Shown: positions 1-64,000 of the stretch, piece after piece
How the letters are laid out: every line of letters starts with the position of its first letter
Position numbering within the stretch: position 1 is the stretch's first letter
Assembly: GCA_949358305.1 (NCBI GenBank)
Contig: OX442314.1
Span: 21,700,001 to 21,764,000, forward strand
Length of the DNA stretch: 64,000 nt
Source: Strigamia acuminata
Taxonomy: Eukaryota
Reading direction: 5' to 3'
Notes under the pieces: generated by a model
Seen by the model: the letters and a program-made list of their open reading frames with translations, nothing else
The model's database searches: none
Told to the model about the DNA's origin: nothing
Translations under genes and position numbers: made by a program

Positions 1-220
1 GTTGAGCGGCGCTTCCAACTACCCTTTTGTCGACAAAAAGCATTTTTCCGACTATTACGGCAGTTCACGAAGTATTCGAACGAGCAAATTGGCCACGATT
101 TCCCGTGTAGTTTCAATTGACGCGGCTGCGGCAACAAATGAAGCGGTGCAAATTCAAATTGAGGAGTGTCGAGATATAGATAATGTAAAGAATGGCGAAG
201 AGAAAACAACATCATTTTGA
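1..220 (+). CDS. Probable last exon of an upstream gene (cytoplasmic tail ending ...KTTSF); identity unknown
   Basis: The frame is open from the window edge to TGA at 218-220. It ends in a T-S-F class I PDZ-like motif and lies next to a cluster of single-pass membrane genes. Confidence 0.35.
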   Translation, partial: LSGASNYPFVDKKHFSDYYGSSRSIRTSKLATISRVVSIDAAAATNEAVQIQIEECRDIDNVKNGEEKTTSF

Positions 221-376
221 TATCCATGAGCGACCAAGCACAAAAAGAGAAAATGATTCAGATATTAGTTCGGATAATGATCGGTTGATGAATTTTGAGG
301 TCATTAACTTGAGCCCTTCAAACATGGACTAATTTTTATACTTTTTTCCTTTTAATTTTGTTGCTTTGGTTTTGAA

Positions 377-1610
377 ATTATTATTATTATTGTTTATTTT
401 CCAAAAGAAGGGTGCCCCCCAACAGCCGAAGCCTACAGGGGGGGGACACCCATCAAACCACCTAAACAACCATCGTCAATTACAAAAACAAAAAGAGATC
501 AAAAAAAAAAAAAAAAAAAATCATAATTCAAAATAGAACATCAAAAGAAACACAACAGCAAAAACAAAAAATCAAAATTAAAATTACATTAAATCAGCAT
601 CAAGACCCAACAACAAAAGCATGCTCAATACCAGAGAGAGTACAATTAAAAATGTCAATATCACCCAAAAAGACATTAACGCTCCGTAATAAACGCCCAA
701 CAGGGGAGTAAGAGTTAGAAACAGAGAAAGTAACACGTGGGGTGCGCAACTCCCTCCCCACCCAAGGAACATTAAAGTGCAAGCAAGATAACAGACAGGG
801 AGCCACGACCTTGCCACTGATCAAACGAAAAACGAAAATGCAGTCAAGAAGAATCATATGGGAACCAACAGAACGCAAACCCAAAGCCACGAGCACCTCC
901 GAATAAGAATAATTAAATAGGTGATAAAAATATCTCCTATAAATCATCCAAGCAAAATTACGTTGCAGCCCCTCGAGACGGTTAAGCAGATAGACAGCAC
1001 AGCCCCTCCAAACCAAAGACGAAAACAAAATACGAGAACGAACCAAAGAAATAAACAACAAGCGAAGCGGACCCGGAGACGTAAAAACAAAAGAGAGACG
1101 AAAGAGAATGCCCAAAACCCTCGTACACTCACCGACCAATCGATTAACATGATTTCTAAAGATAAAACAATCATCGAAAGTCACACCCAGATCCCTTATC
1201 ACCGAACGTCGTGGAATCAAAACACCACCCAACGTGTAGGGATGCAAAAGCTTCACAGCACGACGGGAGAAAGAAAGCACTACTGACTTGTTGACATTTA
1301 GGCTCATGCAGTTTGCATCAGTCCAACATTGTACTCTATTCAAATAACGCTGCAGATCCTCGCAATCCCCAACAGTATCAATGCTGCGGCCCAACTTGGT
1401 ATCATCCGCAAAGAACGAGTGGGACAGACCACGAAGAAAGTAGGATAAATCGTTGATAAACAGCTTGAACAACACAGGACCCAGAATAGAACCCTGTGGG
1501 ACACCAGAATTAGTCACGTAACAACTTGACGTAGTAACCCCATTACACTTAAGAAAGTTATTCCTCCGACCTAAATAACTAGCAAACCACTTAATAAAAC
1601 GCGGGGAAAT
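377..1610 (-). mobile_element. 5'-truncated non-LTR retrotransposon (CR1/Jockey-group LINE): C-terminal RT half plus 3' UTR
   Basis: ORF 600-1517 has GVPQGSILGPVLF, FADDTK and RDLGVTFD motifs, and the frame stays open up to about 1610. The 3' end has a GC hairpin (411-450), AATAAA and an (AAT)n tail at about 377-397. Confidence 0.9.
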
Positions 1611-2366
1611 CAGTTACAACTGAGGAAGGAAATTAGATAATGCATATTTTCTTCCTATTTATTTATTATACATATATTATCTTAAAGTGAATGATTGAAT
1701 ATTGATGTTAGTAAATTAAACATGTAATTTCCATAAAATTAAATAAATGTAGGCTATAATTATAATAATTATAATTATAAGTTGAAAAAATGTATAATTC
1801 TGATTGCAAAATGCAAACAATAATAATTTAGTAATATTCACACAAACAAATAGTTTAAACTTTTTTATTCCATGTTATTCGTATGGGAGACAATTTTTAG
1901 CACGCGCAGCAAAGCAGCCAAGTTCCAGGGGCAGCACAACAAACTCATTTTTTCAAAAAACTCTTCAGTTTAATAAGAAAAACAATTGTATTTTCACGAA
2001 AAAATAATAATAATAATAATAATAATAACTAAACCGCATTATAAAACATGATTGATAATGTGACATGAAAAATGCATCTTGGCAAACAAAAATAGCGTAA
2101 AATAATTAATTGAATTCGAAAAGTTTTAAATTAAAGAGATACAGCAGAACAATGCAAGAATCACCTGCAAAGAGACAATCAAAGCGATTAGTCAGATCGC
2201 AATGCAGGTGGTGGACTCTCACCTGGTTCCTTGAAACCAGTCCACACACAGGAAGTGGAAGGTGAAGTGCCTGTTTGGGGTCAGGTGTGCAGCCAAGCGA
2301 GTCCTTGGACTATGAGTTGGTGGTAAGCCAATTTGCTTTCAATTCTTCTAAGGTGAGGGCCGCAAA

Positions 2367-4405
2367 ATGCCCTGGTCTGTCTATTTGGCTGTAACAATTT
2401 TTCTTCTCCCAACATGTTTAGCCGCTAGAAAAGGTAAGAAAAATCTCATTTCACCGAACTAAAACACCGCACCAATTTTTATTTATCAACAATATTAACA
2501 CAAACATTACAAAAATTAATTCATCCGACTAAAACATTTTAATCCGCGAAAACATCATTTATTTACCACCAACAACAAACTAAAATCTCGACAAAAATAA
2601 TTAAATACAAAAATATTCTCTTATATTTGCAAACTATTTTTTTTATTATACCGGATTTAAGATGTAGGTCTATCAAAGAACTCACCTGAAAGGTCAATTT
2701 TCTTTTTTCTTCTTTTCAATGCTCGCCTGTGGCTGTGTTTTCAGTGTTGTCAGTTCAGGAACTGTGCGTTCACAATTTAATGCGCCCTGTTGTGAGACTA
2801 TCAACAAATGGGCACTTTGTGTCAGCTCTCGGACTTGTGCTCGAAGGACTACACGCCTGGCCCCGTGCTTTTGACTGCACCGTCACTCTGCAGGTCACTG
2901 AACCGAACACTGTCATCGGTCTAAGTTTGGACCATCTCCAATTGCGAACCAATATTAATTTAGAGTGTTTGGATTATCTCGAGGTAATAAATAACAATAA
3001 ATAACCACAATATCAATATCATTGTTTAATTATTACTCAGATTAATGATGGCACGAATGCAATTCGATTGTGTGGTGACACGAGCAACCAATCGAAAGAG
3101 ATGCAACTTCCTGCAGCGATTCCTACGCATTTCGAATCCACCAGAGATGTTGTCACAATCCACATTTTCAGCAGACCAGCGACACCCGAGTACAGATTCA
3201 AAAACAGAGCGCCATCTCTCGAGTTCTTTTTCAACGCAGTTGCTTATTACAAAGGTAGATATTTGTTTGTTTTTCTTTTCATATAGTAAAATGTAATTTT
3301 ACAATTTTTTTTTTCACAGTCACTTCAGAAAATTCATGTAGATTAATGAATGGATTCTTGTGTGGTGAAGGAGGAAGATGTCTTCCCAAGAGATTAGTGT
3401 GCGACTTGTATCCAGATTGTGGAGAAATCAATGCTAATAATGATGAAAAAGCAAACTGCTCCGATTCTGGTGAATATTCATTTATTTCGAGACTTTTTGT
3501 GCAGTCAAGGATTTATGATGTACTTTTATTGCTTTATGCACGCTCAACTGAATTTAACAAACATATATTTCATAAGTTATGAACCTATAAAAGTTTCATC
3601 TTCAAAGCCCCTATTATCCCTTTGCTTTGTGTTGCGTATAAAAGATGAGTGATTCACTCTCATTGTGCGGAAACAAATGGTGTAGTTATCTCACTTGTTG
3701 GCCACCTGTTTCCAAGCTTTAGCACTGGCGTAGCAAGCCTAGAGGGCCCAAAAATCTTTCGCAAGTACACGCAAGAGTTCGTTTCCCGACTAATCCAATT
3801 CCTGTTGCATCTCTTTTGCCTCGAGTATTTATTTATTTAAAAAATACTTTTTTACGGCTCTGCTGAAGGGCCCATCAATACAACTTGCACACTGGCCCAT
3901 TAAAGACAAAACAACATCCAAAATTCATATCTATTAAATTTTCTACTAATTTTTTTATTTATAATTGATTTATTTTTATTATGATTATGTTTTAGAAAAA
4001 ATCTGGAGCAGAAACGATGATCCAGCATTATCTCCAATAACATTAAGCTTCATAGTGACCGCCTGCATTCTAAGCTTGATCAGCATTACCATCATATTTT
4101 ATTGGTCGCGAAATCACTTCCTCAAGAAGACCCTGCGCACTACCAGCAACCAAAACCTGACAGATCCGTCTCATCAGGTGAATTCTGACGTCTTTGTGAT
4201 CGAATCGTGTCATTACGCATCAACAGATGTCGCAAGTGCACCGAGTTACGAATCCCTCTTCCCCACAGCACCCACATTGACTCCTCAACCTTCGCTAGCC
4301 AACAATGAATTGCCACCCGCCTACGAAACGTTATTCGGTAACACGAGTGGTGCCAATAAAATGGACAATCGAGATCAAACGGCCACCAAACAAAATCCTG
4401 TCTAA
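2367..4405 (+). CDS. Gene A: signal peptide - CUB-like - LDLa - TM - PY-motif tail single-pass membrane protein (5 exons: 2367-2433, 2745-2983, 3041-3254, 3320-3469, 3996-4405)
   Basis: Exon 1 encodes MPWSVYLAVTIFLLPTCLA, followed by CUB-like segments (DCTVTL, CLDYLEI, LCG), an LDLa repeat (FLCGEGGRCLPKRLVCDLYPDCG..DE..NC), a hydrophobic TM and APSY/LPPAY motifs. GT-AG junctions keep the frame. Confidence 0.8.
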
Positions 4406-4962
4406 AAACAAAAAAAACAAAAAAAAACAATCTAAGGATTTATATAATGATTTAATTTCCATTGCTGATTTTCTCGGCAATTTTATGCGTACGATATATT
4501 ATCACTTAATTTGTTTTTATACGAGACAATTTATAAGGAATGATTTTCTATTTATTTAATTTATATGGTATTTATCATGATTAGGCTATTATTTCTTGTG
4601 AAATAGTTGTTTGGGATGAATGTGACAAAAACAATTCTAAATAAATGTGTTATTACAATTTTAACACTTTTCTTTCTTCATGTTTGACGTGTTTTCGAAA
4701 CTCCAGACTTTTTCTAACACTATACGGACATTCCAATCCAATATGGACTTGATTTGTGTAACGTTTGTGACAGCTTCGTGAACTATCCATTTCATTTCAA
4801 GGTTGTGAAGTAAAGTCTATTTTAATTAGGGTGTATGAAGTAGTATGACCCATGAAAAACAATGAAAAAGAAAATAATGGCTCTTATTTTACAGTTGGTT
4901 AGTCCCAGTCCCAGTTTCTTCCTCATACTTAAATGTTGGGCGCTTCCTAAGCCTCATGAAAA

Positions 4963-7900
4963 ATGGGCATGGATAGGAGCAAAAATCACATTTCATGTCT
5001 TATTATTATTATTTATTACACATTTTTCTTTATTTTCTGCAACGGAGACAGAAAACGTAAGTAATCATAAATAATAACTTACCGTAATTAAATACACAGT
5101 TAATCGTTATGATCAATTTTTAGATCTGTTTTTCGACGAGTTGTGTCAACAAAATTCACAGCCAAAAATTCATCTTAGTGCGTGGAAAAACAGAGGCGAT
5201 GCAGCAGTAACGTTGTCCTTAAGCAGGGATGATTATCCTTCCGGTTTAAACTGTTGTTTATCCGTAACATCAGATAAGAAATTAGCAGTTGAAATCAATG
5301 ACATTAATCTTCCACTGCGTCCTGGTCTGAGTTCCTGCTTAGACCATCTGCAGGTAAGTGGAAAAATTGAATCCTTCTTTTAGACCTTGATAATTTTAAT
5401 TTGCATTTGAGCGCAGATAGAATCAGCTACAGATATCTTATCTCTGTGCCGTCAGCAAGACATTGGCCATGAGACGGAAAATGAAGCTTCATATATTCTT
5501 GAAGCTTTACACATAGTCAGCATTTGCTTTTACAGCAACTCAAGATTGGACCCAAATGATGAAGAGACGTCTGAATATGGATTTACATTAAGACTGCTAA
5601 CATTTTCAGAAGGTAAGATCCAAATTGTGATCTGTAGTACCGTATTTTACCGATTAAGAGTCGCTCTTAAATTGTAGCCGCAGCTGAGACACCAAGAATA
5701 TCGTTATGTTTGCAAAAGTACTGTATTTAACCTCACGAATGATGAACGTACACTTTGTTCGTGACGTTCAGACTTCGTTTGTTACACTAAACAAAACCGA
5801 AGTTGTAATTGCTGACAAAAATGGCAGTTTTGAATAAGAGCCGCAGCTAAAATATGATAATTTAATTCCCGTTAACTAGAACAACTCATCTGAATGCTGT
5901 TTCCATTAGAACACACTTAGCAGCATTGGACCAAGCTAGTACTTACACTGCTGATCAAAATTATAAACTCACCCTCAAAATGTAGAATAAACCATACCAC
6001 ATCCACCAATTGTTTTGATCTGTAGGTATTGTTATTAATGCACAAAATAAACACATTTCCCATCAACTGAATGAAGTTGCTTCATTAGTAACAAAAATAT
6101 TACAAAATTCATGTTTGGACCGTGGACAAAATTATAAACTCACGTACATTACTTTGGATAATTCAATGCCAAATTGTTCTAATGTTCATTCTGCTGAAGT
6201 CAATTACTGAGCATATTGATAGCACCACAACAGCATTGTTTGGGCCAGATACTGTAGATAGCAATGCCACTGGCACGATACTTTGAGCTCACCACAGACT
6301 CATGAACAGACAGCAAGTTCGAAATTCTATAATGATTTGGTGTGGCTTTTCAGCTCAGAGAAAGGCAGAAGTCTGAAGATTATGTTATCTTAATGAATGA
6401 TCAACTTTTGTGTTCAGGTCAGCTATTAAGAAGGAAAAATTACAAGACAATGCACCAATCCATGTCTCAAAAGTTACAAAATCTTCGTTTAATCATTATA
6501 AAAATTATTTTATAAATTTATATTTTATTTTATTTTATGTTTTATAAATTATTTTTATGGGAAATGTGTTTATTTTGTGCATTAATAACAATATGTATAG
6601 ATCAAAACAATTGGTGGATGTGGTCATGATTTATTTCACATTATGAGGGTGAGTTTATAATTTCGACCAGCAGTGTATAGATGGGTGACCTGCAGGGAAT
6701 CCCAGTTATTTCGCATTCTTGTCTGATTGAGATATTGTTTCTAGGGCAAGAATATTTGTTACCTAACTCTAATTTGGTTTTCTCTAGGTTTCCCAGTTCT
6801 CGGTGCAAATACAAGGTTGGGTCATTAAGAAAGTCGTGCCACAGATCGCGGTTTGCGTGGCCTAAATCCCAAAACAAGTATTCTTCTTAAGGGGCCATGA
6901 CCATGCTTAAGCGTAACACTACTTATATTATACTTATAACTATGGTTTAAATAGGCATTTCTTATTTGTCAGACTAAGAAAAATTAACTATAGTTTGCGC
7001 CCGGTAATCTTCATGACAAAATCAAACTAAAAAATCCTTGTCTGTGCACGTATTACATATTATTAATTCTAAAAATCATGTAATTATTGCGTTTATATGT
7101 GCACAGGCAAGTGTTTGAATTTGGTAACAAGATATCAGTTCAAGCCCCGATCTAACTCATGAGGCAGCCATTTTGAATTTAGCTAAAAAAACAAAAAATT
7201 GCCATAAACCAATTTAAAAACCATTACACCCATGGTTTATGTTTTCGTCGCTTTTGATGGGAGTTTATAACTGTTTTTGGTGTCCATTCTGTCTGTAGAA
7301 ACACTAAAGAACACAAAATAGAAACTTTAAATGCACCTACTGTATACTTTAATCAAACCTCATACAGCTCAGTGCAGTAAATGAAATCATGCGAGCACAT
7401 TTTTTAAAAATGGTTTAGAAATGAATGCAGACATCTGCTCAAAAATCTTCGAGGGATTCATTTGCCACAACTCAACCATCTGTTTACCTCAGTCTCTCAA
7501 GTGTGACGGCGAAGAAGACTGCTTTAACGGCTTCGATGAAGACCAAGTCAATTGCATGGATATAACCACCACTACTGGTAATTTATCATCATAATCGATA
7601 AACATATTATGTTTCTCCGACAATTTTATTTTAAGAACAGAAGTAGACTCGCCAGCTGCTATTGGACTTTCTCTCCAAGGAACCATAACTTTGGGAGGAA
7701 TTGCTATAATCGTTTGTGCTGTGTTAGTTATGTGTATGTGGCAATGTCTGCTCAAATTTAGACCTGAACCGTCATCCCAAACCCCTCATACAAGTGTCGC
7801 ACAAACTGAAATTACTAACTTACCTGTGGCCATCTACACGGTTCCCATCAGCGGCGCCAGCAGTTCTGCTCTTGATATTCCTGCAGGAGCTTCCACGGCC

Positions 7901-8014
7901 AACTCGGACCGGATTTTTGTTGCATGCACTGCTTCTAGACAACAGAGAATAGGAGATTTACCACCATCTTATGACACTTTATTTGGAAAAAACAACAATA
8001 ACAAAGCAACTTAA
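4963..8014 (+). CDS. Gene B: paralogous CUB-like - LDLa - TM - LPPSY protein (exons 4963-5056, 5124-5353, 5417-5612, 7419-7577, 7641-8014)
   Basis: Same exon and phase structure as gene A. Motifs: LNCCLSV..CLDHLQI, LDLa FICHNSTICLPQSLKCDGEEDCFNGFDEDQVNC, TM GGIAIIVCAVLVMCMW, and LPPSYDTLF. Confidence 0.8.
5946..6675 (+). mobile_element. Internally deleted Tc1/mariner DNA transposon in gene B intron 3
   Basis: TA flanks (5944-5945, 6676-6677) and about 118-bp imperfect TIRs starting CACTGCTGATC and ending GACCAGCAGTG. An inner repeat CAAAATTATAAACTCAC occurs at about 6127. Transposase remnants IMIWCGFS and QDNAPIH are present. Confidence 0.85.
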
Positions 8015-10147
8015 AAACAAAAAAGGAAAAATAATCTATAGTAAAATCAAGAAAATATCACGACTCAAATTGATAAAAGTGATTGAATTTTGTTTTAACT
8101 CACCATTTTTATGTGTACCGAGCTGCTGTATATATAAAATAGGTCTATGATCATTGATATCGTCTACGATCAAAATCAACTCGACGCCATTTTTGCAACA
8201 AAGAAATGAAGCTATCGTCACTTACGTCGACAGTTCGGGGAAGGCTTTTTGTCTTCCGCCGGGTGTCGCTCTGTGCGCATGCGCGTAGAGCAATTAAGTG
8301 GCACCAGCCACATCAACAATGGTAGCATTCGACTAAAATTCGATTCATTAATTTATTTTTTTGCTTGGCACAAACAAGCCAAGCAAAATTTAAAATGTCA
8401 AAAAAATTAATTCCTGGGCTATTGCCAGTCATTTGCTCTATGCGCATGCGCGTAGAGCGACACCTGGCGGAAAATAAAAAGCCTTGTTAGAGCAAAAAAT
8501 ACACTATTGTATTTTCTTTTAAATAAAAAGAATATATCTAAATAATTGTGTGTTTTATTAAAATTTTCGAAATTCACATGACCACATTTCGACGAAACCT
8601 TCAATTTAAAAATAAAAACTAAATATATAACAACTCAAAATTACAGATTACCGAAAAGTGAAAAATTAAAATTAAAACATAAGTTTTTAAACAGCCGTTT
8701 CAGCATAATCTAACTTAATTCGAATTTCAAAACCTTCGTTATCTCGTCCTGATGCATGTATTGGAGGCAACGGTTCGGGAATTATAATGTCAGACGTACC
8801 AGTATCGTTACCGATCGTGTATTTCCTGGAGTATTTACAACTGCGACAGTATTTTCTGCCTACATAGCAAGCAGCTAAGATTAACAAAATTGCAATGCCA
8901 CATGCAGAAATAATTATGTAGTCCTCAACGTCTGATTTTTCACTATTAAAATTCCAAGTCAAGTTGTGGTTGTCTGTGCTGTTTGAGTATGACGCATCTT
9001 GTAAAGAAATAAAATTGGAAATTCATAATGAAATAAAACTGATAATAAATTTAAAATCAAGACAGATATACTTTCAAAATTCGGCGTAATGATTATTTTA
9101 AATCCTGAGGAAGTGGAATAATTGCATTTTCTCGATGAACATCTGTTGCTTAAACTGACAACACCAGGATTTGTTGTTACAATCAATCCATTGGCGGGCA
9201 AATCAGATTTTCGACACATGGCTCTGGTTTGATTTTCAGTTAGATAAAAATTCGATACCTAAAACAAAAGAAAAAATAATTGGGATTATTAAATTATTAT
9301 TTTTCTAAAACTGAATAACATTTTCTTACTGTGACAAAGTCCAAGCAGGTTTTAGTTTCATTGTCGAATGGCAAATTAAGAGAATTAAACTGAAAATTAA
9401 GTTTTGATGAATGCGAGGTAAATTCCATGGTACAGTTGAATCCGTGTTGTTGCAAACTTAGGTCTAATACAAATGAAGAATTTTCCGCCACAAATAAATG
9501 GCCATCTTTAGTGTGAAAACATGGCATAAACATTTCATCTGGAAAAAAAAATAAATTAATATATTCAATCTCAATCAATATTCAAAATCTACTTACGCGA
9601 CACATTAACGTATTGCAATTTGGAAATAATTAAAACAAAAGCTAAAACTGCATAAAAGTGCATGATGTTATAGAATGTCAAACCGTTTAAAAATTTTTGT
9701 CAAACTGATATAAAACGGATTCAATTTGACGCTTTTATACCGATCTGGCGCTAAAAAATAGTGAATTAACCAATGGCAATTGTTTGAATTTGTTACGTAA
9801 TTAAATATTTGAATAATTTGGGACCCGGAATTCAATAAGATTCAGCAATCAGCTTTCCTGCAATGCTACGGTGTTTCGTGGAGTTTTCTGTTCTCATAAT
9901 TCCATTATTTATAAATTTTGTTACTGAATCAAACAAATTGCAGAATTGTCAATTCGAGAATATTTAAATAAAAAATTGTGATTTTTGTGATTTTTATTAG
10001 CATATTTAACAAGTAAATACAGAATAAATACGTTTTATAAGTAAAAGCTTTTATATTTATAAATTAATAAATCGCCGCCAGATTGCGCTAGTATCGGCAC
10101 ATTTCTCCAAAATTCAAAAAATATGAACTCTTTCACATTAAAATGTT
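7963..10147. repeat. Local segmental duplication, copy 1 (tail of gene B + gene C1 + its upstream region)
   Basis: Colinear and highly similar to 11244-12930 joined to 25796-26179. Confidence 0.9.
8687..9663 (-). CDS. Gene C1: signal peptide - CUB-like - TM protein without LDLa, C-terminal PDZ-type motif ETAV (exons 9663-9597, 9538-9330, 9258-9072, 8997-8687)
   Basis: Signal peptide MHFYAVLAFVLIIS; FNCTMEF..CLDFVTV..MCRK CUB-like pattern with the same first three intron phases (1,0,1) as genes A and B; TM IIISACGIAILLILAACYV; tail GRDNEGF...ETAV*. Confidence 0.75.
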
Positions 10148-10782
10148 GTTTAAGTGAAACGCTATTAAATTTGCATACCAGTATACCTGTAGTAATATTC
10201 TTTTTATTGGTTTTTAAATAGTAATCGATTTTAATTTTAACATATAACAGGAGGTGTCAACAAGAGTATTTAGAAAAATAAATTAGTCATTTACGATTTT
10301 ATTTTATGTTTATTTATATATATTTTGATTCAAAATAACGAAGAAAAAATTATTAGGTCATAAAATTCGTATTTTTAAAATGACAAATAAGTTTTAACTT
10401 GTCACGTCAGTCTAAAACGTTTTAAAACTCAGATCGGTCCATCATAATAATATTTACTAATTTAATTAGTTTATTTTATTTTGAAAAAAGCAAAATTCAA
10501 TTTTAGACAAATATTTCATATCCCGGATGTCTCTGATTTAGGTATCAGCAGATAACAAATGTTGAACATCACTTGCGAGTCGTCTCTGCTCCCTACGATG
10601 CATTCAATCAAACCGTCTCATTTATATTTTTTAATCCTTTTTTTACAACAGTTTGTTTTTTCCGTGTATAAATTAGTTAAAATGTTGGTACATCTTTTGG
10701 GTCGTCAAGTGACGTCGTGTTGCTTGATTTTTTACGTTGTCAATCAACGATCATCACTAATGATCGTTGATAGATCTGCTTA

Positions 10783-11250
10783 ACTGAACATAGCTGATAG
10801 CACCACAACAGCATTGTTAAGACAATGCCAGATGGCTGTAAACTTACTCAGAGTGAAATTAACAAAATCTGATTTCATCGTGGATAAGGAGAGTCTCGAA
10901 GAGTGATTACTGCCAAAATTGGGGTATTGATCTGTGGACCTTATGGTATTGTTAAAAAAAATTCAGGATGGAAGAAAGTTCTATCCGCGTGAAACGTGCG
11001 CTTGGTTCACAAGCTGGCAAGAAATGAAAGAGAGAGTTGGGTCCAAATTAGAGCTCAAATTCCTCAAAAAGTGTCACGGCACACTGTTTCCCATACTTTG
11101 GCAATCCATCCACATGTTAGGTTTACAAAATGTAAGCAAAAACAAGACAATGCACTAATCCATGTCTCAAAAGCTACAAAATCCTCGTTTAATCATTATA
11201 AAAATCATTTTAATGGACTGGCCATCGAAAAGTCCATGCTTAAACCATCT
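10783..11250 (+). mobile_element. Degenerate Tc1/Tc3-like transposase fragment
   Basis: Contains QDNALIH and MDWPSKSPCLN (the Tc1 WPxxSPDLNP motif). Blocks match 6206-6240 and 6441-6505 of the intronic Tc1 element. Frameshifted and deleted. Confidence 0.8.
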
Positions 11251-11952
11251 TAAGACACTTTATTTGGAAAAAACAACAATAATAAAGCAACTTAAAAACA
11301 AAAGAGGAAAAATAATTTATAGTAAAATCAAGAAAATATCACGATCAAATTGATAAAAGTGATTGAATTTTGTTTTAACTGAGTATTTTTGTGTGTACCG
11401 AGCTACTGTATTTATAAAATAGGTCTATGATCATTGATATCGTCTACGATCAAAATCAACTCGACGCCATTTTTGCAACAAAGCTTCCGTCACTTCCGTC
11501 GACAGTTCGGGGAAGGCTTTTTGTCTTCCGCCGGGTGTCGCTCTGTGCGCATGCGCGTAGAGCAAATGAGTGGCACCAGCAATATCAACAATGGTAGCAT
11601 TCGACTAAAATTAGATTCAGAAATTTATTTTTTTGACATTTTAAATTTAAAGAAAATTTAAAATGTCAAAAAAATAAATTCCAGGGCTCTTGCCAGTCAT
11701 TTGCTCTATGCGCATGCGCGTAGAGCGACAACTGGCGGAAAATAAAAAGCCTTGTTAGAACAAAAAATACATTATTGTATTTTCTTTTAAATAAAAAGAA
11801 TATATCTAAATAATTGTGTGTTTTATTAAAATTTTCGAAATTCACATGACCACATTTCCAAGAAACCTTCAATTTAAAAATAAAAACTAAATATAACAAC
11901 CCAAAATTACAAATTACCGAAAAGTGAAAGATTAAAATTAAAACATAAGTTT

Positions 11953-12887
11953 TTAAACAGCCGTTGCAGCATAATCTAACTTAATTCGAATTTGAAAACC
12001 GAAATTATCTCGTTCTGATGCATCTATTGGAGGCAACGGTTCGGGAAATACAAAGACAAACTTATCAGTACCGTTAGCTATCGTTATCGTGTATGCCCTA
12101 GAGTATTTAGAAGTGCGTTATGTTTTACCTACATAGCAAGCAGCTAAGAAGATTAATAACAAAATTGCAATGCCATTTGCAGAAATAATCGCCATCATGA
12201 AGTCCTCAGCGGCTGGATTTTTGCAAAAAATAAAATTGGAAATTCATAATGAAATAAAACTGATAATAAATTTAAAATCAAGACAGATATACTTTCAAAT
12301 TTCGGTGTAATGATTTTAAATTTGTATCCTGAGGAAGTGGAATAATTGCATTTTCTCGGTGAACATCTGTTGCTTAAACTGACAACACCAGGACTTGTTG
12401 TTACAACTAAACCATTGGCGGGCAAATCAGATTTTCGACACATGGCTCCGGTTTGATTTTCGCTTAGACAAAAATTCGATATCTAAAACAAAAGAAAAAA
12501 TAATTTTGAATATTTAATTATTATTTTTGTAAAACTGAATAACATTTTCTTACTGTGACAGAATCCAAGCAGGTTTTAGTTTTATTGTCGAATGGCAAAT
12601 TAAGAGAATTAAACTGAAAATTAAGTTTTGATGAATGCGAGGTAAATTCCATGGTACAGTTGAGTCCGTGTTGTTGCAAACTTAGGTCTAATACAAATGA
12701 AGAATTTTCCGGCACAAACAAATGGCCATCTTTACTGTGAAAACATGGCTTAAACAATTCATCTAGGAAAAAAAATAAATTAATATATTCAATCTCAATC
12801 AATATTCAAAATCTACTTACGCGACACATTAACGCATTGCAATTTGGAAGTAATTAAAGCAAAAACTAAAACTGCATAAAAGTACAT
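11953..12887 (-). pseudogene. Gene C2: duplicate of C1 with a premature stop just after the TM and a shortened last exon
   Basis: Exons 1-3 are nearly identical to C1. The last exon reads ...CYVGKT-TAA (12120-12118) and then continues in frame to ...DYAATAV*. The retrotransposon is inserted 43 bp upstream of the ATG. Confidence 0.7.
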
Positions 12888-12930
12888 GATGTTATAGAAT
12901 GTCAAACCGTTTAAAAAATTTTGTCAAACT

Positions 12931-13749
12931 TGTCGCGTCCTACTTGGTATAGGTTTAAATAGCGCTAACGTGTAATACTTTACCTGTGATCAATTATGTA
13001 AATACCCAAATGAATACCAAATGTATGTAAATAAACAGGTAATTTATTCACCAGGCTTTATGCCTTTAAAATACACTCAGTAATAATTCTAGAGTCGACG
13101 TGGTCAGCGTCGAACAAAGGATTTCTCAAGATGGCGTCGTCGATTCCGCGTGGTCGGCGGAACAAAGGCGGCGTCTCGAGTTGTCGTTAATTCGTCACGG
13201 ATTCGTCTTCACGGACGCGGTGGAATGCTCTTTCGAGTCTTCTATCCGTGCCTGTTGTCTAGGGTTTGTTTAGCGTCGCAGAGGCCTCGTCTAGGAACTT
13301 TGGGGTTCCCTACAAAGCACTCGGACACTTACTTCGGCGAATAATCGTCTGGGCGATTATTCTGGGTGATTTCACAAGGGCTATTCTCGTGCTTTCGCAG
13401 GAATAGCTCGCAAGTGACTTCGTGAGAGTTACAGTTTGTACTTTACTCAGCGATCCTCGATCAATCCTAACTTGTAGTTGAAGTTGGCCTGACGGTGAGG
13501 TAGTTGCTGTGTTCTTGGTGTCGTTTGTGTAAGTTCTGACTTTAGGCGGGAAACACAGCCTTTTATGCAGTGGGGTGAAGGGCCGGCGATCAACCAATGG
13601 GGGCTGACCACCAGCCGCTTCCTCCCCCTCGGGGCACACACCTGCCATGGGGAGGTGGAGCCAACTCGGGGGGAACGACTCTTTAATCATAGTGACTCAT
13701 AGGACAAGTATCCGCCCTGGGGGGACACTTATCCAACTGGGTCACCACA
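12931..13749 (-). repeat. 3' LTR (819 bp)
   Basis: Direct repeat of 24977-25795 with no difference seen. AATAAA on the minus strand at 13048-13043. Confidence 0.97.
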
Positions 13750-13761
13750 CGTCCCTCCTCC
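13750..13761 (-). promoter_or_regulatory. Polypurine tract
   Basis: GGAGGAGGGA-CG immediately precedes the TG of the 3' LTR on the minus strand. Confidence 0.85.
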
Positions 13762-13796
13762 AGCTTCGATCTCGGATCGGAGCGATCTCAATTTTC

Positions 13797-16700
13797 TCAT
13801 CGCTCTCCTCTGCGAAGAGCCGGCAGCACTCCTCTGCATGGGCGGAGGATCACGGGTGGCACTGCCGGTGGCGGCGGTGGTAAATCCGGGGGCAGAGAGG
13901 TTGTCAGATCCGCAGGATTTTGTCGCTCGTTGATGAAGTACTGCGGGTGACTGCCGGCTGGCTCGCCAACCAACCCCGTACGCTCATGGATCCAAATCCG
14001 GGTAGACGCGGGGAATCGATCGGGGACGAGTCGGATCCTTCGCGACTCGGCGCTCGATCCGGGTTTCCTGTGGGCCCGTAGGATACGGCGATGGAAGACG
14101 GCGTCCATGGTGGATCGGGCTTCTCTGTTTAGCCATTTGAGGATTGATTCGCCGTGATCGTCGGAGTCAATGATGCGTTGTCGCGTGAACTCCGACATCT
14201 GAAGGAAGGGGTATTCCACTCCCAGCCTCAAATAAAGCTGCGCTGCTGGGGGCGGCGGAGGCGATGGTGGGAGCGGAATCTCCATTGGGCTCTCCAACGG
14301 TGGCGTAGCCGGCTCTGCAGAGAGAGCGGCCAGCCCTGCCGCTGGTGGTGAAGGAGAGGGCAGCGGAGGAGTTCGGGGTCCTCGCTTGGAACGCTTCGGA
14401 ATCAATATGGGTCGATTCGCGTGTCGCTTCTCCTTCGGGAATACCGGCTTTGGGGTCGGTATGTATGGTTGGACCGCCGCCTCTGGGGGGGCGGTCTCGA
14501 TGGCCTGTGGAAGGCTCGCCGCCGTTCCCGGTATCTCCGGAACCTCCCGAATTGTTCGCAACAAGGAAGGGTGGACTCCGGGGTTCCGGTAGCGGAATGC
14601 TAACGAACGCATCTTTGAAAACTGTAGGCCTGGGTTTTCCGTATTTCTGGCCAGGTCGAAGCGCAGCGAGGCGGGCTCAGGAGTCCATCCGGCCCATACC
14701 TGGTACAACGCCCGAGGAAGGTGAACTCCCTCACGGTCGACGATTGTCCAGGCCGCCATAGCTTGCCGACTGTCCAAGAAGACGCCCAGGGATAGCAGCT
14801 GGGCCAGTACGTTCGTCACAGCCAAATTCAAACTGCTCCGATGGCAGGGGTGAGCGCGGTCCGGATTGTCACTGAATTGCTGTGACAACGTCCGCATCTG
14901 TTCGATCGCCCAGTTGATGTGGTGAGTTTGGGCGGCGTCGGCCTGTCGTATGGCCAACTCGGCAATCGCGGGGTTCTCGTATTCGGCCAGATATTCTTGT
15001 AACTCGCTGAGTGGGGGATAGGCCGCTTCACGCCGGCATCGAGCGTCCATCTCTCGCTGGGCGTACCATTCGGCGTTGCGATAAGGTCGACACACTCGTG
15101 GCGTTGGGGGTGACGGTGGACGGCCCAGCCCGGGTAGATTATCGTATCTGACCCGCTTCGGAGCTGGATCCCCCACCGGAATCATCCGGGGAGGGGTCCA
15201 AGCGGTCACGGCTGGGTTTGTACCCTCGAGGAGTGGCGGCCATCGCGATTGCACTTGTGGGGGCACAAGCGCGGTGGGCACAGCCGGTGTTGAGCCCGAC
15301 GGCCGGTTGGCCGCGTATCCTCGGAAGGCGTTCTTCAATGCTACGGCCAGATCCTGTTTTGTAACCGGCCCATCTTTGTCCGACTCATCTGGGGACATTT
15401 GCTCTTCCGTCAACTCTCCCAAATCAATCTCTGCTTGGCGCCTGGACGGTCCAGCCGTGGGTCCGAGACTCTGGGGTTCGGACCGTTTCGCGGCGGCCAT
15501 CTCTCGCTCCTTCTCTAATCCCTTAGCTATCAGGGATTGTGCTCGCAACTTCTGACGTACTTTGCGCTTTCGATTCCTCCGGGTGCTGGCTGCGACGGAT
15601 CTTCGTTGGGCCGTCCTCTGGGGGACGTCCGTCGGAGAATTCGGTCTCTGGTGTGATGAGACGGTTCGTCGCGACGAGGATTGATCCGACGACTGTGTGG
15701 TAATCGCCATGAACAACGAGGATCTTTTCTTTCCTCGATCTTGGTGTGTCTCGGTCCTCGCAGCCCAGTGGGCGGAAGATTCGACTGTTCGCTCAGCCCG
15801 CGCGTCGTCTGGCGAGGCAGGCTCGAGCGTTACTACTCGGCGACACTCCGAGCGCACGACAACTCGAGTTCGGGAACTGGAGCTGCTCGAGCGGCTGCGG
15901 TAGTCGCGGCTCGTTGACGGGCCGGCCTCTATTGGGGAGACGGCCTGTCTTCTTCGTGCGGGTCCGCGTGGGGCGGACTCCGCCGGACGCTTCGATCTTC
16001 TGTGATGGCGGCGACTTCCCAGGATACCAGCGTGGTATAACTGCCACATCTCAGACTGCGTGGCCGTAAAATTCGCCGGCGGTATCCATCTGGGTGTCAG
16101 ATGATCTTCTTCGATGTCGCGAAGCCATCTACGGATTTCTTCGGGGGAGAAACCGTTTCTCTCGAGAACTCGGGTTACTCCGTGAGTCTCGGTGCGCTTT
16201 AAGCGTTTGATCTCGTCGTCCACTATTCTCTGGCGGGCTGCCAAGGTCGGGGCCTCGCTCCACCTATGGGAGGTGTGCAGCTCGGCCACCGTGCCTGGGT
16301 AAGCCTCTTCCAGGTACCCGGAGTAAACGGGGCTCGGCGGATCCGCATCGGGTGGGATCCGCGGCCCCACTCGCTCCCTCATCTCCTTCGTCATGCACTC
16401 GACCAGCGTTTTTGATCGCTCGAATTTTTCCTCGAGGGTCCTGGAATACATCAATCGGATTTTCCAGGCGCTGGTCTCTGCAGGATAGGCCTGCCGCAGG
16501 TAAATCGGCAGGGCTCCGCGAAAGATGTTGTTGGCGGTTGACGCCGTCGGAGGCAGGGCGTCCCACGATTCTAGCGGGTCGACCTGAATAATTTTAGATC
16601 ACAAGATTAATATAATAAATCCCAGTTAACGATGGGGATCAGAAATATGCTCAAGATCGACGGTGGCAGCAACTCCTTTCTTTTGTTGCGGCCGTCGGTC

Positions 16701-17261
16701 TTATTTTCTTGTTTCGCAGTTCTGCGATGATCTCCGCCGTCGTAGCGCTGATCCAACACTACTTTTGAACTCAGGTGATCCGCTTTTTTGGAAGGGGTCG
16801 CAGGCAAAACCGATCGTTAAATTTTAATTTCTTACGTTAAACTTTTTTATTTTAACTCTAATCGTATTTTAATTTATTACGATGTTTAAATTTAAAAGAA
16901 AGAAAACCTTTAGTTTTGGTTTTGGTTTGCCACGACGCCATTCCGCGAACACTTCCTTTGTTCTAGTTTTTTGGCGGCCTTGACTCCGAGGTGAATCTGG
17001 GTCCACTCTCGGGTTTTTAGCCAGCCTTAAATCAACAATAAAACAGAAAGAAATATATCAGTCACAAGTCACGCTCCAATCTGGGTTGGATGCAACAGAT
17101 TCAAAGAATTATGTGATTTCTCTGGGGAAATCACACTAATTTACCTGCAGCGGCGGTTGTTCGTCCCAATTCTCATCTTCTTCTGCATTTACGATTAGGC
17201 CGTCGCTCTCGTCTCTCGACGATGCGCTCGGCTCTAATCGTGGGTTGCGTCGATCGGCCAT
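13797..17261 (-). CDS. Retrotransposon ORF3, about 967 aa, two exons (17261-17145 and 16583-13797); not env-like, function unknown
   Basis: The 885-aa ORF stays open upstream to 16598. A TTATTCAG|GTC acceptor at 16584 and a CAG|GTAAAT donor at 17144 join in phase 0 to a 39-codon exon starting gaaATGG (MADRRNPRLE...QPPLQ|VDPLESW...). Confidence 0.75.
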
Positions 17262-17638
17262 TTCAATTTAGGAAAGTGAAGTTTTTTGAGAGGTCTTTGT
17301 TTTCTCTTTGGGGAGAAGCAAAAAACACGTCTCGTCGTGTTAAAAACAGTCGGAAACTGGGCCCATCGACGCTGAGAATTGTGGGTCTCGAACGCGTCTC
17401 GTATTTTGCGAGATCCGCCGTGCTGGCAATGATGCTACGGGGTCGACCGCGTGGTTTCATTGTCACGTGGTCGCCCGATACGTCATAACTTCTCGTCTGT
17501 TAGTGGTGACTGCGACAATTCGTTGCGAAGTTTGGACTTAGCCAAATTTTCGCGTCTCAACATGTGCAGCAGCTCTCGTAAGTAAATCTTTTTATTTTAC
17601 AAGGCCTCCGCTCCATGTTATCACATTTTCTTTTATTT

Positions 17639-20600
17639 TTAGTTCTTCCCCACGACTTTGCCGTCCCGAATGAACGGATTATTGCTTCGTCGTGGTCGAA
17701 GGTTGATTTTCGACGTGCTCGTAGATCGTGACTCTACTTGCTCGTTCATCTCCGATGTGTTGGCATTTTTCTCATTATTAATTTTTTTATTTTCCATTTC
17801 AGAAGTACATTCTTCTGCTTCCTCCCTCTCCGAAATTGCTTGCTCCGGCTGAGCTGGAGCCTCGTCGGCTGGGGATTCGGCGTCGAAGAATTCATCCTCG
17901 CTCTCCGCTATATTTTCAGCTTCATTTGTTTTTTGGAACGTGTCGACCACGGTGCCCCCTTGGCCGCTGTGTGTCTGACCTTCCAGCCAAATTTCCTGTG
18001 GAAATTCTGGCAGATATGGCCTTAAATCTCGGCCATGTATCGACTGAAAATTTTTGTTGTCCTCTAAGCGGCGCAGTTGGTATGCGTTGCCTCCGTGTTC
18101 GGCCACAATTACATAGGGACCGTCCCTCTTGTCGGCTAAACCTGCGGCGATGCCCCTCGCTGCATTGGACAACGTGTGTGCCTCCTTCCACACTAGATCA
18201 TTCACTTTAAAGTTCGCGAAAGCGAGATCGCCTTCTTTATCTGCGATTCTTTCTCTCATGTTGAAAATATGCGCCATCATATGCTGGTATGTGTCGGATA
18301 TAGTCTGTTCCAACCGGCACACGTACTCGTGTGGGCTCGATGGGTCTAATACGTTAACAGCTTCGGCAACGCGTGGGTCCCATGGCATCCTTAATTCGCG
18401 GGCGAAGTTGAGGTACGCCGGTGAGAATTCGCGTGTTCTTGACACGGTTGAGCGAATGCTGAAAGCGATTTCTCGCAGGTATTCGTCCCATCGATTGTGA
18501 ATATCGGTGAATACTGTCAGCGCATATTTTATGTCTTTATTTAATCTCTCGACTGGGTTTGTCTGAGGATTATACGTGGAGGTGTTTGATGCATCCATTT
18601 TAAATTTTCTACAGAAGTCCTTATATATTCTCGATCGGAATTGGGGGCCGTTATCCGAAATGAGTTTTCTGGGAAACCCAAATCGCATTGCCACGTCGTA
18701 AAGGCACTCGACTATGTTTTCAGCCGAGGGCTTCGCGAGGGCGTACAGCTCCGGCCATCGGGTGGCCACGTCCATAATTACGAGAATATACATGTTCTTG
18801 TTTCCCGTTGTGGGCTTGGGGCCCATCAAGTCTATGCTTAAGCAGTCAAACGGTGCGTAGGGTCCGAGAGACATGGCGTTCCTGGCCACTTTATCTCGCG
18901 GTCTGCACGCTTGGCACCGGGGGCAGTGTCGGATAAATTTCGTTATCTTTTGCCGCGCGCCCGGCCAGAAGAAAAGTTGTTTTACTCGATAAAGGGTCCT
19001 CGCCACGCCAGAATGGCTGGCGAGCGGGTGTCCGTGCATCAGCCACAACAGTCGGGTGTGCAGCGATGCCGGCACGACCACTTTAACCGAGTTTCCCGCT
19101 CCGCTGAGGTCATCTTGAAACGTCGGGTGGTATTTTACCAGGAGTTCATCATCTATGAGGTAGCTTGTTGCTTCTTTGACGAACTGTTTCCGGCGGTGTG
19201 GGTTTGTCATCCCTTCCGGAAATTCGCCGTTCAGCAAATATTGCGTTATAATTTGACATTTTGTGTCTGCTGCCTGGTGTTCGACGAACTCACGTCTCGT
19301 GGGTGGAGCGTATTGTGTTTTTTCTTCAATTTTTGCTGTGAAGGCGCGTAGTAGTGTTTTGTGGGTTTCTCCGGGGGGCGGAGATTGAATTTCGGATGTT
19401 GAATTGTTTGTCCCAGCTGGCTGGTATGTTCGAGTCCAAAAACCACAAAACGTTCTATCTTCAGGCTCCATCACTGGTAGCTCGTTCGCCTTTCGCAAAC
19501 GCCATATTCTCCGTGGAGTCGGGCAGTACAAGAGGTGGGTGTCGTCCTCGCCGTCGTCGTCTGGTCCTTGGGGGTCAGAGGCTGGGGCTCTCGAGAGGGC
19601 GTCGGCCACATGATTGTACTTCCCGGGGCGGTACGTAATTGTTATATCGCACGCCATTAACTCCAGTTGCCATCGTGCGAGTCGGCCGGAGGGTTCCTTG
19701 AGCTTCATCAACCAGCTTAGTGCCTGGTGATCTGTCTGAACCTCGAAGTTCGTGTACTCCAGATAGTCGCGAAATTTCCGAACTGCCCAAATTACGGCTA
19801 GGCATTCTAGTTCCGTTGCCGTATAATTTTTCTCCGCGCCCTGTATTTTTCTGCTTATAAACATACAGGGTACTTCTTGCGAGATTCCGTTGTACACGTG
19901 GGTCTGCAGAAGGGCTGCACCCAGTCCGATTTTACTCGCGTCGGTGTGCAACACGAACGGTCGGTTTAGGTCCGGCAATGGCATCTTTTCGACGTCAGCC
20001 AGCATTTGCTTGATAGTGCTAAATGCGGCCTCGCACTGGACCGTCCACTCAAACTCTTTATCCGTTCGTAAGAGATCCGTTATAGGCGCGGCCACTTCAG
20101 CCAGACCAGAGAGTAGTCGGCCGAAGAAATTAACCATGCCCATGAATCTCTGGACACCTTTTATATCTTCGGGGGCGGGGAATCCGTTTATTGCTTTGAC
20201 TTTTTCGGGGTCAATCGCGATTCCCTCGACTCCTATTCGATATCCTAGGAAGGCAAGCTCTTTCCTGCAAAACTTGCTCTTCCCTGGATGGATGTGGAGT
20301 CCTGCCTTGGCTAGGCGAGAGACCACTCTATCGATGTGGTCTATATGTTCTTCGAATGTGTCCGACGTTATTATGATGTCGTCGAGATACGCCCACACGA
20401 AGTCGTGCAGCATATCTCCCAACACGCTTTCGATCAGTTTCTGGAACGTGCTCGGGGCGTTTACAAGCCCGAACGGCATCACGTTGAACATTAGTCTTCC
20501 TATCGGGGAGTAGAAAGCCGTTTTCAGTTTGTCTTCGGGTTTTAGCTCCACTTGCCAATACCCCTTTGACAGGTCCATGGTGGTTACCCACTTGAACGGG

Positions 20601-21775
20601 CTCAGTTCCCGGAGGATCGAGTCTATAGACGGCATCTGAATCGGGTCTATAACCGTTATCGCGTTCAGGGGGCGATAATCAATGCATAGTCGAGGTTCCG
20701 AGCCTGGACGCATCACCAGGACGATCCGCATGGCGTATTCGCCCAGGGCTTGCGTTACTATGCCCTTGTCGAGCATGTCTTGGCACATTTGCGTCACGAT
20801 GTCTCTTTTCTGGGGGTTCATCCCCTTGTAAGGCACTCGAATCGGCTTGTCTGTGGTTAAGACTATTTCGTGTGTTGCTTCCGTCGTTCGACCAGGTGTC
20901 TTGGTCAGAATTCTTTCATGCTTTCGAAGCACTCGCCTTAGTAGCGATGCCTCGTTAACACGCAGTGCTGCCTCCTCGACCAGGGTGTCCACGACGTTAC
21001 TCCTCTGTAATTCCAGAGTGAAGGCTGCGAAATCGTAATCTTGGACGAATTTTCGCAATCCTCTTCCGTATTCCTCTTTGTCCTTGGCTTCGTCCAGTAA
21101 TTTTTGGGGAACTACGGGGACTGACCGTTCTCCCTCGGGACTTATCCAGTTCCATGAACGGGTTATCGGGTTTGGCTGAATCTTCAGTTTCGCCATGATG
21201 TCCATCCCTAGGAGGAATACTTTGTCGTGGGATGGCAAGACTATGAAGGGGTGGGACAGGTTCCCCCCCGTCCAGTCGATCATGATGCGAACTACGCCCT
21301 TCGGCTTGACGTAGCCGTTGGCGGTGAGCAATTCTACGTTCGCGTTCACTTGTGCCACCTTTTTTTCAATATCCAAGTCCTTTACTATATCTTCGGATAT
21401 GAATGAACGATCTGCTCCTGAATCCAGCAGACCGAACAATTTTTGGTTTTCGATCTCCACTGGCAGCATACACAGAGTTTCGCAATGTGTTTTCGTGACA
21501 TTGCAGTGAAAAACGCGTAATGTTTGGGGCTCAACCTCCAGATTGAACGGGAGGTCCGTCCAATCTATGTCGACCTCCGGCTTCGTTCTCACTTGCATAC
21601 TTGTCAGCGTCACTGTTTCTTCCTTCTTCGGAATGGTCTGCATGCGATCTTTGATCTGTGCCTCTGCCAAGGCATGACCTGCGGGTCCAGTGTGATATTT
21701 CTTCTTTTTAATTTCCGCGGCTGGCGCAGACGAAGCTGAATTTATTTCGGCGACGCCTGCGCTTGGGAGTTTTTT
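17639..21775 (-). CDS. pol: pol (protease, RT, RNase H, integrase with GPY/F motif), expressed as Gag-Pol by -1 frameshift
   Basis: Motifs LLDSGAD, YLDD, HTDAS, H-x6-H...CxxC zinc finger, D-D-E (IDLMGP, SDNGPQF, PVERLN) and DGPYV. The frame is open from 21781 with no early ATG (the ORF track starts at TTG). Confidence 0.97.
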   Translation of the reverse strand, partial: KKLPSAGVAEINSASSAPAAEIKKKKYHTGPAGHALAEAQIKDRMQTIPKKEETVTLTSMQVRTKPEVDIDWTDLPFNLEVEPQTLRVFHCNVTKTHCETLCMLPVEIENQKLFGLLDSGADRSFISEDIVKDLDIEKKVAQVNANVELLTANGYVKPKGVVRIMIDWTGGNLSHPFIVLPSHDKVFLLGMDIMAKLKIQPNPITRSWNWISPEGERSVPVVPQKLLDEAKDKEEYGRGLRKFVQDYDFAAFTLELQRSNVVDTLVEEAALRVNEASLLRRVLRKHERILTKTPGRTTEATHEIVLTTDKPIRVPYKGMNPQKRDIVTQMCQDMLDKGIVTQALGEYAMRIVLVMRPGSEPRLCIDYRPLNAITVIDPIQMPSIDSILRELSPFKWVTTMDLSKGYWQVELKPEDKLKTAFYSPIGRLMFNVMPFGLVNAPSTFQKLIESVLGDMLHDFVWAYLDDIIITSDTFEEHIDHIDRVVSRLAKAGLHIHPGKSKFCRKELAFLGYRIGVEGIAIDPEKVKAINGFPAPEDIKGVQRFMGMVNFFGRLLSGLAEVAAPITDLLRTDKEFEWTVQCEAAFSTIKQMLADVEKMPLPDLNRPFVLHTDASKIGLGAALLQTHVYNGISQEVPCMFISRKIQGAEKNYTATELECLAVIWAVRKFRDYLEYTNFEVQTDHQALSWLMKLKEPSGRLARWQLELMACDITITYRPGKYNHVADALSRAPASDPQGPDDDGEDDTHLLYCPTPRRIWRLRKANELPVMEPEDRTFCGFWTRTYQPAGTNNSTSEIQSPPPGETHKTLLRAFTAKIEEKTQYAPPTRREFVEHQAADTKCQIITQYLLNGEFPEGMTNPHRRKQFVKEATSYLIDDELLVKYHPTFQDDLSGAGNSVKVVVPASLHTRLLWLMHGHPLASHSGVARTLYRVKQLFFWPGARQKITKFIRHCPRCQACRPRDKVARNAMSLGPYAPFDCLSIDLMGPKPTTGNKNMYILVIMDVATRWPELYALAKPSAENIVECLYDVAMRFGFPRKLISDNGPQFRSRIYKDFCRKFKMDASNTSTYNPQTNPVERLNKDIKYALTVFTDIHNRWDEYLREIAFSIRSTVSRTREFSPAYLNFARELRMPWDPRVAEAVNVLDPSSPHEYVCRLEQTISDTYQHMMAHIFNMRERIADKEGDLAFANFKVNDLVWKEAHTLSNAARGIAAGLADKRDGPYVIVAEHGGNAYQLRRLEDNKNFQSIHGRDLRPYLPEFPQEIWLEGQTHSGQGGTVVDTFQKTNEAENIAESEDEFFDAESPADEAPAQPEQAISEREEAEECTSEMENKKINNEKNANTSEMNEQVESRSTSTSKINLRPRRSNNPFIRDGKVVGKN
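21724..21775 (-). promoter_or_regulatory. Programmed -1 ribosomal frameshift signal (A AAA AAC + 6-nt spacer + 9-bp stem)
   Basis: Heptamer at 21775-21769 in the gag frame. Stem GCGCAGGCG (21762-21754) pairs with CGTCTGCGC (21732-21724). pol is in the -1 frame and overlaps gag only across 21781-21742. Confidence 0.9.
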
Positions 21776-24700
21776 GCTAGATTAGTATTTAACTCCATCA
21801 TCATTTTCATCAAGGTTTGCATGATGCCTTTTTCTTTGACGGTTTTTTCGCATTTGTCGGAGTAGTGACCGTATTCTCCGCAGCTGTAACATTTGATGTT
21901 ACTTTTATCCCCTGTGGGAGTGAATCCCGGTTTTTTCGGGACGAAGGGCGTCGGGAATCGTCTTTTTCCTCCCAATGCCCCTCTCGCTTTTGTTGCCTGC
22001 ACGTGTGCTCTGAATTGTGCGATTGCTAAGGCCCGGTGTGCATGGTGCAAATAGGGACCTTGATCGTCGCATCCCGTCGACAAGTTTTCGAGGTGCTCAT
22101 TTAGGGCTTCCTCGTCGCTTGATGCTGGCTCCTCTTCTTTAGCCGTGGCGAGAGGTGTTGTCTCTTCGACTTTCTCCATCTGGGTGGAGTCCGTCGAGGT
22201 CACCTGCATCGCCGTTGCTGCCGGTGCTTTCTTTGGGGCAGCTATCGGGTTGGCTGGAAGAATACTGCCTGCTTTAGGCGTCAGCATTCGTCCGAAGGAT
22301 GCTTCGGTGAGACTCATTATGCCGCTCAAATATTCACTTGGCCTCATTAATTTCTCTGAGGTCTTGTGACGTTCGGCGCTCGTCTGCAACCGTTTCTCGT
22401 GCGCGTCAGCTTCCTCCGGGGGCAGAGTGGCGTAATACCGCTGTTCTATTTCTAACGTGTTTGTTAGAAGATAGTTACTGACATCTTGGTAATCGCCAGT
22501 GCGGGGTGCACGCATGTCTAGCAGAATTCTTTGCGAGTGGGCCGATAATCCTCCGTAAAAGATCATCGTAAAACCAGCGGGGTTTATTTCGTACGGCGCT
22601 CTTGCAAACAGGAGTTTCGCTCGGGCGTCGTAGTCGGCTAATGTTTCTCCTGGGGCTTGTCGTAGACCCCGTAATTTGTTACTGATCTCGTCTGGAGTCT
22701 CGCCGTATCGGAGATCGAAACGGACGAGAAAATCGTCCCAGGTTGGGTTTTTCAGTCCCTGGTACCATTCTCGAGCTGACCCCGTAGTTAGCTCCACTAG
22801 ACCGTGGGTTAGCATGTCGGCGACGGTGGCTTTTGTCGCTTTCTTGATACGCATTACTTCGTCTAGGAAGCGGTCTCCGGCCTTCCACGAACCGTCGAAT
22901 CGTGTTTGTATGTAGTGTTGCCAACGGATGTTACCCGTGGCTTCGCTGCTTGGTTCGTTTCGTACGCCATATTTACGCTTAACCCTCTCTCCAGCGCGAT
23001 TATGTTCGTCGCCTGGATGGCCTAGATCGATTCCTTCTCTTCTGAAAGAGTTCAGCAGGGCTCGGCCTAGCTCAGACATCGTGTAATGTCGGCCAGATGA
23101 GTCCTGAAAGTTCCCTTCCTCCGAACGAGGGTTGGAGCTCCGGGAGGAGCGGTCTGAAGCATTCGGCCGGTTCGACCGGTGCCCATCGCTGTCTTCTTGA
23201 CTCCTCCCTGTAGACGGTCGACTCGGATGGTCGTCGTCCGACGAATCGGAGGGCTCGGAGGGATCTCCTTGGGGGTGAAACCTCGGCCCTCTCGGTGGGG
23301 TCTCTCCGCCAGCCTTCTTCTGTTTCGAGCCTCCGGATGGCGGCGGCTCCCCTCCGTCGTTGTTCTCGTAAAAAGAATGCCATCTGTTTTCCTCGCTTTC
23401 GGGGCGTTCCCGATTTTTATTTGCGTTTTTCTTTTCGAGTAACGCGTCGATGGCTGCTCCCGTCTCGGATCTTTTTGAGGGGTGACGGTCCTTTGTTTTT
23501 GGGACCGACTCGTCTCTCTTTTGAGATTTCCCCCTTTTCGCCGTTTTTGCCGGCTTTGTTGCACCTTCTCCTGTGTCGGTATCAGAGCCGCTGGGGGGTT
23601 CTGGTTTCCGTTTCAGGTTTTCTTCATTTTTCTTCCTGTCCGAGACGTCTTGTGCGTACTCTTTCTGGAACTTTTCTGTCTCCTTCTCCCAGTTTTCGGC
23701 TTCCCATCTTTTTTGCTCATCTATTATAGCTTGTTTCTTCGCTTTGTACTCTTCGGTCCATCTGACTCGATCCCACTCTTCTTTCTCTTTCAGAAACTGT
23801 TCTTTTTCTTTTCTGGCTTCCTCTTCTCTCAACCTCTCGCGATGTTGTTCTTCCCATTTCTGATGTTGTAGAATGGCCTCTTTTCGCAACATTTGTAGTT
23901 TTTCTGTTTTTCTTTGAGCTATTAGCGCTTGAAATTGGTCCTCGTACTCTTGAGCTTCTCGATGTCGCCCTTCTACTGTTGCGTTCCATTCTTTTCGAAT
24001 TTTAGCTTCTCGTTCTTCCCTCATTTTTTGGACCAGTTTCTCTGTTCTCTCGGTGGTTCTTCTCTCGCGTTGCTCCCTTTCTTCCTCTTCCTTCCAGAGT
24101 TCTCGCCGCTCTGCGCTCAGCCTTCGTTGGCGACTAGTCGCTTCTTGTCTGGCTTCCTCGCGGGCCTTCTCTCTGGATTCGTGAAGTGTTCGGTTGGGGT
24201 CTGGCGCGAAACCTCCGGTGTCACTGGGCGTTACCTGGGGCATGGGCGTCTCCGCTGCTGGTCTTGCGACCGGCGTCGGGGCTTGTGCCGCACAGATAGC
24301 GTCAGTGAGTAGGGTAATCGATTCCCAGACTGACGTTCCTACTGGAATGTCTATCATCGCTTTCAGTTGGGCAGCTTGCTGCGTCAACCGAATTAGGTGA
24401 GATACTTCGAAGGAAACAACTGCAGGACTCGCCGTAACTCGGGGGGTTATCGGGGTCCCGCCGTCGTTTTTCCGTGGGGTTTGTTTTACGGACGTCTGAG
24501 CCGTTGGTGGCGATGGGTCTGTGCCGATCGTGACCGTTCTTTTCGGAGCTTCATCCGTCTCCTCGGTCATCAATATCGATACTCGTCCTGGTGATATCTC
24601 GCGAATTTCTTCTCGATTTTCTATGGCTTCCGGATCGGTATCTTCGAAGGGTTGCATATTCAAGGGAACCCGCTCTCGCTCTGGCCCGTCTAGGGCCGCG

Positions 24701-24882
24701 AGCGATGCAGCTTGCTCCTCTTTCTGCGCCTTCGCTCTCCTTTTATTCGCTCGGGCTTTCGCCTTTGCGGACATTTCAGGGACGGGACCATCCGACCTTA
24801 GGTGGTAGTCGGAGGTCCTTTTTCCCTTCTCGGGCATTCTCTGCTCGGTGTCAGACGTGGATTGCTCATCTTTGTCTGACAT
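21742..24882 (-). CDS. gag: gag, unusually long (1046 aa): charged coiled-coil N-half, capsid-like region, one CCHC zinc knuckle
   Basis: First ATG after the PBS; gag-like LTTGSAREWY and LRQAPGETLADY; zinc knuckle CYSCGEYGHYSDKC. Confidence 0.93.
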   Translation of the reverse strand: MSDKDEQSTSDTEQRMPEKGKRTSDYHLRSDGPVPEMSAKAKARANKRRAKAQKEEQAASLAALDGPERERVPLNMQPFEDTDPEAIENREEIREISPGRVSILMTEETDEAPKRTVTIGTDPSPPTAQTSVKQTPRKNDGGTPITPRVTASPAVVSFEVSHLIRLTQQAAQLKAMIDIPVGTSVWESITLLTDAICAAQAPTPVARPAAETPMPQVTPSDTGGFAPDPNRTLHESREKAREEARQEATSRQRRLSAERRELWKEEEEREQRERRTTERTEKLVQKMREEREAKIRKEWNATVEGRHREAQEYEDQFQALIAQRKTEKLQMLRKEAILQHQKWEEQHRERLREEEARKEKEQFLKEKEEWDRVRWTEEYKAKKQAIIDEQKRWEAENWEKETEKFQKEYAQDVSDRKKNEENLKRKPEPPSGSDTDTGEGATKPAKTAKRGKSQKRDESVPKTKDRHPSKRSETGAAIDALLEKKNANKNRERPESEENRWHSFYENNDGGEPPPSGGSKQKKAGGETPPRGPRFHPQGDPSEPSDSSDDDHPSRPSTGRSQEDSDGHRSNRPNASDRSSRSSNPRSEEGNFQDSSGRHYTMSELGRALLNSFRREGIDLGHPGDEHNRAGERVKRKYGVRNEPSSEATGNIRWQHYIQTRFDGSWKAGDRFLDEVMRIKKATKATVADMLTHGLVELTTGSAREWYQGLKNPTWDDFLVRFDLRYGETPDEISNKLRGLRQAPGETLADYDARAKLLFARAPYEINPAGFTMIFYGGLSAHSQRILLDMRAPRTGDYQDVSNYLLTNTLEIEQRYYATLPPEEADAHEKRLQTSAERHKTSEKLMRPSEYLSGIMSLTEASFGRMLTPKAGSILPANPIAAPKKAPAATAMQVTSTDSTQMEKVEETTPLATAKEEEPASSDEEALNEHLENLSTGCDDQGPYLHHAHRALAIAQFRAHVQATKARGALGGKRRFPTPFVPKKPGFTPTGDKSNIKCYSCGEYGHYSDKCEKTVKEKGIMQTLMKMMMELNTNLAKNSQAQASPK

Positions 24883-24956
24883 TTTCTTTCGGTAATTCTA
24901 CGGTTTGGGTTATCTTATTGAGAGATCACAAGTTCAGATTTGAGATTTATTTCTAA

Positions 24957-24974
24957 ATCCCGGACGGGCCCCCA
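24957..24974 (-). promoter_or_regulatory. Primer binding site complementary to the tRNA-Pro 3' end
   Basis: TGGGGGCCCGTCCGGGAT lies 2 nt after the 5' LTR and matches the MLV-type tRNA-Pro PBS TGGGGGCTCGTCCGGGAT at 17/18 positions. Confidence 0.9.
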
Positions 24975-24976
24975 CG

Positions 24977-25795
24977 TGTCGCGTCCTACTTGGTATAGGT
25001 TTAAATAGCGCTAACGTGTAATACTTTACCTGTGATCAATTATGTAAATACCCAAATGAATACCAAATGTATGTAAATAAACAGGTAATTTATTCACCAG
25101 GCTTTATGCCTTTAAAATACACTCAGTAATAATTCTAGAGTCGACGTGGTCAGCGTCGAACAAAGGATTTCTCAAGATGGCGTCGTCGATTCCGCGTGGT
25201 CGGCGGAACAAAGGCGGCGTCTCGAGTTGTCGTTAATTCGTCACGGATTCGTCTTCACGGACGCGGTGGAATGCTCTTTCGAGTCTTCTATCCGTGCCTG
25301 TTGTCTAGGGTTTGTTTAGCGTCGCAGAGGCCTCGTCTAGGAACTTTGGGGTTCCCTACAAAGCACTCGGACACTTACTTCGGCGAATAATCGTCTGGGC
25401 GATTATTCTGGGTGATTTCACAAGGGCTATTCTCGTGCTTTCGCAGGAATAGCTCGCAAGTGACTTCGTGAGAGTTACAGTTTGTACTTTACTCAGCGAT
25501 CCTCGATCAATCCTAACTTGTAGTTGAAGTTGGCCTGACGGTGAGGTAGTTGCTGTGTTCTTGGTGTCGTTTGTGTAAGTTCTGACTTTAGGCGGGAAAC
25601 ACAGCCTTTTATGCAGTGGGGTGAAGGGCCGGCGATCAACCAATGGGGGCTGACCACCAGCCGCTTCCTCCCCCTCGGGGCACACACCTGCCATGGGGAG
25701 GTGGAGCCAACTCGGGGGGAACGACTCTTTAATCATAGTGACTCATAGGACAAGTATCCGCCCTGGGGGGACACTTATCCAACTGGGTCACCACA
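24977..25795 (-). repeat. 5' LTR (819 bp)
   Basis: Direct repeat of 12931-13749, followed by the PBS on the minus strand. Confidence 0.97.
25580..25613 (-). promoter_or_regulatory. Putative LTR core promoter (CATAAAA TATA-like box + TCAGAA initiator-like site, TSS about 25583)
   Basis: CATAAAAG at 25613-25606 lies about 30 nt upstream of TCAGAA. Based on spacing only. Confidence 0.5.
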
Positions 25796-26695
25796 AACTG
25801 ATATAAAACGGATTCAATTTGATGCTTTTATACCGAGCTGTCGCAAAAAAAATAGTGAATTAACCAATGGCAATCGTTTGAATTTGTTACGTAATTAAAT
25901 ATTTAAATAATTTCGGGCCCGGAATTCAGTAAGATTCAGCAATCAGCTTTCCTGCAATGCTGCGGTGTTTCGTGGAGTTTTCTGCTCGAATAATTCCCTC
26001 ATTTATAAATATTGTTTCTGAATCAAACAAATTGCAAAATTTAAATAAAAAATTGTGATTTTTTTATATTTCAAAGTTAATAAATCGCCGCCAGATTGCG
26101 CTAGTATCGGCACATTTCTCCGATTGTCGTGAAGGCGCCGAAAATCGCAAAAAATATGAACTCTTTTACATTAAAATGTAAATCAAAATATATGGACTGA
26201 TGGGGATTTTATTTTAATCAAGATTAGACTAGTTTTCGAATTTATTAACCACTTCATAACGAAAAACGAAGTGGATTTAAAGTTGACCCTGGGAATTAGG
26301 CATCCATTTTTGTTTAAGTATTTAAGTGATGGCGCCACTGTATACAGGAAGTTGAAACCAACGAACAAACACACATAATGTCATCAAGTTAAAAAGCATA
26401 ATGTCCAGTGCACACTAACGAAATCATTTTCTTGCACAACACGATTCGTTGTGCAGTAAACGTCCAACTAATTAGCTTCCAGAATTAAATCCGACTTAAA
26501 AATTAATATATTTATTTACTTTTTTACTTTAAAATTCCACGGATACATTTTTGTGAGCAGTTGTATAATTTTCCCGATTAAAATAATTTTTATGACAATA
26601 TAAAGGTTAAAAGATGTGTCAAAATGGTTTTTCTTAATTAAAACACTAAAATATTACGAATAAGAACTGTTTTCGACTGTTCATTGAACTGACGA

Positions 26696-27188
26696 TTAAG
26701 CATCCGCATTTGGTGGAGAGGATAAAAGTCGCCGATTCTCAGGCTTGAAATCTTCGTCATCACTGTCAAAGCTATCAGAACTAATGTGATTACAAATTTA
26801 AGCTAAAATCTCTTTAGTCACCTAAATATCAATGTTTCTGGTCGATGAGTAACCACCACATGAGCATTTGCAGGAGTTATGAGGACGTTATCAGAATCAG
26901 AAGACTCCGAAATGTCCGGATTCAGAATCACCTTGAATAGGCACGGGCAAATTTGTTGTCGATAGCTCAAACATATCGCAATGACCAATCCAATTGTGGC
27001 TACTCCCATATAAATCCCATACGGTTCTGTCATAACAGGTGCTAATAAAATTATTTTTAGAATTAATACAGTGAGAAATAATAAAAGCATCGTAATATAT
27101 ACTTACGTGTAAGATTAGAACAGTTAATTTTGTAAAAAATAAAAGGAAAAACAAATACCACACGCAAACACATACTTAAATTTGCCAT
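26696..27188 (-). CDS. Small signal-peptide + TM protein with almost no ectodomain (exons 27188-27107, 27041-~26822, possible 26780-26696)
   Basis: Exon 1 MANLSMCLRVVFVFPFIFYKINC ends C|GTAAGT like C1 exon 1. Exon 2 has TM IYMGVATIGLVIAICL. The upstream 27305-27545 resembles the C1 upstream region 10155-10390. The last intron (41 bp) is uncertain. Confidence 0.5.
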
Positions 27189-27969
27189 AATTCACTTTTG
27201 ACCCTTTGCTAGGAAGTTTTACCAATATTGACGAATAAACAGAATTGAATCAAGTCGTTATATATGTTCGAAGTAAAAAATATAGCCAATAGAATGTGTT
27301 TAATTGAAACGCTATTAAATTTGCATAGGGTATACACCTGTAGTAATATTTTTTTATTAGTTTTTAAATAGTAATCGATTTTAATTTTAACGTATATCAG
27401 GAGGTTTCAAAAATAAATTAGTCATTTATGATTTTCTTTTATTTTTATTTAAATATATTTTGATTGAAAATAACGAGGAAAAATTTATTACCGGTAGGTC
27501 ATAAAAATCGTATTTTTTAAAATTTTGTTTAAAATTAGAATGACAAATTAGTCTGCTTTATAGCATCATGGGCTGTTACGCAGACTATACGAAACCGTGT
27601 ACTACGAGCATAATTTTGTTTTTGGATACGTCGGAAGTACTGTAGGTTCACTCGAAAGTGCAACTTGTGATTGGAATGAAATAAAACGCAAACACAGCAG
27701 AAATAGGTTTTTCGATATATTTTATTCATTCTTTCTCGTCCAATCCACTAAATCCGACATTCTATGAGCAGTTAAATATCACTTTCTACGCAAACTGTAC
27801 ATGAAAGAAATCCGTGTTAGAATTTCCTAAATTTGCGAATATATGCTTCAGATTGAAAACACCAACTGAAACAAGAATTTTTTTAACCTATTTTTTTTTT
27901 GTTATAATTTTACATCAAATAATATTTCATGCTCACCCAAAACACATTGATATAATATTGTTTTGCAAA

Positions 27970-28001
<32 letters not shown>

Positions 28002-29480
28002 ACTTTTAAAGTTATTATTTTTATGTACAATAAGGTTTGTCTAATTTTATGCACATATATAAGTGAAACCGGACCACAAAGAAAAACAACTGTAACATTC
28101 AATCCATTAAATTTTAAAATGACACAATGACCGAATCCGAAGAAAAATCTCTGAAATGTATTTGCAATTCATTTTGACCGGTCCGATTTCAAAATTTTAA
28201 ATGAAAACACAGAAACACATATTCACATGTCGTTATTCCACTCCAACTTGGTGCAATAGGTTCATTAAATTACTATTTTTTCTTAAATTGATTTCATTAG
28301 AATATCAAGCTTTTGTAAGTCCTAAAATTGTGTAAGGAGTACATTTAAAAATGGCGAAGAGGAAAATGAATAATTCATTAATTTCATATACGCACAACGG
28401 CTACCAGACAAAATTCTAAACTTTTATAATTGTTTTTGAGATCAATTTAAAGCTGACTTTTAGATTATTTCTTTCTCAGTTTTTACAATACATCAGTACA
28501 TTACTCCTATATACCTTTTAGAGTCTCTTACTTTCTCGTAGAATTGTTGCCAATGTGAAAAATGCAGACCTCCAAAACGCCCAGATAGTGTATCCAGGCC
28601 GAAAAACGTTGTGGTCATTTTTTATCAATTACTTACGATTTAATTAAACTTTCAACTCTTAATTCATTACCATTATTCAGGCAATAGCAAATTAACAAAT
28701 CGACAAATTAAAAACTAAAATTTCTTGACAAAAATACACAACTAAAACAACACCGACACACCAACTACATCATGATAAAAACAAATTAGAAATTAGAAAT
28801 TCGACGGACATTTTGCTTCAATCTCCCAATGAATACCAGGTGTTTAGTTTGTTGTTTTGGTCACAACACCGACACAATATTTAAGACGCAACTATGAATG
28901 ATTTACGAATTTGTATCTTTTTTTATACTTAATACTCTTTACTTAATAGTAATAAGGCTTTTTTTATGCAAGAATACTTCTCATCAAACATTTATCAAAA
29001 ACAACAACAAAATAAAACAACGTTGTATTGTTGGAAGCCTTAGTTTTCGTCTCGTCTTACACCAGCCATCTTTTTTTTTCACTTTTTTTTTTTTTTTTAG
29101 TTGGTGAGGAGTTTGGAAAAAAGTTAACATAAAAAATTACATTATTTATATACCACAAACATCTTCACACTCGACACACAAATGGGAAATCGTGTTTCAT
29201 AAGCGAAGCCATCTTCCCAGTATTTTAAAGACAAAATACTGTATTTTATCATTAAAACTTTAATGTAATTTTATTATGTTTTGCTCCAATCTTTACTTAT
29301 TGACTGCGAACAGCGACACGTAAATTTACTTCAATTTACAACGACACATTTTTACTTTAAATACCCACCAAAGATTCTCAAGAGGTAATTCAATGTTGGA
29401 CACGAATGCACGATCAAACTTAAAATGTCTGGAAATATGGCTTCGAAAAGATTTGTACAGGTTTAATAACTTCCCTCAGT

Positions 29481-32400
29481 TTAATCCTTCTTATCCTCAT
29501 CGGCTTCCTGTAGGGTATGCCATTGGGCGATGGGTCGACGGGGAGATGCCAACATGTCGCTCCAATGCCTGAGCGCACTGCCAGTAGCGTTGCAGCCCAG
29601 AATAACTCGACCGATGGGTTCGGATGTTCCAATTCTATCATAATCAACTACTGTAACATACAACTGAACTTTCTGCAAAAATAAAACAACACCGAGTGAA
29701 TATTTCAATTCGAATGTCAATCATCGCTCGACTTATACCTGTATTTGTTCAAATGGCACCTCGAAAGTGAAGGACTCATTGTAGTAAGGGTTCAGAGTAC
29801 ATTTCTTAATGCTTGTCTTCTTTTTCTTCAGTCGTTTACCGTTTTGCATTAATGCAATTTTTACATATGGGTCTGTAGAAATCGAAATTTATCATATTTA
29901 ATTATTGAATAATAATAAAAATGATGTTTTTTCTTTAAATTCTTACCTGATAGACCACCAACATCCATTTTCTTGAGATTCTTTGCTTCTAGAATGACAA
30001 CGGTTAATTTCCCAGCCGTGGGAACGTATCGCAGCGAGAAACAGATATCGCCGAGCTTATTGTCCTAATCACGACCACAAATAACAATTAGTATACAAAT
30101 TCATTTGACAACGACCACTCAATCCCCCATTTAAAACATTTAATGACCAACACCGATATTCCAAATGCTATTTTTTTTCAGTAAATTTTTAATAAAATAA
30201 AAAAATGCTTCCCAACACGACTTTAACTAATGTACGACTAATTACTAATACACAGCACACTACAAACTCGATAGAACTAGAACTAAATGTGCAAATTCGG
30301 CAAAACTACGTGTGAATGTTTTACTTTTCTTACAAACTTGACCGTAAACTAATCCATCCGTTTGTGCTATTTTCTAAATATCATTATTATGTAGTTGGAT
30401 TTTTTTTCTTTTCTTTTTAGTTTCATACAACCAAATGTTAATAGACACCTACACCTATTTATCAAGCACAATAGCGTCACTACAAAGAGGGAATAACAAA
30501 CTAAACAGTGTAACAACGTGGCAAACGCTTTGGTAGACTAGACACAGACGCGGGTCTTGGAGACAATGTCAAGAAAATGACACATACTTACAAAACAGAT
30601 TCAAAGTGTGTGTGTGAATTTCTCATGTGATATTGCGAAGAACAAATATGCAAAATAAAAAAGAACAACAGAATCCACAAATCAATAAATTTGTCTTTTT
30701 TCATCGATTGTTTTTGATCCATTATTGATAAATAACCAGAATCATAAGAAAAATACTCAATAATAATAATAATAATAATAAAAACTCAATTATTAAAAAA
30801 AAATTAAATAATCAAACTAAAAATAAATAAATAAATAAATAAATGTGCTTTTAAATTTTTCATTTTGTACACCCAATATGAAACAAATCCGTATAGAGAA
30901 AAATAAATAAAAGAATCAAAGTGATAGAATTTAAAACTAGTCGCGATACATCCATTGTCTGTTAATTGCGGCACATTCCGTTTAAAGCTACACGCGATTA
31001 TTAGCCATCAACGCATGGTTAATCAAAACGTGTAATATATACAGAGCTTACACACATTTAATCACGATATTTATGTGTAAATGTAAATACGTTACTATAC
31101 AGTATACAAAAAACAACGACCACACTCGTTTTTTCCATCTCACCTGTCCTTGTTCGCCCTCAACACTCGTCAAATCTCTCCATTCCTCAATAGTTTGTGC
31201 TAAATCCACTTGGTTTAGTGGAAGTTTCACCTCTCCAATTTGGTCGTGTTTGGAGAAGCGATCGAAATCAAAAATAGCGAACACCAGTGTTTTCGACATG
31301 ATTTCAGCGTATGGAACCTAAAACACACAAAAATCAAAAATCAAAAATCCAACAACTAAATCCCAAAAACAAATCAAATGCGATACTTTAAAATTGAACG
31401 TTTCATTGAACACTGGATTCAATGTCTTGCGATGGACTTTCGTTTCAAATTTTTTCTTCTTATCAGGAAGTAAATACACTTTAACATACGGATCGGATGT
31501 GCCACCCATGTCTAAAGCCGGAAGATCTTCAGCTTGAATCACACTCACTGATAACTACAAGAAAACAAACAACAACAATCAAATCAAACGCAAATCCCAA
31601 TGCCAATCATTACATTACATTATTCGCATTAAAGTCGTAATCGAGTTTAAATTGCAGCCGGCCTAGCTTGACCTCCGACTGCTTGCTTTCTTGTTCATCG
31701 GCCTCTTGTTCCATATTATCTTGCAACTCCTCCATGTCAGGTTGGACCTTTTCTTTGTAGGCGTTGCCTAATAACTGAACGCTTTTGAGGTCGACAGCTC
31801 CTTTTAATCCTTTCTTGCCGTCTTTCCTACGGCGACGACACCACCGACGGATGCAGCAGAAGCACGCGCACAGACATATGATGATCACGGTAAAAATGAT
31901 CAACAATGTATACGTTAATGGTACTGTAATAATAATAATGGAAAAAAAAAATGTTTTAAACGATTAAATTTTTATAATTTTCGCTTTATATTCACAAGGG
32001 GAGAGTTCCTCCAAGGTATCAGTTGCTTTTCCTCCAATCACGCCTCGCGTTATGGTATCGGCAAAATCCTTTGGTTTAGCGGCTTCCGATACACCGGCCA
32101 GCGCTGTCTCTTCCGTCGTCGCCTCGGGAACGTCTGCTGTAGGCACAGCTTCTGCCTTTGACAGCGCAGCTTCTAAAATGGAAAGAAAAGAAGAAAACCA
32201 ATCAAATATCCAGTAAAAAAGAAAGAAGAAATTCTTTTTTATAAATATAGCAAATACCAACGACCTGCGGGGACACAAACGGAGCATAAAAGATTTATTT
32301 AAATTGTCAAAACAAATCATTTCGAACAATATGGTAAGCAATAAATGTATGAAAACTCGTTTGTATCCCCGTTTTCAGTTTATACGTTGTGACAATATGC

Positions 32401-32483
32401 TAAACGAATGGAAAACAGCGTGACGAATATAAAGAAATTCATTTACCAGTCGCAGTTCGTAATGCATCTTTGATAACCGGCAT
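29481..32483 (-). CDS. Syt1: Synaptotagmin 1 (coding exons 32483-32447, 32172-31996, 31923-31619, 31554-31387, 31317-31144, 30064-29947, 29872-29739, 29672-29481)
   Basis: TM with a Cys cluster; C2A ([47 protein letters not shown]); C2B ([69 protein letters not shown]). The first coding exon is less certain. Confidence 0.96.
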
Positions 32484-35400
32484 TTTAACAATCTTGAATC
32501 GTACAAGTTGGAACTAGTGCGGTACTGTGGAGAGAGAAAGACGAAAACAATGTACTAAGACTAAATGTACTAAATCCAACGGAAGTCTTATTCGAGCAAC
32601 AAATGCTGTGTGCGTGACATTTAAAATCGGAGTGGACGATTTAAGGTAGTCGACATTACGCCAGAGCCAAATGAAAAAGAATCAGCTCAATCACGAGTTC
32701 CCATGACAACGCCAAGAGCCGGTTTGTTGCTACGCGATAACGCCGTCACTTCCAAGTGATTCAATACCCTTAAAGATGGAAGAAATGTGAGCGCTTGCCT
32801 CTGTGTCAACAGTAATTAATTAATTAATTAAAAAACCAAAAACAAAACAAAAATTTCTAAAATTATCTATATATATATATAATTACGGAGTATTTTTTTT
32901 TTAGGGTACAAATGAACTGAAGATTTATTTTCAATATTTTCAGAGTCGATATATTCGATTTCAAGCGATAATTCTTAATTTTATGACTTTCTTTATACCA
33001 AAATTCCTTTAAATGTGTTTCCGATGATGCATGGCAGTTGTCAAGGAAACAACAATTTCACTTATCAATTGCAGCTGGCAGAGAGGAATTCTATAACCTC
33101 GGTTAAATACATTTGACTAATAATTTATCCAATCGCTTATAACACCTGCGAACAGGCGTAATTATGTTAACATAAAAAGAAATATTAATTTTTTTTAATT
33201 AAACCTTAAATCCTCCGATTAAAAAAGCAAAAATTTAATTCGTGCTTACCTTAGGAATAAAACTATTGACTCGTTTACTTGATTAAATAGGATGTAATCG
33301 TTGCGCGTATTTGAAATTTTTTTTAATTAAGAGTAGAAATCCAAGAACTTGAGTAATAGTAGGAACAAGAGATGTGAAAAATTTTCTTGTACCAGAATTC
33401 TTCAAAGGTGCACAAAAAATTTGTGGGTGCTTGAAGGGTTCTGGAACCCTGACCGCACTTCTAAAAAAAAAAAAAATCACAATTTAAAAAATAAAATAAA
33501 ATAAAATTACAATTAATTTCACTAATTTTCATTCATCTAGAGTGAAGATAAAAGTAAAGGACGAGGCATGGCTGACAATTGAAGGGTTCTTTCTTCCAAC
33601 CAATCAATAAATAGGCTCAGTCCATATTTAAACGTAAAACAGGTGAGATTGGTTGTTTTTTTCTTTTTTGTTATTGCAAAAATAAAAAAATAAAACTGGA
33701 CAATAAAAAAATGTTCGCGATATAATTCATAAATAAATCAAATTCATAAATAAATTGTATTAAACATGGTTATCACGTTTAACCCACATTAGTTAAAGGA
33801 AACACAATTTTATTGATCTTTTACACCCCAACGCAAATCTCCGAGGCATTTCTGAGGTGGATTAATGTGAGAAAATGCTACTTTTTATGTGTAAAATTGC
33901 ACCGGTATGTTTTAATTTGTGTTTGGGATCTAATTCCTAATGATCTCAAATGAAGGGTTTAAGAGATTAGTGGTATTGATGGCAAGTGGACTTTCATGAG
34001 CTACGAATGCCAGTTCGGCAAATAAAAAGGTTATCAGATAAAGGGTCAAGAGTGATATGCAAATGGGAGGTTTTCAATTAAAAACCGACAAACATTTGAC
34101 CCATTTGGATGAAAAATTGTTTCAAATATATTTTCCGTGCTCGTATCTTGCTTTACTATAAAGAAATTCAAGGCTAAAGCAACATATGCACATTATGAAC
34201 ATCTGTTAATGTGTATAATAGTGTATTTAAAAAAAAACTCTTTCGATTTTATCGATAATTTAAATGATAGGGTTATCCTGGAACTGTTTTGTCTTAATCA
34301 ATATGAACTTTAGTGTTTGGATTTCCCAAATTGTGACAGAAAAACCACGAGTGCGTAATCAGAATGCCCAGATTTTCATATCTTACTGTGAGTTTGAGCG
34401 ATTTGTCATTCTAATCTTTAATAAAAATAAAGGATGACATCGATAACTCGTTTTTTTGACAAAGTTATCATCTCATTTCCTGCTAGCAAACATCAACGTT
34501 GATTCTGCTCGGTTGAGATATATTTTAATCAAAATAAAGGAAAATTTGTATTTAATCAATCACCACAAAAATTACAAAATTACAAAAAAATACAAAAAAA
34601 AGATCATCGAATTTATATTTTTATTTTTCGACGTATTTTTCTGTTCGTATTAAGTAAATTAAAAAATATATATATTCACCTAGAGCAGTCTTCTGTTGAA
34701 AATGTCACAACATGCTGACTGCTTGCATAGTTCACAGACTGTAAAGTTGAAGTAAATAAATTACAAAAAAAGAAAGGAAAAAAAATATTCATAAATATAA
34801 AATCCACACTGGATAAAATACCACATATGCACACATTTAAAACCAAATTCTAGCTGGGTGTACAAAAAAAACTGCAGAGAAAAAAGGGGACACAAAACCC
34901 CCACTTTGCCGTACACCACTGCGACATTTTCTCTTCGCTCATCGCAAACACGCAACAAAACGAGGAAAACACGAACATTTCGACTTTTTACTCACTTTTA
35001 GTGACCATAATTCCGATTATCCTTTTCACCCGGTGGTGAAAACGGGACAAATGCGTTATTTCACTCAGTTACCCCGAAAGAATTAAGCCAGTGTATGCAG
35101 CTCGACAACTTGTACTATTCCAATATGGCCACCGGGACCTGAAAAATCAATATTTGTAAGAGGGAGATGGTAACCAGTAGCAACCCTGCGTAAACTTGGG
35201 ACACAATGCAATTCGGTACTGGATAGATGCTTGGCGTGACTCAGTGCGATATTTTTCCCAATTGCAGGAAATAGTAATTTTTTTTTCTCTCTACAGGTAT
35301 CGTGATATAGCTTTAAATGTTTCCATAGGAAATTCACGAAAAGTTTATGCGTGTAATTATGTTGTTGTTGTATAGTTTTTTCGATTGAATGTTCAGTTGA

Positions 35401-36951
35401 TGCTTGTTTTGTTTAATTTCAAGATTGAAAATGATAAAAATTACAACATTGCGTTTAATTTTTCTATAATTTCTAGTCGAATTCCTTTAATTTTGCACTA
35501 ATTTGTTAAATTGTGTGTCTCGTTCAACGGAAATCCGTGTCTGTTGCAGTTGCACTACAGACCGTGAAATGACTTGTTTTTATATTTTAATTTATTTGAT
35601 TAAATCATCCGACTATAACCGACATTCAATTTTACATAATTGGTGCAAAAATAGGCCCCGAAAGTTCTCTTTAATCGGTTTTCAACACTCGAAAATGTAA
35701 AAAGTTTAAACAACTTGTCATTTGGCATGAAACTCTATTAATTGTTTTCCAGTTTGTCATCCACCTGCACACACCTGCTGAATATTTTAAATTTATCTTT
35801 CAGTTGCAGATGTGAAAAACATAAATCCAATAAAAAAAAGGATAATAAATTAGAAAATTAAAAATTTATGATAATGATTGTATAATTCATGTAAAACATA
35901 AATTTAAAAACAGCAAATAATTAAAAAAAAAAATTCATTCCATCCAATTATTGCACAATTTGCAGAACAATCGTCAAAAACTCGATGCAAAAGTGAAGAT
36001 AAATAGTAAATAGGAAATTGGAATGAAAGATGAGAAGGTTTAGCAGGAAATAGGGACCAACAAAGGAATAGAGAGGAAATTATTCATTACTAGTGGTAAA
36101 TATAGAAGAAATTGATGAAAAGGGGGGATCAAGCTCTGCACGTGCGTGGGGAAGTCTAAAGAAGGGCAGAAGAAGAATAGAGTACTCAAGTAAGCAGGAA
36201 ATGAGAAAATCATAACCTCGTATGAATTTAAACACGAACTCAATCCCCAAGTATATTTACTAGTAATTATAATTTTATTTATTAACTGTTTTGACATTTA
36301 ATTTTAATCATTTGTTTGCAGCGCCATTGAATAGTCCTAAACAGAAAAAATTCACTTCATTTTTTAAAAAGAAAATTCAAATGTAATAAGAAACTTGTAA
36401 CCCAACACTTCTTCCTGCTTCCTCAAACACTGCGGTATTTTTTTTTTTGTTATCATTCCCCCACACATTTAAAGTTTAAAACTTCATCACATCAGCAGCC
36501 CACAAGGAGTACCTAATCTAAACCAGGTCAGATATTTAGATACGATACGACCGATCCAAACTACGGCTGACGTTAAAACTTCTGATTACCTTAATCTCGA
36601 TGTTTAAACGCGACCTGACCAGCAATCGCGATTCATTTCTATCTCCTAAAACGTTAAATTACCGTTAACGACCATAAAAGGCCAGTTAAAACTTGTTTTA
36701 ATCATTTAAAACCCGCATCGTCACCATCATCTTTTGTTCCCGGCCGGATTAAATAGAGAAGCGGAAATTTGGCGCCAATTTCCTCTGACGTCATCCAAAT
36801 ACCCACCCGCTATTGGTCAACCGCACCCACGTGGTCTCCAGGTGAAAGAATTTTATCAATTTTGAAGGCGGTTTCCCTCTCCCGCAACCGAGGTCAACTA
36901 AGTGCTTTTAAACCTTTTGCTTTTGACCAAACGTCAACCATCATCACAGAC

Positions 36952-39900
36952 ATGACGTCGCACATCAAAGGGTCGGAAGTCTACCTACTTCCGCAAAGGC
37001 TTCATTTTATGGAATCCCCTAGAAGTTCATTATCGTTGTCAGTTATTTCGGACACGACCAGCTCCACGCTGTTTTCGTCCGCGGTCGATTTTGACGACTC
37101 GTTCAACGCAAGTAGCGAGGAAATGGTTCACAGTCCGCTCACCCGGATACGAAGCCCGAGAAAGATGCGGCCCCGATCCAGGATGCGCTTCGATGAAGAC
37201 CGGGCAAGTGTGATTTCTGGCGACGGCAACAGCCCGCCATATAAACGTGTTCGTGCGCTTAATTTGTTCGATTCGCCGCAAAGTCCGAAAAGTTTGTTGC
37301 AAAGTTCAGTGGAAAACGGCTCGTTTTCCGACATAAAAACACCTGTGAGATCGTCGATTCGGGGCCGGCTTTTTACGAATGGCGACAGTGGAAATACATC
37401 GAATCCACCACGAGCGAGAGCCAATATAAATCCATTCACACCGACTGCGATGATGGCGAGTGGCTGCAAAAGGCCTAGGTCGGCTAATTCCAAGTTTAAT
37501 GTGTCTGGGTATGTCGTTGTTTTTTATTTAAATTGCCATTTTTTTATGTATTTTTTTGGTTTTTTTGAGTTTGCAACGAGTGACATTTGTTTTAAAATGT
37601 ATTTTGGGTTTTCGGGTTTTATTTGCTCATTTTGTGGTGTATTTTAGTGGGAATTGATGTCGAGATTAAGAAAATGGGAGTGAAAAAAGCGGGCACGGAC
37701 GAGTCATGCTTACGTGACTCATCGGCCAACCGTTTTTTTTTATTTGAAATAATTGACATTTACGTCAGAAAATCTCGACTCGTGTAAATACATTTTGTTT
37801 ATTTGGGGTTTTTAAATGACGTCACAAGTGCGCGACAATTGATTTCACTCCGCCCATTTCTTCTTGTAGTCAATCACCGCCATGTCTCTTTTACAAAGGA
37901 GCAATGGCGGCGAATTGGGGACGGAGAAAATTGACCCAAAAAAATCATGGAAAAAAAAAAAGGAAATGAAATCAACAGAATTCGGGCAGAAAACGGTTGA
38001 ATTAAATTTGATAAATATTCAAATTAGGAATATTAATATTTCCCGCTGGATGATTCACCACAAACGGCGGGAACTCGAAATGGGTCAAATTCAAATGCGA
38101 AATAGATTTTCCTCCCTGATAGTCAACTTGACCTTGTAACTAATATTCCGTTACCTGGCAACGTGATAACGTTTCCCCTTCTACACGCATGACAGCGGCA
38201 TCGTCCAGGAATTCCCATGAGATCTCATCTCTTATTTTACACTCGGATAAACGTGAAAACAGTTCGAAATTAAAAATGAAAAACGGTTAAAACAACCTGA
38301 GACAAACCCGGCACCTTGTGGCAAAGCCGCAAGCTGCCGAGTTTCCCACAACACTTTTAAAACCCAAAAAAATATCTAAAATTAAAATAGAAAAAGCAAA
38401 TTATAGTGCAAAGCTAACCCTTAATGTACCTTACATTACACCACACCTGGTCGGCCTATTTCACAACAAGTTGAAGCAGATGTTTCGCAACACCTGGCTG
38501 TTTCTTTTCCTATTTATTATGTTTTTTTTTTTACATTCGAGACAGCCAGGTGTGTTGTGATAAAGGAAACATTAAATCGGATCAAATAGAAATTAAATTT
38601 TCTTTTTTTTGTTATTTTTTTTTTAGTGACAATTTCAACAACAGCGTGGAAGATTTCGAGGAATTTTATGACGATGATCCCGACGACATGCCGACGAAGA
38701 AAATCATTCTTTCTGATAGCAATATATCGCGTTATCAGGAGGAATTCCACGAATTGTGTCTAATCGGAAGTGGCGAGTTCGGAAGCGTGTACAAATGCAT
38801 CAACCGCTTGGACGGTTGTATTTATGCTTTGAAAAAATCACTGCAGCCTATTTCGGGATGTATGGACGAGTAAGTGTCTAATTGTGCCCGCTCGTAATCA
38901 TTAAAACAGTTTTGTAACTAATTTTACGAAGTTCTAAAATTAAATTTAGGCAAACGGCGTTGAACGAAGTTTATGCACACGCGGTGCTTGGAAAACATCA
39001 ACATGTAGTGAGATATTACTCGGCGTGGGCGGAGGAAAACAGAATGGTTATACAAAACGAATATTGTAATGGTAAGTTAATCGAATTTTTTGAGATGATT
39101 ATTAATTAATGCGACTAAAATGTATGTTTTTTTGGTTCTAGGCGGGAGTTTAGCCGATGCCATTGCCGAAAACGAGAGAATCGGGCGGAATTTCAGTGAA
39201 AACGAATTGAAAACGATACTGTTGCACATATCGCAGGGTTTACAATACATCCATTCAAACTGTCTAGCGCACTTAGATATCAAACCCGGTGAGTTAAATT
39301 AATTGTTTGAAAAAATTGATTTTGGTTTGTGTTATAACGAGATTTTTTTTTTTCTTTTACCGTTAATTCAGGTAATATCTTTATATCTCGCAATATGATA
39401 CCTCGGTTCAGTAAGGGTGAACAAGACGATGGGTTCGGCGAAGACGAAGAGTGCGGTGATTCGGTTACCTACAAAATTGGCGATTTGGGCCACGTTACGT
39501 CCGTAACGAACTCCCAAGTAGAGGAAGGAGATTGCCGCTATTTACCATGCGAGATTCTGCAGGACAATCACGATCATTTACCTAAAGCGGACGTGTTTGC
39601 TCTCGGGCTGACGATATACGAAGCGGTAAGTGCGTCGACACTTAACGGACCAATAAAACGTGGCGCTTAAACCTTTTACTTGATTATCTACAGGGAGGCG
39701 GCGGGCCGTTACCAAAGAACGGAGACGAGTGGCACAACATCCGAAATGGACAATTACCAGTGCTTGAACGATATAGTCCAGACTTGAATGCACTGCTAAG
39801 AGTGAGATTACGATATAACAATTATTATTTAAATGGTGATAATAAATTTATTTGGTTTTACTTAAATTTTGTAGGAAATGGTTCAAATTGATCCCACCCA

Positions 39901-40199
39901 AAGACCGTCGGCCGCTAGTTTAAGCAATCACCGTGTTTTGTGTCCGTCTGCTAACAAGTCCAAGGCGCAACTAAGAAGAGAACTTAATGCAGAGAGGTTA
40001 AAAAACGAACAGTTAGTAAGGTAATTTAAAAAAAATGAAATTAATGTTTAAGATCAAAATTTACCTATTTTTTTGTTTAAATTGCAGGCAACTTCGCGAG
40101 GCATCGAGATCACTAGCAGGCCTCACTCCACCAATCCTAAATTCGCACCGTAGAGTTGGATGTAAAGTCAACAGGAGTCACAGTGTGACAAATTTTTAA
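36952..40199 (+). CDS. Wee1: Wee1 kinase (exons 36952-37508, 38627-38869, 38950-39071, 39142-39288, 39372-39626, 39694-39801, 39875-40020, 40088-40199)
   Basis: Wee box [48 protein letters not shown], and a C-terminal coiled coil ending RSHSVTNF. Confidence 0.96.
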
Positions 40200-40679
40200 T
40201 TTTTTTAGTTTTTAAAATAATACGTGGACAAAAAACAATTGTGATCTGTTAGAAAAATCTTACCTCTTAAAAGTTAGCCAATGATGCTCAACTTTATATA
40301 TTTTTTATTTTTATAGTCTAACATCAATTAGATCGCTTTAACCCCGCCAAAAAAAAAAAAAAAAACTTTTAAAAAAATTGTGAGATTACATAAAACTATC
40401 GCATGTAAATTTGTAATGTAATTAAAAAATGATGTAATCTTTTGTTATATTGTATAAGAATAAAATGTCATTTTATGCACAAACGATGCTTTCTCATTAA
40501 ATGGCACTAATTTAATAGCCTAGTTTTACAATATAATCATCTTATTTACATCGTATTATAAAACAATTTGGCACAAACTTAAAAATTAAAATTAAAATGA
40601 ATGAATGCTGTTATAGCTTAAAACAAACGTGAATATGGCAGCATTTGATGAAATCCCGTGACATTTACAAGTTTAAAAT

Positions 40680-43600
40680 TCACATTGGTGGTCTTAAACG
40701 GCGTCGTAATTCGAGATGTGGCCGAAAAAGCTCATCAATAGAATAATACCAAGAAGTAACTCGATTGCAACAATGCGAGGCCTGGGACCCAGGAAAAAAT
40801 GCAATGAGAAGACTGAAAATGGCAGCTAAAAAGAGAATTCCACCGATGGTGTACCGAACACCGTGCACCAAGTGTTCATCGTTCACCCATTGCGACACAT
40901 TCAGTAAATTTGCGGCTGAATCGGCAATGCTGCTCCTAATTCAATAAGTCGACTTAATATTTTCAACCTCACACAAACCAATTAACTTACGGCCTAAATC
41001 TATTTGGATACGCCGGCCTGCCGACGTCTTCCTCCTCCTCCTCGTCTACATCTTCGTCCGACGAAGGTTCCGCGCGATAATCGGTAATGAGCCAATTATT
41101 TGGATTATTCGATCCATTGCTTAAGACACATTCCATCTTTGAGCTTAAATTGATGTAAAAAATAGCTATAGTTTAATTTTTCGCATTTTTATGATGATTA
41201 TACTTTGGGTCGACTGCATCGGAATCGATGACGGTATTGCCGGATCCGAATACGGAATCCGAGATAATCGAATTGTCACCATCGGGTGATGGTAATTTAA
41301 TTAGTTCGGAGTTTTTCGATATGCTCAACTCTCGTTTGGAACTTCGTCGCGATGTTGGTAAACGTTTGGGTCGGTGTAGATGTTCGTCTTCGCTATGTTC
41401 GACACTACTGCTACTATTTAGAAATTTAGATGATTAGCGTTTGATTATTCGTGTTTAGTCGGTCTGATTCATTTATAGTTTACCTAGGAATTAATAAATC
41501 GTCAGATGCGGGTCTTTTGACAACTTTATCATGATCGGAAGAAAAAGATGATCGAAGGTTGTAATAAAGAGAACAACGTCGACTACCGATATTGCAAACT
41601 GAACTGCGAGAAGTGTTGACAAAGTTTATAAATTTCGAGTTTCCGTCCTGTAAATTACGAGAGAAATTTTAAAAAACTTATAAAAGGAAATAATGACGAA
41701 AGATACAGAATATTAAAATAATTTCACTATTTTTTACCTTAATTCTTATCATGGCTTTTTTTGCCAGGCTATGCATGAAACAATAAAGTAATGCGTTTCA
41801 AAATAGATCGTTTTAAGATAATTTGCCCCTCCAAAATAAAATGATAAAAAATAAATAAATAAATAAACAAATCTTACCAAACGTTCTGACGAACTTCTGG
41901 GTAAAGCAGCAATACTAGCTCTACGCTTAGATGCCTTAATTAATTAAAACATAAAATAAAATATAAAAATAAAATAAAATAAACTCAAGAATGCGTTCAT
42001 TTCATAAAATAAAATAAAGCAAAATATTTAACAATATCCCACTGAAAACATTAATACTCATACCTGTTTGCCGACACAGGTATTTGTCATGGAGTATGAG
42101 CGGAGATTGCGCCTGGTTTCTTCATTTTCGCTTCCATCTTCCGATAATAAATTATTTTCCACAAGAATTCTCCTATTTCTCAACAAAATACAATTAAACA
42201 TTATATTTTTATACATAAACCCACCAAAACAAACCTCATTTCTTCAAAATCGGTTGCACTTTTCTCTTGAGTTCGTTTCAAATTCTCGACGTACAGCAAC
42301 ATCACTTCAATAGCGCGATTTGTCCGATCCTCCTACATAATAACAATAAAACGCTTAAAAACAAAGCAAATTTAATTATAAATTTTTATCTCACTTGCTG
42401 AACCGCTCCATAAACCTCAGCACGACTACTCATCCGTGTCGTACTTTGATGCAGAACGTCCAAATGATGATGAAGTCGTTTGACGATTTCACGAGTTTCT
42501 TGATCGTTGCATAGCTGGCTCAAAGCCTATTATTAAATTTGAAACAAAAAATAATAATAATAATAATAAACCAAAAATCACCAAATTAAAAAAATATATT
42601 TACATTAAGGTTCTCTTTGAGCGCGATCACTTCCTCTTCAATATTTTTCTCAGCAATATCCCTTTGTCGTTGATGCAAATCGAGTCGATTGGTAAGCGTG
42701 AATTTATCAGTTCGAAAAGCGAGAAGCAAACTGTGAAATTTTGCCTACAAATAATTAAATCAAGTTAAAACATTAAAAAAATATATATATATATATAACA
42801 TAAATTTTTTTTAAGAGCATCTCACAAAATCAGCCATTCTAATTACACCGAGTGATGTATGAAGAACTAAAACCGCCGATTTCAATACAAAAATCAATGC
42901 AAGTCAGAATTTAGCAATTGAATTTAATCAGACTCAGAGCAAAGATCAGGGCTACATTTTATTGTTAAGATAAAAATAAAAATTGAGAAAAAGAAAAATA
43001 TATATAATTAAAATAGCTGGTTATTATTCCGCACATAATAGATAAAATAAAACAATTTTATTGCGCTTACCTCAACATCTTTTTCCGTCAACCTCTCAAT
43101 TCTAAAAATATAAAAAAAAAACAATTACTCAAATCAGTTAGTTTAAATAAAAATACAAAATAGCAAAGTAATTGTGCACAATTAATAATTTCCAAGTCCC
43201 ACCTATGTCGCTGAAGCGCTTGGACCACATCAAACACAGAATTCATTTGTCTAACTCAAATAAATACCAGAACATCTGCATTAGGTTTTGGTGCAGCTCT
43301 TCGCTCGACACGCTAGCTTTACGTTACTCTAAATCGATATACACGAGCCAACAGTCAAATAAACGACGTGACTTCAGTTTTAAAGCCAATAAACACAAAT
43401 TAAAAAATTTAAATAACCATTCTTGATAATGTTTAAATATTTCATTTTTAACAGGAAAAAAATCCTTTGCCAACATTTCGTATTATTAATTTCATGTTTA
43501 ATGCTCTAGTGGCTTCCTTTTAATATCTGGTTATATGATGAGCGAAAAAAGATTATATTTATAGAATTAATTTTTTATTTGCCTTCAAAAATCTATACAT

Positions 43601-46600
43601 TTTTAAATTAGAAATAAGATTTGAAAAGGCAATTTAAGAAACCAGGCGCCCCCTCCCTAAGTATATTTATTTTCTTAGTGAAAACTAAATAAAGCCTCAT
43701 TTCGAGGTGAAACACGAGAATGAGTGAAATAAGTTTAAATAATAATACAAAATAATGAAATAATAACACTTAAATTATACAAATAATGTCACTGAACCAC
43801 ATTCTAACTGATAATTCATTTGACTAATATTTGTTTATCCAAAAAAAAGTCAAAACAAATAAACCTACTTGTCATTAGTTTTAGTCAATTGTAACAATTT
43901 CAAGAAATTGTCCGGTAAACTAGGAAAAGGTCCGTCGCCACACGGCGGTGGTGGATTCAAAACTTCATTCGAACTTGGAAGTTGTTCAGTCTCCGATTCA
44001 ATGCTACCACTGCCGTTCTTAGCCGACTCCGTTTCTGAATTCTCCATTAATTCTGGCATAAAGAGTCTATTTTTTTGAATTTCTCCAATCTTTCGCCGGA
44101 AACTTGGCTGTTAAATAAATAAAAAAAAAAAAAAAAAAATATCAAACAAAACTGGTTAATGTTCCGCGACTCGCTCACAATGTTTTTTTCCGCTAATAAG
44201 CAGAGATAAAAATATACATTATATAAAATAAACTTGCGACATCTTTACAATAAAGAATCGACTAAACCTTCCTCTTCCTGTTATATTTTTGTTTTTGTTT
44301 TATCAAAAATCTAATTCAAACCTAAAAATATGGATTTTTATAGTAAACTAACTTAACCTTCAAGGTCAAAACAAATCTCTCAAGTAATAAACAGATCATT
44401 TCTAACTTGCAATAAAGAGGCCAGTACCATTAAACATACATTAAACAACTTGTTCAAGTCATTAACAACGTGTGAAGAAACAATTCCCCGACCAAATAAT
44501 TTCTCCAACAATAAATGCCATGTATATTGATAATTTCCTCCACCGATTAAATCAAAGAACAAAATAAATTTCTTAACTAAACAGAAATAAAAAAAATATT
44601 TAAAAAAAAATATCAATCATTAGAGCCAAGTGCAATAAAATACTAATTCAACAAACACTCGTGTCTAAAGTACAAATTTCAACCGCTTGAAACCAAAATA
44701 TTTCAATTTTTTTAAAAAAAATTAAATTTAAAAATACAAAAATAAAAAAAATTGCAAAATTCTTCAACGCTGATAAAAAAATTAAAAAAAAAAAAGAAAA
44801 AAAACTAATAATAGAAATTCCATTAATAAATCAAGAGCGAAATGCGATATAAATTTGTCCATTACCTGGTGAGTCTCAAGTGATGACTTGGGACTCGTCG
44901 TGGTAATAAACTCAGGTGTTCCACCAAGTGGAGGCGGAGAGAACGTTTTCCTATTGGTCACTTGAGTCATTCCTTGTAGAATATCCTTTTTCACATCCAC
45001 ATCACTGTCATCCTAGTAAACAAAACAATGGCGAACAAGGTAAATCAAATTACTGCTCCTTTTACATAAAAAACTGCATTATATACTATTATCATCCGCC
45101 CAACGATTATTTAAGCATTGCGAAACAAACCGAGAAACTTTTCAAGAAATAAATTAATGTATTGTGCATTTTCTGTCTTTCTATTAAGCGGATGGAAATG
45201 ATTGATGAATTTATACAACTGCCATTGAAATTATTGCTAAAGCGAACAATTCATTACATGAAAATAATAAATGTTTTCTCTCAAAGTTTCCGCTTTGTGA
45301 ACATCGTTCTGGGTAAAAATGATTTTGAAATAACATGTGCAAACCACCCACTTTTCAAATCAAATGCATTCATCTGTCCCATAAGCCTCCGAATTCGCCC
45401 CGTCGTTTAATCTTTTTTGACACCAGACCCTCCCCAAGGCGTCTATTTAATCCCCGGTGTTTAATTGGACACAGGCTACTGCACGGACCAGGCCATAATT
45501 CGGAGCCGTATGGGAAAGTTGTCAAAAACGGATAAAATACTCCATAAAACATTTAAATGACTGATTGCTTACAACACCATGTGAAAACGACCATTTAAAC
45601 GTGGTTATTATCTCTAAAAATCAACCTTGAACACAAAATTAAAACAAATTTTTTCTTAAAAATTAAAAAAAAATAAAAATTCCAATTTTAATTTTTTTTT
45701 AAATTAAAAAAATAATTTTAACATCATAATATTAAAAAAAAAATACATAGAAAACAAAAACTTACTTTCATAAAAAATATACAAACCCCTCATTCAAAAT
45801 TGAAGCTTCACTATGATTGAAGTCAATGATTAAACCAAAGCTAAACAAACTCACCATTTAATTAAATATTAACAACTATTCTCCCGACTAATATTCATTT
45901 GAAAGCACGAAATCAATAACCAGCAGCATTATAAACTAATTTCTCAACTTGCAAACTAGGTCATGGAATTTTCTCAAATCTCGAGTCAACTCACCTTGCA
46001 CAACTTTTCACTTAAAACCCTAAATCCACCAATTTAATTCAAAATTGCCAACTTTACACAACCGAAAACACTCTCCCGCTAACCCATAACTCACAGTTTC
46101 GTCAGTCGAAGAGACATTCCTTCCATTACACCAATTACTGCAGCGTAATGTGTGCACTGCAGACATGTCTACACGGCACCTGTTTTTAAGTGTTCCCTAA
46201 AGTAGGACACACAGAAAACTGGTTGCGAGGAAGAGAAAAATACGCGAGGAAGTTGCGCATGATTCCAATGTCACCTTGTCATCAAAACACGACATTTACT
46301 CACCAATATTTCCATCACAAACGTCCCCCAACAAAAGAATTCGCGGAGATTCGCATTATGTCATAGTTCTAATCGTTTAGAAGAAAAAAAAAGCCAGAAC
46401 TTTTTGATTTATATTTACCATTTAAAACTAAAAATATTCCTCGTGATAAATGTCTACACTTAGTGCACTTTCGAGAGAGAGAAGGTAGTCATTCAAACTT
46501 CCAATGCTTAATGCTTAAACCAGATAATTCAATTCGCTTTAATTGACATAAATTGCATCAAATACGTCTAAATTTCATTTAACCTTCAAACTTCTTTCCC

Positions 46601-59568: not shown

Positions 59569-62500
59569 TCATTTGGTATTCAATCGAATTATACGCTTCA
59601 GTCTACGTACTAAAGCTTCCATAAAACTGCTCCGAGTATCCTGAAGAGTGTGTATCTATTTAAAAACGAATAAACATGTAATTAAGAAATCAATCTTATC
59701 AATTGCAGTAGTTGTAGTACCTGGACAATTTCGTGCAGTTTTCTAAACACAGTTTCATTGATACAAGACAAAACCTCCGCTTTCAGATGCGTTAAATTTT
59801 CGTTCGATATTTCAAACTCATTTGTGCCGCCCCTTGAATCCAATTGATTGTTCCACGATTTTCCCAAGACCATCCCGGAATCCACGGTAGTGCAGTTGAC
59901 CAGATAATGTTCCAAATGAATCCACACCAAGTACAGCGTATTCTCGATCATATCTAAGCGACGAATTAAGTCCAACACAACGATAAAACACAAACAAAAC
60001 AAACAAAAGCTTTCTGGCAAAGGATACACGAGTACAATTTCACTTCTTGCGATTTGTAACTGAGCAATTTAAGCAAACACTGCCTCGCTTTGTGCTTGCG
60101 AATTTGTCCGGACAGCTTCTCATTCAGATCCGGTAAAAACTCTTTCATTTCTTCGTAGCTCAGTTCGGATAACGAGTTATATTTCTTAATGAAATTACTG
60201 TGCGCCGTGTAAGATTGCAAAAACAAATCGATGCATTTCTGGAGATGATAAACAACAACCCCCAAATTCGGTGTGCGAGGGATCGTGAGCATGACTCGAT
60301 AATCTGTACGAGACAAAACAAAATTACAAAAATAAAATAATTTACTTTTAAAAAGAACTTACCTTCCAAATCAAACGCATCTTTGTTAATCGCCTCGTTC
60401 AGATTAGGTAAAAATATAATCGGACAAAGTCTGCGATCATCACCAGGTGGAGTAACGACCGATCGACAGTACAAAACTGTTCCGCTTAAAACTTCCAGCA
60501 ATCTAATTTGCATTTCATTTTGAGTAAACCCGGACACGCCTTCGGTATTAACGCTCGACTTGGTGGAATCCGTCAGCGCGTAACGCTGAAACAACGCAAC
60601 CATGAAACGTTGAAGCCGCTTCACGTGAGATTGAATCTCTATAGTAACAGTCGGGTCCTGCTCATCGATATATTCTAAAACATTAAATTAAAATTAAAAA
60701 CTAAGAACATTAAAATGACAAATTTTAAAACCTACCAACAGCTGCAGCTCGCGCAACAACTCTCGCAACTAGCGATAACTCTTGCAGGGTCGCTAGCGTC
60801 AACTTGACGTGTCTTTCGCGCAGAATTGTACAAAAAACTTCCACGTGCGCAACGACAAATCGCAACAGTTCCGTCGCTGCATTTATATTGTTGTGTCCCA
60901 GTGAGGTGGTGATGGCTAAACACAGTCTCAACACGGGGAAAAGAATCTGTCGATAACGGCCGATCGACATCATTAAAAATCCGTCCTCGTCCGCAGATGC
61001 ATTTGGATTGAACATCGGTAAAACAGATGCATGACTAAATATAAGCACAAAAACAAATAATTCAATAATTTAACAAAAAAAAACGATTTTACTCACTTTA
61101 TTTCGTATTCCGGTCTCATATCGAACACTTTACACTCCACCAACGTTTTCATAATCCCGTTTTCGAGCAACGCGTAAGCGCCGGATGCCGACAAAGCCAA
61201 ACGTGACAACAACGCCATTTTAGACTCGTAGATGTAAAGAGCTCTCAACGGTTCCGTAGCGGAAAGAATCAAATTTTGCAATTGCTGATTGTCTTGCAGT
61301 AAACTTTCGATCAAATGGCGCAAATAACCTTTCGACACCAAATAGTTCAACCAATGCTCGTTGCGGTCCGTCGAGACGATGACATCAACACAAGCCAACG
61401 TCAACATCTACAAATCACACAAAAAAATCAAATTAAATTGACACCAACTAATATTTAAGTCTACAAACCCGATTCACGTCGTGCGACGTGCAGCAATCCC
61501 TACAAACCACTTCCATGAAATGTTCGCCGTACCCCAAGATAATCTCCACATTTTCCCGGCTTAATTTTTCGTGCTCCATCTCCTGATCCAAAGTGACGCG
61601 ATGATCCAACAACTTGTGCGTATCTTTATCTTCAAAAAATAAAACAAAAGCATAATTTCATCAGTATTAAACACTTTTAAATCAAACTCACGATTGTACA
61701 AAGCTGGAAACGGTTGTGGTTTCTTCGCAATGCGTAGAAAATTCAACAACGCTGCGTAATAATTAGCACGGACCCTTTGCGGACCACCGCCAGACTTCAA
61801 AATACATTCTAACAAGCCTTTTAGGACGACTTGTAGCGACGAGCTACGGAACAGGCGCGTCGAACTGGCTAAAGTCGATTCCGAAAGAACGTTAAAACTG
61901 CTCGCGCTCAAGTTTTCTTTATCCACGTCCGTTTCGCTGGCGATGAAACATTGACGAAGATTTGCCAAAAGAGTTAAGATGATCCCCGACACCAAATGGG
62001 AGAGTTCAGAGACGGATGATTGGTTAAGTACTTTGTGGATGAGTTCCTGGATGAGTTCAAAGAGAACGGTTTGGCGTTTTTCGCCTTCGAGAACCTCCGA
62101 TGGGTAAGCCGTTAGAATAATCTCCGTGATTTGTCTCCACGAATCGAACATGAGCCGTTTGGCGTGCAAGTTTTCGCGGATTTTATTCCGTTTGACGACG
62201 TAACTCAAAATGTTTTGAATTTCCTATTGAAAAAGAAAAAAAAGAAAAAAAAATAACATTTTAACTTTTAATTTCGTTGTCAACATTTTTTTTTGGAGTT
62301 TACCTGCGTGATAAGCGGTCTCTGGCCCAAAGCAGAAGAGCCTTTTAAATCATTTAATTCACGATTCAGAAGTTGATGTAACAGCAGAACGTTGACAACC
62401 GTCAATCCATTCGTTTGACGTTTTTCACACTGACTTATGGCGAGTTCAGCCGACGACGGGTCAAAATATTCCCATTGCGGTGGGTCGGGGTAATTCTCGG

Positions 62501-64000
62501 TGAAATCGATGGCATCTAATATGGATAAAAGTTTTCTGCGTACAATTCCAGCCGTCACGATGTTGCTCGGTCTAAGTTGGCTTAAACTACTAATTGTGAT
62601 GTCGCGAGTCGGTCCGTCTCCTTCAACAGCCGTTTCATTCGATAATGCAACATCAGGATTAGTGTCAATTAACAAATTGACTAATCTTTGAACTTGCGAT
62701 CGTTGTCGATTCAGCGATGTCACGTGGATTTCAATGGCAGCCAACTTCAAAATCCACGCTTGTTGCAGCAACGTGTAGGAATTGAAACGTTTTGAAACAT
62801 CTATTAAAAGTTTTTTTTAAAAAAAAATATTAATAAATATAATATAACAAAATATTTGTTTTCAAAAATTAAATTTTACCAGAATTTTTCAATTTAAAAG
62901 GTAAACATTGAAGTTGCCGATAAAGAAAATCGTGAGTCGTTCTCAAGTATCTCAAAATAGGCGCCGACGTGTCTTTATCCGCCGCCAAATCGTGCAGCAA
63001 ATGATAATAAGATTCCGCCAACATCGGTGCATCGCGAACGCACGATGGTTCTTGCCGGGAGTTTCCTTTAAGCGACAATTGATTCAGGATCACGTGAAGA
63101 CACGTCCGAGGCGAATTCAAAACACCTAAAAATAACTCGGTATTAATTAACGGATAAATTAAAATTCCATTCGACCGAACCTGCTTCCTGCAGCACCGTC
63201 TTATTAATGGGTTTACGTAGATCAAAACCCAGCAGAAAATGTGCCAAGTTCGCTTGTGGTTGAGGAAGACAAGTTAACATTAACTGAACAATGTTGCGAC
63301 GCGTGACTTGCGGCGAATGCACTTCGTTCGCCTCTCCGGCCGCGTCAAACGTCTGATCAAACGATTCGGTTTCGTCGCTGTCGAGAGTTTCCACGAATCC
63401 GTTGAGCAACTCTTTGGCTTCGGTTTCGTTCATCGTAAACAGCGTGACTAGTTGCGGCTGCACGACTGGAGATTGACATAAATGACGTAGAATTTTTGTC
63501 ACGTGGAAAACATGTTCCGGTAAAAAACTGCCCAAAGTGGTGAACCTGTCAAAACAACAAAATAATATTTAAAACCGATTCAATCCGAGCAAACTCATCG
63601 TCAAAAATTCACTTCGTGATGCAGACTATGTAGTCAGCTCGTCCGCTGCGAGGATTGATCATCAGTAGCAACTTGTCTATGCTCGACACGAGCAGCGACG
63701 ACCCAAATTCGCGTAATAAATCGAGAAATTTCGTTTGTTTTTCTAACACGGTACTGATCAGCTTCAAAGCAAGCAGGCTGCTTTTTTGTAAATTCTCTTT
63801 CCCTGGAAAATTCGTGTACTGCGATAACAGCTGAACAGCTTCAGTGATGATGTACAAAACCTGAGCAAAATAATTAAACGTAAAATAAAATCAAAATAAA
63901 CACGCGAACCCGTATTTTTTTTATTACCATTTTGAGCATTGAGCTGTCATGGAGCATATAAACGAGAATGTTGTGCCCCGGACGTTTGTTGGCGGTCGTC
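59569..64000 (-). CDS. Nup205: Nucleoporin Nup205, 3' portion (multi-exon, runs off the window)
   Basis: Segments include NLAHFLLGFDL, PRTCLHVIL, TSAPILRYLRT, WILKLAAIEIH, QRVRANYYAALL, YLVSKGYLRHL, YESKMALLSRLA, LYLVWIHLEHYL, and the C-terminus EALVRRLKRIIRLNTK*. Confidence 0.93.

Follow-up and report, generated by a model that had tools for sequence, protein, structure and literature searches.

Hairpins with a common CCCA loop in a gypsy-type element

The RNA of a full-length gypsy-type retrotransposon of Strigamia acuminata is predicted to form ~19 hairpins with loops that begin CCCA, dispersed over the element and carried on unrelated stems (Table 1). That the array is a multi-copy RNA signal under selection, as the original prediction proposed, is well supported by the persistence of the hairpins within three ORFs, by loops that occupy all three reading frames and by the failure of codon shuffles to reproduce them. 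We infer that the hairpins are bound by a protein, and the reading that we favour, with a probability of roughly 45% on the present analysis, is that they may together make up a dispersed response element, read by the element's own ORF3 protein, that shifts its RNA from spliced to unspliced, exported genomic RNA, by analogy with CERV of Cer1 and Rev of HIV.

The element lies in a window of 64,000 nt (the whole stretch of DNA that was analysed) and is an intact, recent insertion. Its target duplication is the 4-bp AACT at 12927–12930 and 25796–25799, and the joint of the empty site, in which the insertion is absent, was found in both DNA runs. Membership of Ty3/gypsy is indicated by the pol order protease–RT–RNase H–integrase together with two TG...CA LTRs, the target duplication and a PBS, which is presumably of the tRNA-Pro type; the best relative among solved structures is Ty3 Gag-Pol (E = 2e-105). 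The CCHC knuckle of gag matches zf-CCHC with E = 0.002, under the curated cutoff, and A AAA AAC at 21769–21775 is a candidate frameshift site.

All hairpins listed in the original prediction were recovered at their positions, as was its count of 13 TCTGGG per element (one LTR counted) versus 1 in the opposite orientation. Folded without constraint, 9 of the 13 sense sites have a minimum-energy structure whose hairpin loop is exactly CCCAGA, and the closing-pair probability is 0.53–0.99 in wider windows, dropping to 0.31 for site 17085 in the widest. The stems are indeed unrelated: the 8-nt 5' arms average 24% identity, which rules out a duplicated tandem hairpin repeat, and the closing pairs include all four Watson–Crick types. 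The description of the loop as invariant stands for CCCAGA as the top class but not in the strict sense, because ten further hairpins have loops starting with CCCA; the fixed part is thus CCCA, with GA preferred. These ten variants come from 72 other CCCA sites, where they open loops of 5–7 nt (p about 1e-7), and CCCA is the best of 256 prefixes. The variant in U3 reaches the RNA only via its 3' LTR copy at 13581–13616.

Table 1. Positions of the element, its predicted signals and genes, and the core (loop CCCAGA) and variant hairpins, in window coordinates.
Feature	Position	Strand	Remarks
Ty3/gypsy LTR retrotransposon, full-length	12931–25795	-	12.9 kb; TG...CA ends and target duplication
5' LTR	24977–25795	-	819 bp; no difference from 3' LTR
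3' LTR	12931–13749	-	819 bp
Predicted promoter	25580–25613	-	TATA-like CATAAAA ~30 nt 5' of initiator-like TCAGAA; predicted start near 25583
Predicted LTR splice donor	25371–25381	-	GAA/GTAAGT, GT at 25378; a family hairpin on either side
Predicted poly(A) signal, 3' LTR	13043–13048	-	AATAAA; 5' LTR copy at 25089–25094
PBS	24957–24974	-	directly 3' of 5' LTR; from sequence
gag	21742–24882	-	1046 aa from ATG; N-terminus long, low-complexity; one CCHC knuckle
pol	17639–21781	-	protease, RT, RNase H, integrase; -1 frame
Predicted mini-exon	17145–17305	-	ATG at 17261, 39 codons; acceptor AG ends 17306, donor GT at 17144
ORF3 main exon	13797–16583	-	928 codons after predicted acceptor 16584; in phase with predicted mini-exon
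Core, 5' LTR (predicted R region)	25385–25408	-	9-bp stem
Core, 3' LTR	13339–13362	-	same hairpin as in 5' LTR
Core, gag	22166–22197	-	begins 6 nt past weaker donor-like site 22203
Core, integrase	18661–18680	-	GFPRKL codons; one G-U pair
Core	17111–17136	-	just within predicted intron after donor 17144
Core, spacer	17068–17096	-	least stable of nine in wide folds
Core, spacer	16983–17014	-	second pair G-U, bulged A
Core, ORF3	15604–15634	-	minimum-energy fold
Core, ORF3	15460–15484	-	2 bp, bulged C, 7 bp
Core, ORF3	14472–14496	-	2 bp, bulged C, 7 bp
Variant CCCAUU, U3	25627–25662	-	15-bp stem, 4 G-U pairs
Variant CCCAAA, just 3' of LTR donor	25330–25364	-	3' LTR copy at 13284–13318
Variant CCCAA, gag	23258–23284	-	window-dependent fold
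Variant CCCAA, integrase	18804–18830	-	from fold
Variant CCCAAA	17293–17326	-	5' arm is pyrimidine tract; loop end bears AG of predicted acceptor 17306
Variant CCCAU, ORF3	16252–16286	-	from fold
Variant CCCAC, ORF3	15955–15985	-	from fold
Variant CCCAAUA, ORF3	15916–15949	-	from fold
Doubtful variant CCCAC, ORF3	15264–15289	-	site 15278; probability 0 in wider folds
Variant CCCAUA, ORF3	14391–14427	-	from fold

Comparison with shuffled and control sequences

Dinucleotide block shuffles give 0.026 hairpins versus the 9 observed (maximum 2 in 1000), and flank shuffles give 0.038 (maximum 1 in 500). The excess likewise holds within coding sequence, where 5 core hairpins compare with 0.06 under synonymous-codon shuffles (maximum 2 in 2000), and 7 coding variants with 0.86 in 1500 codon shuffles. 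As the hexamer itself is only mildly enriched (13 versus 6.6 expected, P = 0.015), the signal resides in the pairing rather than in the count. None of 193 sense CCCAGA sites in distant gypsy loci from other hosts lies in such a hairpin loop (0/146 in 80 loci and 0/47 in 24), nor do any of the 13 CCCAGA sites in the host flanks form the hairpin. The only recurrent loops in the control loci are tandem duplications with near-identical stems.

Placement of the hairpins and predicted splicing of ORF3

Hairpin density is 0.5–0.6 per kb in gag and pol versus 2.8–3.8 per kb in the LTR, spacer and ORF3; the pol–ORF3 spacer plus ORF3, which make up 32% of the element, hold 12 of the 19 hairpins (P = 0.006, post hoc). 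The leader plus gag have 2, though gag is largely low-complexity, and the leader 3' of the PBS has no family hairpin. Eight of the 19 fall within the ORF3 exon, and the R-region copies are exonic too. In a simple home-made scan, the acceptor tract at 17306 and the donor at 17144 are the top scorers of the element, the acceptor at 16584 is outside the top-scoring acceptors, and a weaker donor-like site occurs at 22203, in gag. Three of the four predicted splice sites lie ≤25 nt from a loop (P = 0.002 with the whole element as background and 0.02 with its non-coding parts only), a statistic that, like the regional one, is post hoc and based on home-made scoring; around acceptor 16584, the nearest hairpin is more than 300 nt away. 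Among the roles originally offered (packaging, export and splicing), this placement favours control of splicing or export over a classical psi, because the post-PBS leader is empty, gag and pol are sparse and predicted splice sites are adjoined.

The ORF3 protein has two conserved domains and one distant homolog, P0121. It matches no Pfam family and has no recognised RNA-binding domain, and a fold search with a low-confidence model returned no match. Homology to P0121 begins at ORF3 residue 6, 5' of the first in-frame Met (residue 45), and the start must therefore come from upstream, in support of a spliced start exon; P0121 carries an acidic N-terminal extension at the corresponding place. 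A basic stretch (residues 335–347) lies inside the best-predicted helix of ORF3, of which the linker is arginine-rich versus lysine-rich in P0121, and one export-signal-like pattern (593–601) is not visibly retained in the homolog. An Env or errantivirus-type fusion protein was rejected as an identity for ORF3, given the lack of a Pfam family and of a membrane anchor. The sole hydrophobic window (1.75, residues 585–603) falls in the middle of the protein, within a bundle of predicted helices, and P0121 does not have its hydrophobic peak there.

A model for ORF3 acting on its own RNA can be drawn from these features. By default, the RNA would be spliced from LTR donor 25378 to the mini-exon (17305–17145) and on to ORF3 at 16583. 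The ORF3 protein would then enter the nucleus via its basic linker and bind CCCA loops, with CCCAGA as the best site, and its binding at the hairpins located beside or over the first acceptor and the two donors would hinder splicing and/or mark the RNA for export, such that gag-pol RNA would accumulate. The eight hairpins internal to ORF3 would add binding sites and feedback on the ORF3 mRNA.

Counting for the ORF3 reading are the non-random family, its absence from other gypsy loci, the placement, the top-scoring splice sites with the in-phase predicted 39-codon exon, the homology that starts before the first Met, the lack of a Pfam family, the basic stretch and the precedent of CERV (see below). 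Counting against it are the hairpins, roughly half of the total, that predicted splicing would leave in the ORF3 mRNA, the acceptor at 16584 without a nearby hairpin, an ORF3 protein devoid of a recognised RNA-binding domain or fold match, and a basic linker and 593–601 pattern that are not clearly conserved in P0121. The broader proposition, that invertebrate gypsy retrotransposons independently evolved the switch of complex retroviruses, in which non-Env ORF3 proteins, made by splicing and forming a new family, recognise a loop code that is specific to the lineage and repeated along the element RNA, including its coding sequence and splice sites, is more tentative and in our estimate has about one chance in three.

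Alternative readers of the loop

The hairpins might instead be dispersed packaging signals. In this reading, which we consider rather unlikely, many CCCA loops that differ in affinity would be bound by Gag, via its single CCHC knuckle or via basic regions, and Gag would thereby select and compact the RNA at assembly. The copies do span the whole RNA from R to R. Their density is lowest, however, in the parts found only in genomic RNA (gag and pol), the post-PBS leader has none, and the predicted spliced mRNA, a species not expected in particles, would keep many of the copies. Moreover, CCHC knuckles usually read an exposed G, whereas these loops are G-poor. In passages of PMC6281560, one loop on unrelated stems, within coding sequence and in strong and weak versions, is the pattern of the packaging signals of MS2, the HBV pregenome and other RNA viruses; many shared-loop stem-loops along the genome are likewise found here, and graded hairpins with the same loop thus also count against the ORF3 reading. 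The motif in the present element nevertheless differs from that in MS2 and HBV in its much greater exactness (9 identical hexaloops) and in its depletion from genome-specific regions. Dispersed packaging signals were not described for any LTR retrotransposon in the literature searched.

Unlikelier still is recognition by a protein of the host that binds or modifies RNA (e.g. a KH protein specific for C-rich loops, or a splicing factor) and that would govern how the RNA is spliced, how stable it is, where it localises or how it is translated. Proximity to predicted splice sites would suit a host splicing regulator equally well, but the hairpins are absent from 104 other gypsy loci, all from other hosts, and the named host motifs fail. 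The iron-responsive element is characterised by the loop CAGUGN and, five pairs beneath it, a bulged C; the loop differs here, and only 2 of the 9 core hairpins have C at position -6 relative to the loop. No Rfam match for the hairpins was obtained at E ≤ 1. None of the 19 loops is a type II m5C site of NSUN6 (CUCCA in a hairpin loop, as outlined in sections of bioRxiv 2020.10.03.324707). Simple retroviruses, according to parts of PMC10309623, export their RNA via structures that bind host NXF1.

The case for the sense strand was originally made from A-C mismatches that become G-U pairs, and this argument proves weaker than claimed, as the first seven pairs of the nine core hairpins contain 3 G-U pairs on the sense strand versus 2 on the antisense. 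Over all 19 hairpins the tally is 11 versus 3, but these sites were chosen on the sense fold. A function on the antisense strand, whether as RNA or as minus-strand DNA, in which the loops end in UGGG, or pairing of the loops with other RNA in place of protein binding, is nonetheless very improbable: several hairpins are at least as stable when folded in antisense, and the PBS begins with the complement of CCCA, yet the antisense loop register is retained in only 3 of 19 sites, the integrase hairpin has no antisense fold, and loops containing UGGG, with which a CCCA loop could kiss, are absent from the sense hairpins.

An origin by chance, by codon bias or from a duplicated repeat is next to negligible and is refuted as a full explanation. 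The hexamer count is mildly above expectation and the integrase site uses Pro-Arg codons of a motif kept in relatives, but the three nulls reach at most 2 hairpins, the stems share little identity, the loops occupy all three frames, and recurrent loops in control loci were only tandem duplications; single variants such as 15278 or 23273 could still be of such origin.

Relation to known RNA elements

Most env-position ORFs of LTR retrotransposons have no known role, according to passages of PMC10309623, in which that of C. elegans Cer1 represents one half, the C-terminal one, of CERV, a protein made from spliced mRNA and needed for export of genomic RNA. The main text of that paper names no RNA element bound by CERV, and 'stem-loop' and 'response element' have 0 occurrences in it. 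CERV is described there as having a Cys-rich loop and a G-like domain, and ORF3 shows no visible similarity to CERV as so described. For the nuclear exit of unspliced LTR-retrotransposon RNA and its selection for packaging, CERV is the only worked-out case; in the present element, a short, exact candidate target (a CCCAGA loop on any stem) accompanies a candidate binder. If the broader proposition above is true, the array would rank as the first RNA response element of any CERV- or Rev-like retrotransposon protein, distributed in contrast to the single RRE. A loop-specific, stem-agnostic RNA–protein pair might also provide a new tool for tethering, akin to MS2 or boxB. A literature search found no description of such a hairpin array.

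RRE-type elements lie only in introns, and the RRE is one large intronic domain, whereas the 19 small hairpins are spread across R, introns and coding exons, so that confinement to introns is not observed. Resemblance to HIV-1 Rev/RRE, which parts of PMC10309623 present, and to Tat/TAR would extend to an element-encoded regulator predicted to come from spliced RNA, a candidate basic motif and a predicted structured cis element. A TAR-type element, with which transcripts begin and which is one bulged hairpin, was rejected on account of the many copies, the first of which lies ~185 nt past the predicted transcript start. In passages of PMC3884659, pseudotriloop hexaloops (IRE, HBV epsilon, BMV promoter, TAR and a foamy virus hairpin) have a C1–G5 cross-loop pair, which is possible in 9/9 core loops and scored in 0/10 variant loops. 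Their main determinants, a 3' pyrimidine bulge and a G-C closing pair (PMC3884659), are not seen, position 6 being A and the closing pair G-C in 1 of 9. With the loop of TAR, the core CCCAGA loop shares C1, G5 and A6.

CCCAGA-loop hairpins in the element

The minus-strand Ty3/gypsy element presents CCCAGA exactly as a hairpin loop at 9 of 13 sense sites (one LTR counted), and all the hairpins named in the original prediction are present in the sequence and in folds. The sense strand has 39 stable hexaloop hairpins; nine of them carry CCCAGA, and any other loop occurs at most twice. Dinucleotide block shuffles, proposed in the original prediction together with a codon-preserving control, gave a mean of 0.026 CCCAGA hairpins (maximum 2 in 1000) versus the 9 observed; flank shuffles gave an expectation of 0.038, and synonymous shuffles of the three ORFs gave 0.06 versus 5 observed. 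The count of 13 sense sites was itself reproduced, yet it lies only mildly above the 6.6 expected (P = 0.015). The stems are indeed unrelated (24% identity, all four closing pairs used), which rules out a duplicated repeat as their source, and a peptide motif is ruled out by the occurrence of the loops in all three reading frames. Two hairpins in ORF3, the third long ORF (15460-15484 and 14472-14496), are unrelated in sequence but alike in geometry: a C bulged out of the 3′ arm separates the first 2 pairs from the next 7. The hairpin feature in the sequence is certainly real and striking; its binding partner and role, discussed below, are what we infer from it.

The loop had been described as invariant, and this holds for CCCA following the stem. 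CCCAGA is only the preferred form, as ten further hairpins have other CCCA-starting loops. With CCCAGA set aside, CCCA occurs 72 times and starts a hairpin loop of 5-7 nt in 10 of these, against a background of 1.45% (p ~1e-7), and it is the best among 256 prefixes, the runner-up being CCCC (p = 0.003). Seven of these variant hairpins are coding, versus 0.86 in 1500 codon shuffles, and three are non-coding, versus 0.17 expected; the one at 15278 is lost in wider folds, and the one at 23273 depends on window size. What stays constant is CCCA immediately after a stem, and CCCAGA is its preferred version.

The loop register is kept on the antisense strand at only 3 of the 19 sites. G-U pairs, from which the sense strand had been favoured, number 11 on the sense and 3 on the antisense strand within the first seven pairs of the 19 hairpins, the variants among them having been picked on the sense fold; the difference is small for the core nine, which give 3 versus 2. 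There is moderate support for the sense RNA as the likelier functional strand.

Control loci and searches for relatives

In metagenome gypsy loci, taken as the best 80 of at least 489 Pol matches, sense CCCAGA occurs 146 times and never forms a hairpin loop, and CCCA does so at 7 of its 1506 sites. The corresponding figures for 24 contigs of prokaryote assemblies, found by Pol alignment, are 0/47 and 2/790, and in the host flanks CCCAGA is a hairpin loop at 0/13 sites. The control loci, which include flanking DNA, are 28-48% identical to the element in Pol, and no ORF3 relative is encoded in these 80 best matches or the 24 further loci; they can therefore act as negative controls but do not test conservation. 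They show that CCCA hairpins are no general trait of gypsy elements, and they are silent on close kin. Searches with Pol in viral contigs gave no close-relative locus. Recurrent loops in three metagenome loci (L023, L024 and L059) were rejected as tandem duplications; L023 carries eight GCUAU-loop hairpins 5′ of gag (positions 1-500), mostly tandem duplicates of two or three stem types. The 24 gypsy Pol-bearing contigs within prokaryote metagenome assemblies are likely eukaryotic contamination.

Placement of the hairpins and predicted splicing

The hairpins are unevenly placed: per kb, the spacer between pol and ORF3 has 3.8, the LTR 3.7 and ORF3 2.8, against 0.5 for pol and 0.6 for leader and gag together. 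The retroviral psi lies in the leader after the PBS; in the element that leader is short and has zero hairpins. In a simple consensus scan for splice sites, the top predicted donor in the element is CAG|GTAAAT at 17144, and its top predicted acceptor tract ends at 17306. In the exon they would delimit, 39 codons run from an ATG to the donor, in phase with the AG at 16584 that opens ORF3. The predicted LTR donor, GAA|GTAAGT at 25378, ranks third among distinct donors, one of those ahead lying in U3. This LTR donor is flanked by a family hairpin on either side, the first predicted acceptor lies inside a hairpin whose 5′ arm is the pyrimidine tract, and the second predicted donor is directly followed by three core hairpins; the second predicted acceptor is without a hairpin nearby. 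Three of the four predicted sites are thus within 25 nt of a hairpin (P = 0.002 with the whole element as background and 0.02 with its non-coding parts, both post hoc). A predicted LTR poly(A) signal (25089-25097, minus strand) lies 3′ of the predicted LTR donor and overlaps a donor-like GT, and a second donor-like GT follows it at 25029 (minus strand), an arrangement that may bear on suppression of polyadenylation in the 5′ LTR.

The ORF3 protein has no Pfam match and no terminal membrane anchor. Its structure models are poor (mean pLDDT 42 and 51) and fold searches with them gave no match at E ≤ 0.001; word-based protein searches found no relative of ORF3 or Gag, and the ESM Atlas no usable match. 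Among 1.84 billion representatives, a full HMMER search found a single ORF3 relative, P0121 (E = 9e-8), which itself had no match in viral and genome contigs. Two domains are common to both proteins in the same order, at ORF3 residues 6-108 (30% identity) and 525-644 (23%), with a basic linker between them. The basic stretch 335-347 of ORF3 falls within its best-predicted helix. In P0121 the linker is instead rich in lysine, and a pattern at ORF3 residues 593-601 that resembles an export signal has no clear counterpart. The shared region begins well before the first Met of ORF3 (residue 45), and this is the strongest indication of a start codon supplied from upstream, as a mini-exon would do.

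A possible role in RNA export and its alternatives

The architecture of the array resembles known viral signals, and the closest precedent for the role proposed for ORF3 is CERV of the C. elegans element Cer1. In the study of Cer1 (PMC10309623), the ORF in env position is the C-terminal half of CERV, a product of spliced mRNA that genomic RNA requires for its export in unspliced form; splicing by default when CERV is absent is the authors' proposal, and the main text names no RNA target. By analogy, default splicing would yield ORF3, which would bind the CCCA-loop hairpins, CCCAGA most strongly, and occupancy at the splice sites and over the length of the RNA would then favour RNA that is unspliced and exported, to serve Gag, Pol and packaging. 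We give this Cer1-like logic a probability of about 0.45. About half of the hairpins remain in the predicted spliced mRNA, which counts against this reading.

The hairpins may instead be dispersed packaging signals for Gag. This would explain the graded same-loop pattern well (PMC6281560), but it leaves the depletion from gag, pol and leader unexplained, and we regard it as rather unlikely. Binding by a host protein is less probable still; the hairpins depart from the IRE and NSUN6 definitions. TAR rules did not fit them either, pseudotriloop rules fitted only in part, and an Rfam search of the hairpins gave no match. Loop kissing was also considered, and no UGGG-loop partner hairpins were found. 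In line with the original prediction, which knew of no described case, a literature search at the level of listings, with subscription journals thinly covered, found no same-loop hairpin family in an LTR retrotransposon.

The element and its genomic setting

Features in and around the element
Feature	Position	Strand	Basis or location
Full-length Ty3/gypsy retrotransposon	12931-25795	−	LTRs and Pol domains
A AAA AAC heptamer, candidate −1 frameshift site, then possible stem	21769-21775	−	gag/pol overlap
RT fragment of another element, probably non-LTR	603-1613	−	Pfam RVT_1, E = 5e-11
MITE-like: ~490 nt between long inverted arms at either end (88-94% complementary)	5944-6677		
Host genes with short introns: protein kinase, UDP-glycosyltransferase, Nup205/192 and one more	31610-63568		

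The two LTRs are 819 bp long, identical and bounded by TG...CA, and a 4-bp AACT duplication flanks the element. Gag (1046 aa) has a single CCHC knuckle; Pol, in the −1 frame, comprises protease, RT, RNase H and integrase, with Ty3 as closest solved relative. In two DNA runs the element is covered hundreds of times more deeply than its flanks; mapping of both on 12000-27000 revealed an empty-site joint and diverged pieces (80-88% identity). Such coverage and such a joint suggest an abundant family and a recent insertion. A cluster of four indels lies at 17284-17320, in and beside the acceptor hairpin, at about a fifth of depth in one run (X1) and more in the other (X2), so the copies differ in this variant hairpin. 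The core hairpins have no variant among the rows listed, which cover ~40 of ~830 substitutions and 12 of 79 indels and are too few to be meaningful. Among the host genes, we take the kinase to be Wee1-like, and the fourth gene is presumably synaptotagmin-like. The host is evidently an animal and probably one of the invertebrates. Finally, ~1.4 kb is duplicated between 7963-9396 and 11244-12620 (87-97% identity) and pieces of 9753-10355 recur at 25847-27490, indicating that the element sits inside older repeats.

Follow-up and report, generated by a model that had tools for sequence, protein, structure and literature searches.

A third gene with a predicted intron of its own and predicted CCCAGA hairpins in an intact Ty3/gypsy retrotransposon of Strigamia acuminata

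We analyzed 64,000 nucleotides of Strigamia acuminata DNA (the window; GenBank contig OX442314.1, positions 21,700,001 to 21,764,000), which hold an intact Ty3/gypsy LTR retrotransposon (Metaviridae) of 12.9 kb. Apart from the target-site duplication, all features described here lie on the minus strand. The 5' LTR (24977..25795; 819 nt, TG...CA ends) and the 3' LTR (12931..13749) are 100% identical, and this copy has just transposed. The 4-bp target-site duplication (12927..12930, second copy at 25796-25799) is confirmed by a paralogous empty site with a single target copy at 9703-9706. Within the 5' LTR, AATAAA at 25094 sits in a 10-bp hairpin, and we take the motifs at 25613 and 25585 to be a TATA-like box and an Inr-like motif, respectively. 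The primer-binding site (24957..24974) is presumably tRNA-Pro-like, and a purine-rich tract occupies the PPT position ahead of the 3' LTR (13752..13767). The gag gene (21742..24882) encodes one CCHC knuckle (Pfam zf-CCHC, E 0.002, below Pfam's cut-off) and a long charged region. It lies 5' of pol (17639..21781), which overlaps it in the -1 frame, with a slippery site, A AAA AAC, at 21775-21769 in the overlap. Pfam matches in pol at aa 107-196, 362-516, 604-709, and 903-1072 give the order PR-RT-RNase H-IN. The Ty3/gypsy assignment rests on this order together with the LTR pair, the target duplication, the position of gag, the primer-binding site, and the PPT. The 64-kb window holds no further fragment of the element. 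Relatives of Pol stand at 30-45% identity among the 120 matches listed, with no close relative among them and none in the contigs searched; an alignment search returned two distant loci, each with one CCCAGA and without ORF3 homology.

Downstream of pol, beyond a spacer (17262..17638) with six short-ORF ATGs (17626-17366), lies a third gene, ORF3. The initial annotation had described it as a large gene in the env position and in sense orientation, and all of its coordinates hold on the minus strand. Exon 2 (13797..16583) is a sense frame of 928 codons plus a stop, 3' of pol; joined to a predicted acidic exon 1 (17145..17261; 117 nt, 39 codons), it would encode 967 aa. The long frame of exon 2 is not a product of chance, because the ORFs in 500 Markov-2 simulations of the exon reached at most 535 codons and its other five frames carry 14-27 stops. 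The exon has a GC content of 61% versus about 33% in the flanks, and its codon usage correlates with that of pol (r 0.64).

The ORF3 protein is mostly low-complexity sequence with two small domains. Numbered from the start of exon 2, domain 1 (aa 4-112) is followed by an Arg/Ser-rich linker, a helical domain 2 (aa 525-645), and a Pro-rich tail without an anchor. The Arg-rich tracts, SR-rich stretch, and Pro-rich content noted earlier are all present, with 22 RS/SR dipeptides and 12% Pro. Basic clusters occur at aa 191 and 338 of exon 2, and one loose NES-like pattern occurs at 589. The N terminus is hydrophilic; the protein has one glycosylation sequon and six scattered Cys that form no cluster. 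That it lacks a signal peptide agrees with the hydropathy of exon 1 (maximum, -0.57), but the claim that it also lacks a transmembrane segment is less secure: by hydropathy, exon-2 residues 585-603, within the conserved helical domain, reach a borderline Kyte-Doolittle 19-residue mean of 1.75.

Among 1.84 billion representatives, ORF3 has a single homologue, P0125 (E 9e-8), which shares the two domains collinearly. Block 1 has 11/31 identities upstream of the first Met of exon 2, and block 2 is 120 aa without gaps at 23% identity. The linker of P0125 is rich in Lys and Ser and holds 8 RS/SR dipeptides, compared with 22 in ORF3, and the highest Kyte-Doolittle value anywhere in P0125 is 1.33. 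Used as a query (lengths of 288-919), P0125 returned itself alone. Isolated ORF3 segments matched no Pfam family at a limit as loose as E 5, GDSL and DEDDy domains included, and for ORF3 there was no match among PDB sequences, in a word-seeded protein search limited to lengths of 510-1624, or in viral, metagenome, and prokaryote contigs; the ESM Atlas yielded nothing for ORF3 or P0125. Three alignments that misplaced domain 2 were excluded as evidence on that domain; one of the three was the query in a contig search by way of its block-1 patterns. These searches showed no recognizable RNA-binding domain. We also considered ORF3 as a gag paralogue and rejected this, as blastp matched it neither to Gag or Pol of the element nor to the 120 Pol-like proteins.

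Foldseek against pdb and viral structures, a comparison suggested in the initial annotation, gave nothing at E<=0.001 for ORF3; the models are of low confidence (mean pLDDT, 42 and 45), and the result excludes no fold. With the same caution about the models, the best VIA-align matches (Z 7.6, rmsd 3.3, 82 aligned; Z 5.8, rmsd 3.8, 91 aligned) were generic helical hairpins and coils. Fold comparison bears mainly on domain 2, domain 1 being barely covered. In search listings of the open-access literature we found no description of the ORF3 family, no intron lying wholly within a third gene, and no CCCAGA hairpins in a retrotransposon. The data support a genuine third gene that is not an env and belongs to no known family.

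ORF3 is likely split by its own 561-nt intron (16584..17144; GT..AG, phase 0), with a predicted splice joining 17145 to 16583. In matrices built from 16 hand-picked host introns, the donor at 17144 ranks 1/525 GT sites (score, 10.2) and the acceptor at 16584 ranks 2/952 AG sites, although the acceptor score partly reflects AT-richness. Against the general donor consensus, this site is the sole 8/9 match among 474 GT sites. The intron has a GC content of 39%, versus 56% in exon 1 and 61% in exon 2. Exon 1 starts at a strong ATG (17261) and has a coding score of +4.0 in the proposed frame versus -17.7 and -10.6 in the others, a value that equals the top of 192 non-coding scores. Its end carries an in-frame motif like the start of exon 2 (39/5000 shuffles as good). 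The splice model has indirect support from the site ranks, the coding signal of exon 1, and the conservation in the homologue ahead of the first ATG of exon 2. The 39-codon exon and 561-nt phase-0 intron first proposed keep their coordinates as predictions.

A second host-like acceptor, overlooked at first, lies inside the intron at 17026 and is as strong as that at 16584. With a donor at 16907 it delimits a candidate cassette exon of 118 nt (16908..17025) that, in the exon-1 frame, reaches a stop after two codons; its coding score is ambiguous (-1.4). A 68-codon open frame in the intron (at about 16817-16611) was rejected as coding (score, -18.8). Upstream of exon 1 we found no good acceptor: the best-placed candidate, at 17306, scores -6.1, whereas the 16 host acceptors range over 5.4-38.6. 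No internal promoter was recognized by eye.

The element also carries predicted hairpins with CCCAGA loops that are non-random and clustered in the intron, as the following counts support. At 9/13 sense sites, CCCAGA forms the exact minimum-energy hexaloop, compared with 2/156 when flanks were swapped and 1.9% when they were random. The hairpin covariation score is 0.77, a value reached in 0/500 shuffles. The stems contain five G-U pairs and no A-C mismatches, which favors sense RNA; folding energy by itself does not distinguish the strands. Three of the nine hexaloops lie in the intron (16987..17140; loop starts at 17126, 17085, and 17001), in a cluster that spans from the donor to just beyond the internal acceptor at 17026. 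The other six are spread over the LTR (25394..25399; 3' LTR copy at 13353-13348), gag (22179..22184), pol (18668..18673), and exon 2 of ORF3 (three in 14482..15622; loop starts at 15622, 15475, and 14487). A further hairpin, with a CCCAAA loop, lies in the spacer at 17312 and covers the candidate acceptor at 17306. No hairpin matched Rfam at E<=1. The loop counts of the predicted hairpins and the internal acceptor with its candidate stop cassette are the additions made here to the earlier description of the element.

Several known systems resemble parts of this arrangement. Rex and Rec are Arg-rich accessory proteins from spliced mRNA, with structured RNA elements in an intron; ORF3 is likewise Arg-rich, with a predicted spliced mRNA and predicted structured RNA in its intron, a likeness that extends to Rev. 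Rev, a protein of about 13 kDa, has a single structured element of some 350 nt as its target (PMC10309623, PMC4488727), whereas ORF3 has 967 aa and its element has nine dispersed predicted hexaloop hairpins. The closest precedent is CERV, a 517-aa product of the Caenorhabditis elegans Ty3/gypsy element Cer1 that is nuclear and needed for export of the genomic RNA (PMC10309623). Both are third genes, CERV being made from spliced mRNA and ORF3 strongly predicted to be, and they are likened by description, not by sequence. The first three exons of CERV are in the gag frame (PMC10309623), whereas our best model of ORF3 has a dedicated first coding exon 3' of pol, with a phase-0 gag donor (24234) also present. 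The spliced CERV mRNA drops gag-pol, while the predicted intron of ORF3 encodes neither. CERV has H, M (Cys loop), and G-like domains (PMC10309623); ORF3 showed neither a Cys cluster nor a G-like domain, its models being of low confidence.

Errantivirus env-F genes join a short first exon, upstream of or within gag, to a long second one (PMC12992720). ORF3 matches them in the position of the third ORF and in its predicted order of short and long exons and differs in having no signal peptide, Cys pattern, anchor, or Baculo_F match. The plant LTR elements Ogre and EVADE keep spliceosomal introns for subgenomic RNAs of core proteins (PMC12786077); here a predicted intron is likewise retained but belongs to an accessory third gene. 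Non-env third ORFs of bdelloid rotifers encode a GDSL esterase, a DEDDy exonuclease, or small TM proteins (PMC5408684), and ORF3 has no Pfam match to either enzyme domain. Plant LTR elements with additional ORFs are also described (PMC7264820), and the word "intron" is absent from the main texts of both papers (PMC5408684, PMC7264820).

Our main reading, to which we give a probability of roughly 0.4, is that ORF3 is a nuclear regulator similar to Cer1 CERV or HIV Rev that acts through the predicted CCCAGA hairpins and keeps full-length RNA unspliced and exported. What the analysis shows is the intact element, the long ORF3 frame, the two domains conserved in one distant protein, the host-like sites, and the non-random predicted hairpins; the regulatory steps that follow are our proposal. 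While ORF3 protein is scarce, the strong splice sites would be used and ORF3 mRNA made. The basic protein would then enter the nucleus and load onto the hairpins, where it may block the donor or divert it to the internal acceptor at 17026, whose frame stops after two codons; either outcome would make ORF3 limit its own synthesis. Intron-containing genomic RNA would accumulate for Gag/Pol translation and packaging, and reverse transcription would copy that RNA only, which in this proposal is why an intron without gag or pol survives reverse transcription. A Rev-like reading seems reasonable, yet it has a close precedent in CERV (PMC10309623). The splice-site ranks, the coding signal of exon 1, the hairpin counts, the Arg-rich and RS-rich tracts, and an N terminus of non-secretory character favor our reading. 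Against it, we found no recognizable RNA-binding domain and no fold match, the linker of P0125 has fewer RS/SR dipeptides and is rich in Lys and Ser, and the best-placed acceptor ahead of exon 1 is weak.

The main rival, which we consider somewhat unlikely, keeps the intron real but treats the hairpins as a dispersed packaging code read by Gag. RNA carrying the three intron hairpins would be preferentially packaged, which would maintain the intron, while ORF3 does something else (anti-silencing, or scaffolding of an RNP granule or particle). The spread of 6/9 hairpins outside the intron suits such a code equally well; hairpins are found over the full length of the RNA and, in coding regions, in each of the three codon phases, and Gag carries a CCHC knuckle. 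A separate task for ORF3 would also sit well with its low-complexity, two-domain makeup, although we found no evidence of an anti-silencing role. What points back to splicing control is that 3/9 hairpins fall within about 140 nt holding the best donor and the best acceptor and that the CCCAAA hairpin lies over a candidate upstream acceptor. It is unlikely that splicing follows another route, in which a gag donor feeds the acceptor at 16584 to give a Gag-ORF3 fusion or three exons run from ATG 17188 through the 118-nt cassette. Of the donors in gag, the phase-0 site at 24234 scores highest (6.4; 7/9 consensus), CERV has exons in common with gag (PMC10309623), and a donor inside gag serves some errantivirus env mRNAs (PMC12992720). 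Read in the ATG-17188 frame, the cassette has no stop over 39 codons and rejoins in phase, and exon 1 lacks a good acceptor or promoter of its own in our searches. These routes, however, do not account for the strongest donor or for the coding signal of exon 1, and the end of exon 1 resembles, in frame, the beginning of exon 2. For the cassette, the coding signal is ambiguous, and ATG 17188 sits in a poor context after the strong ATG 17261.

We think it improbable that there is no functional intron and that ORF3 is the long frame only, begun at Met45 or a near-cognate ATT before 16583, behind an untranslated AT-rich spacer. Two in-frame ATT codons do lie in the five codons ahead of 16583, and the acceptor score owes something to AT-richness and to the small hand-picked training set. 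Nevertheless, chance would then have to put the top donor and a top-two acceptor of the 12.9-kb element on either side of one spacer, in phase and preceded by a strong ATG, and a start at Met45 would remove a third of the block 1 identities. Capture of a host gene fragment with its intron, functional or not, appears very unlikely. The splice sites are host-like and the context of P0125 could be cellular, but a host gene fits poorly with one match among 1.84 billion representatives and none in Pfam or PDB, with the GC contrast to the flanks, and with the codon usage shared with pol; the three element hairpins within the exon suggest long residence. A divergent envelope or cell-fusion protein has the slimmest chance of all. 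It would account for the env position and orientation and for the borderline helix at 585-603. The hydrophilic N terminus, scattered Cys, single sequon, and anchorless tail speak against it, and no env Pfam family matched, while the same scan found Baculo_F (PF12259) in the third ORF of L002, the positive control. The earlier view that ORF3 is not an envelope is supported.

Introns put into LTR elements vanish on copying, a principle exploited by the classic Ty reporter (PMC12786077). The spliced third genes known so far avoid such loss, since the region they skip is gag-pol. Unlike the introns of env or Cer1 CERV, the predicted intron of ORF3 holds no gag or pol, and its survival therefore needs explaining. 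Its removal would leave gag, pol, and ORF3 intact, so its presence in a copy this young implies either selection on the intron or a gate that passes only unspliced RNA. The initial annotation concluded that splicing must be regulated; this was too strong, as the intron would also persist if splicing were incomplete and intron-containing RNA were selectively packaged. More ambitiously, the element may hold a self-contained splicing switch, in which a new two-domain nuclear family reads a dispersed CCCAGA code, throttles itself via a poison cassette, and licenses unspliced genomes. We regard this version as doubtful; if true, a Rev-like circuit with an autoregulatory exon of cellular style would have arisen separately from those of retroviruses and Cer1. 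Within 800 nt, the locus offers a compact, testable system in which two acceptors compete for a single donor beside three predicted hairpins and a candidate protein. It opens the question of how genomic RNA is separated from messenger RNA in retrotransposons that have no Rev, and of what roles the many unassigned ORFs in the env slot may have.

The element, an LTR retrotransposon of 12,865 nt on the minus strand (25795-12931), has two LTRs of 819 nt each that were 100% identical in pairwise comparison, and its flanks are AT rich. Because it entered one copy of a ~3.2-kb host duplication (87 to 95% identical; window 8200-12930 and 25796-26100), a paralogous empty site was available at 9703-9706, which confirmed a target duplication of 4 bp. 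On the minus strand, gag (24882-21742) is overlapped in the -1 frame by pol (21781-17639), whose Pfam domains follow the Ty3/gypsy order PR-RT-RNase H-IN. Since the RT region was 30 to 45% identical to the 120 listed matches (many of those named being from animals), pol appears to have no close relative on record among the matches listed. The LTR carries TATA-like (25613) and Inr-like (25585) motifs, which suggests that transcription starts there, and a 695-nt stretch running from 25577 to the start codon of gag contains no ATG (10.5 expected). A 10-bp hairpin (25098-25073, minus strand; copy in the 3' LTR) has the LTR AATAAA (25094) in one of its arms, resembling the poly(A)-signal occlusion of retroviral LTRs, and a good donor (25029) stands 65 nt 3' of this signal. 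Two further AATAAA motifs immediately follow the pol stop (17637 and 17596, minus strand); early polyadenylation there is possible and would part gag-pol from ORF3 transcripts. Elsewhere in the window are a reverse-transcriptase fragment of another retroelement (600-1613, minus strand) and a core of ~490 nt between inverted repeats 52 and 71 nt long (5944-6677), much like a small nonautonomous DNA transposon.

ORF3, the third gene, is real and very probably functional. Its exon 2 (16583-13797) comprises 928 open codons, whereas the longest frame in 500 Markov-2 simulations had 535, and the remaining five frames contain 14 to 27 stops each. Codon usage correlated with that of pol at 0.64, compared to 0.42 and 0.30 in the shifted frames. 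Pfam, PDB sequences, the ESM Atlas, and a word-seeded protein search gave no match for ORF3. With phmmer, the single match among 1.84 billion representatives was P0125 (525 amino acids [aa]; E = 9e-8), one JGI/IMG entry annotated "hypothetical protein" on a contig of 2,921 nt. The two proteins share two collinear blocks, at exon-2 aa 6 to 108 (30% identity) and 525 to 644 (23%, gap-free). Structure models were poor (mean pLDDT of 42 and 45), and in these low-confidence models domain 2 was a helical bundle (pLDDT up to about 70 to 79 in P0125). The initial annotation had proposed Foldseek; fold searches run on these poor models, including the Foldseek pdb and viral sets, returned no clear match.

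Splice sites were scored with matrices trained on 16 host introns chosen by eye. Removal of twelve of them yields an uninterrupted nucleoporin frame of 1,212 codons, belonging to the 3' part of a Nup205-like gene (64000-59570, minus strand; 12 introns of 55 to 80 nt); the other four, chosen by eye alone, come from an intron-containing host gene 3' of Nup205 (59000-56850, minus strand) that by eye may be UDP-glycosyltransferase-like. The short introns of the Nup205-like gene and the AT-rich flanks of the element make an animal host likely. With both LTRs counted, predicted donor 17144 ranked first among the 525 GT sites of the element, and predicted acceptor 16584 ranked second among its 952 AG sites. 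Against the general donor consensus, independent of the training, donor 17144 alone among 474 sites matched at 8 of 9 positions. A further phase-0 donor in exon 1 (17192, minus strand; score 6.8) has the same GTAAAT hexamer, and its use would shorten the N terminus by 16 residues. A codon-phase model gave exon 1 (17261-17145) +4.0 in the proposed frame and -17.7 and -10.6 in the others, where the training-piece median was 5.25 and the highest of 192 noncoding scores was 4.0. The end of exon 1 also carries an in-frame motif like the start of exon 2 (compared with the first 40 residues of exon 2, 39/5,000 shuffles scored equally well; compared with the whole exon, 28/1,000 did). P0125 extends further upstream without a change of frame and has Met at positions 20 and 31; with these as starts, its first conserved Trp would be residue 51 or 40, respectively, versus 46 in ORF3; this spacing speaks for a spliced N terminus but is only suggestive, because the P0125 gene call takes no account of splicing. 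Splice-site ranks, coding score, and P0125 conservation lend good, if indirect, support to the 39-codon exon and 561-nt phase-0 intron (17144-16584) claimed initially, and the predicted junction 17145-16583 is probably correct.

Within the intron, acceptor 17026 ranked first in the element (23.4, versus 23.0 for 16584), mostly through its T-rich tract. With donor 16907 (score 5.5), it bounds a 118-nt cassette that, joined to exon 1, allows only two codons before a stop; read in frame with a weaker ATG (17188), the cassette has 39 codons free of stops and comes back in phase. Its coding score was ambiguous (-1.4), and we regard it as a candidate poison exon.

The hexamer CCCAGA occurs 15 times in sense and once in antisense in the element, or at 13 sense sites with the LTR taken once. 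At 9 of these 13, the minimum-energy fold has exactly these six bases as its loop, compared to 2/156 after the flanks were swapped and 1.9% when they were random (binomial P = 2.5e-13; 1e-9 corrected for 4,096 hexamers), and every other hexamer reached two exact loops at most on either strand. Across all 13 rows, misses included, 73.8% of cells were paired, versus 41.3% after shuffling (0/500 shuffles as high). None of 13 CCCAGA occurrences in the flanks had a 5-bp stem. Sense-strand stems hold five G-U pairs and no A-C mismatches; folding energies by themselves do not discriminate the strand. The region 17340-16960 folded better than 100/100 shuffles (z = -3.7), and an Rfam search gave no match for the hairpin RNA. 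Variant loops occur at 25350 and 17312 (CCCAAA) and at 14411 (CCCATA). The LTR 5' end (25782-25630, minus strand) has two long hairpins of 14 and 17 pairs with related C-rich loops, one CCCATT, and exon 1 has a long stem without a CCCAGA loop (17246-17193, minus strand).

Splicing of env and of CERV, the spliced third-gene protein of the Caenorhabditis elegans Ty3/gypsy element Cer1, skips gag-pol, so the spliced RNAs are dead ends. Removal of the ORF3 intron would leave all three ORFs, and its survival would therefore need a gate or selection on intron content; LTR elements ordinarily lose an intron on copying (PMC12786077). Our best model (probability of roughly 0.4) casts ORF3 as a nuclear factor of the CERV/Rev kind that acts through the hairpins. 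The protein would bind the CCCAGA hairpins and, once bound, keep the RNA unspliced or divert the donor to the dead-end acceptor 17026, thereby limiting its own synthesis and supplying genomes. The main rival, which we consider possible but doubtful, is that the hairpins make up a packaging code recognized by Gag, with ORF3 serving some other function. Three hairpins (17126, 17085, and 17001) span the donor to just beyond acceptor 17026, and the remaining ones lie in the LTR, gag, and pol, plus three in exon 2.

Different splicing of ORF3 is unlikely. The route of exon 1 into an mRNA does count against the predicted intron: 3' of the last ATG in the pol-ORF3 spacer, a pyrimidine tract accompanies just one AG, the candidate acceptor 17306, which is weak (-6.1, under all 16 host acceptors), and acceptor 16584 could instead be fed from gag, which has a candidate phase-0 donor at 24234 (score 6.4). 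That there is no intron seems less likely again: the ORF3 frame is shut five codons upstream of acceptor 16584, and 11 of the 31 block-1 identities with P0125 precede the first Met of exon 2 (residue 45); translation therefore enters at or before the acceptor. We give little credence to a captured host gene and least to Env. ORF3 does occupy the env position, but its N terminus is hydrophilic, its six Cys are scattered, and it has one sequon and no Pfam family, though the identical scan picked up Baculo_F in the third ORF of locus L002, our positive control. (In L002:3137-5803, a gypsy element unrelated to this one, an env of the Baculo_F type lies 3' of pol.) The initial description of a long non-env frame thus holds; as for its lack of a signal peptide or transmembrane segment, the N terminus agrees, and one borderline hydrophobic helix (exon-2 aa 585 to 603; hydropathy 1.75) qualifies the latter.

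As modeled here, ORF3 is closest in its working to CERV as set out in PMC10309623; compared by that description only, it is not classed with CERV, since it has a different exon layout and showed no Cys loop. Errantivirus env takes upstream or gag exons (PMC12992720), unlike the predicted exon 1 3' of pol. Non-env third ORFs are known from rotifers (PMC5408684) and plants (PMC7264820), and PMC13524379 and PMC13547354 contributed nothing specific to this arrangement, of which the mainly open-access literature searched gave no description. What would be new is the meeting, at one predicted intron, of a spliced non-env third gene and an array of same-loop hairpins.
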